Source: an uncultured Planctomycetaceae bacterium (GTDB taxonomy: Bacteria; Planctomycetota; Planctomycetia; Pirellulales; PALSA-1355). Taken from it: a stretch of 64,000 nt of DNA. The notes beneath the pieces were generated by a model, which saw only the letters and a program-made list of their open reading frames with translations, ran no database searches and had not been told where the DNA came from. This document shows positions 1 through 64,000 of the stretch, piece after piece (the stretch's first letter is position 1; the number at the start of each line of letters is the position of its first letter). The position numbers and the translations under genes are program-made. The stretch lies in NCBI GenBank assembly GCA_963791755.1, contig CAWBTK010000005.1:100508-164507 (forward strand), given 5' to 3'.

Positions 1-1117
1 TCGGCTGGCCGGTAAATTGGCAATACCGTTCCTGTGCACCGGGATAATACGCCACGCGGGGCGGAACCTTGGCCAGCACTTCGTCGAGCAGGTCCAGGAA
101 GCGTTGACGCTGCGGCCAGCTTTTCGAGGTCACGATCATTTTCGTGGCCACGCAGTTGAACGACGCGTTGTTCGTGATCGAGGCGGCCACGCTTTCCGCC
201 TGGAAACGCAATTGCTTCTCGCTGTAGTCGCCGGGCACCACGATCCAAGGGCTCACATTCCCCAGCTCGCTGGTGATCGGTTTTTTGAAGACCGGATCGT
301 TCTCGCGCTTCCGCCGCTGGCGCTCCTCGCCCGCGGGACCCCAGACAATGGCGTCGTGCGAATGGATCGAGCCGGTGATATGGGCTTCTTCGACCTGCGC
401 GCTGGCCAGCGCCGCGGCGCCGGTCTCCGCCCCGCCGTAAACGATGCGCACAAAGCCCAAATCAATCAAGCGGGCGAACAGCCGCTGGAAGATCGGCCCC
501 AGATATTCGTTGACGGGGTTCATCTTCAGCAAGACCACGTGGCCCTCTTGAAAGATCTTCGAGATCGCGTCGGTCGGCGGAATGCTCGACACGTTGCCGG
601 CGCCCAGCACGAGCACGGTGCGAGCCGGTTGCGGATTTTTGATGCGCTCGCCGAGGCGCTCAAGGTCCTGCCGCGTGACGCTCGGCCTGAGCCAACTGAT
701 GGCCTTGAAGCCCGCGAACACGATCGGATCGAAAAGTCCCTTGACCGGCACGACCTGCACGCCCAGATTGCCGCGCGGACCTTCGATCGGCGGCGCGGGC
801 AGCGCGATCTTGCCGGTTTTCTCTAGCGACTGATAATTCTGCACCAGCAGCCGCAGATGCCGCGCCGTCGCCACGGGACCGGCCGCGACTTCCTCGGCCC
901 GCAGCGGGCTGCCGGAGGGAATTCGCTTGGCCTCGCAGGCGGCTTCCACCCATTCGTGAGCCAGTTGCAACACGCGCGCCAGGCAGTCTTCAATCAGCGC
1001 CCGGCGCTCGGCGAGCGATAGCTTGGTCAGCTTCGATTTCGAGGCCGATAGATCGGCGATCGCGCGATCGATGTCCGCGGTCGGCGAGGGCGATTGTTTG
1101 AGCGTCAGGGTTGACAT
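1..1117 (-). CDS. aldehyde dehydrogenase family protein (5' part present; 3' end runs off the window)
   Basis: My own minus-strand translation from the ATG at 1117-1115 reads MSTLTLKQSPSPTADIDRAIADL...VLVLGAGNVSSIPPTDAISKIF...ELGNVSPWIVVPG...NNASFNCVATK. It stays open to base 1. It is absent from the ORF track because there is no stop in the window. The start overlaps the GMC stop (1105-1107) by 13 nt. Confidence 0.8.
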   Translation of the reverse strand, partial: MSTLTLKQSPSPTADIDRAIADLSASKSKLTKLSLAERRALIEDCLARVLQLAHEWVEAACEAKRIPSGSPLRAEEVAAGPVATARHLRLLVQNYQSLEKTGKIALPAPPIEGPRGNLGVQVVPVKGLFDPIVFAGFKAISWLRPSVTRQDLERLGERIKNPQPARTVLVLGAGNVSSIPPTDAISKIFQEGHVVLLKMNPVNEYLGPIFQRLFARLIDLGFVRIVYGGAETGAAALASAQVEEAHITGSIHSHDAIVWGPAGEERQRRKRENDPVFKKPITSELGNVSPWIVVPGDYSEKQLRFQAESVAASITNNASFNCVATKMIVTSKSWPQRQRFLDLLDEVLAKVPPRVAYYPGAQERYCQFTGQP

Positions 1118-2739
1118 GCTGCACCTTTTTGCTCTTTGGCGGCGGCTGATTGTTTCTCGGGCACGTGGCTCATGATCCATTCGCTCAAGGCGCAAATCGT
1201 CAAACTCGGATTCACGCTCAGATTGACCGGCACCACCGAGCCATCGGCGACATAAAAGTTATCATATCCAAACACCCGACCCAAGCGGTCGATCACGCCT
1301 CGCGAGCGGTCGGCGGCCATTGGGCATCCGCCCAGAATATGGGCCGTGGACGTCAAATTGAGCGCCACTTCGCCGATGCCGCTCGACGTATCCCCGTCCA
1401 TCTTGGCGGCCAGCCGATCGGCAACGGCGTTTGCGATGGGAAAGTACTTGGGCACCTTTTCCGGCGAATCCCACACGGAATCGACCCGTTTTTTAAATGG
1501 CCAAAACCAACGGCGCCGCAGACTCAGACTCATGTGGTTGGGAACGGTCTGCATGACCAACAGAATGCCGGTCCGCCGGGCCCAGCCGAACGGATTGCAA
1601 AGCCGCAGGAACTTGAGCGGGCGCCGCATGATCTCGGCGACCAGGCGGATGGGTCGCGGCCACGGCGGACCGCCCCCCACCATCACGGTCAGCAGCAGCG
1701 ACATGAAATCCTGGCCGCGGCCGTAGCGGACCATCTCGATGTGCGTGTCGTCGTCCGGGTGGAAGCCGCTGGCGATGGCGATTCCGCGCGAGTAGTCGAC
1801 GTCGCGGCGACGGCTGGTGGCTGCCACCAGCGCCTCGCTGTTGGTCCGCACGAACGTGCCCAAGCAATCGGACAATCTTGCCAGCGAGCCACGCGCTTTG
1901 CATTTGAGCAATAGCGGCACCGTGCCCAGCACTCCGCCGGACATCACGACTCCTCGGGCTCGAAACGTGCGCCGCCGCTTGAAGAGCCAGTCCGTTATTT
2001 TGCGGGTCTCCACGGCATAACCACCGTCGGGCAATTCACGAATATCGAGCACGTCGCTCTCGGCGATGACCTGCGCCCCGAGCCCTTCGGCAAGATAGAG
2101 ATAGTTCTTGTCCAGCGTGTTCTTGGCGTTGTGGCGGCAGCCCACCATGCAGCCGCCGCACGTCGTACAACCCGCGCGCTCCGGACCCCGGCCGTCAAAA
2201 TAGGGATCGGGCACGGTGCGGCCGGGCTCTCCAAAATACACGCCAACTTGAGTGGGGTGATACGTGTCGCCGCGCCCCATCTCGACGGCGACCTCACGAA
2301 GCATGTCGTCAGTCTCGGTGGGACAAATGGCGGTCGTCACTCCGAGCATCCGCTGTGCCGTGGCATAGTGCGGGGCCAGGTCGCGCTGCCAATCGCCCAG
2401 TTCGCGCCAGCGGGGGTCTTCGAAGACTCGTTGCGGCGGAATCAGCAGGGTATTCGCGTAAACCAGGCTGCCTCCTCCCACGCCGCAGCCGTGCAGAATC
2501 ATCACGTCGCGCAGCACCGTGATCGCCTGGATGCCGAAACAGCGCACCAGCGGGGCCCACAGGTACTTTCGCACGTTCCAATTGGTTTTAGGGAAGTCCT
2601 CGGTGCGCCAGCGGCGGCCCCGCTCGACGACCCCGACCGAGTAGCCCTTTTCGGCCAGCCGCAGCGCCGAAACACTGCCGCCGAACCCGGAACCGATGAC
2701 CAGGTAGTCGAAATCGAATTGCTCGCCGCCCGTTGCCAT
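1105..2739 (-). CDS. GMC-family FAD oxidoreductase (cholesterol-oxidase/ChoD-like alcohol oxidase)
   Basis: ORF 1105..2775 (the track start is a GTG). The ATG at 2739 gives MATGGEQFDFDYLVIGSGFGGSVSALRLAEKGY, an FAD Rossmann motif. The C-terminal region has AHILGGCPMA...GYDNFYVADGS, typical of GMC enzymes. Confidence 0.85.
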   Translation of the reverse strand: MATGGEQFDFDYLVIGSGFGGSVSALRLAEKGYSVGVVERGRRWRTEDFPKTNWNVRKYLWAPLVRCFGIQAITVLRDVMILHGCGVGGGSLVYANTLLIPPQRVFEDPRWRELGDWQRDLAPHYATAQRMLGVTTAICPTETDDMLREVAVEMGRGDTYHPTQVGVYFGEPGRTVPDPYFDGRGPERAGCTTCGGCMVGCRHNAKNTLDKNYLYLAEGLGAQVIAESDVLDIRELPDGGYAVETRKITDWLFKRRRTFRARGVVMSGGVLGTVPLLLKCKARGSLARLSDCLGTFVRTNSEALVAATSRRRDVDYSRGIAIASGFHPDDDTHIEMVRYGRGQDFMSLLLTVMVGGGPPWPRPIRLVAEIMRRPLKFLRLCNPFGWARRTGILLVMQTVPNHMSLSLRRRWFWPFKKRVDSVWDSPEKVPKYFPIANAVADRLAAKMDGDTSSGIGEVALNLTSTAHILGGCPMAADRSRGVIDRLGRVFGYDNFYVADGSVVPVNLSVNPSLTICALSEWIMSHVPEKQSAAAKEQKGAACQP

Positions 2740-2879
2740 GCGGTCCAGTGTAACCGTCGGCGATCGAAATCCCACCGCTTCGTCGCCTCCGTTCCTTGAA
2801 TTCCATCGAGTCCGCCGGGTTAGTATTCGACGGCTCGCGGAGCTAAAATGGGGCGATTCGCCGAGGAGAGAAAGAGAAG

Positions 2880-4297
2880 ATGTCCTATTCCAGCACGGTT
2901 CGCGACAGCAGATATAACTTCGCGGACTTGCGCGAGTTGCTGGCCAAGGCCAACGAAGAGAAGTCCGGCGACACGCTGGCTGGCATCGCCGCCACGAGCC
3001 AGCGCGAGAGGGTCGCCGCGAAACGAGCCCTGGCCGAGGTCCTCCTCAGCGAATTCGCCGACAAGCCGCTCCTCGAACCCGAATGCGATGAAGTCAGCCG
3101 GCTGCTGCTCGAGACTCATGATCTCGCGCGCTTTGCCCAGCTATCCTCGCTGGCGGTCGGCGAGTTTCGCGAGTTCCTGTTGGACGACGCGACTGACGGC
3201 GAACTGCTGGGCCAACTGCACGACGCGATTCTGCCCGAGATGGCAGCCGCCGTGGCCAAGCTGATGAGCAACAAGGACCTGGTGCTCGTCGCGAGCAAGA
3301 TTCGCAACGTCACGCGGCTGCGCAACACGATGGGGCAGCGCGGCGTGCTGGGGATGCGCGTGCAGCCGAATCATCCGGCCGACGACCTGGGCGGAATCCT
3401 GTTGTCGGCCGTCGAAGGCCTGCTATATGGCTGCGGCGACGCCGTGATCGGCGTCAACCCGGCCATTGAATCGGTCGATACGGTGTCGGTGATTCTGCGC
3501 GGTCTCGATCGCTTGATTTCCGTCTGCGGCGCTCCCACGCAGCACTGTTGCCTGGCTCACATCACGACCCAGTTGGCGGCTCTGGAGCGCGGGCGCCGGT
3601 CGATTTGTTGTTTCAGTCGCTGGCCGGAACCGAGGCCGCCAACAAGAGTTTCGGCATTAGCGCCGAGATGATTCGCCAAGGACGCGAACAGGTCCTGGAG
3701 CACCATCGCGGCCGCGACGTGGCCTGGGTCGGCGACAACGTCATGTATTTCGAAACCGGACAGGGCAGCGCCCTGTCGGCCGACGCACACCACGGCATCG
3801 ATCAATTGACGCTCGAAGCGCGGGCATATGGCCTGGCCCGGATCTACAAACCGTTTCTGGTCAACAGCGTGGTCGGGTTCATCGGGCCGGAGTATCTGTA
3901 CGATGAAAGGCAGATCATTCGCGCCGGGCTGGAGGACCATTTCATGGGCAAGCTACTCGGGCTGCCGATGGGCTGCGACGTTTGCTACACGAACCACGCG
4001 GTGGCCGACCAGAATTCGGCCGACAACCTGTTGCTGTTGTTGACGGCCGCTGGCTGTAATTACTTCATGGGCGTGCCCTGTTCCGACGACGTGATGCTGG
4101 GCTACCAATCGACCAGTTACCACGACGGCGCGGCGATGCGGCAGCTGTTTGGATTGCAGCCCGCGCCCGAGTTTCTGGCATGGCTCGAAGATCGCGGAAT
4201 CCTTTGCGATGGACGGCTCGCGCCGGCCGGCTCAGCCGAAAATCCGCTACTGACGCATCTGCAAGCCGTGTTGAACGATCCCCTGGCCACGGCTTGA
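2880..4297 (+). CDS. eutB: ethanolamine ammonia-lyase large subunit, interrupted by a 1-nt deletion near 3591
   Basis: ORFs 2880..3671 and 3548..4297 together are collinear with EutB: ...GDAVIGVNP...PTQHCCLAHITTQLAALERG | APVDLLFQSLAGTEAAN...YFETGQGSALSA...VVGFIGPEYLYDERQIIRAGLEDHFMGKL. A GGAGAG RBS lies before the ATG at 2880. Confidence 0.9.
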
Positions 4298-4307
4298 GTT
4301 CCCTTGG

Positions 4308-5138
4308 ATGGCACGCGACGACGGCAACGACCGAACCGACCACCCCGCCCTGCCCTCGGCGGTCGACGGCGCCTTGGCCGCGGCGCTCGACGCGTTGCGA
4401 TTGCGGACACCGGCCCGATTGCTGGTCGGTCGAGCCGGTGCGTCGTATCGGACCGAAACCCAGCTCGTTTTGCGCGAAGATCATGCGGCCGCCGTCGATG
4501 CCGTGCAGGCCGAGCTGGACCTGGCCCGCGATCTTGGCGCCGAGCTGGTCGCGCGATTTGGCTTGTTCGAAGTCACGACCGCCGCCGCCGACAAAGCGCA
4601 GTTCCTCCAAAAACCCGAACTGGGCCGAAAACTGAACTCGCAAGCACGGGCCACAATCGCGAGTCGATGCCCTACTGGCGTGGAACTGCAAGTTGTGATC
4701 GGCGACGGATTGTCGGCGGCGGCCGTCGCGGCGCAAGTGCCGGCGCTGCTGCCGCTCTTGGAAGCTGGCGCCAAACGGCGCGATTGGACGTTCGGCCAGC
4801 CCTTTGCCGTTCACCATTGCCGCGTGGGCGTGCTCAACGATCTGGGCGCCGTACTGGACGCAACGGTGATCGTGCTCTTGATTGGCGAGCGACCCGGATT
4901 GGCCTCGGCCGAGAGTCTGTCGGCCTACATGGCCTTCCGCCCTCGCCCAGGGCATACCGACGCCGAGCGGAACCTGATTTCGAATATCCATTCCCGCGGC
5001 ATCGGTCCGCGCGCGGCCGCCGAGCGCATTTTGGCGCTTGCCGAGCAGATGCGCGCGGCGCAAACCAGCGGCGTGACGATCAAAGAGCATTTGGCGGCGG
5101 TGGCGACGGCGGTGTCAAATAATCAACGTTTGTCGTAA
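4308..5138 (+). CDS. eutC: ethanolamine ammonia-lyase small subunit
   Basis: ORF 4308..5138, 10 nt after eutB. EutC-like core: LRTPARLLVGRAGASYRTETQLVLREDHAAAVDAV...VIGDGLSAAAV...LIGERPGL. Confidence 0.9.
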   Translation: MARDDGNDRTDHPALPSAVDGALAAALDALRLRTPARLLVGRAGASYRTETQLVLREDHAAAVDAVQAELDLARDLGAELVARFGLFEVTTAAADKAQFLQKPELGRKLNSQARATIASRCPTGVELQVVIGDGLSAAAVAAQVPALLPLLEAGAKRRDWTFGQPFAVHHCRVGVLNDLGAVLDATVIVLLIGERPGLASAESLSAYMAFRPRPGHTDAERNLISNIHSRGIGPRAAAERILALAEQMRAAQTSGVTIKEHLAAVATAVSNNQRLS

Positions 5139-5180
5139 ATCGTTGCACGCGCGTCGTAGATTGCACTTGGAGCGGCGTCT

Positions 5181-6176
5181 TCAATTCACCACATTTCGCA
5201 GCGGCAAGCCCAACAGCGCCCGGCGACAGGACTCCGTGCCCTTGAGACGCATGTCGAGCAGGCCTTCCTCGCTGTAAAACGCCGTGTGCGGGTTGACGAT
5301 CAATCGATGATAGGCCGGATGGCTGGGATCGCGCCAAGCCACCAGCAGCGGATGATCGTCCGACGGCGGCTCGATCTCCAGCACGTCGATGCCGGCCCCG
5401 GCCAGTTGTCCACTACGCAGCGCGTCGGGAATAGCCGTCACGTCGACCACGGCGCCGCGGGCCGTGTTGACCAGAAACGACCCACGCTTCATTTTGGCGA
5501 TCGTTTGGGCATTGAGCATGTGGTGCGTCTCGGGGGTCGACGGGCAGTGCATGCTCACCACGTGGGCTTCGGCCAGAAGTTCCTCGAGTGTCTCGGCGCG
5601 GCGCACGCCCAGTGACTTGTCGCGCCCGTCGGGGGCATAAGGATCGTAAAACAGGACGTCCATGCCCAGCGACTTGGCCCGCAGTGCCGCGGCCCCGCCG
5701 ATGCGCCCCAAGCCGACGATGCCAAACACCCGCCCGCGCAGCCGCCAGACAGGCATGCCCTGCGTATAGAGCCATTCGCCTTGCCGGTCGCGCAGCCGCG
5801 AGTTGAACAGCGTGATGCCGCGCGCGAGCGACAGCATCATGCCGATTGCGGTGTCGGCCACTTCCTCGGTGCCATAGTCGGGCACGTTGGCCACGGCGAT
5901 ACCGCGCTGCCGGGCCAGCCGCCAATCGACGTTGTCGTAGCCCACGCCGCAGCGGACGATGATTTTGCAATGTTTCAGTCGATCGATGGTCTGCGACGTG
6001 ATGGAAACGGTGTGATACATCATGATCGCGTCGGCGTCTTCGATCTGGCCGGCCAGTTCGTCCTCGGTTGAGGCGTCGAGAGCAACGATGTCGGCAATCT
6101 CTCCCAAAATGCGCCGCTCCGCCTCCAGCGGTCCGGCGATAAAATCGGTAATCACGACTCGCATACGCTCACTCAT
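5181..6176 (-). CDS. D-isomer-specific 2-hydroxyacid dehydrogenase (CtBP-like, NAD-binding)
   Basis: ORF 5181..6176. Contains GIVGLGRIGGAAALRAKSLGMDV (NAD fold) and FLVNTARGAVVD...AGAGIDVLEIEP. Confidence 0.85.
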   Translation of the reverse strand: MSERMRVVITDFIAGPLEAERRILGEIADIVALDASTEDELAGQIEDADAIMMYHTVSITSQTIDRLKHCKIIVRCGVGYDNVDWRLARQRGIAVANVPDYGTEEVADTAIGMMLSLARGITLFNSRLRDRQGEWLYTQGMPVWRLRGRVFGIVGLGRIGGAAALRAKSLGMDVLFYDPYAPDGRDKSLGVRRAETLEELLAEAHVVSMHCPSTPETHHMLNAQTIAKMKRGSFLVNTARGAVVDVTAIPDALRSGQLAGAGIDVLEIEPPSDDHPLLVAWRDPSHPAYHRLIVNPHTAFYSEEGLLDMRLKGTESCRRALLGLPLRNVVN

Positions 6177-6390
6177 CGGCAGGGTTCCTGTCTGTGCGGC
6201 ACGGTGCGCCCAGGCGGCACTGGCTCGCGAAACGCTTGAAACTTGGCGCGGAGGGAAGAACGAGCGAGTTTAGCGGACGGCAAGACGGGCGCAAAGTGGC
6301 GAATGCGACAACCGGCGACCGGCAGCCGCGGGGCGGCATTCGTCCGCGCGTCACGGCCGATTTCAAGTGCTGGTTAACGCACAAAAATCC

Positions 6391-6419
6391 TTGCATTGGA
6401 GCATGTTGTGCGCCATAAT
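6391..6419 (+). promoter_or_regulatory. candidate sigma70-like promoter (TTGCAT-N17-CATAAT) upstream of the PPC-domain protein gene
   Basis: Hexamers read directly from the sequence, about 210 nt upstream of the start at 6631, inside a 450-nt divergent intergenic region. Confidence 0.3.
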
Positions 6420-6630
6420 CGACCTCGATCCCCAGGGCGCCATCGACCCCGCACTCGGCTGCGTCCCCTGCCAAATGCACACCCCCAAACGCAGACGCGC
6501 GCTGGCGGACGGCGCGTGACATCGAATGCCTGTTTGAGTTGACCGCGAGTCGTGTTACGCCGCTGGCGAACATCAAACGCACTCTTCGGGTATTCGCAAG
6601 GTTTCCAACCCTCGATCCATCTGGTGATTC

Positions 6631-9629
6631 ATGAAGAATCCAAGGTCTACCATGCGCACGACGACGATCCAGTTCACTCGCCGCGCTCTCCAGGCCGTGG
6701 CGGCCTTTAGCCTCCTCTGGCTGGCGCTACCGGCCGTGGCCCAGTCGCTGCCGGTGGCTCGGCTGTTTTCGGTCTTTCCGCCGGGCGCAAACAAGGCGCA
6801 ACCATCGATGTCGCGATTGCGGGAATCGACCTGGAGGGTGTTTCGCAATTGCATTTCTCCACCCCGGGCATTACGGCCGCGCAAAAAACCGTCCCGCCCG
6901 GGCTGGGCGAGACGACGCCGCAGCCGGCCGCGGGTCAATTCACGATCCAAGTAGCCGCCGATGCCAAGCCCGGCATTTGCGAAGTGCGGGCCATCGGCAA
7001 GTACGGCGTGTCCAACCCGCGCTCGTTCGTCGTCGGCACGCAGGCCGAGGCGGTCGAGGCCGAACCGAACAACACTCCCGACAAGGCGACCGAAGTGCCG
7101 CTGGGCACGACCGTCAACTGCGCAGTCCAACGGGGCCACGGACCAGGACTTTTTCAAGTTCACCGCCACGAAGGGACAACGGATCATCATCGATTGCTGG
7201 GCCTACCGCATCGATTCGCGGATGGATCCGACGTTGGTTCTATACGACGCGGCCGGCAAGGAGTTGGACCGCAATCGCGACATGAACCGCCGCGATCCGC
7301 TGTTGGATTTCACCGTGCCGGTCGACGGCGTGTACTATGTCGAGGTCCACGATTTTCTTTATGCCGGCAATAACGAATACTTTTACCGCCTGTCGATCGG
7401 TCCGTCGGCCTACCTGGATTTTGTGTTTCCGCCGTCGGGCCAGCCGGGAACGACCTCGGCCTACACCCTGTATGGCCGCAATCTGCCGGGCGGTCAGCCC
7501 AGCACGGTCATCTCGGCCGATGGAAAGCCGCTGGATAGTTTGAGCGTGCAGATTGCGCTGCCGGCCGACGGCAGTTTGCAGAGTCTGGATATCGGCAGCG
7601 TGATCGAGCCCGAGGAGTCGGGCATCGACGGGCTGGCCTATCGTTTGGAAACGCCGCAAGGCTTGACCAACTCGGTGCCGCTGGGTTTCGCGACCGCCGC
7701 GGTGGTGCCCGAGCAGGAACCGAACGACGAACCGGCGCAGCGCAAGCCGTCACGGCCCCCTGCGAATTCGTGGGCCAGTTCTATCCGCAGACGGATCGCG
7801 ATTGGGTCACGCTCCAGTGCAAGGCCGGCGAAGCCCTGTGGCTGGAAGTGTTCTCGCAGCGTCTCGGGCTGCCGACCGATCCGTATCTGCTCGTGCAACA
7901 GGTGACCAAGAACGACAAGGGCGAGGAACAAGTCAAGGATCTGCAAGGCGTCGACGACTACCTGGAAGATCCCCCCGGCCCGGGTCGCCGGGGCATGAGT
8001 GTTTACGACATGAAGACCGACGACCCGGCAGTGCGATTTGTCGCGCCGGCCGACGGCACGTACCGAATCCTGGTGCGCAATTTGTCGAACTACTCAAAGC
8101 CCGACCCGCGTTTTGTCTATCGCCTGGCGATTCATCCCAGCAAGCCCGATTTTCGCATCGTGGCCAAGCCCCGCTTGCTGCCGTTCAGCCCCGACCCGAA
8201 CCAGAATCCGCCGACCGTGTGGAGCCCGCTGTTGCGCAAAGGCGGCTCTGAGCTGATCGACGTGATGGTGTTTCGTGGCGAGGGATTTGACGGCGAAGCG
8301 CAGGTTTCGGTTGATGGCCTGCCCGCGGGCGTCACTTCGGCGCCCGTGACGATCGGTGCCGGCCAGAACGTGGGCGTGGTGGTGTTGACGGCGGCAGAGA
8401 ACGCGGCCGAATCGATGAGCCTGATCACGATCCTGGGCAAGGCGAAGATCGGCGGAGTGGATGTCGTGCGGCCCGCGCGGACGGCCACGATGGTCTGGGG
8501 CGGACTGCTGAACCAGGTGACTCCGCGCACGCGTTTGGCCCGCAACCTGGCCGTGGCCGTGAGCGGCAGCGAGACGGCGCCGTTTTTCGTCGATGCCGGC
8601 GCCAACACGGTTTTGGAAATGTGCAAGGCCGGCAAAGTGCAAGTCCCGCTCAAGCTAATTCGCCGCGGCGAATTCAAGGGAGACGTGGTCCTGGCGCCTT
8701 CGTCGCTGCCGCCGAACGTGCGACCCGCGACGGTAACTCTGGACGCCAAGACCGAGGCCGGCAACCTGGAGATCGCGATTCCGCCGAACGCGCCGGTCGG
8801 CACCTACACGTTCGCCATATTGGGCACGACGCAAGTCAGTTACTCGCGCAATCCCGAGGCGGTGAAGACGGCGACGGATCGCAAGGCCGCGGTCGACAAG
8901 ATCGTGGCGGACCTGGCAGCCGCGGCCAAGGCCGCTAGTGAGGCCAAGGCCGCCGCCGAGAAGAAATCGACCGAGCTGGCCGCCGCCACGCAGAAGGCGC
9001 GCGAGTTGGCCCTGGCCGCGGACAAAGCGGCGCAAGACGCCGCGGCGCAAGCCAAGGCCGCCGCGGAGGCGAAGGTCGCGGCCGACAAGGCCATGGCCGA
9101 AGCGGAAGCCCAGGCGAAGGCCGCGGCCGAGGCGAAAGCCGCGGCCGACAAGCAGATGGCCGAGGCCGAAGCCAGCGTCAAATCGGCAACCGCCGTGCAG
9201 CAAACGGTCGACAAAGCCGTGACCGATGCCACGAACCAGGCCAAGCCCAAGAATGTTAGCCTGGCCGCGCCCTCTCCGACGGTGACGCTCAAGATCACGG
9301 CCGCGCCGATCACGATGAACGCCATGCCGCCAGGCGCCGTCAAGGCCGGCGCAACGCTGGAAGTTCCCGTGACGATCACCCGGCTGTATGGATATGCGGA
9401 TGCCGTGCAGCTCAAAGTGCAAGTGCCCGAGGCGGCCAAGGGCCTGAAGGTCGCGGAGGTGACCATTCCCGCCGGCCAGTCGACCGGCAAACTGGTGGTG
9501 GAAGCCGCGGCTGATGCCGCGGCCGGCGCCCATGCGTTGGCCGTGCAAGCCATTTCAAAGTTCAATGGCCAGGAATTGTCGGTGGCCGAAAACGTGACCG
9601 TCACGGTGGAAGCCCCGGCGGCAAAATAG
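6631..9629 (+). CDS. secreted ~1000-aa protein with two PPC (pre-peptidase C-terminal-like) modules and an Ala/Lys/Glu coiled-coil; reading frame broken three times
   Basis: Four track pieces (6631..6954, 6849..7373, 6961..7905, 7770..9629) read as one protein. Signal peptide: ...LLWLALPAVAQS. PPC-like modules: EPNNTPDKATEVPLGTTVN..GATDQDFFKFTATKGQRIIIDCWAYRIDSRMDPTLVLYD and EPNDEPAQ..CEFVGQFYPQTDRDWVTLQCKAGEALWLEVF. Coiled-coil at about 8900-9200. Confidence 0.75.
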
Positions 9630-9667
9630 CCGCCGCGAACTTTCGAGCTTCGCCAACCAGGTGCGAC

Positions 9668-10285
9668 TCACAATCCGAACGCGCTGGTATGCGGCACGGG
9701 AAATTCGTCGCTGTAGGGCTTGTTTTCCGGGCTCGAGCACCAGGGATACCGGCTTCCCAGCGGAGCGTCGCGAAAGCTCCAAGAGCGATTCTTGCGCCAC
9801 TGCTCGCGCTGCTTCGTATCGACGATCAGCATGTAATTCGTGACCTCGATGCCCGAAATCGAGCTAGCGAAATACGGAGTGACGGGGCAGACAAATAGCG
9901 GCGGGCGATTGCTGGCGGCCTCGAGATTTCGCTTCGCTGTAAAGAGCGCGTTCGTGTCGAACGTATTCGCCAGAACGTTCTCCTCCATGTACGGCAACAG
10001 CGCCAGCGCCCAACCGCTGGGCCGATTCTCGTAAGGAGGAAATGGCACGAAGCCGCGGTACAAATCCGTGTACGTGTTCATGGCCAGCGAGAGCTGGTGG
10101 ATATTGCTGTCACAGGCAGTCTTGTGTGCTTCCTGCAAAACCATGTGGATCGCCGGGAACAACAAGCCCATCATGATGGTGATGATCGCCAGCACGATGA
10201 TCAGTTCGAGCAGGGTCACGCCCCGCCGCCGCAGCGCGAAGCCGTTGCTCGTGAAGCGCTGCCTCCGCACGTCGCCATCCGCCAT
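9668..10285 (-). CDS. DUF1559-type protein with prepilin-type N-terminal cleavage/methylation domain
   Basis: ORF 9668..10285. N-terminus ...RRGVTLLELIIVLAIITIMMGLLFPAI is a type IV pilin-like leader and helix, typical of the large planctomycete DUF1559 family. Confidence 0.8.
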   Translation of the reverse strand: MADGDVRRQRFTSNGFALRRRGVTLLELIIVLAIITIMMGLLFPAIHMVLQEAHKTACDSNIHQLSLAMNTYTDLYRGFVPFPPYENRPSGWALALLPYMEENVLANTFDTNALFTAKRNLEAASNRPPLFVCPVTPYFASSISGIEVTNYMLIVDTKQREQWRKNRSWSFRDAPLGSRYPWCSSPENKPYSDEFPVPHTSAFGL

Positions 10286-10380
10286 GGGTCTAGTGCTCCC
10301 TTGTGCGCGTACGAGCCACCCCGTTCCGCTTTGACGATAACCCGAAGCGGCGCAAAAGCCAAGAAAATCTCGCGGGCTGT

Positions 10381-11267
10381 TTACTTGTCCAGCAATCCGC
10401 GGCCGCGCATCCAGTCGATGGCGCGATCGGGCCAGCTTGAAACCGCCGGCACTCCCGCGGCAAGCCCCAGACCGTGCCTGCCCTTTTCGAAGATATGCAG
10501 CTCGGCCGGCACCTTAGCCTTGCGCAGGGCCAGATAAAACAACACGCTATTCTCCGGCGGCACGCCCGCATCGGCATCGGTGTGCCACAAGAACGTGGGC
10601 GGCGTATCGGGCGTCACTTGCAGCTCATTGGAAAGGCTCTCGACCAGCTTCGGATCGGGGTTCTCGCCGAGCAGGTTCTTTTTCGATCCCTGATGTGTGC
10701 TCGGAGCGGTCAGCGAAATGACGGGATAGCACAGGATCATGAAATCGGGACGGCAACTGACCCGTTCAATCTTGTCGTCGGCCGCGGCATTGCCCTTGTC
10801 GAAATGCGTGCCCGCGGAGGAGGCCAAATGCCCGCCCGCCGAAAAGCCAAGAATGCCGATCCGCTCGGGATTGACGTGAAACTCGGCGGCGCGGGCCCGC
10901 ACGGTGCGAATCGCGCGTTGGGCGTCGCTCAAAGGCGCCGGGTGCGCATAACCGGACCCTTTGTGGCGATACTTGAGGACGAAGGCGGCCACGCCGTGGT
11001 CATTGAGCCACTTGCCGACGTCGATTCCCTCGTATCCCATCGCCAGCCCGCCGTATCCGCCGCCCGGGCAAACGACAACCGCCGCGCCGGTGGCCTTGTC
11101 GGCCGGCGGCAAGCTGATCGCAAGCGTGGGCTTGTCGTCGTCCGAGTCTCCCTTGGCGCCGGCGCGCCGGCAGGCCAGAGCAATTCGACTTTTGATTCGC
11201 CGCGAACTGTCGTGGGCGACGCGACTGCCAACACCGCCAGTGCGACGCCAAGTGCCAAAGTACGCAT
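10381..11267 (-). CDS. secreted alpha/beta hydrolase (esterase/lipase-like), 1-nt deletion near 11160
   Basis: ORF 10929..11306 supplies a signal peptide (MRTLALGVALAVLAVASPTT...ELLWPAGAP). ORF 10381..11112 supplies the hydrolase core (VVVCPGGGYGGL...GILGFSAGGHLA nucleophile elbow...HIFEKGRHG). The junction reads ...GAP|GAKGDSDDDKPTLAISLPPADKA once one G is restored. Confidence 0.8.
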
Positions 11268-11327
11268 AAGTTGCTCGATCTCCCCGGGCGCGAAGCCGCG
11301 TGCCATCGCATTAATTCTTGAGAACGT

Positions 11328-12080
11328 CTACTTTTTCACCGTGGTGAGTTTGTCTTCTGGAAACGTGGTCAGCACCAGATCCTTGAAGTGCACTTCCTGC
11401 GGCACCTTGTTCGAGTGCAGCTGCAAGCCGATGGGCGCCTCCTTGATTCGATCCGGTTCGGGATCGCGCCAGTCGAGCACTTCCACGCCATTGACCGCTA
11501 GGCGAACACGATTGCCCTGCGCGAGAATCTCCAGGTCATTCCAGTCGTGTTGCTTGCCCACTTTCTTGGCCGGCTCGCCCGAGGGAGGCAGCCCATTGCG
11601 TCCAAAAAGATCGTGCATGCCCCACCCGCTGGGAAACATCACCAGGTGCCCGGCATAGGTATACGGGTCGCCCTTGTCCGGCGCGTTGCGGCCCCAAAAG
11701 GCGATGCCCGAGTGCATTTCGGATCGAACCAGCTTGACAGTCGCCAAGAGGCGAAAGTCCGAAAAGTTGCGTTCCGTCATCAAGTAGGTGCTGACCGGGA
11801 CTGGTTCGCTATTCTTGCCCACGATCACGCCGTCCTCGACGGACCACAGCTTTTCGTTGCCGCGCCAGCCGTCGAGGTTCTTGCCGTTGAACAGTTTGAT
11901 CGTCTCGGACGTGCCGGTTTTGGGCGGAACGACCGGAGCGTCGTCGGCGTGAGCGACTGCAGACGCAGCCAGCGCGATCGTCGCCAACGCCACGGTAACG
12001 CAACGGAAATACAGATTGGCGACGTGTCCGCCAGCGGGAATCGAGTTCGACGGTGTGCCCTTAATGGTCTTGCCTGGCAT
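11328..12080 (-). CDS. DUF1080 (3-keto-disaccharide hydrolase-like) domain protein, secreted
   Basis: ORF 11328..12206. The internal ATG at 12080 (MPGKTIKG...) precedes a signal-like segment. LFNGKNLDGWRG...WSVEDGVIVG...LQLHSN..VHFKDL is the DUF1080 pattern. Confidence 0.8.
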   Translation of the reverse strand: MPGKTIKGTPSNSIPAGGHVANLYFRCVTVALATIALAASAVAHADDAPVVPPKTGTSETIKLFNGKNLDGWRGNEKLWSVEDGVIVGKNSEPVPVSTYLMTERNFSDFRLLATVKLVRSEMHSGIAFWGRNAPDKGDPYTYAGHLVMFPSGWGMHDLFGRNGLPPSGEPAKKVGKQHDWNDLEILAQGNRVRLAVNGVEVLDWRDPEPDRIKEAPIGLQLHSNKVPQEVHFKDLVLTTFPEDKLTTVKK

Positions 12081-12215
12081 GTTGACGGCTCCTGGATGTG
12101 AAAACGCGACCGGCCACGAACTCCACCCCGTCGCTGGGCCGAACAGCGTGCCCAGATCGTAACCCCGCGGCGAGGCAGCGACAAGTTTTTCGCGCGAACG
12201 GTGCATTCCGGCTTG

Positions 12216-13090
12216 CTACCGGGCCGGGTCAAACAGCAGTGGAAAGAACTGGCCCTGCATTTTCTCGCCCTTAAAAATGCGGGGCACGCCGTGCAACAGC
12301 TCGTCGTTCGATTCCGACAGTACGCCGTCGCGAAACACGTTGATCACCGTGGCTCGCCGCGGTCCATCGGTCGAATTCTCGTATGACCCGTGCACCATCA
12401 GCGGATGATGGAACGAACATTCGCCCTTTTTGAGCTCAATGGCAACCGGCTTGAATTGTGCCTTTTGCTCGTCGGAAAGCACGGTTTGAATGGCGTCCAT
12501 GTCGCCGGCCAGGCCCGTGACGGGCAGCAATTGCCAGCGGTGGCTGCCGGGAATGTATTGCAGGCAGCCGTTGTCGCGCGTGGCATCGTCCAGGCCGATC
12601 CAACAAGTCAGATGCGCCATCGGACGGGTGCGCGTCCAGTAGGAGTAATCCTGATGCCAGGCGACCACGCCGCCGTGTCCGGCGGGCTTGCAAAACAGCT
12701 GATCGTGCCAGAATCGGACGGCGCCACCCAGGAGTTGGCTGGCCGGCACGGTAAAGGCCGGATGCCAGAGAATATCGTGAAATCCGGCGCAATCCGCCAG
12801 GCGCCCAGGGCATGGAACAGCACGCGCGACGGATCGACCGACTCGTTCGAGTTGTATTCGTAAAACAGTTGCTTCGCAGGCCCTTCGGCCGCGACGAGAT
12901 CCTGCAGTTCGTCGCGCAGGTTGTCGACCTGGCGGTCGCTCAGAATTCGCACGCCGCTCAGATAGCCGTGCTCATCGAAAAAATCCAACTGCTCCTGGCT
13001 GAGGCGATACTTCCGCAAGTCTTCGCCGCGGGCAGCATCCAGCAGCGTGCCAATCGGTTCGTGTCGCATCGAGAGATCGGCCACCATCAA
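12216..13090 (-). CDS. phytanoyl-CoA dioxygenase (PhyH) family Fe(II)/2OG oxygenase, 1-nt deletion near 12779
   Basis: ORFs 12608..13090 and 12216..12749 join as ...[12 protein letters not shown]|[19 protein letters not shown]...WHQDYSYW...GSHRW... once one base is restored. Confidence 0.8.
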
Positions 13091-13111
13091 GATTCCTCCG
13101 CGCGGCCGGCG

Positions 13112-13600
13112 CTAGTGTCCGGCCAATAGCTTAACCAGGTCCAGGCTGCTGATGATTCCGACCGGGCGGTCGTCCTCGACGACAATCACGCGATGGATAT
13201 GCAGGCGGATCATGGCCTCGGCCACTTCGTTGACCGGTGTGTCGCAAGCGCATGTGACCGGTTGGTCGTGCATCGCATCTTTAACTTTCAGGTCGCCGAT
13301 CATACGTTGAAACCCGTGAAACTCGCCTGGTTTCACATGCTGAAAACCGTCCGCCTGGTCTGGCCAGGACAATTGATCGCTCACCTGCCCATCCAGGGAG
13401 CTCATCAGAACCTGGATGCGCGCGATGTCGCTGCGACTGAGCACGCCCACCAGACGTCCGTCGTCCACGACCGGCACGCCGCCGATGCGATGCTCGATCA
13501 ACAGGGCGTCAGCCTCGGCCAAAGGTTGTCCGCTGGTGGCGCTGATCAACATCCGAGTCATGATCTCCCCGGCCCGAATGGATCGAATGTCGGTTGACAT
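13112..13600 (-). CDS. CBS-domain pair protein
   Basis: ORF 13112..13765; likely ATG at 13600 (MSTDIRSIRAGEIMTR...). Two CBS motifs: HRIGGVPVVDDGRLVGVLSRSDI and IHRVIVVEDDRPVGIISSLDL. Confidence 0.8.
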   Translation of the reverse strand: MSTDIRSIRAGEIMTRMLISATSGQPLAEADALLIEHRIGGVPVVDDGRLVGVLSRSDIARIQVLMSSLDGQVSDQLSWPDQADGFQHVKPGEFHGFQRMIGDLKVKDAMHDQPVTCACDTPVNEVAEAMIRLHIHRVIVVEDDRPVGIISSLDLVKLLAGH

Positions 13601-13880
13601 GGTGTTCCTTCGTCGATGGTCTGGTAACGAAAAATCGCGAGGGCGTCGGCAAGCGCGACGCCCTCGACGATTCTCCAGATTATGTCCTGCTCGCACGTTT
13701 GAGGCCAGCGGCCCGAAGCGACTCTGGATTGATTGAGCCAAGAGTCGCTTCGAGCAGGCTGACACGTGCTTTTGTTAAAATCAGGAGGCCACTTCCAGCT
13801 TTCCCAAATCCCGCGGCGTCGGGTGTTCCAGGGACGATTCGCGTGCCGGCTTGATTGGTCCAGAATTCAGGGCGCCACCC

Positions 13881-14330
13881 CTAAGGATCCTTGACCACTT
13901 TGGCCACGGGAAGGTGCGGCCGCAGGGAGTTCAAGCGACTGGCGAGCTTCTCCGGAGGCAAGTATCCGTCGATCCGATCCAGAATGACGGCCTGGGGCGA
14001 AATTACAAAGGTGCTGGGGTAGGCCGAGACCCGGAGATCCTTGAGTAGTTGCGATTTCCCGCCCCCGTCGATAACCAGCGGGACGAACGACTGGTTGACG
14101 GCTCCGGCCACGGCGATGTCATTGTACGTGCGTTCCTTCATCTGGACGCAATAAAAGCAGCTTTCGCGCGTGACGAAGACCAGCAATGGTCGCCCATGCT
14201 CTTGCGTGATCTTCCAAGCGCTTTCCACGTTGTCGTGCCATGCAACTTTGGTCGCGTCGGCGGCAATGGCTGGCGCTATGAGCGCCAGACAGAGCGAGGC
14301 CGAACGTCCGAGGAGTGCAAATGAATTCAC
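13881..14330 (-). CDS. secreted thioredoxin-fold protein
   Basis: ORF 13881..14330 (GTG start preceded by GGAGGT). Signal peptide, then LLVFVTRESCFYCVQM (CxxC in a thioredoxin-like context). Confidence 0.7.
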   Translation of the reverse strand: MNSFALLGRSASLCLALIAPAIAADATKVAWHDNVESAWKITQEHGRPLLVFVTRESCFYCVQMKERTYNDIAVAGAVNQSFVPLVIDGGGKSQLLKDLRVSAYPSTFVISPQAVILDRIDGYLPPEKLASRLNSLRPHLPVAKVVKDP

Positions 14331-14582
14331 TGGTTACCTCCCAAATAGGTGATGGGATTCAGTCACCACCAATATCGAACCGGCGCGGTTCGCAAGCGCA
14401 GCGGAAGGGAATCTTTTTGCACGAAATTCGCCGCCGCGCCGCTAGTGGCGCGGACTGTCCGACGCGGGCTCGATCGATCGCTTGTAGCGAGCGCGGAAAG
14501 ATCACCGGTCAGGACGGGCGACGACAGGCGGCACGTCGCATCGCGACAGGAAAACCGCGCGGATGCGCCAGCGCGGCGCAAT

Positions 14583-14622
14583 AAAAAAGGCGGCGTGCCG
14601 TTTCCCGGGTCGGCACGCCGCC
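14583..14622 (-). terminator. rho-independent terminator downstream of glgX
   Basis: Perfect 12-bp inverted repeat GGCGGCGTGCCG / CGGCACGCCGCC (14589-14600 / 14611-14622) with a 10-nt loop. On the minus strand it is followed by a T-run (A-run at 14583-14588 on the plus strand). Confidence 0.75.
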
Positions 14623-14699
14623 GCGAGCTCCCCACGAGCTCGCTACTCGATGATCGATCAAATTGTTCGCGCGTCAGGCGGCGTGTAGCTTACGATCCC

Positions 14700-16778
14700 C
14701 TAGGTGGAGACAAACGCCATCATGGAATGATGGTCCAGGGCGATTCGACCAAGCGGCGGCGGAAACGGGCCGTCGAGGTTCGGATACACGTCGTTCGGAC
14801 TCGCTTGCCGAGTATCCAACAACACGCGCCAGGTGATCGGCTTGACCAGCTTGGGCAGAAGAAACTCCTGCGGCTGCCGGCCCGCGTGGTACATCACCAA
14901 AACGTGCCGCGGCGCGGGTTGGCTGGGCTCTGCCGGAGGCGCGGAAAAAAAGCAAGTCAAACTCGAGCCCTCGCCCGACCAATTCATCTTCTTTCCGTCG
15001 GGACCGAACCACATCACGTCGGGCAACTCGCCCGGGCGGCTCGGCTCGCCGTTCAAAAAATCGACTCGCCGCACCGCGGGCTGAGTGCGGCGAAAGTCGA
15101 TCAGGGACTTACAGAAATTCACCAGGCCCGCATTCTTCTCAACCAGTTTCCAATCGAACCAACTCAGCGCATTGTCCTGGCAATAGGCGTTGTTGTTGCC
15201 GCGTTGCGTGCGGCGACATTCGTCGCCGGAGAGCAACATGGGAACGCCCTGGCTAAGGAACAACGTGGCCAGAAAGTTCTTGATCTGACGCAAACGCAAA
15301 GCTTCGATTTCGGGGCGTCGCGTGGGCCCCTCGACTCCGTAATTGGAGCTGAAATTATTGGAGTCGCCGTCTCGATTTCCCTCCTCATTGGCCTCGTTGT
15401 GCTTCTCGACGTACGACACCATGTCGTTTAGCGGGAATCCGTCATGCGAGGTAATAAAGTTGATGCTGTGATACGGCTGCCGGCCGCCGGCCTGGTAGAG
15501 ATCGCTCGATCCGGCCAGCCGCGTCGCCAATGGCGGCGTCATGCCCGAGTCACCGCGCCAAAACTGCCGCACGTCGTCGCGATAGCGCCCGTTCCATTCC
15601 GCCCAGCGAAGCTGGGCGAAGGAACCAACCTGGTAGGCGCCCGAAGCATCCCACGCCTCGGCGATGATCTTGCTGTCGGCCAGCAGCGGATCCTCGGCAA
15701 TGGTTTCGACAACCGGCGGGTTGGGCAGGATCTCGCCGTTGCGGTCGCGGCTGAGAATCGAGGCCAGATCGAACCGAAAGCCGTCAACGTGGTAGTTGTG
15801 TACCCAATGCCGCAAACACAAGAAGATCATTTCGCGCACGATCGGGTGATTGCCGTTGATCGTGTTGCCGCAGCCGGAATAGTTTTTGTAATACGTGCCG
15901 CCCCCCTCGAGCATGTAGTAGACCTGGTTCTCCAGTCCCTTGAAGCTGAGCGTGGGTCCGAGCTCGTTGCCCTCGGCCGTGTGATTGAACACCACGTCGA
16001 GAATCACTTCGATGCCCGCCTGGTGCAGGGCGCGCACCATCTGCTTGAATTCGTTGACCTGACAGCCGGGCTCGGTGCCGGCCGCGTAGCCGCGATGCGG
16101 CGAAAAGAAAGCCAGCGAGTCGTAACCCCAATAGTTCGGCCGGCTCTTGCGCTCGCCCCAAAATCCGTTGATGGGAAACTCGTGCACCGGCATCAGCTCG
16201 ACGGCCGTCACGCCCAGCGACTTCAAGTACGGAATCTTGTCGATAATTCCCAGGTACGTGCCCGGGTGTTCCACGCCGCTGGAAGAAGCACGGGTAAAAC
16301 CTCGGACGTGCATCTCATAGATCACGGTTTCCGACAAATCGCGCCGCAAATGCCGGTCGCCCTGCCAATCAAACCGGTCATCGACCACCACGCACTTGGG
16401 CGGACGAATCAGGCCGTCGTCGGCCGGCAGAAAATTGCCTGCCAGGGCCCGCGCATACGGATCAATCAGCCGCGCCGAGCGGTCAAACCGCTGGCCCCGC
16501 TCCGGATCGTAAGGGCCGTCGGCCTGCAGGTGATAGAGCTGTCCGGCGCCGATGCCGGGCACGAAAACGCTCCAGATATCTCCCCAGCGGTCGTTGGACC
16601 GATCGAATACGATCACTTCCGACGGTTCGCGGTCCGCGACGTCGTCGTACAGCAAGACGCGCATATCCGTGGCGGAGCGACTGAAAATAACGAACTGCAC
16701 GCCCTGGTCGTGCAGAATCGCGCCGTAGGGCAGCGGATGGCTAAATTGAAGAGCTGGGTGACGATGCAACATCAGCAT
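14700..16778 (-). CDS. glgX: glycogen debranching enzyme
   Basis: ORF 14700..16778 (692 aa). GH13 motifs: [33 protein letters not shown]. The N-terminal CBM48-like region is present. Confidence 0.9.
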
Positions 16779-17064
16779 GAAGGGGCACTCGGTCGTTCAT
16801 CAGAGGTGATCTGGGTTCGCTTCTCGCAAACATACCACCAGGGGAACGTCGTGAGCCTTAAACAGAGGAAGGAAAGTTCGAAATTCACCAGGCCGCGCGC
16901 CGCAGGCGCAGTTTCTCTTGGTCGTCTTGACTCGCGAAGGATTGCGTGCGATGACGGCCGTAAGCATCGTAGCCGTGGCGCTTGCGCACGACACGCGCCC
17001 TGCCGCGCCGCCACGCGCAAGTCCCTCTCTCATTTTTTCACGGCCGGCACTCGCCGATTTCGGC

Positions 17065-17835
17065 CTATTCGTGGCGAAATTTGGCGTGGCAGGCGTCGCA
17101 ACTTTGTGTCAGTCGCTTCATCGCCGTAGCGACCTGCGCCTGATCTTGTGCATGAACGGCAGAGTTTACCTCACCGGCCGCATCACGCATCTGAATGCAC
17201 AGTTGGACCCATCGCTCGACGTCCGCCGGCGTCTTGGCGGGTTCGGGATCGAGCAAGGACGCCTGCGCGATGGCGGCCAGCGCCGCCGACTGACCGGCCG
17301 TTTGCGCGGCCTGACGCGCCAGGCGATTGGGCTCCACTCCCCGCTTCAATCCCGTGTGGACCAGTGGCACGGCTTTCATCAGCGCGCTCAGAGAAGCCGC
17401 CTTCTCCCATTTCACTCCTTCGCCACTCCCCTCGGTGGCCGCGCGGGCGCGCTTGACGCCCTCGAGAGCCGCACCGGCTTGCTGGGCATTTTCGCCGGCA
17501 TTCGACAACTCTTGCGCCGATTTGAGCAGCGCCGCGGCGCCGGGCTTGAGCGGGTGCTGCTCGTCGTGCACGGCCAACATCAGCGCCAGCGCCGCCAACG
17601 TATTGGCGTCCTTCAACGTTCGGCTTTGCTTCGCCAGATCGAAATCCGCCGGATCGGCGAGCGACTCGCTGATTCGTCCGATGTAAAAATCGACCTGTTG
17701 AATCAGGTCCTTGGCCGGCGCGAAGCTTGAAATCTTGGGAATCTCGGGCGGTTGAGACAGCAGAGGCAGCGTCGCGACGCAGACGCCCACAACCGCCAGC
17801 GCCCCCACCACCCTGCGAATCGGCAAGTTGCTCAT
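17065..17835 (-). CDS. class II (cytochrome c'-like) haem protein with a single C-terminal CxxCH
   Basis: ORF 17065..17982; ATG at 17835 gives an N-terminal anchor/signal (MSNLPIRRVVGALAVVGVCVATLPLL). The body is helical and Ala-rich and ends ...LTQSCDACHAKFRHE. Confidence 0.6.
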   Translation of the reverse strand: MSNLPIRRVVGALAVVGVCVATLPLLSQPPEIPKISSFAPAKDLIQQVDFYIGRISESLADPADFDLAKQSRTLKDANTLAALALMLAVHDEQHPLKPGAAALLKSAQELSNAGENAQQAGAALEGVKRARAATEGSGEGVKWEKAASLSALMKAVPLVHTGLKRGVEPNRLARQAAQTAGQSAALAAIAQASLLDPEPAKTPADVERWVQLCIQMRDAAGEVNSAVHAQDQAQVATAMKRLTQSCDACHAKFRHE

Positions 17836-17924
17836 ACGATACTTTTCCAGCACCAGTTGGTATGCCGTGCACCCGGCGAAAACGTTCGGTTCGTCGATTC
17901 GACGAAATCCGCGCCGCAACCAGC

Positions 17925-20002
17925 TTACTCGACCGGCAAGCGGGCAAACAAGTCGCCCAAGTACGGTTCGTAGTGCCTCCAACGACCAACCGAGCTCGAG
18001 TAAATCGGCTGCCGCACTTGCATGGCACTAGCTGTCCGCACCGCCCGTGGACTCCGATGAAACTCCAGGCAGGCCGGATTCCATTCCAACTGACAAGCGG
18101 CCACCAGTTCCCGCGCCACTCCCTCCAAGTCCGACACCGTGCGCTCGTACCGAATCTCGTGCAAAACCACCGGCAAAACCGCGCACCAATGGCTCATCAT
18201 TCGCAAGTGTTGCGAAAAACGAGAGGCAATATGCTCGACATCTCGGGCCCAATCCACCAGCTCGAACTCGGTAAGCCAGCACGACAAGGCGACGTCGCGC
18301 AAATCACGCCGGCAATAAATGAACGTGGCCCGCGGAAACAACGCCGCCAGCAGCCCGATCAACTGGTAATTCTGCGGGGATTTGTCGACAATTCGAGGGG
18401 TGCTGCCGCCATCAAAGGCCCGCAGCCCGTCCAGGTGCCGGGCAGCCAATCGCGAAATCGATCCCGAGTCCAATTTGCCGACGCAATCCAGCGGCGAGCC
18501 GGCGCCGCGGACCGTCATGGGAATGGCCTCGAACGTTTGCGGGCCCAGGAACAATTCGCCAGCCCCGTAAACGTCCGGGTGGCTTGCCAGGATTTGTTCT
18601 ACCAGGCTCGTGCCGGAACGAGGCAATCCGAACACGAAGACCGGCCGTTGGGTGGTTAATCCGGCCCCTTTGATTCGCGTAAAAAAATCGGCATCGAAGG
18701 CCCGCAACACTCCGTCGACGAACCGCGCAGTGCTCCGCGGGGCCGTGTTCACGCCCGCTGCGCCGAAGCCGAAAGTCATACGTCAATGCGTTCGCTCGTC
18801 GCGAATACTCCGCGGCCTCGGCGTATTGGCCGCGAGCGTCCAGCACATGCGTTAATGCGAACAGCAGGTGCGCCCGCGACTCGTCGTCCATTTGAGGGCT
18901 GGCGACATGGACCTTTAAGACCTCGAAATCACTTGGGGGCAATTTCGCGCCCAGCAAGAACGCCAAAGCGCCGTAGGGGCCCGACGCTTCTGGCCGCAGA
19001 CGTTGCGACGCACGGATCGCCGCCTCGGCCTGATCCTTGTCTCCCAAATCCTTGTAGAGATTTCCCAAACGATCGTAGGCTTCGGACAGATCCGGCTGCA
19101 ATCGCAGGGCCTCGCGATAGTGTTCGGCCGCTGCCTCGCTTTGGCGCTGTTTTTCCAGCGCCTGGCCCACGACGACGTGGCCGCGCGCTGCGGGGCGGAA
19201 TCTTGGCCAGCGCGCTCCAACATTTCGCGGCCTCTAGCGGGTCTTGTCGTCGCTCGTGCAACTTGGCCAATTGTTGTAAATACACCGGATTCTCCGGTTC
19301 CAGCGTCAGGGCCGTTGTCAAACGGCGCAAAGCGTCGTCAAGCTGCCCGGACTGCTCCAGCACGAGGGCCAGGTTGGCATGCGCCAAAGCCATCTGCGGG
19401 TCCAACGCAATGGCTTGCAGATACGAGGCCTGGGCCTCTGCCAGGCGACCGAGACCATGCAGCGCATTGCCTAAATTGCGGTGCAATTCAGCAGCCCCCG
19501 GCGACGCTTGCACGGCCAACTGTAAGTGCGGCAGTGCCTCGGCTGGCCGCGAAAGCTCCAACAACAGCCGGCCCAGACTGATGCGACCCCGAATAAAGTT
19601 GGGGTCCAGCGCGACGACTTGCTGCAAATAGCCGAGTGCTTCCTCAATCCGCCCCAATCCCCGTACCGCCAGCCCCAGCGTGCACAGCGCCTCGCGCGGA
19701 TCGGCCGACAGGGCCAGTGCCGCGCGACAATTCGCCTCGGACGCTTCGAACTGGCTCAAGCCCCGCTGCGACTCGGCCAGGCTTACGAGAAATGCGGCCG
19801 TTTGTGGCTCCAGAGCAACGGCGCGCGAGAAAAACTCGACAGCCTCCGCGTATCGATTTTGCTGGTGCCGCGTGATGCCCAGCAAGTGCCAGGCGACGGC
19901 ATTTCCCGGCTCCTGCGCTACAAGCGCCTCATAGAGCGGGATTGCCTCGGCCAGTCTGCCCGCCCGGTGGGCCGCCAGCGCTGTTGTCAATGAATCTTGC
20001 AT
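17925..20002 (-). CDS. TPR-repeat / sulfotransferase fusion protein, two 1-nt insertions (near 19192-19195 and 18772-18774)
   Basis: ORFs 18929..20245 (TPR; ATG at 20002 = MQDSLTTALAAHRAGRLAEAIPLYE), 18412..19170 (TPR) and 17925..18779 (sulfotransferase). The sulfotransferase part has PVFVFGLPRSGTSLVEQIL, a PAPS-binding P-loop-like motif. The three pieces read through once a C in a C4 run and a T in a T3 run are removed. Confidence 0.8.
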
Positions 20003-20439
20003 AAAATCGCAATCGAAGCGGCTTGGAGCGACCATTCGGCCCCAGGTTCCACAAGGCCCTCGAGCACCCGGCGCGGCACACTCTCTGCTCGCGCGAAAGA
20101 CACCGCCGACGTCGAATTCGACGACGCACGCGAGCTTGCGCGCTCCATTGTGATCTTGGTCTTCGACGAACGGAACTGTCAACTCACGTTCGGCGCGATT
20201 CGCCCCTGTTTTTTGGGCATTTTCGACGATTTTTGCATGCGGCATCCGGCGCTCCGCGGCAGCGGTTTTCGAGCGCCTCTCGCCGTTGCTCTCGATCGGC
20301 TGAGGTTGCTTCCAGACACGAGTACGAGAAAAACGACTGTGGGCGCCATCCTCTCAGCGTTAGCGGACCCGCGAGCGGACTCGGAAGACGCACCCGGGGA
20401 AAATACTCGGTTTTTTTGAAATTTTTTTCCCGAAGCTAG

Positions 20440-20468
20440 TTGACATTGCAGTTAGCTGCGGGTTCAAT
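20440..20468 (+). promoter_or_regulatory. candidate sigma70-like promoter (TTGACA-N17-TTCAAT) for the giant surface-protein gene
   Basis: Read directly: TTGACA at 20440-20445 and TTCAAT at 20463-20468. Preceded by AT-rich T-runs at 20411-20428. This gives a ~130-nt leader to the ATG at 20602, which has an AGGAG RBS. Confidence 0.35.
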
Positions 20469-20601
20469 GTGGAGAACGAGACGGGATAGATAATCCGTTC
20501 AGTCAGAACAGATTTTCCCATCCGTGCATTCGCTTCCATCGTTTCGCGTTACCAGGTGTCTCCCGATCGCCATCTTCCAAATCCCTTGGTAGGAGCCTCG
20601 C

Positions 20602-23600
20602 ATGAATCGCAAATCTCTCTTCGGCCGCCTTTCGGCTTCAACGATTGTAAGCCGACCAGCCGAGCGCCAATCATATTTTCGTTTGCAGCTCGAGCCGCTC
20701 GAAGACAGAAAGCTGCTCACGGTGGCGACCACCTACGTTAACGACAACTGGTACGATACGTCGACCACCGATGGTATTGTCCGCCCTGGCGACGGGATGA
20801 TAAACCTGAATGACACGATTAATCCTGGCGCCATCTTCGGGACGTACGGCACCAGCGCGTTCGGTCTCGCCACGAAATGGAACGGCGGGTCGATCTCAAG
20901 TAACCCAACTAACTATTCGACGACCGCCTACCAGACGATTCATGCCGCCATTCAGGGCACGAACCTGCTGAATGGCTCGGTCGATATTCTTGAAGGAACG
21001 TACAAAGAGTCGGACATCGTCATCGATCGCCCGCTGGCCTTTACCGGTGCCGGCAAGACCGGCGCCACCCGCACGCTGATCATTCCGGAAGACACCGCGA
21101 CTTCGGCGCTTGATGATTCGCAGGATTTCCCCGCCGGCATTCGCGAAGGCATCATCATTTATTCGCCCGACGTGACGGTCAGCAACATCGCGCTAGACGG
21201 CAACGGCAATGCGACGACCACCGCCAATGCCGGCCACACGCTCAACTACCACCAGGGCATCACAACGCTGTACGATCCGTCCATCGGAACGTACAGCTCG
21301 CTGCGTGACGGAAACCTGATTCCAAAGCGCTTGGGAAATCCGGTCGACTCTGTCGCGACTCGCACCCGGGCCAACATTGCCGTGCAGGATGTCGCGGTCA
21401 GCAATGTCTACTTTCACGGCATTACGCTGTCGGCTCTTGCCGGCGAACAGTGGGGCACCAACAACGGCGCGGGCCAGAACGTTGATCGGGCGATCGTGAC
21501 GAACGTCGGCGACGTCGACGGACTGCACACTCAAAACGAAAAACATGTCGGTATCTTGATTCAGAACGTCGACAACGGCCCGTTCGGCGCCCCGGCCGAC
21601 GGTAACATCCGCTACTCGACCGTCACCAACGCCGGCACCGGCATCAAGACCGGCGTTTTTGGCACCGCAAGTTACAATTCGCAAGCCGCTGCCCGCATCC
21701 GTGCCGGCATGATCCAGAACACCGTCATCGACGCCGTCAAACGCGGATATGAGATGGACTTTATGGACGGCAGCGAAGGCCTTCGTGGCAACGTCGCCAC
21801 GTTTAACAACCTCAGCAACAATGCCGAAGGCGTCTACCTCAACCACTCGCGAGCCCTGCTCACCGGCTTTGTGATCAATGGCGCCAAGGTCGGTATCCAT
21901 GTTCAGAACACGCCGCTCACCGGATCGGAAGTCGTGATCCTGGGCATCGGCGGTAACATCTTTACGGGCCCCGGCACGGGCGTCGCCGGCTCGGTCGGTC
22001 TGTTGATCGACAACTCGGCCTCCGAGTCCGACTCGTCCCGCGTCATGCTGGGTTCCGGCACGACGATCTCGGGATACCAGACTGGCGTTCGGGCCGAGCA
22101 AGTCGTACCCGACACCGTGGCCACCGACGGGTCTGGTCATACGGCCAGCCGTATCGAACTCGACATGGCCAATCCTAGCTTCGGCGTCAATGGCACCGGC
22201 ATCGTGTTGGGCAACGGCGCAACCATGTTCGGCAACTATAGCGGCACCTCGTCGTTGACGACCACCGGCAGTGCCATCGTTTCGCCGGGATATCCCAACT
22301 GGGCCAACTATGCTTACCTGGTGCCCGGCAATACAGGAAAGGACCAGAATCCCAGCACGGAGAATTCGCCGGCATTCTTGGCGCCCCCAACTTCCGACGT
22401 CATTAATACCGGTTCCGTCGCCCTCAACAGCGCGACTACGTTCACGCCGTTGCTCACGAATCAAGCGGGTACCACCCCGCTGTTCAATTTCAACGCGGCT
22501 TTGAACTTCCCGTTTGCGTTGGTTCCCGACGCGCCGAACGAAGCCTTGGTGCCCAGCCCCAACGGCGTGCTCTTCAACTGGTACGGTAACCTGACCCAGG
22601 ACGGCTCGGGCACGATCGTCTTGGGCGGTACGGCCACGAACGGCAAGGGTTTGGACTACGCCTTTGCTGGAAACAACAGCGGCCCGATCCCGAATACGAC
22701 TCCCACCCTGTATCAACTCCAGGGAACCGACATCAGCAACCGCACGACGCTGAATATCGTGGCCAAGAAACTGGCCACTAACCAGGCCGAGACCATTGGT
22801 ATCGGTTTGTTCGACGTTCGCGGAAATGCCAACTTGTGGACGTTCAAGATGGCGGACCTCAGTTCGACCGCCTACACCACGCTCAAGGTCAACCTGCTCG
22901 CGCCGTCGATCGACTTGACCGGGCCGGACAGCCATATCGACTTGACGAAGATTGCCGGCTGGGTGTTTGGTGGCGATCAGGGCGCGGTCAACGGAAATCA
23001 GAACGTGCCCCTCGGTTTCATTGTCGACGACATGTACGCCGACAGCATCGGCAGTTCGCAGTTGAATGTGACCGGAAGCGTGAACCTGGGATTGTCTACG
23101 TTGAATCTGTCAGCGTCGCCAACCTTCGTGCCTTCCGCCGGCCAGCAGTTCGTCATCGTCAACAACGATGGTGCGGACGCGGTCACCAGTTCGTTCGCCG
23201 GATTTGCTCAGGGTTCGACCACCGTCATTGGCGGCCATACGTTCTCGATCAGCTACACTGGCGGAACCGGAAACGACGTAGTCCTGACCGAAGAGTCCCC
23301 GATTCTGGACCTCAACGGCGCCAGCGCCGGCACCGGATTCACAAACGATTGGTCGAAGATCCTTGCCGCACCGGTCGACATCACGGCTTCATCCGCCGCG
23401 ACGGTCAACGATGGCGGCGGCACGCTGGTCTCGCTGTCCGCCCAGATTACCAACTGGCACACCGGCGACATCCTGTTGGCCACGCCTCCCGGCGGCAGCG
23501 GCATCACCGCCAGTTGGAACGCCGGCACCAATACTTTGCAGCTCACCGGCTCGTCGAGCGCGGCCAACTACCAGACGGCTCTACGCTCCATCAAGTACAA

Positions 23601-26600
23601 CAACTCGGCCGGCGGCGCTGGCGTCAGCCCGGTCAATATCACCGTCACGGCCAGCGACGGCACGTACACCAGCGCCCCGGTGCTGGCGACGATTACCGAT
23701 CCGGCTCCGCAGCTCGATTTGAACGGCGCGACGGGTGGCACGGGCGGTCAAGCGGCCTGGACTGTCGGCGCCGGCGCGGTCAATATTACCGAGGTCGATG
23801 CGACCGTTACCGACGCCGACGACACGACCCTGGCCTCGATGACCGCCACGATCACCGTTGGGGTGAATATCAACAATTCGCTCACGTTCGATACCACCGG
23901 AACTTCGATTACCGGTACCTACAATGCCGGTACCAGCGTATTGAGCCTCACCGGCACGGATACGATTGACCACTATCAGCAAGTTCTGCGCACGATTAAG
24001 TACAACAACAGTGGCGACCCGGGCGTGAACGAAATTCGCGTCAGCTTCGTCGCCAGCGACGGCGTCGTGACCGGACCGGCGCAACTGTCGATCATCACCG
24101 TCAACCTGCCCTTGGTCGTCGACCTCGCGGGCACGGCCGGCTTGGACAACACGACGAGCTGGGTCAACAACGGTCCGATCAACATCGCCGATATCTCTTC
24201 GGCAATCGTGACGGACACCGTCGACGGGTCGCCCGATAACATCGTGATTACGATCACCAATCCGCACGCCGGCGACATCCTGACCGCCACGGACTCCGGT
24301 GGCGTCACGTCGTCGTGGGACGCGACTAGCAACACGATGACTCTCACCGGCAATGTGGCGGCCGCCAATTATCAAACTGTGTTGAGAACGGTCAAGTACA
24401 ACAACACATTCGGCGGGCCGGGTGTTTCGGTCAACGTCGGCACGGTGAACATTAACGTCGTCGGGCACAGCGGAGCCGTGACTTCGCGCACCGCGGTGTC
24501 GCACATTGTCGTTCCACCAGTGATCGATCTCAACGGCACGACTGGCGTTCAGTCCGCCGGCAACGGCTTCAACGCGACCTGGTCGAACAGCGGTTCGATC
24601 AGCATCACCGATACCGATGCAACCGTGATTTCGCCGGGGCGGCCGAACTTGATCTACATGACGGTCAAGATCACCCAAAACGGCACCAACGGCATCACCG
24701 AGTTCCATACCGGCGACGTGCTGACCGCCAGCACGGCGGGCTTGCCGATTACGCAGACGTACAGCAACGGCGTGTTGACCCTCACGGGCGAAGCCACGCC
24801 GGCCCAGTACCAACAGGTATTGCGTACCATCAAGTACAACAATACCAATGGCGGTCCCGGCGCCGGGGCTCAAATCTTTGTCGAATTCCTGACCGATGAC
24901 GACGACCACAAGAGCACCGTGTCCACTTCGACGATCACGATTAGCGTCCCGTTGTCGGTCGACCTCAACGGCCCGTCCGGCGGAACCGGCTTCATCAACA
25001 ACGTCAGCCCTTGGACGACGTCCGGATCGCCTCAGGCTCCGTTGAGCGCGACAACCGCTCGAGTTACCGACACGGGCGGCACCGATTACACCACAGCCAC
25101 GGGTCGAAACCTGACCTCGATGACTGCGACGATCGGCACCGACCTGGCCAAGAGCGGCGGCGTGCATCAGGGGGACATCCTGACGGCGACCAGCTTGGTC
25201 GGCGGCATCACCCAGAGCTACAACGCGCTGACCGGCGTGTTGACCCTCACCGGCAACAGCTCCTCGGCCAACTACCAGACCGTGTTGCGGAGCATTCGCT
25301 ACGACAACAGCAGCGCGTTTGGCGGACCGGGCGCCGACTTCGTGTATATCTGGTTCGTGGGCGTGGACACGCTCAATATTCACAGCAACGCCGCGCTGGG
25401 ACAACTCGATATCAACTCGAAGGAGAATATCGACCTGAATGGACCGGCGGTGGGTAGTGACTACGCCACCACCTGGACCAACTCCGGTCCGGTCAATCTG
25501 ACCACCAACGATGCCACGGTGAAGGACGGCGATCGGGCTTACCTGACGTCGATGACCGTCAACATCGGCAATCCGCACGCGGGGGACGGGCTCTCGGCGA
25601 TCGTCACCGGCACGAACATCGACGTCCAGGGGATTGGCTCCACGCAGTTGGTCTTCAACGCCAAGCCGCCGCTCAATACCGATGAGTTGGTGAACTGGCA
25701 GACGGTTCTGCGTAGCGTCCAATACTTCAATACCTTGGGCGGTCCAGGAGTGGGTCAGGTCTTTATTGACTTTGACTACACCGACAGCTTCGCGGCGGTC
25801 GGCACCACTCGAACCACGACCGTCAACATTAACGTTGTGTCTAATCAACCACCCGCCCTCGACTTGAATGGCGGCGTGGCGGGCACGGGCTTTGGCTCGA
25901 CGTGGACCAATACCGGGGCCGTCAACATCACCGACGCGGCTGTCGCTGCCGTCACCGATTCGGACAGCGCCAACCTGGCCTCGATCACGGCCACGATTAC
26001 CGGCGGCGCAAACGCCAACAATGTGCTGTCGGCTACCACCACCGGCACGTCGATCTCGGCGAGCTACAACGCCGGGTCTGGCGTCTTGACCCTCTCGGGT
26101 TCGGACACCTTGGCTCACTACCAGCAAGTTTTGCGAACTGTCAAGTACAACAATACCGCCGGTGGACCGGGCGCGGGCCCGGTGACGGTCAGCTTCGTCG
26201 CCAATGACGGTGCTCTCAACAGCACGCCCGTCGTGGCCACGATTTCGACCCGCACGGCTTCCGTTGCCAAACAGTTGCTGTTCTACAACCAGTCCGGCAC
26301 GTCGACTCGTTATGACCACAACGATCTGGCGATCAACTCGTTCGACGACTTGGCCATCGCCACCGACAAGACGGCCTACACGTGGGAGAATCCGGGTGCG
26401 GCCACGTTTGCCAACGTCTCCAGCTACACCAAGGGGATCAACGGCATCATGGTCGATATCGCCGGGCCCCACGGCACGATTACCGCCGCCGATTTCATCT
26501 TCCGCGTTGGTAATAACAACTCGCCCGGTTTGTGGACCACGGCCAATGCTCCTACCAGCATCTCGGTGCGGGCTGGGGCCGGCGTCAGCGGCTCGGATCG

Positions 26601-27285
26601 CGTCGAGATCATCTGGAACACCGGTGCTCCGTTCAAGCAGTGGCTCGAGGTCATTACCTTGGCCACCGACAACACGGGTCTGCCGCAGAAGGCCGGCTAT
26701 CCGGCGGGTCAGGCCGACGCGTTCTTCTTCGGCAATGCTCCGGGAAATACCGGCACCGGCGATACGGGATCCAACTCGCTGGTCAATTCGCTCGATGAGG
26801 CCGCCATCCGGGCCAACAACGCCTTGGTGAACGCGAACATTCCGATCACGAACGTCTACGACGTGGGTCGCAATGCCAGCGTGAACGTGGTCGATGAAAG
26901 TGCCGCTCGTTTGAACGGCACCAACCCGTCGACCACGCTCAAGTACCTCAACCTCACCACGGCTCCGGCGGCCCCCGAGGCCGACGGCGGCGATGTCAGC
27001 CCCTTGGTTGCGGGAGACAGTGCCTCTGGCGACAGCGGCGTGGCTTCGGCCTTGACGGCCTCGGCGCCGACGGCCGCCCCGGCTGGCCTGCCAAGGTGGA
27101 TTTTGAACCGGCTGGATAGCGTCGACCTGAATTCGGGCACCCCGGCCAAGTTGTTCCAGCACCTGCACGACGTCAACATGCCGGCCACTCGAGCCTTGCT
27201 ACAGAAGTTCGATGCCGCGGCGGATGCCCTGGGTCTGGACGACGAGCTGCTGGACTCGCTGCTGGCCGATTTGGGATTGGAATAG
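20602..27285 (+). CDS. giant (2227 aa) secreted surface/adhesin-like protein: N-terminal LEDR motif, parallel beta-helix region, 7 tandem ~135-157-aa modules, C-terminal planctomycete-type domain
   Basis: A single uninterrupted ORF. N-terminus: MNRKSLFGRLS...FRLQLEPLEDRKLLTV. Beta-helix-like segment: ILEGTYKESDIVIDRPLAFTGAG.... It also has FSISYTGGTGNDVVLTEE and seven LDLNG...YQxVLRxIKYNN modules. C-terminal region: KQLLFYNQS...GINGIMVDI...GSDRVEIIW...FFFGNAPGNTG. Confidence 0.9.
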   Translation: MNRKSLFGRLSASTIVSRPAERQSYFRLQLEPLEDRKLLTVATTYVNDNWYDTSTTDGIVRPGDGMINLNDTINPGAIFGTYGTSAFGLATKWNGGSISSNPTNYSTTAYQTIHAAIQGTNLLNGSVDILEGTYKESDIVIDRPLAFTGAGKTGATRTLIIPEDTATSALDDSQDFPAGIREGIIIYSPDVTVSNIALDGNGNATTTANAGHTLNYHQGITTLYDPSIGTYSSLRDGNLIPKRLGNPVDSVATRTRANIAVQDVAVSNVYFHGITLSALAGEQWGTNNGAGQNVDRAIVTNVGDVDGLHTQNEKHVGILIQNVDNGPFGAPADGNIRYSTVTNAGTGIKTGVFGTASYNSQAAARIRAGMIQNTVIDAVKRGYEMDFMDGSEGLRGNVATFNNLSNNAEGVYLNHSRALLTGFVINGAKVGIHVQNTPLTGSEVVILGIGGNIFTGPGTGVAGSVGLLIDNSASESDSSRVMLGSGTTISGYQTGVRAEQVVPDTVATDGSGHTASRIELDMANPSFGVNGTGIVLGNGATMFGNYSGTSSLTTTGSAIVSPGYPNWANYAYLVPGNTGKDQNPSTENSPAFLAPPTSDVINTGSVALNSATTFTPLLTNQAGTTPLFNFNAALNFPFALVPDAPNEALVPSPNGVLFNWYGNLTQDGSGTIVLGGTATNGKGLDYAFAGNNSGPIPNTTPTLYQLQGTDISNRTTLNIVAKKLATNQAETIGIGLFDVRGNANLWTFKMADLSSTAYTTLKVNLLAPSIDLTGPDSHIDLTKIAGWVFGGDQGAVNGNQNVPLGFIVDDMYADSIGSSQLNVTGSVNLGLSTLNLSASPTFVPSAGQQFVIVNNDGADAVTSSFAGFAQGSTTVIGGHTFSISYTGGTGNDVVLTEESPILDLNGASAGTGFTNDWSKILAAPVDITASSAATVNDGGGTLVSLSAQITNWHTGDILLATPPGGSGITASWNAGTNTLQLTGSSSAANYQTALRSIKYNNSAGGAGVSPVNITVTASDGTYTSAPVLATITDPAPQLDLNGATGGTGGQAAWTVGAGAVNITEVDATVTDADDTTLASMTATITVGVNINNSLTFDTTGTSITGTYNAGTSVLSLTGTDTIDHYQQVLRTIKYNNSGDPGVNEIRVSFVASDGVVTGPAQLSIITVNLPLVVDLAGTAGLDNTTSWVNNGPINIADISSAIVTDTVDGSPDNIVITITNPHAGDILTATDSGGVTSSWDATSNTMTLTGNVAAANYQTVLRTVKYNNTFGGPGVSVNVGTVNINVVGHSGAVTSRTAVSHIVVPPVIDLNGTTGVQSAGNGFNATWSNSGSISITDTDATVISPGRPNLIYMTVKITQNGTNGITEFHTGDVLTASTAGLPITQTYSNGVLTLTGEATPAQYQQVLRTIKYNNTNGGPGAGAQIFVEFLTDDDDHKSTVSTSTITISVPLSVDLNGPSGGTGFINNVSPWTTSGSPQAPLSATTARVTDTGGTDYTTATGRNLTSMTATIGTDLAKSGGVHQGDILTATSLVGGITQSYNALTGVLTLTGNSSSANYQTVLRSIRYDNSSAFGGPGADFVYIWFVGVDTLNIHSNAALGQLDINSKENIDLNGPAVGSDYATTWTNSGPVNLTTNDATVKDGDRAYLTSMTVNIGNPHAGDGLSAIVTGTNIDVQGIGSTQLVFNAKPPLNTDELVNWQTVLRSVQYFNTLGGPGVGQVFIDFDYTDSFAAVGTTRTTTVNINVVSNQPPALDLNGGVAGTGFGSTWTNTGAVNITDAAVAAVTDSDSANLASITATITGGANANNVLSATTTGTSISASYNAGSGVLTLSGSDTLAHYQQVLRTVKYNNTAGGPGAGPVTVSFVANDGALNSTPVVATISTRTASVAKQLLFYNQSGTSTRYDHNDLAINSFDDLAIATDKTAYTWENPGAATFANVSSYTKGINGIMVDIAGPHGTITAADFIFRVGNNNSPGLWTTANAPTSISVRAGAGVSGSDRVEIIWNTGAPFKQWLEVITLATDNTGLPQKAGYPAGQADAFFFGNAPGNTGTGDTGSNSLVNSLDEAAIRANNALVNANIPITNVYDVGRNASVNVVDESAARLNGTNPSTTLKYLNLTTAPAAPEADGGDVSPLVAGDSASGDSGVASALTASAPTAAPAGLPRWILNRLDSVDLNSGTPAKLFQHLHDVNMPATRALLQKFDAAADALGLDDELLDSLLADLGLE
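23305..26250 (+). repeat. seven tandem in-frame coding modules inside the giant gene
   Basis: The [LIV]DL[NA]G module starts are at 23305, 23713, 24118, 24523, 24958, 25429 and 25858 (spacings 405-471 nt). Each module ends with ...A.YQ.[AV]LR[ST][IV][KR/Q]Y[NDF]N...GGPG....[IV].[VF]...DG. Confidence 0.85.
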
Positions 27286-27345
27286 TCGGTCCTGACCGCC
27301 CTGCAGAGGGGCAGGGAGTTGAGTAGAATTTTCCAGAGATTTCGA

Positions 27346-27373
27346 TTGCAAAAAGGAAAGTGCTAATTACAAT
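27346..27373 (+). promoter_or_regulatory. candidate sigma70-like promoter (TTGCAA-N16-TACAAT) for the PEP-CTERM gene
   Basis: Read directly in the AT-rich 27286-27539 spacer, about 165 nt upstream of the ATG at 27540. Confidence 0.35.
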
Positions 27374-27539
27374 AAAGTCCAACATTGAGTTTTAAGGGGC
27401 TTCGTCCCCTATTGGGTGGCTTAGATGACAAGGATGTCCCAAGGTTTTGTGTGACGGCGAGGGATCGGGGATTGACGTTCAGTCCAACCCGCGCCATGAA
27501 GTGAACAACGTGAAAATAAATCCAAAAAGGAGCGCGTGT

Positions 27540-28199
27540 ATGCAACGAACAGTTGGTTTATCTCTTGCCATCCTGCTCTGCCTGACGGCAGTTGCCCAGG
27601 CTGTGCCTACAGTTGTGGTTGGCAATCACATCTTGCAGCCGAATATGGCGGGCCAGACGATTCAGATCAGCGTGAGCGGCATTGTCCCCAATGCCACCAC
27701 GAGCCCAGCCGACGACAGCAATGTGAACGGTGGGTTGTTTTCCTTTTCTGTGGACGGCGGCGGACCGAATTACGGCAATCCGGCCGGCCCGATCATTACC
27801 AACATGGACTTCTTGTCGGGTCCCACCATTTGGGTAGCCCCGAGCACTCCGTCCGGTATTGGTACTCCGGCTGACTACTACGACCCCAGCAACCAGTTGG
27901 CTAGCTCTGGCTTCCTGACGCTGTCAAATGGTTTCGTTAACGTCACCGGCGGTTTGCTGGTCACGTTGACGATTGACACGACCGGCTTTGGTCCGGGCGT
28001 GCACGGCTTGGAGATGATTAGCCTTGCTTTGGAAGACCAGACCGGTGTGACGCAGTTCACCGGTGGTAACAGCGTGCAGGACATCACCAACGGCCAGATC
28101 ACCATCGTCCCCGAGCCTAGCTCGGTGGTCCTTGGCTTGTTCGCGGTCGCCGGTTTGGGCGCTGTTGCAATCCGCAAGCGTCGTGCCCGTCGTGCCTAA
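27540..28199 (+). CDS. PEP-CTERM-anchored secreted protein (219 aa)
   Basis: ATG at 27540 with an AAGGAG RBS 8 nt upstream. Signal peptide: MQRTVGLSLAILLCLTAVAQA. The C-terminus ...ITIVPEPSSVVLGLFAVAGLGAVAIRKRRARRA is a PEP motif, then a TM helix, then a basic tail. Confidence 0.85.
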   Translation: MQRTVGLSLAILLCLTAVAQAVPTVVVGNHILQPNMAGQTIQISVSGIVPNATTSPADDSNVNGGLFSFSVDGGGPNYGNPAGPIITNMDFLSGPTIWVAPSTPSGIGTPADYYDPSNQLASSGFLTLSNGFVNVTGGLLVTLTIDTTGFGPGVHGLEMISLALEDQTGVTQFTGGNSVQDITNGQITIVPEPSSVVLGLFAVAGLGAVAIRKRRARRA

Positions 28200-28234
28200 A
28201 CGGCCGACTGGTATTATGTAGTAACGAATTGAAG

Positions 28235-28267
28235 CCGCACGTGGAGAAATCCACGTGCGGTTTTTTT
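28235..28267. terminator. bidirectional-looking intrinsic terminator between convergent genes
   Basis: Stem CCGCACGTGGA (28235-28245), loop GAAA, stem TCCACGTGCGG (28250-28260), followed by T7 (28261-28267). Confidence 0.8.
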
Positions 28268-28309
28268 ATTGCGCTGGCGGTCGCTTTGGCTGTCAATGTC
28301 CGCAAGCCG

Positions 28310-28597
28310 CTAATGATCCGACTCGGCCGGCTCCTCGTAGTCGACCGCGTCGGCGTCGACCGGGGCCGCGTAGTCGTCCAGTTCGGACATCTCCGGCGCC
28401 AGCGTGGGCGTCATTTGCGTGTCGACGCTGTCGTCCATGGGTTCGAAGACCGAACCGCGGCGAGCGCCGAAGTTGCAATTCGGCCCGTTGGGGCCCTCGA
28501 CCGGACTGCAATAGTCGAAAGGGGTTTGGCACATGGCACAGCCGGCCAGCGCGGCGAAAAGCGCCAGCCCGACCAGGGCCGAACAGCGACGTATCAT
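28310..28597 (-). CDS. small Cys-rich lipoprotein with acidic tail
   Basis: ATG at 28597 after a GAGGAG RBS. MIRRCSALVGLALFAALAGC (lipobox LAGC), then CQTPFDYCSPVEGPNGPNC and a D/E-rich C-terminus. Confidence 0.65.
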   Translation of the reverse strand: MIRRCSALVGLALFAALAGCAMCQTPFDYCSPVEGPNGPNCNFGARRGSVFEPMDDSVDTQMTPTLAPEMSELDDYAAPVDADAVDYEEPAESDH

Positions 28598-28690
28598 CTG
28601 AGGCTCCTCGACTGTTTCCACCGAGTACCAGGCCGCTTGGCTGAAGCCCGCCGTGCTTCCGGAATCGAAGCGTCCGGCGCTGGCGAAGTG

Positions 28691-30620
28691 CTAGCGACGG
28701 CACCTGGCCAGTCGCAACAACCTGTACCGAATAGGACGGTTGTTATCATCGGCAAATCGGTACTCAAGAATTGGAATAACTTCGCCGATTTGCCCAAACT
28801 CGTCGTGCGAGCCTGAAATGGCCGATGCGAGCCGGCCCGAAGCGAGGCCGTCGGCGGAAGCGCCCCTAGCGGCGCCAACCGGTTCGGCCAACAGAAGATA
28901 GGTGAATCCGGCCTGGGCGGCATGGCTCCAGCCGGCGTCGGACCGGGGGGCGGTGGGAGCGGCTGGCGATGCCGGGCCAGGGGCGTGGCGGCTGGCAGGG
29001 CAATTGAAATAGAATGTGCTGGCGACGCCACCGCCTGCCGCGTCCTCGCACCACAGCCGATCGCTGCCGTTCTGGATGCGATTCAGCATCAAAGCAGCCC
29101 GATAAGTCGGATCGCGCGCCAACAAAAAATCATCGCGCCGCTGCCAACCGGTGGCCACGGCCCAATAGTCGCCCACGGCCGTCCAGCGGACGACTGCCGG
29201 GGCCAGGGCAAGCAACCCGGCCGCGATGCAAATCATTGCGGTCGCCAGTCGTGGCAGTCTCGCTGTCTCGTGCCAGGCCCAGGCCGCCAGAAGCGCGGCG
29301 AGCGGAATCAGCGGCGACCACCAGCGACCCGGCCAGGGACTCACGAGCGACAAGGCGATATACGCGATCGCAACGCCCATCACCAGGCTGAGGCCGCGCA
29401 AACGGCGAGCGGCCAGCAACAGTCCCAGGGCCAGCAGGATCAAGGGGCCCAGGTGGCGCGGCGATCGAATGCAGGGATTGCCTTTCCGCCGAACGATTCA
29501 GGAAAAAGCCAAGAAAGAACAGCCAGGGTCCGGCCGTGACAAGCGTGACGCCTAAGAACGTTCGGCCGGCCTCGGCGAACTCTCGACGCGACTCGCTTGC
29601 GGAACCGTAAACGTACGCACCGACGAGGCCCAGGGCCGCGGCGAAGGCAAGTCCAGCGGGCATCGTGGCGATGGCTCCGCCCAGCATCAGGCCACCTGCG
29701 ATTGGCCAGCCAGTCATCTCCAGATGAACCACGATCCGACCAAGAGCCGCCAGGGCGAGCGCACAGAAGACCGCCAGGCCGAGGTCCGCCAGCGGCAGGC
29801 CCAATTGATACTGGACTCCCGGGCAGAGCAGCGCCAGGCAGCCGGCGAACCGAGCGTAGCCGGAGGGCAGAAACTCTTGCGCCGCGAGCACGGTGGCCAA
29901 GGCCATCAGCACGCCGATTCCCCAATGGACCAGCGCGGCCGCCACCGGGCCGTCCAGCGCCAGGGCACAGACATACCACATTTGGACCAGGTTTGGCGGC
30001 GCCGAGCCAACGAAAAGCCCCCCGGAAAAACCGTGCTCCAGCAGCATCTCCTTGGGTAGTGCCAAGGAGCCGGAGATCACCTCCGCCGACGTTGTGGGAG
30101 CCAAAGCCACCACAAGCGAGAACAACAAGACGAGCCCCGCGAGCAGGGCCGCGAAGAGGCTTCCCCGTGGCGGCGGCGAGGAAGGCGGTGCGCATTCGTT
30201 CGCGGTGGCCGCTGAGATGAAATGCCCGGTGTCGGCGGCGAGATAGATACAGGCCAGTTCGACCAAGGTCCAGAAATTGGCGGCGAGCGTTATTCCGGCG
30301 ATTACCGGGGAGTAGACCCAGCCGGCCGCGGCCAGCACCAGCAACAGGGTGCCCCCGCACGCCAACCCCAGGGCCACGCTCCAGACGGTGACGAACAAAG
30401 GGTCGGCCCGCGGTAGCTTCAGCTGCCGCAACACCGGCCTTCCGAAGCCAAAAGCCGCGCCGCCTAGAGCGGTCGCCACGGCAATTGACCACAAGATTTC
30501 GCAGATGGCTTGCGGCGAAGGCACGATTCGAGATCTCGGAGAATGCGGGCGTGGCTTGGAGTGAGTCGCCGCGCCAACAGGATCAATAGCCCTCGATCGT
30601 CCACCAGCTCCAAAATGCAA
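28691..30620 (-). CDS. large polytopic membrane protein with C-terminal soluble domain (possible GT-C-like glycosyltransferase/polymerase); 1-nt insertion near 29444-29447; start uncertain
   Basis: ORFs 29130..30620 (TTG track start; alternative GTG at 30524) and 28691..29443 join as ...SIAAPPGP|LILLALGLLLAARRL once one C is removed from a C4 run. There are more than 10 hydrophobic helices. I recognise no diagnostic family motif. Confidence 0.6.
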
Positions 30621-30807
30621 AGTAGGACGCGGTCACGGCCAGCACCCAGGCGATCAAAGCCCAAGACACGTAAGCCGTCGCTCCGGACCTGGCCGGCGGC
30701 TGGTCGGAGCGATTCAACAGCGCGGCCGCCACGGCGCGACGGGCCATTGTCAGTCCGCGCGAACGATGGGCGGAGGCTGGACGGTCTTCCCGTACCGGCG
30801 CAATCAT
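30583..30807 (-). CDS. small membrane protein (74 aa), hypothetical
   Basis: ORF 30583..30807. The start forms an ATGA overlap with the upstream HAD gene stop (30804-30807). One C-terminal TM helix: VSWALIAWVLAVTASYFAFWSWW. Confidence 0.45.
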   Translation of the reverse strand: MIAPVREDRPASAHRSRGLTMARRAVAAALLNRSDQPPARSGATAYVSWALIAWVLAVTASYFAFWSWWTIEGY

Positions 30808-31619
30808 GCGTGAGGCTCCCTCGACAAAGCCCGCTCGAATGCGGCATGGCCCATCGGACCCTTTCCTGCCGCCCGATCGGGCGGCAGTCCGTTCGAGGGG
30901 CGCAGCAACGTGAGCAGATCTTCGAAACGATTCAGGTGGACGTCGGCCGTTGTGGGCTCGTGAAAATTAAAGGCCACGGTCCTGAGGCCGGCAGCCTGGG
31001 CGCCGGCCAAATGGGCTCGCTCGTGCCCTACGTAGACCACGTCGCAGGCAGGCAGCGCCAAGTGGTCAAGCATGGCGGCATAGCACTGGCCGGCGGGCTG
31101 GGAGTACTCGATCTCCAAGGAGGAGAGCACGGCCTGGAACCGGCCCGACAGGCCGAGCCGATCCAACAGCTCGCTCGTTTTGACGGCCGGATGCGGAGCG
31201 TCGGACCAGGCCAGCAACGGCAGACCACGGTCGGAAAGTCGCGTTAGCGTCTTGACCACGCCCGGCAATGCCCGCAGATTGTGCTCGAGCGACTGCCGTT
31301 GCACGCGGCTGGCGGCCTCGATCTCATCGACCTGCGCCCAGGAGAATCCCCAAGCGAGCAGGAACGACTGCAAGGCCTCGGTCGGCTCGCGGCGACCACG
31401 ATGGACCTCGACCAGATAGTTCGCGTCCCAGTCGCGGAGAAAATCGACCGGGTCGCTGGAGAAACCCATCCCCGAGACAAGTCGCAGCAACCACCGCCGC
31501 CAAAGCGTGGCGTCGTAAATCACATCGGGCACGTCGATGATGAGGGCCCTAACGGGAGCCGACTCGCAAGCCGCGGTCAAACCCGGTGGAAACCAGTTAG
31601 CCGGACGATCTTGATTCAT
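30804..31619 (-). CDS. HAD-superfamily hydrolase
   Basis: ORF 30804..31781; ATG at 31619 (MNQDRPANW...). LIIDVPDVIYD is a degenerate HAD motif I. The ...VVYVGHE... segment lies in a haloacid-dehalogenase-like layout. Confidence 0.6.
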   Translation of the reverse strand: MNQDRPANWFPPGLTAACESAPVRALIIDVPDVIYDATLWRRWLLRLVSGMGFSSDPVDFLRDWDANYLVEVHRGRREPTEALQSFLLAWGFSWAQVDEIEAASRVQRQSLEHNLRALPGVVKTLTRLSDRGLPLLAWSDAPHPAVKTSELLDRLGLSGRFQAVLSSLEIEYSQPAGQCYAAMLDHLALPACDVVYVGHERAHLAGAQAAGLRTVAFNFHEPTTADVHLNRFEDLLTLLRPSNGLPPDRAAGKGPMGHAAFERALSREPHA

Positions 31620-31687
31620 TTCGATTCCATTCAGCCGGCTTCCTTGCCAGCCGCCCGTGCGCGAGCCTGCACGCCGCAGTGCGTTTG

Positions 31688-32438
31688 CTAAACGACGGCC
31701 TTGGCCCGATTCAGCAGCGCCATGCGTTGGCGCAAGGCCGGTTGATGGTCGAGCAGATCGGCGATCCGTTGCCAATCCCACTCGTCCGATCCCAGCGCCT
31801 CGTAGATGACCTGGGCATGTTCCCAGTCTTCCTCGAAATCGATCTTCAACCTCAAATCCTCGCGATCCAGCTCGGCCGGCAGCGGGATCAGCCGCACGTT
31901 AAACAACTCGGGATGGGCGTAGAGGTAGGAGGTGACATGCTCGCGGTCCGCGATCCGCTGTGCCTCGAGGTTGGCACGCCGCAACGCGTCGGCCGAGCAC
32001 CATTCGGCCAGCAATCCGACGGGAGTCAGGATCGCCGGGCGTCCGTCGGCTCCGCGGTAGCTGATGTAGTCGCAGTTGGGATGGGCGTCGGCGGTGCTGA
32101 CGAGTCGGTCGATCAGCACCGGATCGACAAACGGGTGGTCGGCGCAAACGCGCACCGCGGCGCGAGCCCTGAACTGGTCAAGCGTGGCAGCAAAGCGCGG
32201 CTAGCGGATCGTTGGCGGCCGGCGCGAAGACCGAAACATCCGGCGGCACGAGCGCCCGCACCACGGGCACGTGGCAGGGATCGCCGACCAGTGCCACGAC
32301 TCCATCGAGCCGCTGGCAGTCCGTGACTCGGCGCACGGCCCATTCCAGCAGCGACTTGCCGCCCAGCTTGCGACCGATCTTGGATTCGACTTCTCCGTGT
32401 CCCAAGCGAACTTCGACGATTCCCAACGTGTTAAGCAT
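31688..32438 (-). CDS. SpsF/acylneuraminate-type cytidylyltransferase family protein, 1-nt insertion near 32199
   Basis: ORFs 32178..32438 (MLNTLGIVEVRLGHGEVESKIGRKLGGKSLLEWAVRRV) and 31688..32155 (..RVCADHPFVDPVLIDRLV...) join as ...NDPLA|RFAATLDQFRARAAVRVCADHPF once one C is removed. Confidence 0.7.
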
Positions 32439-32764
32439 ATAGTGCGGCCTCGATTCCTTTCTCCGATAGCGTCGCGGATGATGTCACTTGCCCCGAGCGG
32501 GCGGAGTCTAGCAACTATCGTCAAACGAGGTCAATACAAAGCGTTGGCCGTGGCCGAGACGTTTGGGACGAGGGCGCCGCGGCGCAGTTGCTGCGCTCAG
32601 GAGAATCCGTCGCTAGCAACCGCGGGCGTGAATGGGGGGTTCCCAAGCGGTCAATCACGAACGAGGGAATCCGTCTTGGACCGCGCCGACCGGGCAGCTA
32701 CAATTCGCCCCCTGCCAGCAATGGCCGACGCGACTCCATTCTTCATCAGGCAAGGAGGCCGAAA

Positions 32765-33694
32765 GTGGAGCGAATATTGATTACCGGAGTCGACCACGCG
32801 CTGGGCGCCAATCTCGCGCTCCAGTGGGCCGGCCGCGCGGAAGTGATGGGGTTATACGGCCGACACGCGGTCGCCTCCGCGGCGATCGGAACGGCCGCTT
32901 GGGACGGGGCCGATCTGGCGGCATTCGCCGGTATCTGCGCGGCGTGGCAACCGCGATGGATCGTGCACTGTGGACCGCTTTCGGCCGCAAGCTGGGACCC
33001 CGTCGACCGCGCTTTGGATGCCAAGGACGAACCACAGGTCGTCGCTAAACTGGCGGCGATCGCACACGAGTCGGGCGCCCGACTGACAGTACTTTCCAGC
33101 GACGTGGTCTTCGCCGGGCCGCGGATGTTTCATGAGGAGACGTTTCCGACCGGGAATACGACGCCCCGGGCCGTGCTGACCAGGAATATGGAACGGGCTT
33201 TAGAGGACAGCGGCGCCCTCGTCGTGCGGACGCACGCATTCGGCTGGAGCCCCGTGGCCGCTCAAGCGGGATTTGCCGAGCTGACGGCCCGTAGTCTGGC
33301 CACCGGCCAGGCTCTGGCGGCTGACGGGCGGCGCTATGCCACGCCGATCTTGGCGACCGACCTTGCCGAGTTATTGTGGCGAGCCCACGAGCTGCGGCTA
33401 TGTGGCCTTTATCACCTGGCGGGCGCAGAACGGACCAGCGCCTTTCGATTTGCGTCGGAATTGGCCGCGGCATTGGACCTGGATCAGCCCTCGGGCAGTT
33501 CCTCGTCGCAGCCGAACGGCGCGGAACACGAGGAAACCTCACTTAACAGCCGCCGAGCCCGTCGCGCTTTGGAGCGAGCCACGCCGCTGTTGAGTGAGTG
33601 CCTGCGTCGATTCGCCGCGCAGGCCGAGAACGGCTGGCGGCAAGCGTGGAGTTCGAGCGCTGGACCGACATTGCAGCACGAAGTGGCCGCGTAA
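32765..33694 (+). CDS. RmlD-like sugar-nucleotide reductase/epimerase-fold protein (degenerate NAD motif)
   Basis: In the frame of ORF 32588..33694. GTG at 32765, 6 nt after AAGGAGG. VERILITGVDHALGANLA...LTVLSSDVVFAG...YHLAGAERTSAFRFA resembles the dTDP-4-dehydrorhamnose reductase substrate-binding-domain family. Confidence 0.6.
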   Translation: MERILITGVDHALGANLALQWAGRAEVMGLYGRHAVASAAIGTAAWDGADLAAFAGICAAWQPRWIVHCGPLSAASWDPVDRALDAKDEPQVVAKLAAIAHESGARLTVLSSDVVFAGPRMFHEETFPTGNTTPRAVLTRNMERALEDSGALVVRTHAFGWSPVAAQAGFAELTARSLATGQALAADGRRYATPILATDLAELLWRAHELRLCGLYHLAGAERTSAFRFASELAAALDLDQPSGSSSSQPNGAEHEETSLNSRRARRALERATPLLSECLRRFAAQAENGWRQAWSSSAGPTLQHEVAA

Positions 33695-33752
33695 TGAACT
33701 CCGGCCGAGCCCGCACACGGCCCGGCAGTTCGAGAAGGAATTTGCCTCCCCG

Positions 33753-34415
33753 CTAACCGTGGGGAAGCCCCAGCAGTTCATACAGCCGCGGATCGGCGAG
33801 CGAGCTCGCGATGAGGGCCGCGCCGCTGAAGTCGTGGCGCAGGCTCGTGCCGCCGGGCACGGCCACCGCGATGGCCCCGGCCGCGACCGCGGCCCGGCAG
33901 CCGTTGGCGCTGTCTTCCAACACCAGCAACCGGGCCGGATCGACGCCGAAAAGCCGCGCGGCGAGAAGATAAATCTCGGGATGCGGCTTGCCTTGCTCGA
34001 TGTCCTCCGCGGTCAGGATGAATTCGAAGCGCGGCGCGAGCTCGAATCGCGAGAGCACGTCGCGGACAAAGTCGGGACCGCTGCTGGTGGCGATGGCCTT
34101 GGGCACGCCGGCCCGCTCCAACTCGGCCAACAGCGGCAACAGTCCGGGCATCAGGGCCAGTTGCTCGTCCAATAGCGTGGCGAAGATCTCGTCGGTTTCG
34201 GCGGCCAACTGCTCGACCGAGCAGTCGAGTTCGTGGGCGTCGATCATCAATTGCAGCGCCACGCTGGCAGGTCGCCCCATCATCGCGTCCAGCAGTTCCG
34301 CGGTAAACTCGCGGCCGCGGCGGCGGAGCATTTCGCCTCCGACTTGCTGATAGAGTTCCTCGGTATTGAACATCAAGCCGTCGAGATCGAAGGCGACGGC
34401 GGCGGGCCGGGACAT
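33753..34415 (-). CDS. HAD-IA phosphatase (beta-phosphoglucomutase-like family)
   Basis: ATG at 34415: MSRPAAVAFDLDGLMFNTE (motif I DxDG) ...ATSSG... GKPHPEIYL ...VLEDSANG. Confidence 0.85.
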   Translation of the reverse strand: MSRPAAVAFDLDGLMFNTEELYQQVGGEMLRRRGREFTAELLDAMMGRPASVALQLMIDAHELDCSVEQLAAETDEIFATLLDEQLALMPGLLPLLAELERAGVPKAIATSSGPDFVRDVLSRFELAPRFEFILTAEDIEQGKPHPEIYLLAARLFGVDPARLLVLEDSANGCRAAVAAGAIAVAVPGGTSLRHDFSGAALIASSLADPRLYELLGLPHG

Positions 34416-34691
34416 GCGGTTCAAGCGGTTGTGGAGGATCGAGTCAGAGCAAATCGACGGACGGTAGTCTACCGCGCCGCCTGGCAACGTGCTTTTTTTT
34501 GATGGCACGATGTCGACGATCGGCGACAGGGAATACTTCCGCAAACCGCACGAAGGCAGCCTAACGGCTCTCCTACACCGCTTCCGCGGGTTCATAGCTC
34601 TTTCGCGGGGGGCCATGTATGCCCCGGTTTCAGCATAGGCATATTCCCTTGTTCATTTGACCAGGCCGAATGCCGGCGTAGGGTTAGTCAG

Positions 34692-34928
34692 ATGCTTCCA
34701 AAAATGCGCACCATTCGCCGGTTTCTCTGCTGCGAAGATGGCCCCTCGGCCGTCGAATACGCGGTCGTGCTCAGCGTTATCTCGGCGCTAGGCATGGCAG
34801 GCGCCCGATCCGTCGGCATGGGCGTGTCGTCAACATTTACGAAGATCGCGGGCTCCGTGGACAGTGGCGGCGGAGGCGGTAGCGCCAGCTCAGGCAGCGC
34901 CAGTTCAGGTAGCGCAAGCTTCGGGTAG
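34692..34928 (+). CDS. flp: Flp/Fap-family type IVb (Tad) pilin; ends at a TAG inside a 15-bp repeat (the alternative repaired reading runs to 35084)
   Basis: MLPKMRTIRRFLCCEDGPSAVEYAVVLSVISALGMAG carries the Flp prepilin motif G/xxxxEY followed by a hydrophobic helix. The C-terminus runs into ...SGGGGGSASSGSASSGSASFG*. Confidence 0.8.
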   Translation: MLPKMRTIRRFLCCEDGPSAVEYAVVLSVISALGMAGARSVGMGVSSTFTKIAGSVDSGGGGGSASSGSASSGSASFG

Positions 34929-34997
34929 CGCAAGCTCGGGTAGCGCCAGTTCGGGTAGCGCAGCTCGGGTAGCGCCAGTTCGGGTAGCGCCAGTTCG
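34878..34997 (+). repeat. 15-bp tandem repeat GGTAGCGCCAGTTCG x8 (encodes GSASS)
   Basis: Units start at 34878, 34893, 34908, 34924, 34939, 34954, 34968 and 34983. Unit 3 is 16 nt (extra T near 34921) and unit 6 is 14 nt (missing A near 34961). Confidence 0.95.
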
Positions 34998-35103
34998 GGC
35001 AACTCCGGCGGCGGCAAAGGAAGCGGAAATAGCGGCGGGAATGGAGGCAAGGGGGGCGGCCAGGGGAGAGGCAACGGCAGTTGACATTGCGGAGGCGAAC
35101 AAA

Positions 35104-35577
35104 ATGGCAGTCTACAAAAGGCGACAGTTGCTGATTGACCCCAAGGTCCAAGGGTCGCTTATCCGGCGTGTCGTGATCTATTGGCTCAGTTGCGTCGGCA
35201 CGGTCGAATTCCTCGCGCTCACTTGGGATATCGCCACAGGACCCGAGCAGCAAAGCTTTTTCGCGTATTTTCAAAACCATGACTGGCAAGCCGTCGGCGT
35301 CCGGCTGTTGATCAGTTCCTTTCTGCTGATCCCGATTACGTATGACATGCTGCGATTGAGTAACCGCTTTGCCGGTCCGGTCTATCGCATGCGCCGGATA
35401 CTGCGAAAAGTGGCAACCGAGGGAATCGTGGAAGGGGTTCACTTGCGCGAAGATGATTACTGGCACGAATTTGCAGAGGATCTGAATGCGGCTCTTAGCC
35501 GGCTTTCGAATCGGGACGCCGACCCGGAGAACGCCGCCGGTTCATCGTTGCCCAGAGAAGTCTCGGCGGCGCCTTAG
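35104..35577 (+). CDS. two-TM membrane protein with HAMP-like segment (hypothetical)
   Basis: ATG at 35104 within ORF 34864..35577: MAVYKRRQLLIDPKVQGSLIRRVVIYWLSCVG.. ..VRLLISSFLLIPITYDMLRLSNRFAGPVYRMRRIL. The function assignment is weak. Confidence 0.5.
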   Translation: MAVYKRRQLLIDPKVQGSLIRRVVIYWLSCVGTVEFLALTWDIATGPEQQSFFAYFQNHDWQAVGVRLLISSFLLIPITYDMLRLSNRFAGPVYRMRRILRKVATEGIVEGVHLREDDYWHEFAEDLNAALSRLSNRDADPENAAGSSLPREVSAAP

Positions 35578-35751
35578 TTTGCAGCTTCCCGGTGTCTTGC
35601 TTGCGATGCCTCCGGTCGTCCAGACCATTTCCAAAAGCCATGCGGTAGCATCGCAATCTGAAACGCCGATCGCTATCGAAGGACAGCCGCCGGAAGCACG
35701 CCCCATCGGCGCCATCTCCAAGCCAGCGTCAGGCCGCGCGTCGCGAATACG

Positions 35752-36975
35752 TCAGGGCACGGTTTCCCGCACGGGGACCAAGCTCGATTGATCGCCGGGT
35801 GGAGATCCAGACAGTTCGGCGATCGAGGCTTCGCGCTTGCCCAGGCGCCGGCGTAGTGACCGATAATTCGAATACGCCGCAACCAAGGCCCGGCTCCAGA
35901 AGCCGTCGAGCGACACCACGACGCGCTCAATCCCGTAGGAGTCCGTGGCCCAGGCCCGAGTGGCCCGGCTGCTGGGCCCCAGAAAATCGAACCATCTGGT
36001 TTGCTCGTCATCATGGAACCGCTCGATCAGGGCGCGTGGCAGCGATTGCCCCGGGCTGAGCAAAGCGAACTTTTCGTCGTAGCCCACCTTGGGCGAGCAA
36101 TAGACGCCCTTGGCGCGCCAGCCATATTCGAATGCGGCCGGCACCGTGTCGAGTTCCAAACAGTTGATGCTCAACTGCCCCCACGCCGCCAATTGGCGGG
36201 CCTGGCAAAGATAGAACTCCCAAATGCCGGGCACGTTGAACACGGCGCTATTCGCCTGTCCTTTCCAACCGCTGGCTTCAACGGCGAAACAGGTGCGCAA
36301 AAGCGGCTCGACCCGAGCCGGCGACAAATCGTCGTAGCGGGCAAGCTCGAACGATCCCACTCGCGCCGCGCGGACCGCGGCCTGGCGCATGTGTTTGCGA
36401 TGGTTCGGCGAACGGGCGGCGAAGTATTCGTCCCAACCGTTCTCAATGCGGACCGCGTCGACGCCGAAACGACTGGCGCGAACGACCGCACGGCCCTGGT
36501 TTTGACAAGCGGCCAAAAACTCCTGCCAACGACGCGCGCCGGCGGGCACCGCGTCCAGCCACAGCAGCGGCCACTCGCATTGCCGCACGGCGTGCAACAA
36601 TACGTTGCAAATCTCGCGTTGGTCTTCGCCGGCATCGACGAGCAGGTCTCCAGCCGGGGACCAGGCATTGGTCGGCAATTGCCCCAGCATGATCCCTCGC
36701 CGTCGCCCAGCCATCAACGGCAGACCCGCGACCAGTTGACCGTCGCGCTCGACGGTCAGCGCCAAGAACGACTGGCCGCGGGCAAAGCACTCGCACCACA
36801 ATGCCAACAATTCGGCGCGAACTGTCGGTAGCGCATTCTCGCTGCGCCACCAGAGATCGTCCCAGGCCGGCGCGGCACGGCGCAGCGCGTCCCAGGAGTT
36901 CAATCGTTTGACAACCAGACCGGCCAAGCGTGCGACCTCGCGCGAGGAGGGAATTCCACGATCCAAGCATGGCAT
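35752..36975 (-). CDS. GNAT-fold acetyltransferase of the CelD/BioF2-like (FemAB-like) family
   Basis: ORF 35752..36975 (407 aa). The layout WDDLW...(N-terminal) and ...FEYGWRAKGVYCSPKVGYDEKFALLSPG is typical of CelD-like proteins. Confidence 0.7.
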   Translation of the reverse strand: MPCLDRGIPSSREVARLAGLVVKRLNSWDALRRAAPAWDDLWWRSENALPTVRAELLALWCECFARGQSFLALTVERDGQLVAGLPLMAGRRRGIMLGQLPTNAWSPAGDLLVDAGEDQREICNVLLHAVRQCEWPLLWLDAVPAGARRWQEFLAACQNQGRAVVRASRFGVDAVRIENGWDEYFAARSPNHRKHMRQAAVRAARVGSFELARYDDLSPARVEPLLRTCFAVEASGWKGQANSAVFNVPGIWEFYLCQARQLAAWGQLSINCLELDTVPAAFEYGWRAKGVYCSPKVGYDEKFALLSPGQSLPRALIERFHDDEQTRWFDFLGPSSRATRAWATDSYGIERVVVSLDGFWSRALVAAYSNYRSLRRRLGKREASIAELSGSPPGDQSSLVPVRETVP

Positions 36976-37096
36976 TTTTTAAGCCCGTGCGCCGGCCAGC
37001 CCAGGCTTGCCGGCGCATCGTGGAATATCGGCAGTGCCGCTTTAACCGGAGGCGGTTGGGACAGACCCACCCGGTGCGCTTCCCTGACAAGCCGGG

Positions 37097-37717
37097 CTAC
37101 AGCCGACAATCATCCAGGCTGGCGACCAATTCGGCCAGAACCATACTCGTGGCCCCCCAGATTCGCTCGGCCTGCCAGCGGTAACAGGGGGCGAAAAATG
37201 AGATCCCGCCGACATTGCGCTCCAGTCGGCCCGAATTGGCGGGGTCGAACAGGTGCTCGAGCGGCACTTCAAGCAGGCGATCGACTTCGCGAGGATTGGG
37301 GCTCCAGTGGGGCGGAGCATCGACGGCACCCACCCAGGGAGCAATTTGGTAATTGCTGGCGAACAGGTACAACGGCGAGAGCTGACCCAGCACTTCGATC
37401 GAGTCGGCCGGCGCGCCCAGCTCCTCGGAGAATTCACGAAGCGCCGCCTGCCGACTATCCTCGCCAGCCTCGATCAGCCCGCCCGGCAAGCTGACCTGGC
37501 CAGCGTGGTCCGGCATGTCGGCGCTTCGCAATGTGAGCGGCAGGTGCCATTGCCCCTGGTGAGGATAGAGCAAAATCAAGACGGCCGCCGGCCGGGCGCG
37601 ACGGCGCCGGTCCAAGATGGCGCCCGAAGCTGAGTTCCGGCTGATAGCGCGCCTGTGCGGCCCAACCGGGCAGGGGTTGCCGCAAACGGGCAGCCAATTG
37701 CATGGGCAAGTCGGCAT
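37097..37717 (-). CDS. NUDIX hydrolase (CoA pyrophosphatase-like)
   Basis: ORF 37097..37717. Nudix box: GQVSLPGGLIEAGEDSRQAALREFSEELG. Confidence 0.85.
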   Translation of the reverse strand: MPTCPCNWLPVCGNPCPVGPHRRAISRNSASGAILDRRRRARPAAVLILLYPHQGQWHLPLTLRSADMPDHAGQVSLPGGLIEAGEDSRQAALREFSEELGAPADSIEVLGQLSPLYLFASNYQIAPWVGAVDAPPHWSPNPREVDRLLEVPLEHLFDPANSGRLERNVGGISFFAPCYRWQAERIWGATSMVLAELVASLDDCRL

Positions 37718-37849
37718 TCAAGCTCTTCGGCGCCTCGACGTTTTAGGCCATCGCACGACGGAAACCAGCCGCGTTATCTTATCGCCAAGGGTCATCAGCG
37801 AAAAGAACACCGCGCGGCCACGGGGAAACGCGACGCATCGCCGACAATG

Positions 37850-39450
37850 CTAGCGCGGGGCGGCGGCGTTGTTGTTGTCTTTTTCGGCCGCCGCGTCGCG
37901 CAAGCGGTAGATGGCCACGCTGGGGTTGATCGGCCCGACGCGGGGCAGATTCAGCGCCGGGTAAGCCGTGGTGATCACATAATCGGCTCCAAATTCCGCG
38001 CCCAGTTCGCGCAGCCCGCGGACCCCAGCTCGGCCAATGAGTTGCGCCAGATCGAGGTGCTACCGGGCGGCATGCCGTGAATCAGGTCGTTGCGGCGCCG
38101 CCACTCGACGATCCCGGGGGCGTCTTGCGGAATATCCTTGCGATTGACCACCTCGGCCCGACCGGCATACCAACGAAACGTTTGCGACAGGCGAGGCGTA
38201 AGAAACACGGCAGCGGGAGGCGTTTCGGCGGCGGCCCACTGACACGATTCGCGCCAGGCGGCGACGTTCGCGATGGCGGCATCGGCCGGAGGGCGAGGAT
38301 CGAGATGCCGCCGCCACATGGTTTCGCCCAATTGGCAACCGACGATCAGTAGCGCACATGTCACGCCAGCGGCGTGCCAGGACGGTCGCGCGGCCTGCCA
38401 CCGATAGACGATGGCCGACAGCACAAGCGCCGCGCCCAGCGGCACCATCACGTCGGACGTGCGGAACCAATAATACCTGAGTAGCGCGGCCGCCAGATCG
38501 GCGTGCATCGGCGCGAGCAGCCCGATCAACATTCCGATCGCGGAAATTCCGACCGCCGCGGCCACGAAAGTGCGCAGCCGCTGGAAGCCACGATTCGACG
38601 GAGCAAAATAGACCAGCCCGGCGAGCGCCGCAATCAACAACAGATGTCGCAAGACAAACAGCGGCGGAAATCGCTGGGGCAACAGGTGGTGGTAGAGCCG
38701 GTCGAAGACATAAATCCGGTTCGCTTCGGCGACAACGTCGGAAGGAATTCCGCGTGTCAACGCCAAGGCGGGCAACAAGCCCGGCAGCGCCAGCAGCAAA
38801 CCGCCGGCCAGGGGAAGCACGAGCCGGCTGAGCGGCGGCCGGTCGGGACTGGCGAGCCATACGACCATCGTGGCCACCACGGCCCAACCTCCGACGATGA
38901 CATGCATCGCTGAAGCAGCGCCGAACAGCAACAGGGCTCGGCCCCAGCGATCGTGTAGGAGCTGTTCTAGCCCAAAGAACACCAGCGCGTAGGCAAAGCC
39001 CTTGGCTTCCACGCCGCCGATGACCCATTCGCCGGCCATGTGCAGCCGGTCGTTGAACGCGACGAAAAGCCCTGCCGACAGCACCGCGTACCAGGCGGCC
39101 GGAACGAGCGCCGCGCTCAGCCGTCGCCAGGCCCAGGCCAAAAACAGCCAAGTGGCGATCCGCCCGCACCAGGCTAACGCCGGCAGCGAGAGCCATTGCG
39201 ACAACCAGCCGACGGTCCAGTAGAAAACCTGGTGCGCGTCAGCCGAGTTACAAAAAAAATCATTCGCGCACCAGCCGGCGTCCCAATAGTGCCTGGCCTT
39301 GCTCAGGTAGTGCGGTTCGTTCACCTCCGGCGCGGCCCAGCCGCCCTGGATGAAGAAAATCAGAAAAATGAGCGTAACTTCGCCGAAGGCCGGCCAACGA
39401 GAGGACCGGTCGCGTGGCCATTCGGAATCGTCGACCGCCGAACTGTGCAT
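37850..39450 (-). CDS. large polytopic membrane protein (GT-C-like, hypothetical), 1-nt deletion near 38014
   Basis: ORF 37975..39450 plus my own translation of the next frame to the TAG at 37850-37852: ...SLAELGSAG|LRELGAEFGADYVITTAYPALNLPRVGPINPSVAIYRLRDAAAEKDNNNAAAPR*. There are about 12 hydrophobic helices. N-terminal motif: NEPHYLSKARHYWDAGW. Confidence 0.6.
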
Positions 39451-39498
39451 AACGACTCTCAGACTAATCTGGTCTCGTCGGAATAACCAGTCCGCCCC

Positions 39499-39528
39499 TT
39501 GCGTCGGCCTTCACTGGCCCCCTATATT
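39499..39528 (+). promoter_or_regulatory. candidate promoter (TTGCGT-N18-TATATT) upstream of prpB
   Basis: Hexamers read directly, 39 nt upstream of the ATG at 39567. Confidence 0.25.
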
Positions 39529-39566
39529 CGCACAGGAATCCATTGTTTTGGCTCGCAGGTATCGAT

Positions 39567-40452
39567 ATGTCACAGCCTTCGCCCGGTCAACGTTTGCGCG
39601 ACGCGGTAGCCGATTCCACGATCCAAGTGCCCGGAGCGTTTAATGCGCTGGTCGGGCGGCTGATCGAGCAATCGGGCTACGACGCGGCTTATTTCTCGGG
39701 CGCGGCATTTTCAGCCGGCACGCTGGGCTTGCCCGACGTGGGGTTGTTCACGCTGACTGAATTGGCCCAGCACACGGCATATCTGACGCGGCAGGTCACG
39801 ATTCCGGTGATTGTCGACGCCGACACGGGTTTTGGCGAAGCCGTGAACGTCGAGCGCACGATTGTCGAACTCGAGGCGGCCGGCGCCGCCGCCATTCAGT
39901 TGGAAGACCAGGTGTTGCCGAAGCGTTGCGGCCACCTTTCCGGCAAGAGCCTGGTCGAGCCCGAGGCCATGTGCGCCAAGCTGCGCGCCGCCGCCGCCGC
40001 GCGATCGGACCCAGGCCTGGTGCTGCTGGCGCGTACCGATTCACGGGCCTCGCTGGGGCTCAACGAGCGCGATCGAGCGCGCCAAGCGGTACCTCGACGC
40101 GGGAGCCGATTGGATTTTTCCCGAGGCGCTGGCCGACGCCAAGGAATTCGAGCAGTTCGCCCGCGCCGTCGACGCGCCGCTGGTGGCCAACATGACCGAG
40201 TTCGGCAAGAGTCCGCTCTTGCCGTTGGACGCCTTGGCCGAGATGGGGTATGCCGCGGTGCTGTACCCGGTGACACTCTTGCGCACGGCGATGAAAGCGG
40301 TGGAGGCGGCCCTGGCCGTGATTGCCACCGAGGGAACACAGGCCGAATTACTCGACCTGATGCAATCCCGCCAGGAGCTTTATGATTTGCTAGGATACAG
40401 CGATTACGAGGCTCGCGATCGGGAATACTTCACCGGTTCCGAGCCGGGGTAG
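39567..40452 (+). CDS. prpB: methylisocitrate lyase, 1-nt insertion near 40068
   Basis: ORFs 39543..40385 and 39862..40452 join as ...ARTDSRASLGLNE|AIERAKRYLDAGADWIFPEAL... Also present: VPGAFNALV, VIVDADTGFG, IQLEDQVLPKRCGHLSGK. Confidence 0.9.
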
Positions 40453-40505
40453 CCGCGCACGGTTTCCGGCGCGCACAAACGCGACGATTTCAGCAGAGGA
40501 CATTC

Positions 40506-41625
40506 ATGGCGGAACCAATTTACAGTCCAGGTTTGGAAGGCGTGATCGCGGGCGAAACCGCCATTAGCACGATCGCCGGCGGCTTGCAGTATCGTGGATA
40601 TTCAATCGAGGACTTGGGCGAGCACGCGACGTTCGAGGAAGTTGCGTACTTGCTGCTGCATGGCGAGTTGCCCAAGACGGCCGAGCTGGCGGACTTCCGC
40701 GAGCGATTGAACGCGAGTGCCAAGATTCCCGATGCCTTGGTTGACTTTCTCGGCAAGATTCCCGGCGGCACGCCCATGATGGATATCCTGCGCACCGGCG
40801 CCAGCGCCCTGGCGCATTGGGATCCCGACGCGGCCGACGGTAGCCATGCCGCCAATTTGCGCAAGGCCGAGCACCTGCTGGCCCAATTGCCGATCGTGAT
40901 GGCGGCTCGCTACCGGCTGGCGAAGCGACAAAAGCCGGTGGCGTACGATCCGCGACTTTCGCTGGCCGGCAACATCCTGTGGATGCTCTTCGAAAAGCCG
41001 CCCAGCGAACGACTCACCAAGGCCATGGACGTTTCGCTGATCTTGTATGCCGAACACGAATACAACGCTTCGACGTTTGCAGCGCGCGTGGTTTGCTCGA
41101 CGTTGTCGGACATGCATTCGGCCATCACCGCGGCCATCGGCGCGCTCAAGGGCCCGCTGCACGGCGGCGCCAACGAAGCCGTGATGGAGGTGCTCAAGGA
41201 AGTGGGCACCGCCCAGCGAGCCGAGGCCTGGATTCGCGATGCCTTGGCCAACAAGCGGCGGATCATGGGTTTCGGCCATCGCGTGTACAAGACGGGCGAT
41301 CCCCGGGCCGCGTATCTGCGCACGCTTGTGCGGCGAACTGGCGGCCGAAACCGGCAACCAGGACATGGAGGCCATGGCCGATACGATCGAGACGATTGTC
41401 CGCAACGAGAAAAAGCTGCCGCCGAATCTGGATTGGCCCAGTGCCCGGCTGTATCACTACATGGGGTTGGACGTCGATCTGTATACGCCGCTGTTCGTGC
41501 TAAGCCGCGTCACGGGCTGGGCCGCGCACGTCATCGAACAGCTCGACAACAATCGCCTGATTCGCCCGCGGGCGAACTACACGGGTCCGCCTCCGCGCAA
41601 GTGGACGCCGATTGCGCAACGATAA
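40506..41625 (+). CDS. prpC: 2-methylcitrate synthase / citrate synthase family, 1-nt insertion near 41328
   Basis: ORFs 40506..41630 and 41239..41625 join as ...GFGHRVYKTGDPRAAYLRTL|CGELAAETGNQDMEAM...LYTPLFVLSRVTGWAAHVIEQ. Also LHGGANEAV. It sits adjacent to prpB. Confidence 0.85.
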
Positions 41626-41626
41626 C

Positions 41627-42580
41627 TTAGATCGCCAGCTCGCGACCCGCGCCCTGGGCCCGGGCCAATTCGAGTAACTTACCGCCCAGCGCCACGTCTT
41701 CGATCGCCAGGCCAACCGACTTGAAGATCGCGATGCTCTCGCGCGTATTGCGTCCCGTGGCGCGGCCCGTGACGACATCGGCCAAATCGACGGCTCGCGA
41801 CCAGTCGAAGACGCCTTTCTCCAACGAATCGACAAAGTCGCCCGCCTCGTTCTGGCAGGCCTTGACGCTGTCGCAGACGATGTTGTCTGCCCGGCGAATG
41901 ACGGTCGAATCGATCTCGGCTTTGTTCAGCCAATTCGAGCCGACGGCGCACACGAGCGTTCCCTCGGCCAGCCAGGCGCCGTCAAAGACCGGTTCGCGGC
42001 TCGTGGTGGCCGTCATCACAATCGGCAGATCCTCGGCGGCTTCCTGCGGCCGGTCGACCGCGCGGACCTCGATACCGAGTTGCGCCGACATGCGGCTGGC
42101 AAATTCGTCGCGCTTCTGTTCGTTGCGACTATACACATAGGCAGCCTGGATCGCGCGCACGCGAGCAATGGCCTCGAGCTGGGTTTGCGCCTGCCATCCG
42201 GCCCCGAACAGGCCCACTTCTGTGGCGTCGGCCAGCGCCATCGCCGCGGCGGCCACGCCCGAGGCGGCGCCGGTTCGCAGTTGGCCCAGCCGATCCGCTT
42301 CGATCAGAGCGATCAGCGCTCCGGTTGCGTCGTACAATCCCAGGTGGAAGAGCGCCCGCTTGCGGGTCGTGGTGTAGTTTTTCCAACCCACTAGCCCCAG
42401 GTAGCCTGCCGCGGCGCTCATCGAGTGCAGGATGATGCCAGGCGATTGTGCCCGGGTGCGGGGCACATTCTCGGCCTCACCGGCAGCCAGGCGGCGGAAG
42501 GCCTCGGCGCAAACCTCGATCGCCGCCTCCATGTCCAGCAACCGCGTCACGTCGGCTTCCGTGAGATACAAGACGGACAT
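41627..42580 (-). CDS. ornithine cyclodeaminase / mu-crystallin family protein
   Basis: ORF 41627..42580: LYLTEADVTRLLDMEAAIEVCAEAFR...LRTGAASGVAA...GLFGAGWQAQTQL. Confidence 0.85.
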   Translation of the reverse strand: MSVLYLTEADVTRLLDMEAAIEVCAEAFRRLAAGEAENVPRTRAQSPGIILHSMSAAAGYLGLVGWKNYTTTRKRALFHLGLYDATGALIALIEADRLGQLRTGAASGVAAAAMALADATEVGLFGAGWQAQTQLEAIARVRAIQAAYVYSRNEQKRDEFASRMSAQLGIEVRAVDRPQEAAEDLPIVMTATTSREPVFDGAWLAEGTLVCAVGSNWLNKAEIDSTVIRRADNIVCDSVKACQNEAGDFVDSLEKGVFDWSRAVDLADVVTGRATGRNTRESIAIFKSVGLAIEDVALGGKLLELARAQGAGRELAI

Positions 42581-42650
42581 GATCGACCTCGCGGGGACGA
42601 TTGGTTTCGGCGGAATTTTTTCAGCCGCCCGCTAGCGCCGCTGGTTTATT

Positions 42651-44186
42651 CTATCCGTTTTCAAGCGCCGAGATGCGCTTGAAGTCATCCTTGAGCGAGC
42701 GGTACAGGTCTTGATAGATCGGAAACGCCGCGTCGTGTTTTTTCGAGGCCTGCTTGTTGGGAGCCGTTTGCTTGACCACGCGAATCGTGGCCTCGCAGGC
42801 TTCCTCCACGTTTTTGAACGCTCCCGCCCCCACCGCAGCCAACAGGGCCACGCCATAGGCGGGCCCTTCCTCGGCGTTCAGCGTGACAACCTTCTGGCCG
42901 AATACATCGGCCTGAATCTGACGCCAGAGTTGGCTTTTCGATCCGCCCCCCGAAGCTCGAATCTGCCGCACGGGCACGCCCAACTCCTGGATAATGGCCA
43001 GGCTGTCGCGCATCGCGTAGCTGACCCCTTCGAGCACGGAGCGCACCATGTGCCCGCGCGTGTGCGCCAGCGTGAGCCCAATGAAACAGGCGCGAGCATC
43101 GGGGTCGGCGTGTGGCGTGCGCTCGCCGGAAAGATAGGGCAGAAAGAACAGCCCCTCGGATCCGGAGGCGATTTTTGCGGCCTCGGCCGTGAGGGAGTCG
43201 TAGGGGTCGATTTTCGATTTTTTCCCGGACGCGATTTCGGCCTGGCAAAGCTGGTTGCGAAACCATTGCAAGGAACCGCCCCCCGAGAGGCTGACGCCCA
43301 TCATGTGCCATTTGCCGTGCACCGCGTGGCAGAAAGTATGCAACCGCCCGGCGGGATCGACTTGCACGGTATCGCTGTGGACGAACATGATTCCCGAGGT
43401 TCCGATCGACGTCGACAGCGTGCCGCGACTGACCACGCCGTTTCCCACGGCATTGGCCGCGCAGTCCCCTGCCCCGCCCACGACCACGCAATCGGTCGAC
43501 AACCCCAGCGCGCGAGCCGCGTCCTTGGTCAGTTTGCCGGTCACTTCCTCGCTCTCGTAACAGTCCGCCAACAGCGAGCGATCCAACTCCAGCTTGCCCA
43601 GCAATTCGCCCGACCAGTCGCGCCGCGCCACGTCGAGCAGCAACATGCCGCTGGCGTCGCTGACGTCGGTCGCGAACTCGCCGGTCATTCGCCGCCGCAC
43701 GTCGTCCTTGGGGAGTAGCACCTTGACGGTCTTGTCGAAGTGCCGGGGCTCGCGATTGCGCAGCCACAAAATTTTCGGCGCCGTGAAACCGGTGAGCGCG
43801 GGATTGGCGACCATGCGGATCAATTCGCTACGGCCTCCGGCGCGCCGTTCCAACTCGTCGCATTCGGCCGCGGTGCGCTGATCGTTCCACAGCAGCGCGC
43901 GGCGAATGACGCGGTTCTGCTTGTCGAGAAACACCGACCCGTGCATCTGTCCAGACAGGCCGATGGCCTTGACATCCGCTGCCTTGAGCTTGCCTTTTTT
44001 GACGACCGCGCGGATCGTCTTGACCGTCGCCTGCCACCAATCCTCCGGATCCTGTTCGCTCCACAGGGGCTTGGGATGATATGAGGGATAGAGGCTGGTC
44101 GATTCGGCCAGGATCTTTCCGCGCTGGTCGATGGCCAGTGTTTTGGTGCCCGAGGTGCCGATGTCGATGCCGAGAAAAATGCTCAT
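42651..44186 (-). CDS. xylB: xylulokinase (FGGY carbohydrate kinase)
   Basis: ATG at 44186: [20 protein letters not shown]...[10 protein letters not shown]...GLSGQMHG...[15 protein letters not shown]... Confidence 0.85.
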
Positions 44187-44430
44187 GGTGTCGGCGCAAC
44201 TGCCTGGTTTCGGGGAGAAAAAGCTCGGTAAGTGAGGCGGATTGTAACCCGGCCGCCACGCGACTGGCAACCGCCGGTCCGGACGCGCCGCGAGCCGATT
44301 GACCGGGGCCGTACCGGGTCTCTAGGATGCAATCTCCGGCTGTCCAAAAGGCGAGCGCTCGCCGAATTCGCCGCGAGGCTCCGTGCCGCGGCCATCGGAA
44401 GCCACGCCCGTGGAAACACCTCGAGGAAGT

Positions 44431-45912
44431 ATGTCACGTACGCATTTTTTGTCCGGTCATCCCTTGATGTGGATCGGGCTGGCGGTCCTGTCGCTGTTCG
44501 CATCGACGGTCTCGGGCTGCGCCAACTCTCAAGAGCCGGCGAGCGAGGCCGAAACGGCGGCACGACCCCACGTGGAGCTAAGACTTCTCGTGATCGACGA
44601 CCCGCCGATGGCCGCGGCCATCGAGCGACTGCGCGCCGAGTGGCAAGCGCGAACCGGCGCGGCGATTGTCCTCGCGCAGCTCACCAGCGAGGAGCTGCTC
44701 GCTGCCGGCAACCTGGGCGGCGGCGCCGACGCCGTAATCTACCCCTCGGGAAAGTTGGGGCTGCTGGCCGAGCGGGACTGGATCGTGCCCTTGCCGGCCG
44801 ATTATGCCACGAGCCGTACGTTGGCCTGGGCCGATACGTTCGAGCTGTTGCAAGTGGCCGAGACGCGTTGGGGCCAGAGCCCCTTTGCCGTTCCGTTCGG
44901 TTCCACTTTGTTGACGTGCTACTATCGAGGCGACTTGTTCGAGCGCTTTCACAAGCGCCCGCCCACGACGTGGCAGGAGTACCAGTCGCTCGTCGAGTTC
45001 TTCGCGAAACCGGAAAACTTGCCGGGCGTCGAACTGCCAGCCGGTTGGTCGGCCACGCTCGAACCACTGGCAAACGGCTGGGCCGGACGCGTTCTGTTGG
45101 CCCGCGCGGCGGCCTATGCCCGGCATCGCGACCATTACTCGGCGCTGTTCAACATCGACAGCATGCAACCGCTCGTCGCCGCGGCGCCGTTCGTTCGCGC
45201 GCTCGATGAGCTGGTCGCGGCGGCCCGGCTATCGCCCGAAAATCGTTTGGAACTCGATCCGCATGGCGCGCGGCAAGCCTTTTTGGCCGGCCGCGCGGCG
45301 CTGGCACTGGCCGTGCCCGGGCATTCGGCGGCCGATGCGACCACCGAAAGCCGGCCGATGCCGGACTTGGGATTTGCCGAACTACCTGGTTCGCGAGAGG
45401 TCTATAACACGGCCGGCAGTCGCTGGGAAAATCGTAAGTCCGAGGAGAGCGTGCATGTGCCGCTATTATGTTTCGCCGGCCGACTCGGGTCGGTGACGAA
45501 GGAAACGAAGCAGGGCGACGCCGCGCTGCAGTTGCTGGCCTGGCTGTCGGGCCGCGAATGGGGCGCCACGGTCAGCAGCGCCAGCGCCGCCACCACGCTC
45601 TATCGCCGCAGCCAAATGCGCGCACCAAGACCTTGGCTGGATCCGCAAACCGACCAGCAAGCAGCCGCTCAATATGCGACCGCCATCCGCGATGGGTTCA
45701 GTCGACAGGCCTATCTGTTCGCCCTGCGAATCCCGGGCGAAGAGAAGTATCTGGCGGCACTGGATGCCGCGGTTCATCAGGCCGTGAGAGGCGAGAAATC
45801 GGCGGCGGACGCACTGAGCACGGCGGCCGGAGAATGGAGTCAAATCACGGCAGAACTGGGGCTCGACGCACAGCGAGCTGCCTATCGCGCAAGCGTGGGC
45901 CTGGAACCGTAA
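44431..45912 (+). CDS. lipoprotein, ABC-transporter extracellular solute-binding protein family (sugar-type)
   Basis: ATG at 44431: MSRTHFLSGHPLMWIGLAVLSLFASTVSGC (lipobox). The length and W/Y-rich layout fit SBP family 1. The function assignment is moderate. Confidence 0.65.
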   Translation: MSRTHFLSGHPLMWIGLAVLSLFASTVSGCANSQEPASEAETAARPHVELRLLVIDDPPMAAAIERLRAEWQARTGAAIVLAQLTSEELLAAGNLGGGADAVIYPSGKLGLLAERDWIVPLPADYATSRTLAWADTFELLQVAETRWGQSPFAVPFGSTLLTCYYRGDLFERFHKRPPTTWQEYQSLVEFFAKPENLPGVELPAGWSATLEPLANGWAGRVLLARAAAYARHRDHYSALFNIDSMQPLVAAAPFVRALDELVAAARLSPENRLELDPHGARQAFLAGRAALALAVPGHSAADATTESRPMPDLGFAELPGSREVYNTAGSRWENRKSEESVHVPLLCFAGRLGSVTKETKQGDAALQLLAWLSGREWGATVSSASAATTLYRRSQMRAPRPWLDPQTDQQAAAQYATAIRDGFSRQAYLFALRIPGEEKYLAALDAAVHQAVRGEKSAADALSTAAGEWSQITAELGLDAQRAAYRASVGLEP

Positions 45913-46014
45913 GCTTGTCGGCAACGCGGCGAAGCGGCATGCATCACGGTTGTTTCAGGACTCGCGTTCGCCTGGACAACCGGCGCCTTCGATTTTAGAA
46001 TGCATCAACCGCTT

Positions 46015-46087
46015 GGGGCGGTAGCTCAATTGGGAGAGCGCTGCGTTCGCAATGCAGAGGTCGAGGGTTCGACTCCCTTCCGCTCCA
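46015..46087 (+). tRNA. tRNA-Ala (anticodon CGC)
   Basis: Hand-folded cloverleaf. Acceptor GGGGCGG/CCGCTCC with the G3:U70 Ala identity pair. D-arm GCTC..GAGC. Anticodon arm CTGCG-TTCGCAA-TGCAG. T-arm GAGGG-TTCGACT-CCCTT. Discriminator A. CCA is not encoded. Confidence 0.9.
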
Positions 46088-46209
46088 CTTGATGTAAGTC
46101 TTGCCGAAATCTCACGTTAGATTCCCTGCCGATGGTCGGCAGTGCGGCCTGTTTTCCGAGAGCCTGGGGATTATTTTAATCCCTTCGTTCCTTTGAAAGG
46201 GGTTGCACC

Positions 46210-46550
46210 ATGCCGTCTTTCCTCCAAAGTCCCATCGTATCGGCGTCACAAGCCATCCGGCCGCGCTTGTCAAGCACAAGGGCGCGGTCTATTACATCGG
46301 CCGGTATGGCACAAAGGCCAGCGAGGCAGAATACGCCCGCCTGATTGCGCAATGGTCGGCCGGCGATTCCGAGTGTCCTGTCGAGGTCCGCGACGAGATC
46401 ACGATCGTTGAAATGCTCGTCGCCTATTTGCCGCCATGCCCATCGCCATTACCGCAAGGATGGTCGTCCTACCGACGAACTCACGAACATCAAAAGCGCA
46501 ATTCGTCGTTGCCTACGCATGACCGGCGGCTGCAATTCGCTCAACACTAG
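46210..46550 (+). pseudogene. tyrosine-recombinase (phage-type integrase) N-terminal relic: frameshifted and truncated
   Basis: Pieces in three frames: MPSF..|SKVPSYRRHKPSGRA|LVKHKGAVYYIGRYGTKASEAEYARLIAQW...ITIVEMLVAYL|RHAHRHYRKDGRPTDELTNIKSAIRR. From memory this matches the N-terminal arm-binding/SAM-like region of planctomycete integrases. No catalytic domain follows. Confidence 0.6.
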
Positions 46551-46631
46551 CGATGGCGCACCCGAGCCGCGAGCGCGGCGGCGGACGACGCAAAGCAACC
46601 GTAGGCCGATCTGCCAAAGGGTAAAGGCCCT

Positions 46632-47447
46632 TCAGTCCTCGGAAACCGTGAACCGCCCCTGTCCCGCGGCTTCGACAAGAAACTGCTCGCCATTTCTCGG
46701 GTGAAAGGTGCGCTTGCCAACGGCTTGCGTGGGGCGAGATTCATCGCCCGAGCGGAACTCGAGTGTGCCGGGTCGACAGCGTTCGTGCGTGCGCGAATAC
46801 CTGGGCGGCAGAGTAAAGTGCTGATCGGCAAGGACGTAATTGATGGCGTCATTGCTCTCGTTGGTTATGGAAAACTCGATACGCTTCGAGCGCGGCCGGC
46901 CGAACATCTGCACCGCGTAAAATACTCCCGTCTCGTCGCTCTGGGCCACGCCCACGCCCGTTTCGACCACGTCGGAATCGAGCATGTTTCGGCGGTGGGG
47001 TGGTGAATGGCGCCATCCGTCAACCAGCGTTTCCACGAGTTGGTCGGTGGAAAAGCCCCGCGAATTAAAGTCGTAAGCAATGTTCTCGGCGATGATGCAG
47101 TACTCGTAGCCTTGTTGCTCCGCGCGATCTCGTGGTCGATTGCCGTCCGCTTCGTGTCCATAGCGATCGGTGCGTGCCATGTACTGGGCAAAACGCCGGG
47201 CCGCGGCCGATAGCTCCGGAGAAATACTCAGTTCGCCGCGATCATGTTGCTGGCGAAAACGATTGGTTGCCTGAACAATTCCTCGCGAGGCCTCGTGGAT
47301 TCGCGGAGATCGTTCAGGCCGGTAATGCTCCACAAGCGGCTGCACCTTGATCGTCTCGGCCTCGTGCTCCGAGGCGGTTTGGGCCCAGCAGACGCCGGTA
47401 CAGAGATGAAAGATCGTCGCGGTTAACAGAATTTTAGTAGGCGACAT
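46632..47447 (-). CDS. secreted CAP/SCP (PR-1-like) domain protein
   Basis: ATG at 47447: MSPTKILLTATIFHLCTGVCWA (signal). CAP core: ...FAQYMARTDRYGHEADG...AENIAY...GWRHSPPHRRNML...GVGVAQ. Confidence 0.8.
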   Translation of the reverse strand: MSPTKILLTATIFHLCTGVCWAQTASEHEAETIKVQPLVEHYRPERSPRIHEASRGIVQATNRFRQQHDRGELSISPELSAAARRFAQYMARTDRYGHEADGNRPRDRAEQQGYEYCIIAENIAYDFNSRGFSTDQLVETLVDGWRHSPPHRRNMLDSDVVETGVGVAQSDETGVFYAVQMFGRPRSKRIEFSITNESNDAINYVLADQHFTLPPRYSRTHERCRPGTLEFRSGDESRPTQAVGKRTFHPRNGEQFLVEAAGQGRFTVSED

Positions 47448-47662
47448 CGCAAGACACTCCGGGGGCCCAATGTGGTCCCGGGTCATTGAGGCATACGCCG
47501 TGCCAAACGGCCGTTCTTAGGGTCCCTGATTCAGGCGCGCTTCGTGAGAGAGAGCAGAATGATGGAATAGCCCCGAAATGGCATTGGAATTGCGGCATTA
47601 AACGCTCCACCCAGTCGGCCCCAGGTCATGACCCTTTTATCTTTGCGCGCGATGGTTAAGAA

Positions 47663-48733
47663 ATGTCCGTATCCGCTGTCAATCACGATCGGAATAAGCG
47701 GTTGACGGGGCAGGTTTCGCGCGTCTTCGGGCGGAGGTTCGCCATTTCCGTCGCCGTGGCGGCCGCGCTGTTGCTCGTGGCGCTGGCCGTCTACACGATT
47801 ACGGCCTGGCTGCTGTTCTTTGCGGCGATTCTGTTCGCAATTCTACTGCGAAGTTTAAGCGATCAATTGGCGGAGGCCACGCCGCTGGGGCCAGGCTGGG
47901 CCCTTACCGCCACCGTCGCGGTTCTCTTGATTGCCGCGGGACTTCTCACGTGGCTGCTCGCGGCCCGGGTCGAAACCCAAATCAACGATTTGTCCGACCA
48001 ACTCTCGCGCGGCGCGGAACGAGTGCAAGCTTACCTGGCCGATCGAGCCTGGGGCCAACAACTGGGTACCGAGCTCGGCGAGATCCGACACGTGTTAACG
48101 TCGGGCGGAATCTTGGGAAATATCGGCGGCATGGTCTCCAGCTCGCTCGGCGCCGCGGTCAACGTGCTAATTATCTTTTTTCTCGGACTCTACCTGGCGA
48201 TCAATCCCCGGCTGTACATGAACGGATTCCTGCATTTGATTCCACAACGTGGCCGTGAGCGGGCTCGCCAGCTGCTCGGGTCCCTTTTGACGACGCTTCG
48301 CTGGTGGCTGGTCGGCAGATTCCTGTCGATGCTCGAGGTCGGCGTGCTGACGGCCATCGGGCTGTGGCTGATCGGCGTGCCGTTGCCGATCGTACTTGGG
48401 GTGCTGACGGGACTCATGAATTTCGTGCCCAATTTAGGTCCCATCCTCGCCACCGCGCTGACCGGATTAGTCGGACTGTCGGTCAGCCCCCTGGTTGCTC
48501 TGTATGCGATTGTCGCGCAGTGCGTGATCGGTTGCTTCGACGGATTCGTGGTGACTCCGCTCATTCAGCAGCGCACGGTCTCCTTGCCAGCGGGCATTAT
48601 CCTGGGAGCTCAAGTGCTGATTGGAATTCTGCTGGGAGGTCTCGGCGTCTTGCTCGCCACGCCCTTGGCTGCCGTGATTTACGTGATCGTCAGGAAACTT
48701 TACGTGGCCGATTTCCTGGGCGATGAAGTGTGA
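47663..48733 (+). CDS. AI-2E family (PerM-like) transporter
   Basis: ORF 47663..48733. Eight-TM layout with ...LMNFVPNLGPILA... and ...VVTPLIQQRTVSLPAGIIL. Confidence 0.85.
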   Translation: MSVSAVNHDRNKRLTGQVSRVFGRRFAISVAVAAALLLVALAVYTITAWLLFFAAILFAILLRSLSDQLAEATPLGPGWALTATVAVLLIAAGLLTWLLAARVETQINDLSDQLSRGAERVQAYLADRAWGQQLGTELGEIRHVLTSGGILGNIGGMVSSSLGAAVNVLIIFFLGLYLAINPRLYMNGFLHLIPQRGRERARQLLGSLLTTLRWWLVGRFLSMLEVGVLTAIGLWLIGVPLPIVLGVLTGLMNFVPNLGPILATALTGLVGLSVSPLVALYAIVAQCVIGCFDGFVVTPLIQQRTVSLPAGIILGAQVLIGILLGGLGVLLATPLAAVIYVIVRKLYVADFLGDEV

Positions 48734-48782
48734 ACCGAGCAACGTTCGCTGAGCCATTGCCGACGACTGTTTTTCGTTTCAG

Positions 48783-49856
48783 GTGCCCACCATGGCTATT
48801 TACGGGCTTTTGCTGCTGGTACCGATCTCCCTGGCGCTCGCTTATTTGACGGAAGTGTCGTCGCTGTGGGTGTTCGTCACCGCCGGCCTGGCAATCGTGC
48901 CCCTGGCCGATGGGATTCGCCGAGCCACCGAACAGCTGGCCCGACTGTCCGGGCCCGCGATCGGAGGCCTGTTGAACGTCACGTTCGGGAATGCCACCGA
49001 GTTCATCCTGGCGCTATTCGTTTTGGCGGCCGGACATCCTGGCGTGGTCAAGGGCCAAATCACCGGCTCGATTATTGGAAACAGCCTGCTGGGACTCGGC
49101 CTGGCGATCCTGGTGGGAACTTGGGGGCGCGAACGGCTGACATTTCAGCGCCGCCGCGCGGGACTGCTCTCGAGTCTGCTGTTTCTCGCGGTGATCGGGC
49201 TGTTGGTGCCGGCCCTGTTCGACTACACCGAACGAACCAGCGCCGGCGCTTCGGATACCAGCGATCTGGATGAGCGCCTCAGCCTGTGTGTTTCGATCGT
49301 GCTCATCATGCTCTATATGGCAAACTTGTTCTACACGCTGCTGACGCATCGCGACGTCTTCAAGATTGATGGACAGACGCAACCGGCGAAATGGTCCATC
49401 GGCAAGGCACTGGGGGTGCTGGGGGTCGCGACGGCGCTCTCGGCCGTCAAAGCGCACCTGGTGTCGCAAGCGCTCGAAGAAACCGCCGAGACGATCAACG
49501 TCACGCCGTTTTTTTTGGGAGTGACCGTGCTATCCGTCATCGGCAACGCCGGAGAATATGTGGCCGCGGTCTATTTCGCGCGACAGCAGCAGATGACCAT
49601 GTCCTTGAGCATCACGATTGGATCCACGATTCAGGTGGCCATCTTAGTCGCGCCGCTGCTGGTGTTGATCTCGTTCTTCATGACGACCCCCATGAATCTG
49701 ATCTTCGACAACCCGCTGGAACTGATCTCGATCGCCGCGGTCGCGCTAATCATCAACGCAATTTCTCAGGATGGCGAGACAACCTGGTTTGAAGCGGTGA
49801 TGCTGCTGTCGATTTACACAATTTTAGGTTTCGCCTTCTTCTTCGTGACCTCCTGA
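48783..49856 (+). CDS. Ca2+/H+ antiporter (CaCA/CAX family)
   Basis: ORF 48783..49856 (GTG; alternative ATG at 48792). Two alpha-repeats: GNATEFILA... and GNAGEYVAAV... Confidence 0.85.
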   Translation: MPTMAIYGLLLLVPISLALAYLTEVSSLWVFVTAGLAIVPLADGIRRATEQLARLSGPAIGGLLNVTFGNATEFILALFVLAAGHPGVVKGQITGSIIGNSLLGLGLAILVGTWGRERLTFQRRRAGLLSSLLFLAVIGLLVPALFDYTERTSAGASDTSDLDERLSLCVSIVLIMLYMANLFYTLLTHRDVFKIDGQTQPAKWSIGKALGVLGVATALSAVKAHLVSQALEETAETINVTPFFLGVTVLSVIGNAGEYVAAVYFARQQQMTMSLSITIGSTIQVAILVAPLLVLISFFMTTPMNLIFDNPLELISIAAVALIINAISQDGETTWFEAVMLLSIYTILGFAFFFVTS

Positions 49857-50318
49857 GAAACCTTCCGAAAGCCATGCCGCGAATGCCCCGGAATCGCGGC
49901 AGCGTCAGCCGAAGGCCCGCGTGGCCGTTCAGGCCGAGTGGGGGGTCGAGGTCGCTCAAAGACGAGTGGAAGGCGCCTTCCGCCAACGGCAGAACGCTGA
50001 TGCTACCGTCGGTTTCCAGCACGACGGCATGCTTGTCCAGATCCGCGCCCCCCGGGAGCGGGCCGCTTGGCGGACCTCGGGTTCCGTGACGCGCTGCGAA
50101 CGCATGGCAGGATGCAGGAACTCGCCTCGGTACATCAGCAGCGTCGGTTCGCGCTTCGCCAGGCGGCGGATCATGCCCGAGCGAACCGAAAGTCAGGTAA
50201 CGGCGAACAGCAGCCAGATCAGCATCGCCATGGCGAAGACTCCTTCCAACGCCGCCCCCAGCCCCGTTCGACTCAGGCTTTCCCATCCGTTGAAATGGAG
50301 GTTAAACCGCTTGAGCAT
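49753..50318 (-). pseudogene. YetF/DUF421-like membrane protein with an in-frame TGA (50193-50195) and a 1-nt deletion in a C6/G6 run (50048-50053); 3' end uncertain
   Basis: My own translation from the ATG at 50318: MLKRFNLHFNGWESLSRTGLGAALEGVFAMAMLIWLLFAVT*LSVRSGMIRRLAKREPTLLMYRGEFLHPAMRSQRVTEPEVRQAARSRG|GADLDKHAVVLETDGSISVLPL... Confidence 0.55.
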
Positions 50319-50505
50319 TGTCGCCAGCCGCCGCCGCCCGTTGGGTAGCTAGTCGCGTGCCGGAGAATCGAGTGGGAGTGGCGCGCCTGGATAAATTGTT
50401 CAATTCGCCGAACGTTGGCGGAATTCAGCACGGGGTGGCACGATAGATGCTCGCACGATTTGGCAGCGCGTTTCCACAGGCCGCTACCAAGGAATTTAGT
50501 TCATC

Positions 50506-51442
50506 ATGTCGGCGGAAGAACGACGCAAAGAGATCACCTCCTGGCCACAGCTGCTCAAGGCCACTGCCGTTGCGTGGTGGGAGGACGACGTGCAGCGGCT
50601 GGGGGCGTCTCTGGCGTTTTACATGATCTTTGCCGTCGCCCCCTTGCTCGTATTCGCTCTTTCGCTCGCGGGGCTGCTCTATGGCCGCGATGCGGCCGAA
50701 GGCCAGTTGGCGCATCAATTAGAAGCGGCCATGGGAAAGCAAGCGGCCGGCGCGCTCCAGTCGCTTCTAGCGACTTCGCATTCGAGCGGCCAGGGACCGC
50801 TGGCCACGACTCTCTCGGTGATCGCGCTCTTCGTGGGGGCGTCAGCCGCTTTTACCGAATTGCGGGCCGGTCTGAATCGAATCTGGAATGTTCGCCCGGA
50901 TCCCTCGGCGCCTTGGTGGTTGTTTCTGAAGCATCGCGCCCTGGCCTTTGCGTTGGTGCTTTTCGTTGGAGTTTTGTTTCTAGCCCTGCTGTTTGCCGGT
51001 TCAGCCGTCTTGACGGCCTGGAACTCGTGGGCGGCCGACATGCCATTTTCGGCCACGATCGCCGCGTGGCTGAACTACCTCGTGACGGCTGCCGTGGAAA
51101 CGATTCTGTTCGCCGCTATCTTTCGCTACCTTCCCGACGGGTCGGTCGACTGGAAGGACGTATTGCTCGGCGCAGTTCGTCACGTCGCTCTTGATTGGGT
51201 TGGGCAACGTGCTCATCGGCCTCTATTTCAAATACAGCGTCGTGGGCTCAACTTACGGAGCGGCGGGCTCGCTGATGGTCCTGCTGCTGTGGATTTACTA
51301 TTCCGCACAAGTGATGTATCTAGGAGCCGAATTCACGGAAAATTATGCGCGTTTTCGCGGTCAATCGATCGATCCCGACCATTACGCCGGCCCCGTGCGA
51401 GACACGGTCCAATCGGGTGCAACGGGCAATGCAAGGCATTGA
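50506..51442 (+). CDS. YihY/BrkB (virulence factor BrkB) family membrane protein, 1-nt insertion near 51178
   Basis: ORFs 50506..51672 and 51191..51442 join as ...WKDVLLGAV|VTSLLIGLGNVLIGLYFKYSVVGSTYGAAGSLMVLLLWIYYSAQVMYLGAEFT. Confidence 0.85.
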
Positions 51443-51497
51443 GTAAATCGAGCCGCCACCGGACCGGCCGGCGGGCTCTTCAAGAGTTGAATACGAT

Positions 51498-51935
51498 TCA
51501 CAATGCGATCAACGCCAGGTTGCTCTCCGGATCGAAACGCCTGCAAAGATGCGCCGGCGATTCGACTAGCACGACTTCGAGCGTGGGACGGACGTGGGCT
51601 TCGAGCAAGTGTCCGCCCCGCGTTGTCCCGTCGGCGCGGCCTACGACAAGATGGGCGTGGACCTTGGGCTGATCCTCTTCATCTCGCGATACATCTCCGA
51701 CCAAGGCCAGAACCTCGACCTGTTCATTCAAAGGAATTCTCTTGTAGTCCTTTTTCTGCCAGTCGAAATAACCGAGTACCACGTCCTCGAGCGCCCCAAT
51801 CGCGGTGAAATGTGCCGCTGCCAGGCGATGTTCTTTCGCGAACTTACCCAGCCCTCTGGCTACTTCGTCTCCCTTGTCAAAGATCAAGGCAAAGGTCCTC
51901 TGCCCATCGTGTTCATGAATCTGCTGGCTTTTCAT
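51498..51935 (-). CDS. PPC/DUF296 domain protein (putative DNA-binding)
   Basis: ORF 51498..51935: ...FALIFDKGDEVARGLGKFAKEHRLAAAHFTAIGAL..VVLGYFD...HAHLVVG..DGTTRGGHLLEAHVRPTLEVVL. Confidence 0.75.
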   Translation of the reverse strand: MKSQQIHEHDGQRTFALIFDKGDEVARGLGKFAKEHRLAAAHFTAIGALEDVVLGYFDWQKKDYKRIPLNEQVEVLALVGDVSRDEEDQPKVHAHLVVGRADGTTRGGHLLEAHVRPTLEVVLVESPAHLCRRFDPESNLALIAL

Positions 51936-51993
51936 CGTGGCAGTTCCCCCAAAAGGTTGTCTAAATGGGCTGGCGACTGAATCAGAAAAAAAG

Positions 51994-52371
51994 TCATGAG
52001 CTCGGGTAGGCCACCGTGCTCATGAGCGCATTTTCGGCTTGCCGAGAATCCAGGCGAGTATGCTGGACCACGATCGGCACATCCGATTCGATCAAGCTGG
52101 CATAATCCGTGTCGCGGGGAATCGCCTGGGGATCGCGAAAGTCGTTGAATCGCACGTGCCGCGTTCGCCGAGCCGGCACCGTCAATTGATAAGGACCGAC
52201 CGGCTCGCGATCCGCGAAAAACACCGTGATGGTCACATGAGCCACCTCGTCCGACGCGTTCAGCAGACACGCTGCTTCATGGCTCGTCATTTGCGGCGCG
52301 GGTCCATGACTTTCAGCGGGAATATACCCTTCGGCGATTGCCCATCGCTGTCGCCCGATCGGAGTACCCAT
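51994..52371 (-). CDS. sensory rhodopsin transducer (ASRT/TM1070) family protein
   Basis: ATG at 52371: MGTPIGRQRWAIAEGYIPAESHGPAPQMTSHEAACLLNASDEVAHVTITVFFADREPVGPYQLTVPARRTRHVRFNDF..PIVVQHTRLDSRQAENALMSTVAY. As I recall it, this is nearly collinear with Anabaena ASRT. Confidence 0.8.
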   Translation of the reverse strand: MGTPIGRQRWAIAEGYIPAESHGPAPQMTSHEAACLLNASDEVAHVTITVFFADREPVGPYQLTVPARRTRHVRFNDFRDPQAIPRDTDYASLIESDVPIVVQHTRLDSRQAENALMSTVAYPSS

Positions 52372-52384
52372 GGCGATCTCCTCT

Positions 52385-55370
52385 TCAAGTATTGGCCGCA
52401 TGGCGCCGAGCCAGTTGCAGCACGTCGGCCAAGTGCATGGCGCACCGCGAAGTCGCCTGGCTGATTTGCTGTTGGCAGCTGAAGCCGTCTGCGATGATCA
52501 GTGTGTCTGGGCTCGCCTGGCGGACGCTCGGCAACAGCGCGCGTTCTCCGCAAGCCATGGACACGTCGTAGTGGTTTCCTCGCTCGAAACCGAACGAGCC
52601 GGCCATTCCGCAGCAGCCTGGTTCGGGAGCTTCGAAATCGATTCCCATCCGGCCGAGAATCGCCTGTTCGTCTTTCATGCCGATGATCGACTTGTGATGG
52701 CAATGACCATGCACCAGAGCCTTGCGCTCCAGCGTGGCCGGTTGGTAACCCTTGAGCTGGCAATTGAGAAACTCGCTCAGCAGATAGGATTGATCGTGCA
52801 GACGCTTGGCGTCCTGCTCGGCGGGAAGCAAGTTGGTCAGCTCGTCACGGAAGACCGCCAGGCAGCTGGGCTCAAGTCCCACGACCGGAATTCCAGCCTG
52901 AATCTGAGGACGCAGATTATCGAGCACGTCTCGTAGCAGTCGTTTGGCCGTGTCCAGCATACCGAAGTCATAAAGAGGCCTGCCGCAGCAAAGCGGCCGC
53001 GGTGGAATCGAGACCTCGCATCCGGCCGCTTCCAATACCTCGACGGCCGCGATGCAAGTCTCCGGATGAAAAAAATTATTGAACGTATCGGGCCAAAGAA
53101 TCACTTTGGTCTTGCCCGTGGCCCGCTTGGGGCGGCGGCTGAACCACTGCCGAAACGTATTCCGAGCAAATGGCGGCATCTTTCGCCGCGAGTCGATCCC
53201 GCCGAGCCACTTGGCGATTCCGCTTAGGCCGGGTGTCTGACTGAAGAAGTTGGCAGCCATTGGCAAGTGCGACGCCAGCCGCGCCCACCAGTAGATCCAC
53301 CCCATGGAATACGCATAGCGCGGCCGCAGACGGCCCTGGTAGTAATGCGACAAGAATTCGGCCTTGTAAGTGGCCATATCCACGTTGACCGGGCATTCGC
53401 CTTTGCAGCCCTTGCAGGCCAGGCAAAGATCCAGCGCATCTTTTACCGGTTCGCTCTTCCAGCCCCGGCTCAGCACTTCTCCGTTCATCATCTCGAACAG
53501 CAAGCGTGCGCGCCCGCGGGTAGAATCCTTCTCCTCGCGAGTCACCTGATAACTCGGACACATGACTTGTCCGCCGCTCTTTCGACATTCCCCAACTCCC
53601 ACACATCGCAGGGCGGCGCGGGCAAAGGAATTCCTGTCCTCCGGAAACTGGAAATGCGTCGCCGGTTGAGGAGGATTATAGTCAGGACCAAGTCGCAGGT
53701 TTTCGTCCACGCGATAGGCGTCGATTTTCTTGCCCGGGTTCATTCGCCCGTGCGGATCCCAGATCGCCTTGAATTCGCGAAACGCCTGATAGAGCGGCTC
53801 GCCGAACATTTTGGCCAGGTATTGGCCCCGCGCCTGGCCGTCGCCATGCTCGCCCGACAAGGATCCCCCATAGGCAACTACAAGATCCGTCGCCTCGTCG
53901 AGAAAACGCTTGAATTTCTCGATGCCGTCGGCCGTGTACAGGTCGAAGCCCGCGCGGCAGTGCACGCATCCCTGGCCAAAATGGCCATAGAGCGAAGGAT
54001 GATAGTCATACTTGTCAAACAGCTTGCGCAGCGCGGGCAAGTAGTCGGCGATTTGCTGTACGGGTACGGCCGAGTCTTCCCAGCCGGGCCACGCATCCGG
54101 GCGCCCTGGCACCCAGGCTGTCGAGCCCAGGCCCCCTTCGCGCACTTCCCAGATCATCTTTTCCTTCTTGGGATCGTCCATCAGTTTCATGTTTGGCGCA
54201 TCATCATGTTTCTCGAAGCGCCTTCATGCAGCGCCGCGCCTGGTCGTCCGCATCGTCCTTGCTGTCGCCGCCGAATTCGACGAGCAGAAATCCCTTGCCC
54301 TCGGGCAACAGCGCCAAGTCGGCCGTTTTATCGCCTTTCAGTTTGACGAACTTGAACAGCAAGTGATCGAACCCCTCCAGCGCCGTGGGTTCAAACTCCA
54401 GAATCTCGGTCAAGTGAGTGCAGGCTTGAAAGACGTCGGGATAGCCCAGCACCAGCAGCGATCGCGCCGCCGGAGCCGGCACCAGGTGTAATGTCGCTTC
54501 CAGAATCGTGACCAACGTGCCTTCCGAGCCCACCAGCGATCGCGCGACATGAAAGCCGTTTTCGGGCAGGAGCGAATCCAGGTTATAGCCGGACACGCGA
54601 CGCGGCAATTGCGGGAAACGTCGGCGGATTTCGTCGGCGTACTTGTCTCGAAAAGCTTTCAAGCGGGAATAAATCGCCCCCCGCCGGCCGCCGCCCTGAA
54701 TGATCGCCTCGAGTTGCTCCGGCGTGGTCTGGCCGACGCGCAGTCGCAATCCGTCGTAAGTGAGAACCTCCAACTCGTGGCAGTTGTCGGCGGTTCTCAG
54801 GCCGCGGTCGTGCTTCGCGCACAATAGCGAATGTGCCCCGCAGGAATCATTTCCGAGCATGCCGCCGAGCGTGCAATGATTGTGGGTCGACGGATCGGGA
54901 CCGAACGTAAGTCCTTGTTCTCCCGCCTGGTGCCGCAGATCGTCCAAGACACAGCCAGGCTGCACGGTGCCTAATTGGTTCGCGGCGTCGATTTGGACCA
55001 CACCGCGCAGGTACTTGGAAAAATCCACCACGACGGCCACGTTGCAGCACTGTCCGGCGAGGCTCGTGCCCCCGCCGCGCGACAAGATCGGCGCTTGAAA
55101 GCGATGAGCAATCGCGACCGTCTCGACGACGTCTTCGATGCTGCGGGGCACCACGACGCCAATTGGGACCTGTCGATAATTCGAACCGTCGGTGGCATAC
55201 AATGCCCGACTACCGGCGTCGAAGCGAACTTCGCCCGAGGTTCTGCGGCGCAATTCGGCTTCCAACTCGACGATCTGGTCCTGCTGAATCGTCAATCGGC
55301 TATCGTCGACGCGCAGCCGCTCGAACCGCTTTTCTTCGTTCGTTTGTCTTAAGACAGGCAGAGTCGTCAT
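52385..55370 (-). CDS. ~1000-aa FAD-linked oxidase fused to Fe-S/CCG domains (GlcD+GlcF-like, YdiJ-like), 1-nt insertion near 54209-54211
   Basis: ORF 54204..55409 holds the FAD-binding PCMH domain (ATG at 55370). ORF 52385..54190 holds GEHGDGQARG, CVGVGECR...CPS, CLACKGCKGECP and two CCG-type Cys clusters. They join as ...CMKALRE|HDDAPNMKLMDDPKKEKMIWEVRE once one A is removed from an A3 run. Confidence 0.85.
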
Positions 55371-55387
55371 GATTTTCCCAGTTGCGG

Positions 55388-56512
55388 TCAAACTCCCTCG
55401 TTGGTCCAAGCCAAATAGTGTTGCGCGTCGCTTTCCTTGAGTTCCAGGCCAATCCCAGGTCTTGTGAGATCCGGTGACAGACAGCCGTCCACCGGCTCGC
55501 GGAAACCGTCAAACAGCATCCGCTCGATGCGCGCGTGGTCATGGAAATATTCGAGGTGCCGCAAGCTCCTCGTCGCGCAGGCAACGTGGATGTGCAAGGA
55601 CGGCGCGCAATGGCCCGATAACGACAGCGAACGAGCCGAGCATAGCGGGTCGACCTGAAGAAACCCGGTGAACCCGGCGCAGCGGCTGGCATCCGCCTGC
55701 AACACGTCAACGGCCCCGGCCTCCAGCATTCGCCGAAAGTAAGGCAAGTCATAGCCATACTCACCAGCAGCGATTTCCATGCCCGCCGGCGCCCGGTCGC
55801 GAAGCAGCCTCAGTCCCTCGAGGTCGTCGGAGGAAACCGGCTCCTCGAACCACTTCACTTGCAGGTCCGCGAACGACTCGGCGAAAGCGAGCGCCTGCTT
55901 TCGTGAGTAAGCTCCATTCGCGTCCACGAACAACTCGACGTCAGGACCAATCGCCTCGCGAGCCGCCCGCACTCGGCCCCGGTCTTGCTCCGGGTGGCTG
56001 CCGATCTTCATCTTTACGCGGCCGATCCCGGCCTCGGCCCATCCGGACAGCTGCTCTTGCAGTTGACTCCGCGTATAGGAGGTGAAGCCGCCGCTACCAT
56101 AAACGGGCACTCGCTCGCGAGCCGCGCCGAATAGGGACACCAGCGGCAGTCCGATGATTCGCGCTTTCAGATCCCATAGCGCCGTGTCAACCGCCGCAAT
56201 TCCCATCGAGGCGATGCCCGGCCGCCCCAAGTTGCGAATTGCCCGGACCATTGACTCCCAGGCCGTGGGCGTCGCCAGCGCGTCGCAATCCTCGATCGCC
56301 GGAGCCAACACCTCATCGATCAGCCTGGCGGTCGCGAGATCCGCGTACGTATACCCCAAACCAACATAGTCCGCGGCATGCGCCAGCACGCAAACCATCA
56401 CGGTATGGTCCCAGGCGATTGTTCCGTCCGCTTCAGGAAGATCGGTGGGAACGCGGTAGGCGGCAACGTCGAGTTTTGCGATCTTGACGTCGGTCAAAGC
56501 GCTGGTTGCCAT
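55388..56512 (-). CDS. enolase-superfamily enzyme, mandelate-racemase subgroup
   Basis: ORF 55388..56512. KxK (RVKMKIG), metal ligands in FVDANG / WFEEP / AAGEYG, and a general-base His in SLSGHCAP. Confidence 0.85.
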   Translation of the reverse strand: MATSALTDVKIAKLDVAAYRVPTDLPEADGTIAWDHTVMVCVLAHAADYVGLGYTYADLATARLIDEVLAPAIEDCDALATPTAWESMVRAIRNLGRPGIASMGIAAVDTALWDLKARIIGLPLVSLFGAARERVPVYGSGGFTSYTRSQLQEQLSGWAEAGIGRVKMKIGSHPEQDRGRVRAAREAIGPDVELFVDANGAYSRKQALAFAESFADLQVKWFEEPVSSDDLEGLRLLRDRAPAGMEIAAGEYGYDLPYFRRMLEAGAVDVLQADASRCAGFTGFLQVDPLCSARSLSLSGHCAPSLHIHVACATRSLRHLEYFHDHARIERMLFDGFREPVDGCLSPDLTRPGIGLELKESDAQHYLAWTNEGV

Positions 56513-56524
56513 GGCGATCTGCCC

Positions 56525-58279
56525 TCAGACGACTTCGCGAATCCTGTCTTCAAGAACAGTTTTGAGAATTGACTTGCTGTACTTCTCGCCGCGCACCAGC
56601 GACTTGGCGAACTGCCAGGCCTGATCGAGCGTGGCATGGCCGGGCATGGCCGGTTCGTTGGGATCCACCACGGCTTCAATCAACACCGGACCCGGGTGCG
56701 CCATTGCTTCACTCAATACCGCCTCGACCTTGGTCGGGTCGTCGACGGTAAATCCTGCCGCGCCGCAGGCCCGGGCGTAGGCGGCAAAGTCGATCGGTTG
56801 CAAATCGACGCCAAATTCCGGATTCCCTTCGAACACCATCTGTTCCCACTTGATTTGCCCCAGCGTATTGTTCTTGATCACGATGACCTTGACCGGCAAC
56901 TTGTGCTTGACCAGCGTGGCTACTTCGCCGAGCATCATGGTCAGCCCGCCGTCGCCCACTAGCGCCACTACCTGGCGATCGGGATACGCGATGGCCGCGG
57001 CCACGGCATAGGGCAATCCGTTGCCCATCGTGGCCAACAGGCCGGAGGCCGAGAACATCATTTCCTCCTTGATGTCGATGTAACGGGCTGCCCACGTGGT
57101 CACTGTGCCGCAGTCGGAGGCGATGATGGCGTTCGGGGCCAAGAACTTGTTCAAGGCGTGCGTTACCACTTGCGGTTTGAGCGGCATGTCCATGCGACTG
57201 GCGCGAGTCGCGAGGAGTTCCTTCCAGCCCTTCATTCCCTCTTGTGCCGATTCCAGAAAACTACGGTCTTGTTTGCGTTCGACCAGCGGCAGCAGCGCCC
57301 GCAAAACTCGCCCGCATTCTCCGACCAGGCCCACGTCGGCCGGGTGCCGCAGCCCGACCCTCGCCGGATCGATTTCGATCTGCACGCATTGGTCCTGACC
57401 CGGCTTGGGATAGAATTCCATATAGGGAAAGCTGCTGCCCAAAATCACCAGCGTGTCGCAGCCGCGCATCACGTCTTGCGAAGGCGCCGTTCCGAGCAGG
57501 CCCAGGCCGCCGGTCGTGTAGGGACTGTCGTCAGGCAAGACTGCCTTGCCGAGCAGCGCCTTGACGACCGGAGCAGCGGCTTTGTCGGCTAGTTCCAACA
57601 ACTCCGCGCGGCATTCCAGCGCACCGCGGCCCGCTAAGATCGCCACTTTCTTGCCGCCGTTGATAATGTCGGCCGCCTGCTGCAGTAGCGTGTTCGACGG
57701 CAGCATCATGGCCGGGGCGATCTGATCTCCGCTGTGGGTCGCGATGTTCGCCTTGGATCGCGGAGACTCGGCGCCATTCCAGTCCTGGACATCCTTGGGA
57801 ATGCACAGATGAGCGACACCCCGATGCGCGGTGGCTGCACGGACCGCCTCATCGACCGCGTTGTGCACGTGAGCCGGTCCTGAAATTCGTTCGTTGTAAA
57901 CCGCGACATCCATGAAGACTTTCGTCAGGTCGACATCTTGCTGGTAGTGGGTGCCGATCAAATCATGAAACGTGTGGCCTGTAATCGCCAGTACTCGTTG
58001 GCCGTCGCACTTGGCGTCATAAAGACCGTTGAGAAGATGGATGCCTCCCGGGCCGGAAGTGGCCAGGCAGACGCCCAGCCGACCGGTGTACTTGGCATAA
58101 CCGCAGGCGGCAAAGGCGGCCGCCTCCTCATGTCGGACCTGGACGAATCGGATCGTGTCTTGCCGGGTTCTCAGGGCTTCGAAGATGCCGTTTATTCCAT
58201 CGCCGGGAAAACCAAAAATAGTGTCCACTCCCCAATGAATGAGCCGGTCAACCAGCAGTTCCGCAGCGACTTTGCCCAT
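56525..58279 (-). CDS. thiamine-diphosphate-dependent enzyme (pyruvate oxidase / PoxB-like family)
   Basis: ATG at 58279: MGKVAAELLVDRLIHWGVDTIFGFPGDGINGIFEAL...VRHEEAAAFAACGYAK...ATSGPGGIHLLNGLYDA. ThDP motif: GDGGLTMMLGE...IVIKNN. Confidence 0.85.
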   Translation of the reverse strand: MGKVAAELLVDRLIHWGVDTIFGFPGDGINGIFEALRTRQDTIRFVQVRHEEAAAFAACGYAKYTGRLGVCLATSGPGGIHLLNGLYDAKCDGQRVLAITGHTFHDLIGTHYQQDVDLTKVFMDVAVYNERISGPAHVHNAVDEAVRAATAHRGVAHLCIPKDVQDWNGAESPRSKANIATHSGDQIAPAMMLPSNTLLQQAADIINGGKKVAILAGRGALECRAELLELADKAAAPVVKALLGKAVLPDDSPYTTGGLGLLGTAPSQDVMRGCDTLVILGSSFPYMEFYPKPGQDQCVQIEIDPARVGLRHPADVGLVGECGRVLRALLPLVERKQDRSFLESAQEGMKGWKELLATRASRMDMPLKPQVVTHALNKFLAPNAIIASDCGTVTTWAARYIDIKEEMMFSASGLLATMGNGLPYAVAAAIAYPDRQVVALVGDGGLTMMLGEVATLVKHKLPVKVIVIKNNTLGQIKWEQMVFEGNPEFGVDLQPIDFAAYARACGAAGFTVDDPTKVEAVLSEAMAHPGPVLIEAVVDPNEPAMPGHATLDQAWQFAKSLVRGEKYSKSILKTVLEDRIREVV

Positions 58280-58351
58280 GATCCGGGTCCTCGACAATAA
58301 AAGACAGGAACCGCGGGCGGTCTCGCGGCTCAAGGATTGAATGTTTTTCCA

Positions 58352-58650
58352 CTACTCGCCCGTGTGGCTCGACGCGCGAGCCACGGCCTGTTCCGCCTCG
58401 TGCCAGAATCGCTGATCGCGAAGACATGCGGTGTCCACACAAGGGTGGAAGGCCTCCGTCAAAATACCGTTGCAGATCGTGAACCAGACGTCACTATCCG
58501 CGCCGATGGCAGTCCCGACGCCCGTCTTTGGGGCCGGCGCCAAAAGGCCGACGCGCCCGGCGCACCGGGCGCTTGACGTGCGGTCCAGTGGGGTGCTCGG
58601 TTCCCGGCCGCTTCAGGTTTACGTTGGAACTGCCCGTGTGGAGCGTTCAT
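58352..58650 (-). pseudogene. glycoside hydrolase family 15 (glucoamylase-like) N-terminal remnant: 1-nt deletion near 58541, truncated after ~100 codons
   Basis: ORFs 58459..58650 and 58352..58543 join as MNAPHGQFQRKPEAAGNRAPHWTARQAPGAPGASAFW|APAPKTGVGTAIGADSDVWFTICNGILTEAFHPCVDTACLRD... This matches the conserved GH15 N-terminus (APG.PG...W....K.GVGTA....S.VWFT...G.L.E.yyP..D....RD). The stop is at 58352, directly before the ThDP-enzyme gene. Confidence 0.6.
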
Positions 58651-59808
58651 GATGTGAACCTTGTCTGCCGCTCACGGCTTGCCGCCTGACCCGAAGGGCG
58701 GCGTTTTTTTGCCAACGGCTCTTCGGTCGAAAGGGATTGTCCGATCGCCGCGAGCCCCAGCAATCCAGCGACACCTGTCACACCGCCGACGATCGAACGG
58801 GTCCAGAACTTCCCGCTCTTGCTGGTCAGGGCGCCCATGCGCCGGCGGCAACGGCCGTAAGCATCAGACCAACGCGGTGCTGGCTGGCCCAAAACTGCAA
58901 GCTGTTCGGATGCGCCCGGTCGTCGAAATCTCCCCGCGCACCGTAGTCGACCTCCTGGTCGACCGGCTCGTAGAGATTATTCTCCCGCCCGGCGTCTCGA
59001 CGACCGTCATACTGCTGCGAGTCATAACCGTGCTGAGCCAAATAGCGGTCACCGAATCCGGGCGCCACCTTGTTGCCCTCGACGACCACCACCGTGGAAG
59101 CCCCCACGAACCACTCGCGCCGGTAATGATGTGCGGCGTGATAAATTGCCGCGGCCGCCACTTCCGGTTGGAAAATCGGCGGAACCGGTTGCGGCTTGCG
59201 CGGAAGCCGGCTCTTCACCCAATCGAACTGGGGAGTGTTCAACGCCGGCATCTGCACGATGGTGATGCGAACATTGCTTTGGTCGTGCAGCAGCTCGCAC
59301 CGCACGGACTCCGTAAAACCCTGAATCGCGTGCTTCGCTCCGCAGTATGCCGACTGCAAGGGAATGCCTCGATAGGCAATGCCGAACCCACCTGGATAAT
59401 CGTGCCGCGGTCGCGCGGCAGCATCCGTTTGAGCGCGGCCAGCGTGCCATGCACGAAACCCAGGTAAGTCACTTCCGTAACTCGCTTGTAATCGGCGGCG
59501 GTCATCTCCCGGGCCGGCGAAAAGACCGAGCACATGGCGTCGTTGATCCACGCGTCGATCGGGCCCAGCTGGCTTTCAACAGCGTCGGCTGCCGCTTCTA
59601 CTTCGTCGGCACTGGACACGTCGGTCGGCACAACCAGAGCCTTTCCTCCAAGCGATTCGACGTCGCGTCGAGCACCCTCCAGTCCGGCACGACCGCGGGC
59701 GAGCAGCGCGACGCTCGCCCCCCGGCGGGCAAACTCGCGCGCGGTCGCTCGACCCACGCCGGCCGAGGCGCCTGTAATCACTACGACTTGCCGGCGATTG
59801 TTTGCCAT
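58647..59808 (-). CDS. SDR-family oxidoreductase with hydrophobic C-terminal extension; 1-nt deletions near 59377 and near 58836-58840
   Basis: ORF 59239..59808 (MANNRRQVVVITGASAGVGRATAREFARRG) joins ORF 58826..59551 (...GSAL|AYRGIPLQSAYCGAKHAIQGF: YxxxK). The tail is in ORF 58647..58892 (GALTSKSGKFWTRSIVGGVTGVAGLLGLAAI). The final TGA overlaps the ATG of the GH15 remnant (ATGA at 58647-58650). Confidence 0.75.
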
Positions 59809-60454
59809 CTGCTGCCATCCTCACGGGTCACGAAGGAGATTGCATTTGGCGTTGCAAAGCCTGTTCCCAACGGGCGCGGTCGCGTCGCGCGCTACGCGCG
59901 TGAATGTTGGGCAGGGCGCGTGCGCGACGGTTCGCAGGCCGCCGGAAGTCCGAGTCATACGTTCGCTTCAGACGATTAATCGCGTTGAGACCGCTGCCGC
60001 GTTTATCGGATAATTAATTTTTCGTCAGCGTGAAATGCAAGCGGTAGTTCGTGTGTTCCGGTTGTTCGCGATCGGGTCGCGATGAGCGGATGGCGTTCAT
60101 GGCCGCGCGTGGAAACCAGTCAAGCGCGTTTTTGAAAGCGCGGGAGCTTTTAACGCCTCGTTCCATGAGACTTTCTTTTTGCGGTCTTGGCCTTCCCATG
60201 TTTCGAAGCAGAATTTCCAAACTCGACGAAAAAATACGACGCACCTGGATGGCGAGGTTCACTCCCTAAGATTTGCCGACAGATCCGTTCAGCCGTTGCC
60301 AGGTCTCCCGACGCGTTGGCGGCCGATGCTGCTTGAAAAGCTTCAACCACGGCAAATAGATCTCCCTAAAGCATCGTCCGGATCGCGAAGCGCGCCGCCC
60401 CGAAAACCCTGCCAGCGCGGTTACGGCGTCCCGGCCGCCCGTGCCGCGCAGTTA

Positions 60455-60685
60455 CTACTCGAACGAAGCGGAATCCTTGACCAGCCATTTCTCGCCGCCG
60501 ACTTCGACCACGTCGTCCGGGGCCAGCTTTCGGCGCCGACGCGTTTCCACCTCGCCGTTCACTTTGACGTCTCCGCCCTGGATCATCACCTTGGCATGGC
60601 CGCCGGTCTCGGCAATCGAACTCAATTTCAGAAACTGATCGAGGCAAAGGCCTCGCGCCTTGGGAACGGTCTCGTCGCTGGACAC
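60455..60685 (-). CDS. S4-domain RNA-binding protein (YbcJ-like)
   Basis: GTG at 60685 within ORF 60455..60967: ...LCLDQFLKLSSIAETGGHAKVMIQGGDVKVNGEVETRRRRKLAPDDVVEVGGEKWLV. Confidence 0.75.
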   Translation of the reverse strand: MSSDETVPKARGLCLDQFLKLSSIAETGGHAKVMIQGGDVKVNGEVETRRRRKLAPDDVVEVGGEKWLVKDSASFE

Positions 60686-60714
60686 GAATATTCTCGATGA
60701 AGAGGGAGAGGGAA

Positions 60715-61209
60715 CTAGGCCGTCGTCTCCGCCAAAAGCGGTAACAGATCTTTCTCGATGCGCTCGGCGCCGGCATTGGGCGCATACCGTGCTTTCACAG
60801 CCCCGTGGCGATCGATCAGGAACTTGGTGAAATTCCATTTGATCGCCTTGCTGAACAGCATGCCGCGGCGAGCGGACTTCAAGAAATCGTAGAGCGGATG
60901 CGCCGCGGCTCCATTGACCTTGATCTTGGCAAACAGCGGAAACGTCACGTCGTACTTGAGCCGGCAAAACTGCTTGATTTCGGCCTCATCGCCCGGCTCT
61001 TGATGACCAAACTGATCGCAGGGAAATCCCAAAACCGCAAAGCCCTCGGCTCGATGCCTTCGAAACAGCGCCTCGAGTTCGGCGTATTGTGGCGTGAACC
61101 CGCACTGGCTCGCCACGTTGACGATCAACAACGCCTGGCCCCGGTAGGCATCGAGCGACTGCTTGTGGCCGTCGATGGTCGTGACCTGAAAGTCGTACAG
61201 ACTTGTCAT
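60715..61209 (-). CDS. glutathione peroxidase (Cys-type)
   Basis: ATG at 61209: MTSLYDFQVTTIDGHKQSLDAYRGQALLIVNVASQCGFTPQY...LGFPCDQFGHQEPG...IKWNFTKFLIDRHG. Confidence 0.9.
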   Translation of the reverse strand: MTSLYDFQVTTIDGHKQSLDAYRGQALLIVNVASQCGFTPQYAELEALFRRHRAEGFAVLGFPCDQFGHQEPGDEAEIKQFCRLKYDVTFPLFAKIKVNGAAAHPLYDFLKSARRGMLFSKAIKWNFTKFLIDRHGAVKARYAPNAGAERIEKDLLPLLAETTA

Positions 61210-61483
61210 CTCTTCTCTCTCGGGATAGATCTGGACATTATAACGGCCAGTCGCCCGGGCTTGCGTGGTCGCCGAAGCCCGCTCGGTCGGGCTGCCAGTA
61301 AGGCTCAAACCTGGCCTGCGTGGTTCCAATTCCACCATATTCCTGACGATTAAGCGGTATGAGAGCGATGGCACGCAATATGCAATACCCTTTGGCATGA
61401 ATCGATTAGGCATGAATCGATCGACTTCGGCAACGCCGAAAGTCGCCGCTGGTCAAAAATTCTCTCAACCGAGGAGCATTGAA

Positions 61484-61612
61484 ATGGAAATGGTCATGCA
61501 GGGTCCGGTGGTAATCGCGGCGGCAGGCTATTCATTGGTCTATTTGTTGGCTGGCGGCGGCTTTTTTGGCGCGCTAGTCATCTTCGTCGTTGCTAAAATG
61601 CTGGGCAAGTAG
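61484..61612 (+). CDS. small hydrophobic protein (42 aa), hypothetical
   Basis: ATG at 61484, 7 nt after GAGGAG: MEMVMQGPVVIAAAGYSLVYLLAGGGFFGALVIFVVAKMLGK. Confidence 0.35.
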   Translation: MEMVMQGPVVIAAAGYSLVYLLAGGGFFGALVIFVVAKMLGK

Positions 61613-61730
61613 GCTCCGCACCGGCTCGACTGAGCCGCCGAGTGCGGTAAGCAAGACAGCATTACCGCACTCGGCGCCGGGGCGAAATTATACGGCGGCG
61701 CCCAACGGCCAATACAGGTCTAATCGACAG

Positions 61731-63383
61731 ATGGGCTTGACCGAGTACCGCCGCAAACGCGACTTCAATGTCACTTCCGAGCCGCGCGGCAGCAAAGCCA
61801 CCTCCAAGGCGCGGCTCGGTTTCGTCATCCAGAAACACGCCGCATCTCATTTGCACTACGACTTCCGCTTGGAACTCGGCGGCGTGCTTTTGAGTTGGGC
61901 CGTGCCCAAGGGCCCATCGCTCGATCCGGCCGTCAAAAGATTGGCGATGCGTGTCGAGGATCACCCTGTTGAATATGGGAGCTTCGAAGGCATCATACCC
62001 AAAGGGGAATATGGAGGAGGCACCGTCCTGCTTTGGGACCGCGGAACCTGGGAGCCGATTGGGGACGCCAAGAAAGGACTTCAGGAGGGTAGCCTGAAGT
62101 TCACTCTCCACGGCGAGAAATTGCACGGCGGCTGGATGCTTGTCCGGCGCGGGGGCAAACATGGCGACCCGGACGAGCGACACTGGTTCTTGTTCAAAGA
62201 GCGTGACGAATTCGCCGACGCCTCGTCGGACGTGACCTCCACGATGCCCCTGAGCGTCGCCACGGGCCGTGACTTAAGCGAGATCGCCCGCAGCGCCGAT
62301 CGCGTCTGGGGCCCGAACGGTGAGGTTGCCGGCGGGCGAAAGATCAAAGCCGAAAGCGTAAAGTCAACGGCCGGTCCCAAGCGGCCTGGCACCAAGCCAC
62401 CGTCAGCGATGACGACCACGGCACGCGCTAAAACGGCGAGCCGAACACGTGCCTCCCTTAAAGGAGCGAGCAAGAAAGCCAAGGACAGCAAGAGCGAAGT
62501 TGCCGGAGTGGAACTTTCGCATCCGGGAAAGATCCTCTATCCGGGCGATGACATTACTAAACTTGATCTGGCTCAGTACTACCAGCAAGCCGCGGATTGG
62601 ATGCTGCCGCTGGTGGCCGATCGGTTGATTTCGCTGGTGCGGTGCCCGGCCGGCAGCGGCCAAAAATGCTTCTTCCAAAAACACCCTGGCGAGGGCGGTT
62701 TCGGTGGTCTTCGTCGCTACGCGGTGCGCGAGAAGGCCGGTACCGAAGAGTATCTGGTCCTTGGCGGCGTCTCGGACCTCATTTCGCTGGTTCAAATGAG
62801 CGTACTCGAGATTCATGTGTGGGGATCACGGGCCGATCGGATCGAGAAGCCCGATCGGCTTATTTTTGATCTCGACCCTGGCGAAGACGTCGAATGGCCG
62901 CGCGTCGTTGTGGCGGCCAAGGAAGTACGACTCCTGCTCGAAGAACTGGGACTCGAGTCGTTTCTGAAAACGACCGGCGGCAAGGGATTGCACATCGTCG
63001 TGCCCATTCAGCGGCGCACGAGCTGGGAAGACGCTAAAGCATTCTGCCGAGCCGTTGCCGACTTGATGGTCGCCGCGGCGCCCGACCGATACATCGCCAC
63101 GATGAGCAAAGCTGCCCGCAAGGGAAAAATATTCGTCGATTACCTGCGGAACGATCGCGGGGCCACGTCCGTCGCGCCCTATTCGACGCGGGCTCGCAAG
63201 GGCGCCACCGTTAGCGTTCCGATTGCGTGGGATGAATTGAACGCTCGTCTGCGTTCAGACCATTTCACGGTCGACAACGTGCCCGCGCGGCTGGCCAAAC
63301 TGAAAAGAGACCCCTGGGCTGACCTGCCGAACGTGCGGCAGTCGATTACCGCCTCGATGGTTCGGCGGCTGAAGCTATCGTAG
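61731..63383 (+). CDS. ligD: LigD-type NHEJ protein with 3'-phosphoesterase and polymerase/primase domains but no ligase domain
   Basis: ATG at 61731. PE domain: MGLTEYRRKRDFNVTSEP...FVIQKHAASHLHYDFRLELGGVLLSWAVPKGPS...GGGTVLLWDRGTW. Then a basic low-complexity linker. Pol domain: LSHPGKILYP...RLIFDLDPGEDV...FLKTTGGKGLHIVVP...IFVDYLRNDRGATSVAPYSTR. Confidence 0.85.
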   Translation: MGLTEYRRKRDFNVTSEPRGSKATSKARLGFVIQKHAASHLHYDFRLELGGVLLSWAVPKGPSLDPAVKRLAMRVEDHPVEYGSFEGIIPKGEYGGGTVLLWDRGTWEPIGDAKKGLQEGSLKFTLHGEKLHGGWMLVRRGGKHGDPDERHWFLFKERDEFADASSDVTSTMPLSVATGRDLSEIARSADRVWGPNGEVAGGRKIKAESVKSTAGPKRPGTKPPSAMTTTARAKTASRTRASLKGASKKAKDSKSEVAGVELSHPGKILYPGDDITKLDLAQYYQQAADWMLPLVADRLISLVRCPAGSGQKCFFQKHPGEGGFGGLRRYAVREKAGTEEYLVLGGVSDLISLVQMSVLEIHVWGSRADRIEKPDRLIFDLDPGEDVEWPRVVVAAKEVRLLLEELGLESFLKTTGGKGLHIVVPIQRRTSWEDAKAFCRAVADLMVAAAPDRYIATMSKAARKGKIFVDYLRNDRGATSVAPYSTRARKGATVSVPIAWDELNARLRSDHFTVDNVPARLAKLKRDPWADLPNVRQSITASMVRRLKLS

Positions 63384-63790
63384 CTCCGTTTTGGTCTCGT
63401 CGTGTCGTGAAATGAAACAGGTCGCGCGCGACGCACGCCGTCATCCAAACGGTTGACCTCGGGCTCTGAAAGACGCCCACCCCGCAGAGTATTTCTCTCA
63501 CCCTGATGCTGGCAAGGCCCCTCCTTTGACGCGGACACCCCTCGCCTTGCCCAACCTGCGCGGGCGCGACCAGACCGACAATTTCCCTGCCAACGATGAA
63601 CCAGCACCACAGTCCTGGCAGACCCCGGCCTGATGGGAAAGTCCCGTGGCGGGGGCGAGTCGCGACGTTGCCCGCCTCGCACTAACACTTGGCATGAGGG
63701 TTGCACTGTACAGGCTTATGATCCCGTGCGGAGCTCGGCGTCAAATAGGTTCTGTAAGGCCTCGACAACGTTCATAAGGAGCAACTTAAG

Positions 63791-64000
63791 ATGGTCAATC
63801 AACAAACCCTTGCCGGCAACTGGAACGAGCTTCGTGGGAAGCTGCAACAGAAATGGGGCAAATTGACGGACGATGACCTGCGTGCATTCAACGGCAACGT
63901 CGACCAGTTGGTCGGGCGCATCCAGCAAAAGACTGGCGAGTCGCGCCAGGCGATCGAGTCGTTCCTCGACCAGCTTTCCGCCGAAGGTTCCGGTATTGCC
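63791..64000 (+). CDS. CsbD-family stress protein (3' end runs off the window)
   Basis: My own translation from the ATG at 63791 (AAGGAG 9 nt upstream): MVNQQTLAGNWNELRGKLQQKWGKLTDDDLRAFNGNVDQLVGRIQQKTGESRQAIESFLDQL... It is absent from the ORF track because there is no stop in the window. Confidence 0.8.
   Translation, partial: MVNQQTLAGNWNELRGKLQQKWGKLTDDDLRAFNGNVDQLVGRIQQKTGESRQAIESFLDQLSAEGSGIA

Follow-up and report, generated by a model that had tools for sequence, protein, structure and literature searches.

Domain organisation of the repeat-bearing gene

The window, i.e., the whole 64-kb stretch of DNA analysed, contains an ORF whose product carries modules of 131-157 aa in tandem, exactly seven in number, placed between an N-terminal head and a C-terminal region (Table 1). 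This protein is acidic (pI 4.4) and devoid of Cys. No TM helix was found along its 2227 aa, the maximum Kyte-Doolittle(19) value of 1.6 falling within a beta-strand, and neither a recognisable hydrophobic signal peptide nor a recognisable anchor was seen in it; a surface location is suggested by the N-terminal planctomycete motif together with the domain content. This motif is kept in the homologues, with L33, E34, R36 and L39 invariant in the alignment, and no second motif of the PF07595 type occurs within the window. Among the ten flanking ORFs scanned with Pfam, the only matches corresponded to a TPR protein, a PEP-CTERM protein and a HAD hydrolase. Additionally, an antisense ORF of 1195 aa (23581-27168) overlaps the repeat region.

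Table 1. Features of the repeat-bearing gene, in window positions; modules are cut at the starts given in the preliminary description.
Feature	Positions	Strand	Residues (aa)	Remarks
Whole gene, putative secreted or surface protein	20602..27285	+	2227 aa	identical P0201 in NCBI/ENA
N-terminal 'Planctomycete extracellular' motif, FRLQLEPLEDRKLLT	20680..20724	+	27-41	PF07595, sub-threshold (14-15 bits)
Head, probable right-handed parallel beta-helix	20959..22281	+	about 120-560	approximate bounds; AF2 and Foldseek
Middle region, probable CBM11-like jelly-roll	22282..23046	+	about 561-815	Foldseek on low-confidence AF2 model
Small beta domain ending '...FSISYTGGTGNDVVLTEESP'	23047..23304	+		adjoins module 1; from sequence
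Module 1	23305..23712	+	902-1037	136 aa
Module 2	23713..24117	+	1038-1172	135 aa; copy used for structure model
Module 3	24118..24522	+	1173-1307	135 aa
Module 4	24523..24957	+	1308-1452	145 aa
Module 5	24958..25428	+	1453-1609	157 aa; two loop insertions
Module 6	25429..25857	+	1610-1752	143 aa; most diverged of the seven
Module 7	25858..26250	+	1753-1883	131 aa; nearest to family consensus
C-terminal region	26251..27282	+	1884-2227	conserved in P0202-P0207, P0007, P0008

The head gave no match among Pfam or PDB sequences. It was modelled with AF2 from a 7-sequence alignment, with a low overall pLDDT of 54 (60-89 over aa 260-560), and the model displays short strands in a rung-like pattern. 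Foldseek matches of this model in the PDB were consistently beta-helix glycan enzymes and adhesins, namely phage depolymerases, tailspikes, a K1 capsule lyase, the PfbA adhesin and AlgE4. The fold is therefore probably a right-handed parallel beta-helix, these matches being indicative given the low confidence of the model, and the head may have a sugar-binding role. The same model also returned CBM11 matches (prob 1.00, TMt 0.45-0.49), which probably belong to the middle region, a region that is kept in P0202-P0207. In the small beta domain that follows, Y885, G888, N891, D892 and V893 are invariant across homologues. The C-terminal region comprises a conserved 'LLFYNQS...GINGIMVD' domain, two degenerate loops that look dockerin-like in sequence, a linker rich in Pro and Ala and a conserved end motif, LGLDDELLDSLL; it gave no match in Pfam or PDB sequences beyond a weak one to FG-GAP_3 (E 0.11).

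The seven modules

The preliminary description had placed seven tandem modules at 23305-26250 and attributed them to old duplications rather than to an assembly artefact, and both statements held. The interval is translated as a single open frame inside the ORF, and a module HMM recovered seven full copies from the whole protein (about aa 902-1884). Pairwise protein identity among them is 33-60%, and all 21 module pairs were significant by BLASTP (34-60% identity, E 6e-10 to 2e-42). No eighth module was found elsewhere in the protein with the module HMM, nor was an extra copy found by a six-frame scan of the window. At the DNA level, only short stretches of the modules align, at 68-80%, and Tandem Repeats Finder detected no array in the repeat DNA, which argues for old duplications. 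On the other hand, some details had to be adjusted. The size of 135-157 aa previously given is valid for modules 1-6, whereas module 7 is shorter, and the motif strings, which as written match 0-3 of the seven modules, stand as a loose consensus. When loosened, [LIV]DL[NA]G.{6,16}W, [YW]Q..LR[ST][IV].Y.N and G[GD][PA]G are found in every module, L.L[TS]G in six and H.GD in five, while the 'DG' said to end each module was found in three only. The positions shared by the seven copies are mainly hydrophobic, Gly or structural, and their loops differ in length and sequence.

Predicted fold and module family

The AlphaFold model of module 2 (pLDDT 93, pTM 0.86) contains ten strands and one helix, and predicts a Greek-key beta-sandwich with about seven main strands, in which the YQxVLR motif forms the lone helix, located between strands E and F. 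Foldseek matched the module in the PDB to Ig-like, cohesin and many cadherin EC domains with prob up to 0.99-1.0, although the closest structures are only weakly alike (TMq at most 0.5). Thus, the comparison by AlphaFold and Foldseek proposed in the preliminary description points to a cadherin-/Ig-like beta-sandwich from which solved structures are distant.

An exhaustive profile search seeded with nothing but the window modules (cut-off E<=1e-3, cluster representatives at 50% identity) retrieved 10,578 cluster representatives that carry the module. The best 150 of these 10,578 proteins contain 1952 modules with a period of 120-150 aa, mostly 130-140, and a protein may hold up to 42 copies. 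The family is distributed among Planctomycetota, Proteobacteria, Cyanobacteria, Chloroflexota, Acidobacteriota and Nitrospirales. A broad family HMM, built from 43 seed sequences of which three are window modules, matched the seven window modules at full length (E 5e-21 to 2e-48). In relatives, the module is found beside heads of many kinds, including arylsulfotransferase (P0003), ELWxxDGT repeats (P0211), DUF4347, true cadherin, FG-GAP and TSP3 domains. In MAGs, family repeats frequently sit at contig ends.

No curated Pfam, NCBIfam or PDB-sequence entry covering the whole module was found. In NCBIfam, three modules gave no match at E<=10, including the T1SS-143, tandem-95 and Ig-like repeat families, and the whole protein gave a single irrelevant match of 12.7 bits. 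The modules, to which no family name could previously be given with confidence, thus have no clean match to a well-characterised family in these three resources. The module is present in >10,000 clusters, often constituting the bulk of giant proteins, and is seen by Pfam just through the partial calsyntenin match discussed below. Its carriers are currently named after their other domains, the sources listing giant proteins as 'Ig-like domain-containing', 'DUF4347', 'tandem-95 repeat' or 'Ca2+-binding RTX toxin-like'. A dedicated profile would annotate a large share of blank sequence in giant bacterial surface proteins, and would in addition offer a structural model, open to test, for the juxtamembrane region of calsyntenins.

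A probable variable-length stalk

Six collinear homologues, P0202-P0207, have the head, middle region and tail in common with the window protein at 30-48% identity; five of them possess one module and P0207 possesses none. In P0202, P0204 and P0205, the lone module is 58-66% identical to module 7, which adjoins the tail and is its counterpart. Additionally, module-to-tail junctions are present in the fragments P0007 and P0008. Consequently, the joint presence of a head, modules and the planctomycete C-terminal domain, previously regarded as unusual, is not so within the lineage, and the module number is evolutionarily adjustable, being 0, 1 or 7 among collinear proteins.

Since head and tail are shared by homologues with one or zero modules, the seven modules are interpreted, with a probability of roughly 0.6, as a variable-length stalk or spacer in a secreted planctomycete sugar-binding protein. 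Seven tandem, independently folding cadherin-like beta-sandwiches would form an extended structure, roughly 30 nm long if each module measured ~4-5 nm like a cadherin repeat, that would hold the N-terminal glycan-directed head (beta-helix plus CBM11-like) apart from the C-terminal domain. The latter, which is conserved, would probably mediate attachment or sorting and may represent the anchored end, and the number of modules would set the reach of the protein. A comparable arrangement has been described in RTX/Bap adhesins, where beta-sandwich repeat extenders rigidified by Ca2+ project binding domains (PMC12153261). The best explanation is that the function is an ordinary one, that of an extender, and that its carrier is an uncurated cadherin-like sequence family; the 'giant gene' would thus encode a secreted protein of modular build, with a repeat block that serves as a stalk and not as a new machine.

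The modules could also be adhesive or lectin-like themselves, binding polysaccharide or each other in a Ca2+-dependent manner as RapA2/CHDL domains do, in which case seven copies would provide avidity rather than reach. Cadherin_4 (PF17803), the RapA2-type family, matches the junction and the first module half in 10 of 43 generic relatives (best E 7.8e-6), and the other domains of the window protein look glycan-directed in their models. Rap CHDL domains are described as Ca2+-dependent exopolysaccharide lectins (PMC5061743, PMC9298526). However, neither Cadherin_4 nor Cadherin matches any of the seven window modules even at E<=10, the window type is devoid of half of the putative Ca2+ ligands, and the residues that the copies have in common are mainly hydrophobic, Gly or structural, with variable loops. 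As the collinear homologues moreover manage with one module or none, a lectin role of the modules is considered unlikely. A second alternative, that the repeat region is an artefact, either because the assembly collapsed or expanded it or because high-GC DNA produced a spurious ORF, with the true gene being the antisense ORF mentioned above, would accommodate both the length of that ORF and the tendency of family repeats to terminate contigs in MAGs. It is refuted by the divergence of the copies in protein and DNA, by a + frame that runs uninterrupted for 2227 aa with homologues of head, module and tail, by the confident structure model of the module and by the record of the identical protein on a 2.1-Mb contig, and retains practically no probability.

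The remaining question concerns how such a stalk would be stiffened. In cadherins, the Ca2+ motifs follow the order xEx / DxD / DRE / xDx / DxNDN, and the order of the conserved acidic columns of the module family parallels it, the conserved generic positions being Glu26, Asp42-x-Asp44, Asp/Glu64, Asp126-Gly and an Asn-Asp-x-Pro linker. Because of this resemblance in sequence, Ca2+ located where modules meet probably stiffens most generic family members. In the window modules, where Ca2+-binding Asp clusters had been suggested as worth seeking, part of these positions is kept (Asp10 and Asp/Asn64 in 7/7, Asn12, Asp42 and Asp126 in 6/7), while Asp44, and with it the complete DxD, is found in 3-4/7. 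In contrast, Glu26, Arg118 and the Asn-Asp linker, present in 71%, 94% and about 65% of the family, respectively, are absent from all seven. The window modules therefore constitute a distinct variant, in which Phe/Tyr24-x-Glu26 is replaced by Trp24, Arg118 by Ile/Val and the Asn-Asp linker by Pro-rich linkers. Glu26 and Arg118 co-occur across the family, and the triple loss was found only in four Planctomycetia MAGs and in two short contigs binned as Betaproteobacteria, both from sample SOY_31, which is also the source of one of the four MAGs.

A rod of the strict cadherin type, in which two or three Ca2+ rigidify each junction exactly as they do in classical cadherins and in the extenders of RTX adhesins, would place the window sites at Asp10/Asn12 (LDLNG), Asp42, Asp44, Asp/Asn64 and Asp126. 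Although the residues retained and the family-wide column order are consistent with it, the loss of Glu26 and of the Asn-Asp linker from every copy and the patchy Asp44 make it quite improbable for this protein. Under the stalk interpretation, given the loss of Glu26, Arg118 and the linker, the window variant likely needs Ca2+ less for its rigidity, or does not need it at all. On a more novel reading, short of even odds, the planctomycete variant would be a natural Ca2+-independent stalk, in which the Ca2+ linker and a putative pairing of Glu26 with Arg118 were replaced. This variant offers a natural comparison for how far such stalks rely on Ca2+.

Comparison with known systems

With classical cadherin EC repeats (PF00028), the module family shares the order of conserved acidic positions and an ending of the type 'v.v.D(G)...s.....i.v..vND.P', and it may also have their seven-strand Greek-key sandwich. 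However, the EC structures among the Foldseek matches (prob 0.6-0.99) reached TM-scores of just 0.26-0.43, PF00028 did not match the seven window modules in Pfam at E<=10, and hhalign, run with the family alignment on six EC repeats, gave a probability of 5% over 28 columns, restricted to the last strands and linker. Moreover, the module has a helix where cadherin EC has the LDRE segment, and the window modules lack equivalents of xEx and DxNDN, whereas generic relatives have equivalents of most motifs. Identity with the classical cadherin repeat was thus rejected on the missing HMM match, the hhalign result and the incomplete Ca2+ motif set.

The CHDL families (Cadherin_4, Cadherin_5 and Big_9; RapA2 and giant Bap/RTX adhesins) likewise occur in giant secreted proteins as beta-sandwich repeats arranged in tandem, and share with generic modules the 'vNDaP' linker, 'tE' and 'TDxD' in the first half, and putative junction Ca2+ sites. 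Nevertheless, CHDL repeats are about 70-100 aa long, compared with about 135 aa for the module, and are devoid of its second half (LTLTG, YQxxLR helix, Y.N, P....R). The window modules match none of the three families, and their membership of Cadherin_4 was rejected (0/7, as opposed to 10/43 generic modules).

The extenders of RTX/Bap adhesins such as LapA, SiiE and BapP obey the same logic, with many Ig- or cadherin-like domains, in variable number, projecting a binding region outwards from the cell (PMC12153261). The preliminary description had associated the 'YQ..LR.I.Y.N' signature with cadherin-/Ig-like modules of giant RTX-type adhesins; the link to giant bacterial surface proteins and the predicted fold proved appropriate, whereas the RTX type did not apply here. 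In fact, the whole-protein scans revealed no RTX (HemolysinCabind) match in Pfam and no T1SS-143 or tandem-95 match in Pfam or NCBIfam, the ten flanking ORFs yielded no ABC, MFP or TolC match, and the N-terminus bears the planctomycete motif in place of the retention module of RTX-type adhesins. For these reasons, a T1SS-dependent giant adhesin of the RTX type was rejected.

The sole curated match is PF19699 (CLSTN_C), the C-terminal region of calsyntenins, which are metazoan type I membrane proteins. The whole protein scored 39.2 bits, above the cut-off of 27, as a sum of partial matches at about profile positions 165-229 of 354, while single window modules scored 12-16 bits, under the cut-off; relatives reach up to 106 bits, and 22 of 43 family modules match. 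Conversely, the module HMM matched an ectodomain fragment of human calsyntenin-1 twice ('...LVLTLEGEDLGELDKAMQHISYLNS...' and '...MTFTGVDTMASYEEVLHLLRYRNW...', 33.7 bits), the fragment being validated by its 712-bit full-length match to PF19699. What is shared is the 'L.L.G....Y..vL..i.Y.N' core, i.e., strand E together with the helix and the short strand that follows ('LTLTG..YQxVLRxIKYNN' on the module side). The module match covers just ~50-90 of the 354 profile positions, and, unlike calsyntenin, the bacterial modules are complete domains of ~135 aa in long tandem arrays. PF19699 membership was thus rejected, given the partial core homology, the sub-threshold single modules, the lack of a TM segment and the different architecture. 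We tentatively propose, as a possibility still short of even odds, a very large module family with no curated model of its own and no solved structure detectable by sequence or Foldseek, which shares homology with a pair of cryptic, degenerate repeats in metazoan calsyntenins. To our knowledge, the calsyntenin C-terminal stretch has no established function or solved structure; if the proposed homology were true, both a fold and a hypothesis on Ca2+ sites could be taken from the bacterial family for this 'C-terminal' (juxtamembrane ectodomain) region.

Seven diverged modules in a single giant gene

The repeat region of the giant gene encodes exactly seven full-length modules (136, 135, 135, 145, 157, 143 and 131 aa for modules 1 to 7), as proposed in the preliminary description. 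The seven-module HMM recovered these copies at aa 902-1884 of the giant protein and no eighth module in the rest of it, and all 21 pairwise BLASTP comparisons among the modules were significant (E 6e-10 to 2e-42, 34-60% identity), while a six-frame scan found no module copies elsewhere in the 64-kb window. At the DNA level, the modules could be aligned only in short stretches of 68-80% identity and Tandem Repeats Finder reported nothing relevant, the repetition being confined to the protein level; the copies are therefore old duplications, as had also been claimed. The motif strings originally used to define the modules hold as a loose consensus, since loosened forms match five to seven of the seven modules and strict forms none to three, and the DG said to close each module was found in only 3/7. 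An artefact or antisense-ORF reading is excluded by the diverged copies, the conserved homologues and an identical protein recorded in NCBI/ENA on a 2.1-Mb contig. The 1195-aa antisense ORF opposite the repeat region is most likely a spurious by-product of the high-GC, repetitive plus strand coding sequence.

An AlphaFold2 model of module 2 with 12-residue flanks, based on an alignment of 39 modules, reached a pLDDT of 93.1 and a pTM of 0.86. In this model, the module comprises ten strands, seven of them long, and one helix ('IDHYQQVL') placed between the 'VLSLTGTDT' strand and the short 'KYNN' strand.

Features of the giant gene and its surroundings (window coordinates)
Feature	Position	Strand	Remarks
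Five ORFs	14349-19631	+	overlap other ORFs
TPR-repeat protein	18929-20245	-	438 aa; divergent, upstream of giant gene
Giant gene	20602-27285	+	single long ORF, 2227 aa
N terminus	20602-20724	+	aa 1-41, 'MNRKSLFGR...LEPLEDRKLL'
Modules 1-7	23305-26250	+	starts 23305, 23713, 24118, 24523, 24958, 25429, 25858
Antisense ORF	23581-27168	-	1195 aa
Dockerin-like loops	within 26251-27282	+	aa ~2060-2130; 'GDTGSNSLVNSLDEAAIRAN' and 'YDVGRNASVNVVDESAARLNG'
Acidic end motif LGLDDELLDSLLADLGLE	27238-27282	+	aa 2213-2227; extreme C terminus, conserved
PEP-CTERM protein	27447-28199	+	250 aa; directly downstream of giant gene

A large module family with a proposed link to calsyntenins

The Pfam search that the preliminary description had proposed, carried out for each module at E<=10, yielded no usable family beyond a partial match to PF19699 (calsyntenin C-terminal). 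Against this profile, the giant protein as a whole scored 39.2 bits (cut-off 27), a sum of short 'LTLTG..YQxVLRxIKYNN' matches to profile positions ~165-229 of 354, and single modules reached only 12-16 bits. The module had no match in NCBIfam, neither the seven-module profile nor a broad 43-sequence family profile matched any PDB sequence, and full-text literature searches returned no paper naming or describing it. Module-bearing proteins go by generic names in public databases ('Ig-like domain-containing', 'DUF4347 domain-containing', 'tandem-95 repeat protein', 'Ca2+-binding RTX toxin-like' or 'hypothetical'), and cluster names are uninformative.

An exhaustive search with the profile, run over 1.84 billion cluster representatives, retrieved 10,578 that bear the module at E<=1e-3, of which 1,584 reach E<=1e-30. 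The best 150 of the 10,578 proteins contain 1,952 modules at a spacing of mostly 130-140 aa; the median protein among them carries 12 and the richest 42. This newly recognized sequence family is very large, yet no curated model is dedicated to it. When one genome per species was scanned, 411 module loci were found in Planctomycetota, Gamma-, Beta- and Alphaproteobacteria, Cyanobacteria, Chloroflexota, Acidobacteriota and Nitrospirales; a Planctomycetia MAG holds the closest of them (75% identity). Partner domains include DUF4347, true cadherin repeats, Cadherin_4, TSP3, FG-GAP, He_PIG, PKD and Big_13. Moreover, in one 480-aa carrier (P0003) the module follows an arylsulfotransferase domain (PF05935), and in a 1496-aa carrier (P0211) single or paired modules alternate with ELWxxDGT repeat blocks, so that the module appears as a connector with very different partners.

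About 25 of the loci (L002-L026, L037, L056) belong to the MAG 'Planctomycetaceae bacterium palsa_1355', which holds at least 61 modules of the type found in the window. Many of these loci stop at contig ends; the family is thus strongly expanded in this MAG, and the expansion appears to break its assembly.

The link to calsyntenins was followed with a sequence taken to be a fragment of the human calsyntenin-1 ectodomain, which matches PF19699 over its full length with 712 bits. The broad bacterial module HMM matched this fragment twice (33.7 bits in total), one match lying at '...LVLTLEGEDLGELDKAMQHISYLNSRQFPTPGIRRLKIT' and the other at '...DLDTCEVTVEGEELNHEQESLEVD...GIEVSSSELGMTFTGVDTMASYEEVLHLLRYRNWH', and PF19699 matches in bacterial relatives reached up to 106 bits. 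Together, these results indicate two putative degenerate copies of the module core in calsyntenins, and the module family is, on this sequence comparison, newly recognized as related to the calsyntenin ectodomain. Membership of the bacterial modules in PF19699 was rejected, since they cover the profile only in part and sit in proteins of a different make-up.

Conserved columns and the variant in the window

Conservation was assessed over 492 full-length modules taken from the 150 best proteins. The most conserved columns of the family alignment are those of the Tyr97-Gln-x-x-Leu101-Arg helix, Tyr106 and Asn108, together with Phe24-Thr-Glu26 (71% for Glu), Asp42 (95%), Asp44 (83%), column 64 with its acidic or amide residue (99%), Leu66 (95%), Gly90 (92%), Pro113 (88%), Arg118 (94%), Asp126-Gly127 (97% and 81%), Ser131 (83%) and the Asn-Asp-x-Pro linker (59-67%, 49-64% and 80-87%).

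The modules in the window depart systematically from this generic form, since Trp24 occurs in 7/7, Glu26 in none and Arg118 in none, Ile or Val standing in place of the latter; Pro-rich linkers replace the Asn-Asp linker, and 'GGPG' replaces 'sdnPst'. Asp10 and Asn12 of 'LDLNG' are retained. Among modules devoid of Arg118, Glu26 is also missing in 22/29 of one set and 74/76 of another, and this joint loss suggests an interaction between them in generic modules. Across the 80 loci retained after the genome scan, the window type was found in four Planctomycetia MAGs, one of them being the MAG with at least 61 such modules, and the generic form in all other lineages, other Planctomycetota included; the window therefore carries a lineage-specific variant of the family, described here as new. 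The window type is further present on two short contigs of ~1.9-3 kb that were assigned to Betaproteobacteria (L018 and L023, 'Betaproteobacteria bacterium SOY_31_concoct_354'). Both bear module matches, the only full-length module recovered from them being window-type; they stem from the sample (SOY_31) of the closest Planctomycetia MAG, one of these four, and are probably mis-binned.

Architecture of the giant protein

The giant protein is acidic (pI 4.4) and devoid of Cys, and neither a TM helix nor a hydrophobic signal peptide was found in it. It begins with a 'Planctomycete extracellular' motif. The N terminus lacks a hydrophobic signal-peptide core (maximum Kyte-Doolittle(15) 0.57) and is kept in five homologues, all but the N-terminally truncated P0205. 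Six homologues (P0202-P0207) are collinear with the giant protein, sharing N-terminal motif, head, middle and C-terminal region at 30-48% identity, and carry one module in five cases and none in P0207. Module 7, which adjoins the tail, shares 58-66% identity with the lone modules in P0202, P0204 and P0205 and is closer to them than to most of its six siblings (nearest, module 2, 59%), which indicates that the array grew by old internal duplications. The number of modules varies freely while the rest of the architecture stays fixed, the behaviour to be expected from a spacer.

A model of aa 1-901, built from seven sequences only, was of low confidence (pLDDT 54; 60-89 over aa 260-560). Its PDB matches were uniformly right-handed beta-helix glycan enzymes and adhesins (phage capsule depolymerases, tailspikes, K1 lyase, PfbA, AlgE4) and, as a separate group, CBM11 modules, which points to a glycan-directed head. 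The C-terminal region had no database match and is conserved across the homologues. Its two dockerin-like loops, degenerate here and clearer in P0206 ('WDINRDGAVNANDQLAAKI') and P0207 ('YDVNKDDQVDATDQIFTRN'), were not matched by Pfam Dockerin. DDxLLDxL-like ends occur in all six collinear homologues, and the motif is single within the window; it may act as a signal for sorting or secretion, and we infer that the C-terminal region serves as an anchor or sorting element. The PEP-CTERM neighbour (C-terminal motif PF07589, E 1.2e-5) is another exported or sorted protein beside the giant gene. No operon logic is given by the neighbouring genes, and some of the five upstream ORFs, which had no Pfam match, may not be genes.

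Proposed role and comparison with known systems

In the best explanation, with a probability of about 0.6, the seven cadherin-like beta-sandwich modules form the stalk of a planctomycete protein that is secreted or on the surface, and set how far its glycan-directed head stands from the conserved C-terminal domain. The modules might themselves be lectin-like or adhesive, as CHDL/RapA2 domains are, but this is unlikely. Slightly less likely still, the modules would have kept classical Ca2+-rigidified junctions. The Asp clusters whose inspection had been proposed are partly present, with Asp42 in 6/7, Asp/Asn64 in 7/7 and Asp126 in 6/7, but Glu26 and the Asn-Asp linker are lost, and the variant probably lacks the full set of Ca2+ ligands. 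The function of such a stalk would be ordinary; the novelty lies in the uncurated large family, its calsyntenin kinship and the lineage-specific variant.

The Ca2+ motifs of cadherins follow the order xEx, DxD, DRE, xDx, DxNDN, and the order in the module (Glu, Asp-x-Asp, acidic residue, Asp-Gly, Asn-Asp-x-Pro) runs parallel to it. Likewise, in 10 of 43 generic modules the segment made up of the junction and the first module half matches Cadherin_4, a family of bacterial cadherin-like domains. In contrast, profile-profile comparison (hhalign) with six classical EC repeats gave an alignment limited to the last strands and the linker (probability 5%), and filing the module as a cadherin was rejected. 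The planctomycete protein also differs from giant RTX adhesins, to which the preliminary description had tentatively referred the modules, in that a Pfam scan of the whole protein gave no RTX repeats and the ten flanking ORFs scanned included no T1SS gene; that reading was rejected accordingly. The logic of the stalk, however, matches that of the extender regions of giant adhesins (PMC12153261).

Follow-up and report, generated by a model that had tools for sequence, protein, structure and literature searches.

A reduced envelope-glycan cluster with a GT-C-fold membrane protein and degenerate sugar-activation homologues in a Pirellulales bacterium

Our study reports on a gene cluster of an uncultured Planctomycetaceae bacterium (Planctomycetota; Planctomycetia; Pirellulales; PALSA-1355), which we identify as a large Pirellulales envelope-glycan cluster in reduced, vertically inherited form. 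The DNA analysed, referred to here as the window, is a stretch of 64,000 nt (GCA_963791755.1, contig CAWBTK010000005.1, forward strand 100,508-164,507), and all positions are those of the window. The membrane protein of about 610 residues encoded in this cluster has a GT-C fold and belongs to the PMT/PMT_2 (GT39/GT83-like) lineage. We propose, with confidence that is about evenly balanced, that the cluster now carries a repurposed and possibly non-catalytic module, with the GT-C protein at the periplasmic face, and that the frameshifts interrupting two of its genes are errors. Catalytic roles are assigned by analogy with KdsB/NeuA, beta-PGM, RmlD and ArnT/PMT. The features of the region are as follows.

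28310-28597, minus strand: small Cys-rich lipoprotein with lipobox LAGC; an ORF, the last gene of the minus-strand operon
28691-29456, minus strand: GT-C-fold membrane protein, C-terminal part (last TM helices and periplasmic alpha/beta domain), placed by homology in a frame other than that of the N-terminal part
29455-29460, minus strand: site of the +1 insertion splitting the GT-C gene (context gccgcgcc), located by comparison with homologues
29457-30524, minus strand: GT-C-fold membrane protein, N-terminal part; start GTG 30524 by homology
30583-30807, minus strand: small single-TM protein, 74-aa ORF; alternative start ATG 30747
30804-31619, minus strand: HAD1, an atypical HAD-fold protein (Pfam PF00702 at 4e-10)
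31688-32438, minus strand: SpsF/NeuA-type CTP_transf_3 homologue (CTP-like protein), split by a +1 insertion; the reconstructed protein passes Pfam thresholds
32439-32764, no strand: divergent intergenic region separating the CTP-like operon from the RmlD-like gene
32765-33694, plus strand: RmlD-like SDR-fold protein (PF04321, 72.6 bits)
33753-34415, minus strand: HAD2, a canonical HAD-IA protein of the beta-phosphoglucomutase or sugar-phosphatase type; start ATG 34415 by homology

Full and reduced clusters in related loci

Comparison with about 115 related loci defines a full Pirellulales cluster of about 17 kb, with the order HAD2, RmlD-like, CTP_transf_3, NeuB, HAD1, GT-B-like (of the Epimerase_2 / 'surface carbohydrate biosynthesis' type), Polysacc_synt_3 flippase-like, CDP-alcohol-transferase-like, GT2, GT2, deacetylase-like, GT4, GT9, small TM protein and GT-C; the whole gene series was seen in many metagenome loci. 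The window cluster lacks NeuB and everything from the GT-B-like gene through GT9, leaving HAD2, RmlD-like, CTP-like, HAD1, small TM, GT-C and lipoprotein genes, and the first-pass annotation was right to find no GT-A or GT-B glycosyltransferase in it. Locus L039 shares the window's backbone (citrate synthase, ICL, DUF6798, NUDIX, HAD2, RmlD, CTP) and extends past CTP into NeuB, HAD1, GT-B-like, flippase-like and CDP-OH-like genes; in L024 a single co-directional run extends from HAD1 through GT9 and GT-C. The gene-neighbourhood comparison that had been suggested as a check shows that the reduced set is also co-conserved, the order CTP-like, HAD, small TM, GT-C being shared by at least 16 loci across different Pirellulales and Thermoguttaceae MAGs. 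The HAD2 gene marks the upstream limit of the conserved block and moves along with the RmlD-like, CTP and HAD1 genes where the block has been relocated (L033).

The small TM gene is the constant partner just upstream of the GT-C gene, also in full clusters (where it is named 's75'); its product is 55-75 residues long in relatives and has a conserved C-terminus, ASYFAFWSWWTI[DE]GY. Its ATG overlaps the HAD1 stop codon as ATGA, the coupling that had been described for it. In L001, L002, L005 and L006 an orthologue of the lipoprotein gene (51-81% identity) is the next gene after GT-C, and Pfam and NCBIfam searches with the lipoprotein gave no match. The intergenic region contains one weak sigma-70-like match per direction, a weak signal of two found against 0.7 expected by chance.

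Frame breaks and selective constraint

The families first assigned to these genes (SpsF-type CTP_transf_3, HAD, RmlD-like, polytopic protein with a periplasmic C-terminal domain, lipoprotein) all hold, and coding sequence for each lies essentially where it had been placed, but the membrane protein and the cytidylyltransferase, drawn as continuous genes, are not single ORFs; each crosses a frameshift and needs a +1 frame correction. The intervals given for them, 28691-30620 (1930 nt) and 31688-32438 (751 nt), are not divisible by three. The membrane protein gene consists of two ORFs in different frames, 29130-30620 and 28691-29443, in the first of which genuine coding ends at about 29457, and homology supports a start at GTG 30524 in place of the 30620 originally proposed. 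At about 29455-29460, 'gccgcg[c]cac' contains a single surplus base; homologues read S-V-A-T-H-L-G-P-L here and the window reads S-I-A-A-[extra c]-H-L-G-P-L. The cytidylyltransferase homologue is likewise divided into ORFs 32178-32438 and 31688-32155, with a single surplus base in 'gcc[g]cgc' at about 32195-32201.

The same single-indel defect occurs in at least five further conserved genes of the window, those for EutB, PrpB, citrate synthase, NUDIX and the DUF6798 protein. Six of 12 syntenic genes, together with EutB, carry exactly one +/-1 indel each and otherwise no stop codons, giving a local density of about one indel per 2-3 kb; three of six indels fall inside GCGCG, against a background of 8%. 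All seven cluster genes are under purifying selection, strongest in the CTP-like gene (dN/dS 0.03-0.06, with 0.05-0.09 on both sides of the break), with values of 0.13 for the RmlD-like gene, about 0.21 for HAD1, 0.24 for the lipoprotein (against L001) and 0.24-0.42 for GT-C, the C-terminal part of which gives 0.42 (against L001). Coding segments past the breaks give dN/dS of 0.05-0.2, apart from this GT-C value, and because these downstream segments remain under purifying selection, we infer that the two cluster frameshifts are most likely assembly indel errors and not biology.

The alternative of genuine decay, in which the cluster is pseudogenising in this genome, with real frameshifts and with degenerate motifs as signs of a non-functional relic, could draw on the two of seven genes that are frame-broken and on the relaxation of catalytic residues across reduced clusters. 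We consider it very improbable: identical breaks interrupt the housekeeping genes for citrate synthase, PrpB and EutB at the density given above, each broken gene has one indel and no further lesion, dN/dS stays within 0.05-0.42 downstream of the breaks, and the reduced architecture is intact and conserved across many other lineages. The 6.7-kb giant gene of the window has no frame break, which is somewhat unexpected given the observed indel density.

The GT-C-fold membrane protein

A structure search, which had been advised for the membrane protein, settles the nature of the transferase component. The frame-corrected fusion aligns end to end with homologues of 590-666 residues (93-95% of length), and its C-terminal part matches residues 379-599 of the L001 orthologue, which is intact. 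An AF2 model of P0001, which is 64% identical to the window protein, has a pLDDT of 78.5 and a pTM of 0.82, and in a Foldseek search against the PDB its top 23 matches are all GT-C enzymes, among them ALG9, ALG12, AglB, STT3, PglB, AftA, Pmt4, EmbB, ALG3 and PimE. The window protein itself gave no match in a Pfam search; its full-cluster orthologues, which are less diverged, score above the Pfam thresholds for PMT and PMT_2, with 27 and 42 bits against a PMT gathering threshold of 22.7.

The closest known systems are PMT/PMT_2-type GT-Cs (the GT39 protein O-mannosyltransferases and the GT83 ArnT-like lipid A aminoarabinosyltransferases), which share this fold and an architecture in which an N-terminal polytopic membrane domain precedes a C-terminal periplasmic one. 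One periplasmic loop of the family carries a D-x-x-x-Y-like motif (DALCYH) that resembles the DE..Y motif of ArnT/PMT. The window protein departs from these enzymes in several respects: the Asp of DALCYH is replaced by Glu and the CYH residues are lost, a conserved loop of about 50 residues is deleted, MIR domains are absent, and the window has no nearby GT2 polyprenyl-phosphate glycosyltransferase or flippase gene. It keeps 15 of the 46 polar positions invariant among 20 full-cluster GT-Cs, an apparent loss of conservation that is partly plain divergence, since reduced-cluster GT-Cs are the more diverse set (mean identity 36%, against 53% for full-cluster GT-Cs). Glu is retained at the putative catalytic position.

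Degenerate soluble proteins and a proposed role for the cluster

The reconstructed CTP-like protein scores above the Pfam thresholds for PF02348 (38.9 bits) and PF12804 (41.9 bits). Its best solved relative is an SpsF-type cytidylyltransferase of unknown substrate (PDB 6OEW, E 3e-7) with the same length of 250 residues, including the C-terminal RLxxDxxEDxE helical part; where 6OEW has an ARMGSTRLPGK loop and a GDCP motif, the window protein has VRLGHGEVESK and ADHP. This nucleotide-binding loop is degenerate relative to the canonical ARxGSTRLxGK, with its first Arg and last Lys retained, as is the D-x-P motif. Among 116 homologues the loop is canonical in 17 and degenerate in 99, and its state follows the neighbouring gene: it is canonical in all seven loci where NeuB is next and in none of the 55 without NeuB. 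Between strictly conserved flanks the loop is hypervariable, and within the window's clade this variation includes indels.

The HAD1 gene follows the CTP-like gene in 46 of the 55 degenerate loci. In the window its motif I is DVPDV, which lacks the general acid/base Asp at D+2; Gln stands where motif III should have Lys, and motif IV is GHE, with Glu for Asp in the window clade; an unusual DMGDV motif occurs in HAD1 even in NeuB-containing clusters. HAD2 is fully canonical (motif I FDLDG; Pfam HAD_2, 95 bits), and its TIGR02009 score of 112 bits is below the cutoff of 153. The degenerate NAD motif reported for the RmlD-like protein is confirmed, GVDHALG standing in place of GxxGxxG; the YxxxK catalytic Tyr and Lys are lacking too, in alignments to its best PDB relatives, the RmlD (dTDP-4-dehydrorhamnose reductase) structures 2GGS and 8G22, and in every orthologue examined, and the protein scores 58 bits against the TIGR01214 cutoff of 224. 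No cluster component reaches NCBIfam equivalog level. The MAT2B regulatory subunit is a non-catalytic RmlD-like protein, and by analogy a regulatory role may be envisaged here.

The first-pass annotation had read the set as activation of a CMP- or other nucleotide-linked sugar, HAD trimming and direct membrane transfer onto the giant protein, a PEP-CTERM protein or the Flp pilin. The tight operon structure is correct, and a sialic-acid-like flavour is apt historically: as in nonulosonic- and ulosonic-acid activation modules (NeuB-NeuA, PseI-PseF, KdsA-KdsC-KdsB, or KDN-9-P synthase, phosphatase and CMP-KDN synthetase), the CTP_transf_3 protein adjoins a HAD-fold protein, and positionally orthologous clusters place a NeuB-family synthase (TIGR03569 295 bits, PseI 220 bits, both below cutoff) between the two, beside a canonical cytidylyltransferase. 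The window's lineage, however, has no synthase, and its catalytic motifs are degenerate. Canonically, the phosphatase step precedes CMP activation and does not follow it. The donors of GT-C enzymes are sugars linked to a lipid phosphate and not to CMP or another nucleotide, so the proposed route has no direct chemical link. Nothing ties either the giant protein or the Flp pilin to the cluster: co-conservation of the proposed substrates goes no further than close relatives, where alone the PEP-CTERM gene adjoins the cluster, and the Flp region is an insertion that relatives lack. We regard this route as improbable.

A split but active pathway is unlikely, if less so; here the proteins would be competent despite their non-canonical motifs, with the synthase, lipid-carrier glycosyltransferase and flippase encoded elsewhere and the GT-C protein acting in the periplasm to move a sugar from a polyprenyl-phosphate donor onto lipid A/core or a surface protein. 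Purifying selection on all seven genes, the secure GT-C fold, the conservative Asp-to-Glu change, the canonical HAD2 and the presence of DMGDV beside NeuB, which may make it a native active form of HAD1, are consistent with such a pathway, and our inspection covered 64 kb of the genome. Set against it are the perfect association of loop state with NeuB, loop indels that would be unexpected in a working triphosphate-binding loop, the HAD1 and RmlD-like substitutions, and the loss of most GT-C polar invariants along with the conserved loop.

The missing synthase, the degenerate loop and the hallmark losses in HAD1, the RmlD-like protein and GT-C leave an active pathway from CMP-sugar through phosphatase to transferase unsupported. 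By analogy with their catalytic relatives, the retained soluble proteins appear no longer to run sugar-acid synthesis, dephosphorylation and CMP activation; since the CTP-like, HAD1 and RmlD-like proteins lack hallmark residues yet are under purifying selection, we read them as repurposed. They would be cytoplasmic partners, probably ligand-binding or scaffolding. The target of the GT-C protein, together with its small TM partner and the lipoprotein, would then be an envelope glycolipid or glycan on the periplasmic side. A GT-C step that is still catalytic would use a polyprenyl-phosphate-linked donor made elsewhere in the genome, where NeuB, flippase-like and GT2/GT4/GT9 genes could lie outside the 64-kb window. 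We know of no precedent for a pseudo-cytidylyltransferase or pseudo-HAD partnering a GT-C protein. The retained loop Arg and Lys, the D-x-P motif and the GT-C Glu make residual or altered activity possible.

Reading frames in the cluster and its surroundings

The genes that the first-pass annotation had described on the minus strand, and the RmlD-like gene diverging from them, lie at the positions it had given, and searches of Pfam and NCBIfam back its family calls for the HAD protein (PF00702, 4e-10) and the RmlD-like protein (RmlD_sub_bind, 72.6 bits), and weakly for the CTP_transf_3 protein. The same searches recover a second, canonical HAD. Alongside a small transmembrane (TM) protein and a lipoprotein, the cluster comprises:

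28691-30524, minus strand, membrane protein of about 610 aa (GT-C)
30804-31619, minus strand, atypical HAD protein (HAD1)
31688-32438, minus strand, SpsF/NeuA-type CTP_transf_3 homologue (CTP-like)
32765-33694, plus strand, RmlD-like protein
33753-34415, canonical HAD protein (HAD2)

The membrane-protein and cytidylyltransferase genes had been listed at 28691-30620 (1930 nt) and 31688-32438 (751 nt); neither interval is an ORF, and both genes require a silent correction of the reading frame to exist. Three-frame translation places a frame switch near 29456 in the former and near 32198 in the latter. Comparison with intact orthologues shows one extra base per break, in a GCGC-rich context, the breaks reading S-I-A-A-[c]-H-L-G-P-L in the membrane protein and D-P-L-A-[g]-R-F-A-A-T in the CTP-like protein. 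After frame correction the membrane-protein fusion aligns over 93-95% of its length with proteins of 590-666 aa, and its true start is the GTG at 30524. At the DNA level, the alignment to the related loci L001 and L005 (74-82% identity) contained too many gaps for indel placement, and protein-guided inspection was used instead. For mapping frameshifts, noise made a GC3 frame plot unsuitable; tracking the frame by codon usage served better.

A tblastn search with the intact proteins of the syntenic relative L001 shows six of the 12 genes in common to be frame-broken in the window (DUF6798 protein, NUDIX, CTP-like, GT-C, PrpB/ICL and citrate synthase), each by a single +/-1 indel and free of further lesions. 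Four of these are conserved neighbours, which places four breaks in the 4.6 kb of 37100-41625:

Single +/-1 indels relative to intact orthologues (approximate position, gene)
37590, NUDIX
38030, DUF6798 membrane protein
40063, PrpB/methylisocitrate lyase
41326, citrate synthase

The gene for EutB, the ethanolamine ammonia-lyase large subunit (2880-4297), is split likewise at a distance of 25 kb; two overlapping ORFs cover Pfam profile positions 1-234 and 226-433, and the break, in a GGGCGCC context, is the loss of one base near 3590-3610. Past the breaks, dN/dS against L001 is 0.05-0.2, rising to 0.42 for the GT-C C-terminal domain (the NUDIX upstream segment was misaligned in this table and was disregarded), and three of the six indels fall within GCGCG, for which the chance expectation is 8%. 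The single indel in each otherwise undamaged gene, the low downstream dN/dS and this preferred context make assembly errors in the long contig the most likely cause of the frame breaks. Since the conserved genes of the window carry an indel roughly every few kilobases, reading frames must be checked before any result that presupposes intact ORFs is drawn from this contig.

Two further ORFs are probably broken in the same way: a PhyH ORF (12216-13090) spans only profile positions 90-213 and a BrkB ORF (50506-51672) only 2-198 of 259, both with frame changes nearby according to the codon-usage tracker. The gene for a giant repeat protein of 2227 aa (20602-27285) keeps a single frame throughout its 6.7 kb despite about one indel per 1-3 kb in the neighbouring region, which would reflect either a dependence of the errors on sequence context or luck. 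Split genes were also seen in L033 (CTP-like, 290-1032, as 137 and 110 aa) and L034 (FGGY, 4112-5644, as 121 and 306 aa); these loci come from other long-contig MAG assemblies (ERZ250395xx, contig_N naming), and thus the indel problem extends beyond the window's own assembly.

The membrane protein and the GT-C enzymes

Searches of Pfam and NCBIfam with the pieces of the membrane protein, and a sequence search of the PDB with its family profile, gave nothing useful; the GT-C identity emerged only from fold comparison and from more conserved orthologues. The AlphaFold (AF2) model of P0001, a homologue 64% identical to the window protein, has a pLDDT of 78.5 and a pTM of 0.82 and displays about 15 helices through residue 457, followed by an alpha/beta domain. 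The hydropathy of the frame-corrected window protein is consistent with this arrangement of a polytopic N-terminal domain and a C-terminal domain, and the architecture of GT-C proteins, with some 8-13 TM helices in an N-terminal membrane domain and an extracytoplasmic C-terminal domain, is present. When the P0001 model was compared with the PDB in Foldseek, ranks 1-23 were all GT-C enzymes (ALG9 at 3e-6, ALG12, AglB, STT3, PglB, AftA, Pmt4, EmbB, ALG3 and PimE), with query-normalised TM-scores of 0.26-0.46, or 0.38-0.46 for matches at E<=0.001; the same comparison returned no transporter, WaaL, Wzy or exosortase. The GT-C fold, which the first-pass annotation had named as one to look for, is therefore found, and the transporter identity that it had set against its own proposal does not appear.

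Neither the pieces of the window protein nor their fusion match PMT or PMT_2 (PF02366/PF13231; GT39/GT83) above the curated threshold. More conserved orthologues exceed the Pfam thresholds of both families, and those of L003 and L024 pass that of PMT with 27 and 42 bits against 22.7. Since these orthologues are recognised and the window protein is not, the latter is an offshoot of the PMT/PMT_2 family that has diverged too far to be recognisable as a member.

This divergence can be followed at individual residues. In 20 GT-C orthologues from full-cluster loci, which keep the glycan-assembly genes, the Asp of APPTAGDALCYH is invariant; by analogy only, it is the candidate for the catalytic acidic residue that GT-C enzymes carry in an early periplasmic loop. 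The window clade has Glu at this position, and several other GT-C proteins from reduced clusters have Ala or Ser. The window protein has Glu for the Asp of DALCYH and lacks a conserved loop of about 50 aa. It keeps 63 of the 125 columns that are at least 95% conserved in the full-cluster orthologues; of the 46 polar columns among them it keeps no more than 15. Part of this contrast arises because the reduced set is the more diverse one (36% vs 53% mean identity).

A fuller cluster in related genomes

The first-pass annotation had let its cluster depend on co-conservation in relatives, and this is observed. A common gene order is found in the close relatives L001, L002, L005, L006 and L010: HAD2, the oppositely oriented RmlD-like gene, CTP-like (intact, 249 aa), HAD1, the small TM protein, GT-C (intact, about 600 aa) and the lipoprotein. 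More distant relatives (L011, L012, L018, L026 and L036; GT-C about 33% identical) retain CTP-like, HAD1 and GT-C.

The key neighbourhood result came from the 970 matches in a search for CTP-like homologues. In L037-L040 the CTP-like gene is followed by a NeuB-family synthase, HAD1, a GT-B-like protein of about 600 aa (Epimerase_2 / TIGR04396), a Polysacc_synt_3 flippase-like protein, a CDP-alcohol-transferase-like (CDP-OH-like) protein and GT2s; the identical flanking backbone indicates that the positions in L039 and the window are orthologous. The majority of GT-C loci have the order flippase-like, CDP-OH-like, GT2, GT2, x483, GT4, GT9, small TM and GT-C, and in L024 this same run connects HAD1 to GT-C. 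The series is borne out by 80 metagenome loci. No homologue of NeuB, and hence no adjacent sugar-acid synthase of the NeuB/PseI/KdsA type, nor of any gene of the GT-B-like-to-GT9 stretch, is found anywhere in the 64-kb window. Set against this fuller series, the window cluster is a reduced form without NeuB and without the whole GT-B-like-to-GT9 stretch. It belongs to a large Pirellulales envelope-glycan locus ending in a GT-C enzyme, the most complete form of which carries a NeuB-type sugar-acid branch.

The conserved protein x483, of about 483 aa (L003 5277-6764, L036 9997-11448 and some 20 other loci), has a borderline polysaccharide-deacetylase match (23.6 bits vs GA 23.1); it is fixed between the GT2 and GT4 genes of the full cluster and persists in some reduced ones. 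DUF6798 was considered as a second GT-C, an idea rejected because neither an hhalign comparison with the GT-C family nor a profile search of the PDB returned anything. The upstream DUF6798, NUDIX and GNAT genes are backbone neighbours only and not parts of the module, since L034 and L035 have the DUF6798-NUDIX pair beside citrate synthase and ICL without CTP, HAD or GT-C genes, and L033 has the HAD2-RmlD-CTP-HAD1 block on the other side.

The loss of NeuB is mirrored in the CTP-like protein. Once frame-corrected, the window protein passes the curated thresholds of PF02348 (38.9 bits, GA 22.6) and PF12804 (41.9 bits, GA 27); each raw ORF singly is below the Pfam threshold. Its loop, VRLGHGEVESK, departs from the nucleotide-binding pattern ARxxSxRxPxK of CTP_transf_3 cytidylyltransferases. 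Among 116 homologues, 17 have a canonical loop (strictly ARLGSTRLxxK) and 99 a degenerate or hypervariable one; in the window clade the flanks of the triphosphate-binding loop are invariant, and the loop itself is hypervariable, its length included. The canonical loop occurs in all seven loci where the gene is followed by NeuB and in none of the 55 without NeuB.

HAD1 retains fold-level profile matches (PF00702, 40.7 bits; PF13419, 39.9 bits), and its catalytic positions were set by alignment to beta-PGM. Motif I is D-x-[PTAGC]-[DN]-V in all versions and lacks the D+2 Asp; the window has DVPDV, with Pro at this position, which varies among orthologues, and so departs from DxDx(T/V). In the window clade the Lys of motif III is Gln and motif IV reads GHE, lacking the Lys and acidic pair of HAD phosphatases. 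The RmlD-like protein scores 58 against the RmlD equivalog TIGR01214 (cutoff 224), its glycine motif, broken in the window clade, is GVDHALG rather than GxxGxxG, and the Tyr and Lys of Tyr-x3-Lys are missing in all orthologues and in alignments to 2GGS and 8G22. By score, NAD(P) motif and Tyr/Lys pair, this protein does not qualify as an RmlD dTDP-4-dehydrorhamnose reductase.

A possible function, and features at the cluster edges

The identity and history of the window cluster are well supported; its function we infer. The route of activation, phosphatase trimming and membrane transfer of a nucleotide-linked sugar proposed in the first-pass annotation does not hold chemically, because GT-C enzymes use lipid-phosphate-linked donors and, in sugar-acid pathways, the phosphatase precedes CMP activation. 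The local enzymes for this route are absent or lack hallmark residues, and the window cluster has neither a GT2 donor-synthase gene nor a flippase gene. Simple decay is argued against by the strong constraint on the CTP-like protein (dN/dS 0.03-0.09) and by the recurrence, in 16 or more loci, of the reduced arrangement. The main rival holds that all the proteins are active with the unusual motifs described here, the missing steps being encoded elsewhere in the genome, beyond the 64 kb searched.

The best reading of the cluster is that of a repurposed module. In it, the diverged GT-C, its small TM partner and the lipoprotein would act at the periplasmic face, with the soluble look-alikes as non-catalytic partners. 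Tentatively, and at rather long odds, we suggest further that, once NeuB and the cytoplasmic glycan-assembly genes had been lost, the CMP-sugar-synthetase homologue, the HAD homologue, the RmlD-like protein and the GT-C protein were retained as a pseudoenzyme module that serves the envelope without catalysis, for instance in sensing, gating or scaffolding. These proteins stay under strong purifying selection, with a dN/dS of about 0.05 for the dead-loop cytidylyltransferase homologue. The graded series from full to NeuB-less to stripped-down clusters, together with the perfect link between NeuB and an intact CTP-like loop, offers a testable case of enzymes becoming conserved non-enzymes, a reading that draws on the sequences of uncultured organisms. 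If the pseudoenzyme module is real, it would provide an unusually clear natural series from a whole, active pathway to a repurposed one, readable across one bacterial order. The component families are all known; as far as we could find, neither the locus as a whole nor its stepwise reduction, in which catalytic motifs are lost in parallel, has been described, and literature searches on DUF6798 and on nonulosonic acids in Planctomycetes turned up nothing on this cluster.

At 34692-35577 lies a Flp/Fap pilin-like ORF (21.8 bits, under the Pfam threshold) with a Gly/Ser tail, overlapped by a 237-aa ORF with SGSASSGSA repeats in another frame; this segment of about 1.1 kb is an insertion relative to the related genomes, where the GNAT gene abuts HAD2. 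On the other side, a hairpin with a 15-bp stem followed by a T run (28231-28264) lies between the convergent PEP-CTERM (27447-28199; Pfam PEP-CTERM, 25.6 bits) and lipoprotein genes and is likely a terminator.

Follow-up and report, generated by a model that had tools for sequence, protein, structure and literature searches.

The five genes at positions 51498–58279 of the window (the whole 64,000-nucleotide stretch of DNA analysed here) belong to a cassette of conserved composition. Their association is beyond chance: among 80 enolase-centred loci, the set is found again in 12 phyla. We tentatively propose that this is a widespread, often plasmid-borne catabolic cassette, which would oxidise and decarboxylate a polar 2-hydroxy or 2-oxo acid, probably one derived from a sugar, in quinone-linked reactions. 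[quoted passage not shown]

Organization of the cassette

Pfam searches identified all five families listed by the first-pass annotation, on the minus strand and at the positions that it gave. The first gene (56525–58279) encodes a PoxB/PQO-like ThDP enzyme with TPP_enzyme_N, M and C domains; its length of 584 residues is also that of the source's own gene call. It is followed by an MR-subgroup enolase-superfamily enzyme of the 3CYJ family (55388–56512; 374 residues; MR_MLE_N and MR_MLE_C), a frameshifted D-2-hydroxyacid-type dehydrogenase of YdiJ architecture (52385–55370; FAD_binding_4, FAD-oxidase_C, Fer4 and CCG), an ASRT-family small protein (51994–52371; 125 residues; PF07100, 190.6 bits) and a PCC/DUF296 small protein (51498–51935; 145 residues; PF03479, 103.7 bits). 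The gaps between them are, in order, 12, 17, 13 and 58 nt, in agreement with the 12–58 nt reported earlier. A GC-rich hairpin with a T-tract, identified by consensus scan and inspection of the sequence at 58308–58331 (minus strand), lies 29 nt upstream of the ThDP start codon and is putatively terminator-like.

On the 5′ side of the cassette, also on the minus strand, are the N-terminal remnant of a GH15-type glucodextranase gene, approximately 45–65 residues long (58352–58540), and an SDR gene (58826–59808; Pfam adh_short and tblastn) that is frameshifted near 59373. The remnant was found by tblastn with cluster-20 proteins, which are 700–860 residues long and match by their N-terminal 40–65 residues only. 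The window also contains genes for LigD and glutathione peroxidase.

The ASRT protein begins at ATG 52371, preceded by a GAGGAG ribosome-binding site, and scores 196 bits against the Anabaena ASRT protein 2ii7. Its sequence SHEAACLLN carries the SHE..C..N ligand-pocket signature described for the family (PMC2739507). It is probably a small-molecule sensor or regulator, and it is plausible that it is not an enzyme. In the PDB, the PCC protein has relatives only among structural-genomics entries, which carry the label of hypothetical or putative DNA-binding proteins. Its relatives elsewhere adjoin FAD/Fe-S or ThDP genes, and are found away from the cassette too. The two small genes had been seen as the end of the operon; across loci, they are facultative and shuffled.

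Conservation across genomes

Our survey comprised 80 enolase-centred loci, many of them from related Solirubrobacterales MAGs, and the counts below are therefore not phylogenetically independent. In 49 of these loci at least 6 kb was available on each side of the enolase gene. Within 6 kb of the enolase, this full-flank set contains a PoxB-like ThDP gene in 44 loci and a member of the SDR family in 27. A flavoprotein dehydrogenase is present in 45 of the 49, as an FAD/Fe-S enzyme in 26 and a GMC enzyme in 23 (FAD/Fe-S only in 22, GMC only in 19, both in four and neither in four). In 47 of 64 loci the ThDP gene directly precedes the enolase gene in the same orientation, and the gap of approximately 12–15 nt is maintained across phyla. 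The ThDP–enolase pair is the near-invariant core of the cassette. The FAD/Fe-S enzyme can be replaced: its place is taken in about half of the loci by three genes for a GMC dehydrogenase (flavoprotein, small subunit and membrane protein), and this set may sit between the ThDP and enolase genes, as in loci L002 and L141. Conservation of the gene set is strong. The original suggestion of a conserved functional unit, in which an MR-subgroup enolase is combined with a flavoprotein dehydrogenase of 2-hydroxyacid type and a 2-oxoacid enzyme of the ThDP class, is supported.

Annotated examples from cultured bacteria occur in Deinococcus peraridilitoris, Burkholderia multivorans, Granulicella tundricola and Rhodococcus sp. 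WB1, two of the four being on conjugative plasmids. Their neighbours include GH15, SDR, ctaD, cytochrome bd, ferritin-like, Mn-catalase, thioredoxin, BON and PRC-barrel genes. The cassette lies in a larger, shuffled neighbourhood that contains alpha-glucan or trehalose hydrolases of the GH15 and debranching types, terminal oxidases, stress proteins and a distinctive SDR family. Among the surveyed loci there is no consistent link to an aldolase, a kinase or a dedicated transporter that would define what enters and leaves the pathway. The literature searched reports no expression or fitness data for the cluster.

The interrupted FAD/Fe-S gene

The first-pass annotation described the FAD/Fe-S gene as encoding one protein of about 1000 residues. 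The family is as described; the single reading frame is not, since the gene consists of two ORFs in different frames, 54204–55409 (401 codons) and 52385–54190 (601 codons). Alignment to the orthologue from the Pirellulales locus L001, which is a single ORF, places a one-base frameshift between 54225 and 54220. The break lies inside FAD-oxidase_C, with profile positions 2–88 on one side and 99–247 on the other, and deletion of one G restores an ORF of 994 residues. In all 31 related loci (31/31) the gene is uninterrupted in one frame.

We consider the frameshift most likely to be an assembly or sequencing error, because the SDR, BrkB and citrate synthase genes of the window are likewise frameshifted. 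The SDR gene is split into adh_short positions 1–137 and 141–186 in two frames, and tblastn with cluster-2 SDRs agrees. The citrate synthase gene is 12 kb away, outside the neighbourhood, and has the same kind of single-base frameshift, which points to indel errors across the assembly. If the frameshift were instead genuine, the cassette would be decaying, and the operon non-functional or only partly functional in the source genome. The split falls in a catalytic domain, the damaged SDR and BrkB genes are nearby, G+C is lower past the tRNA-Ala gene at 46 kb, and the glucodextranase remnant cannot be explained by base-calling errors; however, both halves of the FAD/Fe-S gene keep 76–77% identity to the L001 orthologue and are otherwise undamaged, and the other four cassette genes are intact and 60–80% identical to their orthologues, making decay an unlikely explanation.

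Relationships of the three enzymes

None of the enolase, ThDP and FAD/Fe-S subfamilies has a member of characterised function, and every curated equivalog model falls well short of its cut-off. The enolase scores 452 bits against 3CYJ, an uncharacterised entry for a Rubrobacter xylanophilus protein to which it is approximately 63% identical, and 148 bits against the second-best PDB match. Across the 12 phyla, identity of the enolase is 62–79%. Residues K167, K169, D197, E223, E251, D274, H301 and E321 align with the catalytic residues of mandelate racemase (MR), and all eight are at least 98% conserved among 55 family members. The KxK, D/E/E and His motifs noted at first reading are thus present as K167/K169, D197/E223/E251 and D274–H301, together with E321. 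The invariant residues of the lid loop, E27, D29 and T31, are polar or acidic, and mandelate itself is therefore unlikely to be the substrate. The enolase has no near relative among characterised dehydratases: the best curated model, TalrD/GalrD, gives 185 bits against a cut-off of 500, and AraD_Arch gives 125 bits against 650.

The ThDP enzyme has its best PDB matches in 9ev4 (362 bits) and E. coli PoxB (3ey9, 358 bits), with acetolactate synthases at approximately 218 bits and benzoylformate decarboxylase (MdlC) at approximately 125–128 bits, in agreement with the earlier view that its lineage is unlike that of MdlC. The NCBIfam model PRK08273 scores 640 bits (cut-off 724), and the curated pyruvate dehydrogenase and oxidase models PRK09124 and PRK08611 score 467 (cut-off 792) and 582 (cut-off 742), respectively. 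The enzyme appears nearest to the quinone-linked PoxB/PQO-like chains; its FAD binding and quinone coupling are putative, because the position of PoxB Phe465 is occupied by Gln in the alignment.

The FAD/Fe-S protein covers positions 21 to approximately 1014 of the YdiJ profile. Characterised enzymes of YdiJ architecture are quinone-linked D-2-hydroxyacid dehydrogenases, and GlcD/YdiJ-type enzymes are D-specific. The cassette enzyme is accordingly predicted to be a quinone-linked dehydrogenase of D-2-hydroxyacid type.

A possible pathway and its alternatives

From the chemistry of these families, the enolase would act on a polar 2-hydroxy acid, probably one of sugar origin, and remove its alpha-proton, most likely leading to dehydration and a 2-oxo-3-deoxy acid. 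The flavoprotein dehydrogenase would act on a D-2-hydroxy acid in the same pathway, yielding a 2-oxo acid. The PoxB-like enzyme would then decarboxylate the 2-oxo acid, probably oxidatively, and in both redox steps the quinone pool, not NAD, would receive the electrons. A role in oxidising acids derived from storage carbohydrates during starvation or stress is plausible, given the alpha-glucan hydrolases, SDR, oxidases and stress proteins of the neighbourhood. We note that the substrate cannot be read from the sequence, and like the first-pass annotation we assign none.

The first-pass annotation drew a parallel with the mandelate pathway. This is sound only for the enzyme classes, which mirror MdlA, MdlB and MdlC, and nothing favours its racemase-first order. 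On that order, the enolase would be an L-to-D 2-hydroxyacid racemase or epimerase, followed by a D-specific FAD/Fe-S or GMC dehydrogenase and ThDP-dependent decarboxylation. The two-base racemase catalysts (K169 and the H301–D274 dyad) are invariant, the YdiJ architecture supports D-specificity, and nearly all full-flank loci have one of the two dehydrogenase types. However, to our knowledge every dehydratase of the MR subgroup has these residues too, and the characterised members of the subgroup are almost all acid-sugar dehydratases. The tight pair is moreover ThDP–enolase, that is steps three and one, and not enolase–dehydrogenase; from this adjacency, a dehydratase that supplies the ThDP enzyme with a 2-oxo acid fits at least equally well. 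A polar lid and a sugar-related context (GH15 and ASRT) also speak against a hydrophobic substrate without a 3-OH, and with mandelate racemase itself distant (94 bits) we regard the mandelate order as improbable.

Shuffled order and partial presence of neighbours would also fit a co-regulated stress island with no common pathway. The genes would then form a mobile stress or stationary-phase island, in which the ThDP enzyme serves as a common pyruvate:quinone oxidoreductase, the FAD/Fe-S protein is a common dehydrogenase of D-lactate, glycolate or D-2-hydroxyglutarate, and the enolase has an unrelated substrate. E. coli PoxB and B. subtilis YdaP are stationary-phase or general-stress proteins, and the variable membership, the PCC relatives outside the cassette and the stress-related neighbours (catalase, ferritin-like, thioredoxin, BON and PRC-barrel, with LigD and glutathione peroxidase in the window) are all consistent with such an island. 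The close ThDP–enolase spacing across phyla is nevertheless hard to explain without functional coupling, the near-exclusive occurrence of FAD/Fe-S and GMC enzymes looks like replacement at one step, and the ThDP enzyme falls below the pyruvate dehydrogenase and oxidase cut-offs. We therefore think this reading doubtful, and retain the shared catabolic pathway as our proposal.

Comparison with known systems

The mdl genes of Pseudomonas putida likewise combine an MR-subgroup enzyme with MR catalytic residues, a 2-hydroxyacid dehydrogenase and a ThDP 2-oxoacid decarboxylase. The individual enzymes differ: the polar lid makes an aromatic substrate unlikely for the cassette counterpart of MdlA, MdlB uses FMN and is specific for (S)-mandelate, while the cassette enzyme is FAD/Fe-S/CCG and of D-specific type, and MdlC is far more distant than PoxB. 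The best-scoring characterised relatives of the enolase are acid-sugar dehydratases (TalrD/GalrD, Bordetella 3ozm/3h12 and D-arabinonate dehydratase), which share its subgroup and catalytic machinery but only approximately 30% identity. We know of no acid-sugar dehydratase pathway in which a ThDP enzyme is the next step.

PoxB and the PQO-like 9ev3–9ev6 are the closest structural relatives of the ThDP enzyme, matching over the full length with the same three-domain layout, and PoxB shares with it a C-terminal tail of approximately 21 residues past the aligned region. In contrast to the cassette, poxB and pqo have no obligatory enolase-superfamily partner gene, and the Phe465-to-Gln difference separates PoxB from the cassette enzyme. 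The FAD/Fe-S protein has the same fusion of FAD_binding_4, FAD-oxidase_C, 4Fe-4S dicluster and CCG as E. coli YdiJ (D-2-hydroxyglutarate dehydrogenase) and the Fe-S D-lactate dehydrogenases, but at 490 bits against the YdiJ cut-off of 1350 it represents a distinct paralogous subfamily.

The closest precedent is the operon predicted by De Souza et al. (PMC2739507), which unites the same four protein families. That was a gene-neighbourhood note without an assigned function, and the window adds the PCC/DUF296 gene. Our analysis extends it with the GMC alternative, the core status of the ThDP–enolase pair, and the stress, alpha-glucan and plasmid context.

Gene organisation of the cassette

Pfam searches identified five protein families on the minus strand at 51498-58279, where the first-pass annotation had described a five-gene operon; they are however spread over six ORFs, because one gene is split. 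The families are a three-domain ThDP enzyme (56525-58279); an enolase-superfamily protein with MR_MLE_N and MR_MLE_C domains (55388-56512); a FAD/Fe-S protein, of which one ORF (54204-55409) carries FAD_binding_4 and the first third of FAD-oxidase_C, and a second (52385-54190) the remainder of FAD-oxidase_C together with the 4Fe-4S dicluster and CCG domains; an ASRT protein (ORF 51994-52401); and a PCC/DUF296 protein (51498-51935). The starts of the ThDP gene (58279), the FAD/Fe-S gene (55370) and the ASRT gene (52371) are backed by homology and by ribosome-binding sites. With starts chosen in this way the gaps are 12, 17, 13 and 58 nt, in keeping with the tight packing described previously. 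The gene calls of the source record give matching lengths, 584 aa for the ThDP enzyme and 145 aa for PCC.

The FAD/Fe-S protein had been annotated as a single gene of about 1000 amino acids. Homology indicates that it is indeed one gene, but in the window it is interrupted by a frameshift. The orthologue from the Pirellulales locus L001 is a single ORF, whose alignment to the window switches frame between 54225 and 54220 with no residue lost. The 75-82% identity to L001 suggests that the source organism is related to Pirellulales. Removal of one G from the sequence AAGG restores an ORF of 994 aa, and in all 31 related loci that hold both halves the gene is in one unbroken frame.

Breaks in Pfam profiles reveal similar single-base interruptions in three other genes. 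The SDR gene upstream of the cassette (58826-59808, minus strand) has a frameshift near 59373, with positions 1-137 and 141-186 of the adh_short domain in different frames; the break falls just ahead of the catalytic YxxxK region. The BrkB/YihY gene downstream of the cassette (50506-51442, plus strand) has one near 51170, separating Pfam positions 2-198 from 206-257, and past this point the long BrkB ORF runs out of frame into the opposite-strand PCC gene. The citrate synthase gene, which is 12 kb away (40506-41630, plus strand), has a single-base frameshift near 41330: its Pfam match covers positions 1-276 of 357, and the conserved C-terminus (NLDWPSARLYHYMG...GWAAHVIEQ) is in another frame. 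There are thus four frameshifts among approximately 40 ORFs examined, one of them (citrate synthase) outside the cassette neighbourhood, which argues for indel errors in the assembly rather than decay of the operon, and the break in the FAD/Fe-S gene is probably such an error. True pseudogenisation in the source genome, which is a separate matter from the choice between pathways, is unlikely: the idea that the frameshifts mark decay specific to the island is weakened by the presence of the same kind of frameshift in citrate synthase, outside it. Between the SDR and ThDP genes there is one genuine lesion (58352-58540, minus strand): a GH15-type glucodextranase gene of which only the N-terminal 45-65 residues are left. 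A full-length glucodextranase gene (700-860 aa) adjoins the cassette in four other loci (L001, L006, L059 and L063).

A GC-rich hairpin followed by a T-tract (58308-58331, minus strand) precedes the ThDP start codon by 29 nt. This hairpin may terminate an upstream unit made up of the SDR gene and the glucodextranase remnant, in which case little space would remain for a promoter of the cassette's own; alternatively it could be a leader structure. An Rfam scan of 46-64 kb for a leader RNA or riboswitch returned only a tRNA-Ala. SigB/SigF-type and EcfG-type promoter consensus sequences were also searched for in the loci, and the idea of a stress regulon was dropped because no hits were consistently placed upstream of the cassette.

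Conservation of the gene set

The enolase has one identical database entry, and thousands of homologues at 62-79% identity. A scan using one genome per species found more than 595 relatives, of which the best 80 come from 12 phyla. The window proteins, together with neighbour families defined de novo, were mapped onto these 80 loci using GC3-weighted ORF calling and tblastn. Among the 49 loci that have at least 6 kb on both sides, 44 have a ThDP gene within 6 kb of the enolase. Of the 64 loci that have a ThDP gene, 47 have it on the same strand as the enolase and directly upstream. The FAD/Fe-S gene occurs in 26 of the 49 loci; 23 contain instead or in addition a three-gene alternative, here called the GMC set, composed of a membrane protein, a "gluconate 2-dehydrogenase subunit 3"-like protein and a GMC flavoprotein (FAD/Fe-S only, 22; GMC only, 19; both, 4; neither, 4). 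The GMC set may also be placed between the ThDP and enolase genes, for example in L002 and L141. The distribution of the two types is partly lineage-bound: FAD/Fe-S is found in 7/7 Planctomycetota loci and GMC only in 22/25 Actinomycetota loci, while both types are seen in Acidobacteriota and Chloroflexota. Many of the loci are from Solirubrobacterales MAGs, and so all of these locus counts are not independent of each other.

Even so, it is clear that the ThDP-enolase core has been selected as a unit together with one flavoprotein dehydrogenase. The first-pass annotation had offered to give up its proposal if the gene set were not conserved; the core recurs throughout the 12 phyla represented in the best 80 relatives.

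A near-identical 16-kb arrangement is present in Solirubrobacterales loci L009, L020, L028, L034, L039, L044, L054 and L065, in the order AI-2E transporter, MFS, GH15, ThDP, enolase, G2DH-subunit-3-like protein, GMC, SDR and DUF72. The motif GTTT-N14-18-GGGTA is found on the minus strand near the GH15 start in the first six of these, and is absent from L054 and L065.

The enolase-superfamily protein

The enolase matches both MR_MLE_N (37.7 bits) and MR_MLE_C (198.7 bits) above their cut-offs, and has the two-domain TIM-barrel architecture. In an alignment with mandelate racemase (MR), the metal ligands D197/E223/E251 correspond to D195/E221/E247, K167/K169 of the KxK motif to K164/K166, the His-Asp dyad of H301 and D274 to H297 and D270, and E321 to E317, which bears out the earlier assignment to the MR subgroup from its KxK, D/E/E and His residues. 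The numbering of the MR sequence in this alignment gave the published catalytic positions. These eight catalytic residues are 98-100% conserved in 55 homologues.

Among solved structures the Rubrobacter xylanophilus protein 3CYJ, a structural-genomics entry without assigned function, comes nearest (452 bits over residues 6-368), and the enolase belongs to the 3CYJ-like family; the next matches in the PDB are Bordetella enzymes at 148 bits. No close characterised relative was found in the NCBIfam and PDB searches, 3CYJ being the best match. None of the NCBIfam acid-sugar dehydratase equivalogs reaches its cut-off (L-talarate/galactarate, 185 bits against 500; arabinonate, 125 against 650; rhamnonate, 105 against 393; galactonate, 93 against 311; gluconate, 87 against 750), so that the enolase does not cluster with a characterised acid-sugar dehydratase; such clustering, with a pathway that leaves the neighbours unused, is what the first-pass annotation had named as counting against its proposal. 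Across the 55 enolase sequences 99 positions are invariant. They include the polar or acidic residues E27, D29 and T31 of the lid loop, which argue for a polar substrate.

The small proteins ASRT and PCC

The ASRT protein matches PF07100 with 190.6 bits in Pfam, and Anabaena ASRT with 196 bits. It carries the sequence SHEAACLLN, corresponding to the SHEshChhN (SHE..C..N) ligand-pocket signature defined for the family (PMC2739507). The same paper proposed ASRT to be a sugar binder, and reported that most homologues occur without a rhodopsin partner. In our Pfam scans, which covered the cassette genes, the genes next to them and the larger ORFs in the window, no rhodopsin domain was found that could indicate a sensory-rhodopsin partner. 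ASRT has also been studied as a DNA-looping protein (PMC8660804). The PCC/DUF296 protein matches PF03479 with 103.7 bits, compared to a cut-off of 25, and its PDB relatives are all structural-genomics entries without assigned function.

In the enolase-centred loci, ASRT or PCC occurs in 19/26 loci with FAD/Fe-S and in 0/19 with GMC only, PCC comes directly after FAD/Fe-S in 14/31 cases, and the order FAD/Fe-S, ASRT, PCC of the window is seen again in L142. We also considered that PCC and ASRT might be exclusive to the FAD/Fe-S gene, and this is ruled out by metagenome contigs centred on PCC. Here the upstream neighbour is ThDP in 9 and FAD/Fe-S in 9 of the 48 loci with enough upstream sequence; PCC is also found in GMC clusters without FAD/Fe-S, next to an ASRT or SDR gene, or in settings unconnected with the cassette. 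These varied contexts imply that ASRT and PCC, the two trailing genes described previously, are facultative and mobile members of the neighbourhood with no fixed place at the end of the operon.

Wider genomic context

Genes that recur around the cassette encode GH15 glucoamylase or trehalase-like enzymes, glucodextranase, debranching-type enzymes, a distinctive SDR family, DUF72, cytochrome oxidase subunits and an AI-2E-family transporter. Annotated examples from cultured organisms agree with this, namely pDEIPE01 of Deinococcus peraridilitoris (thioredoxins, peroxidase, a PRC-barrel protein and GH15), a Burkholderia multivorans replicon (SDR, GH15, cytochrome c and bd oxidases, BON, ferritin-like protein and Mn-catalase), and two replicons typed as conjugative, pACIX903 of Granulicella tundricola (ferritin-like and YetF genes) and Rhodococcus pWB1 (SDR, GH15, ctaD and a NAD(P)/FAD oxidoreductase).

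In the window, the cassette is downstream of the only RNA gene found, a tRNA-Ala (anticodon CGC; 46015-46088, plus strand), after which the G+C content falls from approximately 0.64 to 0.59-0.61. Its neighbours include CAP, AI-2E transporter, Na/Ca exchanger, BrkB, SDR, glutathione peroxidase and LigD-like genes, and the 46-64 kb stretch may be an integrated stress-type island. The LigD-like protein (61590-63383, plus strand) has phosphoesterase and primase-polymerase domains, with no ligase domain in this ORF, and is adjoined by the glutathione peroxidase gene (60715-61413, minus strand); the two genes are in keeping with a neighbourhood for stress and repair.

Elsewhere in the window there are a GMC-family oxidoreductase (1105-2775), a NAD-dependent D-isomer-specific 2-hydroxyacid dehydrogenase (5181-6176) and a GlgX/isoamylase-like protein (14700-16778), all on the minus strand, which echo themes of the cassette neighbourhood but belong to other subfamilies. 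An uninterrupted ORF of 2227 codons (20602-27285, plus strand) has no convincing Pfam domain, its weak calsyntenin hit being probably spurious.

Possible pathways

The conserved association of a PoxB-type ThDP enzyme, an MR-subgroup enolase and a flavoprotein dehydrogenase supports the earlier suggestion of a pathway acting on a 2-hydroxy or 2-oxo acid. The two alternative dehydrogenases of the cassette, FAD/Fe-S and GMC, belong to the YdiJ/Fe-S D-lactate dehydrogenase group and the gluconate 2-dehydrogenase-like group, and both families are known for oxidation at the C2 hydroxyl of hydroxy acids in the D configuration. From the conserved gene content, the polar lid, the sugar-related context and the dehydrogenase families, we tentatively propose that the cassette could carry out the quinone-linked oxidation and decarboxylation of a sugar-derived acid, possibly mobilising storage carbohydrate under stress.

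The order originally suggested was that of the mandelate pathway, in which a racemase acts first. We consider this improbable, because the tightly paired genes are ThDP and enolase, the lid of the enolase is polar, the context is sugar-related (GH15 and ASRT), and, to our knowledge, nearly all characterised MR-subgroup enzymes are acid-sugar dehydratases. The 2-oxo-3-deoxy products of such dehydratases are natural ThDP substrates. It is also doubtful that the genes form a co-regulated island that does not share a pathway.

The proposal of sugar-acid oxidation can be extended, as a decidedly long shot, to an undescribed respiratory route comprising the cassette and its GH15, SDR and GMC neighbours, with no need for NAD, CoA or ATP. 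Storage α-glucan or trehalose would be hydrolysed to glucose and this oxidised to an aldonic acid; the flavoprotein dehydrogenase and/or an enolase-superfamily dehydratase would generate its 2-oxo or 2-oxo-3-deoxy derivative; and the PoxB-like flavo-ThDP enzyme would decarboxylate this oxidatively, with each redox step reducing quinone directly. If true, cells of many soil phyla would by this route maintain an energised membrane while starved, desiccated or dormant, and it would be the first case in nature of an acid-sugar dehydratase whose product is consumed by a ThDP enzyme.

Significance and comparison with known systems

The cassette neighbourhood was published in 2009 as the context of ASRT-like genes, including that in the source organism of 3CYJ (PMC2739507). 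Our full-text literature searches found no functional study of the cassette in the library covered, this paper alone being relevant. The cassette is not a surprise to a specialist, and the copy in the window is ordinary, being one more member, with a probable sequencing frameshift. As a variant of 2-hydroxy/2-oxo-acid catabolism that has yet to be characterised, the cassette as a whole makes a good candidate for the discovery of function. The enolase family is among the most conserved members of the superfamily without a function (62-79% identity, 12 phyla, and a solved structure), and is consistently linked with a PoxB-like enzyme and a flavoprotein dehydrogenase. Identification of the substrate would give functions to thousands of genes in soil Acidobacteriota, Actinomycetota, Chloroflexota, Planctomycetota and Burkholderiales, as well as roles to the ASRT and DUF296/PCC small proteins, and might reveal how non-growing soil bacteria take respiratory electrons from storage carbohydrate.

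Judged by their sequences, the enolase, ThDP and FAD/Fe-S proteins belong to well-known superfamilies but to uncharacterised subfamilies. The enolase has no close kinship to mandelate racemase proper (MdlA), since MR chains score only 94 bits against it, compared to 452 for 3CYJ, and its polar or acidic lid residues make a hydrophobic cavity improbable. The ThDP enzyme has all three Pfam ThDP-enzyme domains, and is closest to the PQO-like PDB entries 9ev3-9ev6 and E. coli PoxB (358-362 bits, best matches 9ev4 and 3ey9), whereas acetolactate synthases score 218 bits and benzoylformate decarboxylase about 125-128 bits. By domains and nearest relatives it would be a member of the PoxB/PQO/POX group; however, it falls below the curated cut-offs for pyruvate dehydrogenase/oxidase (PRK09124, 467 bits against 792; PRK08611, 582 against 742; PRK08273, 640 against 724), and has Gln at the position of the electron-transfer Phe of PoxB, F465. 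The FAD/Fe-S protein, whose domains FAD_binding_4, FAD-oxidase_C, Fe-S and CCG are divided between the two halves of the broken ORF, spans the YdiJ profile end to end when repaired to 994 aa, and so has the same fused architecture as the D-2-hydroxyglutarate dehydrogenase YdiJ, but with 490 bits compared to the NF049975 cut-off of 1350. Relative to MdlB and MdlC, the dehydrogenase and decarboxylase of the mandelate pathway, the cassette is thus built from different lineages, as had been noted at first pass: a PoxB-like ThDP enzyme and a FAD/Fe-S protein of YdiJ architecture.
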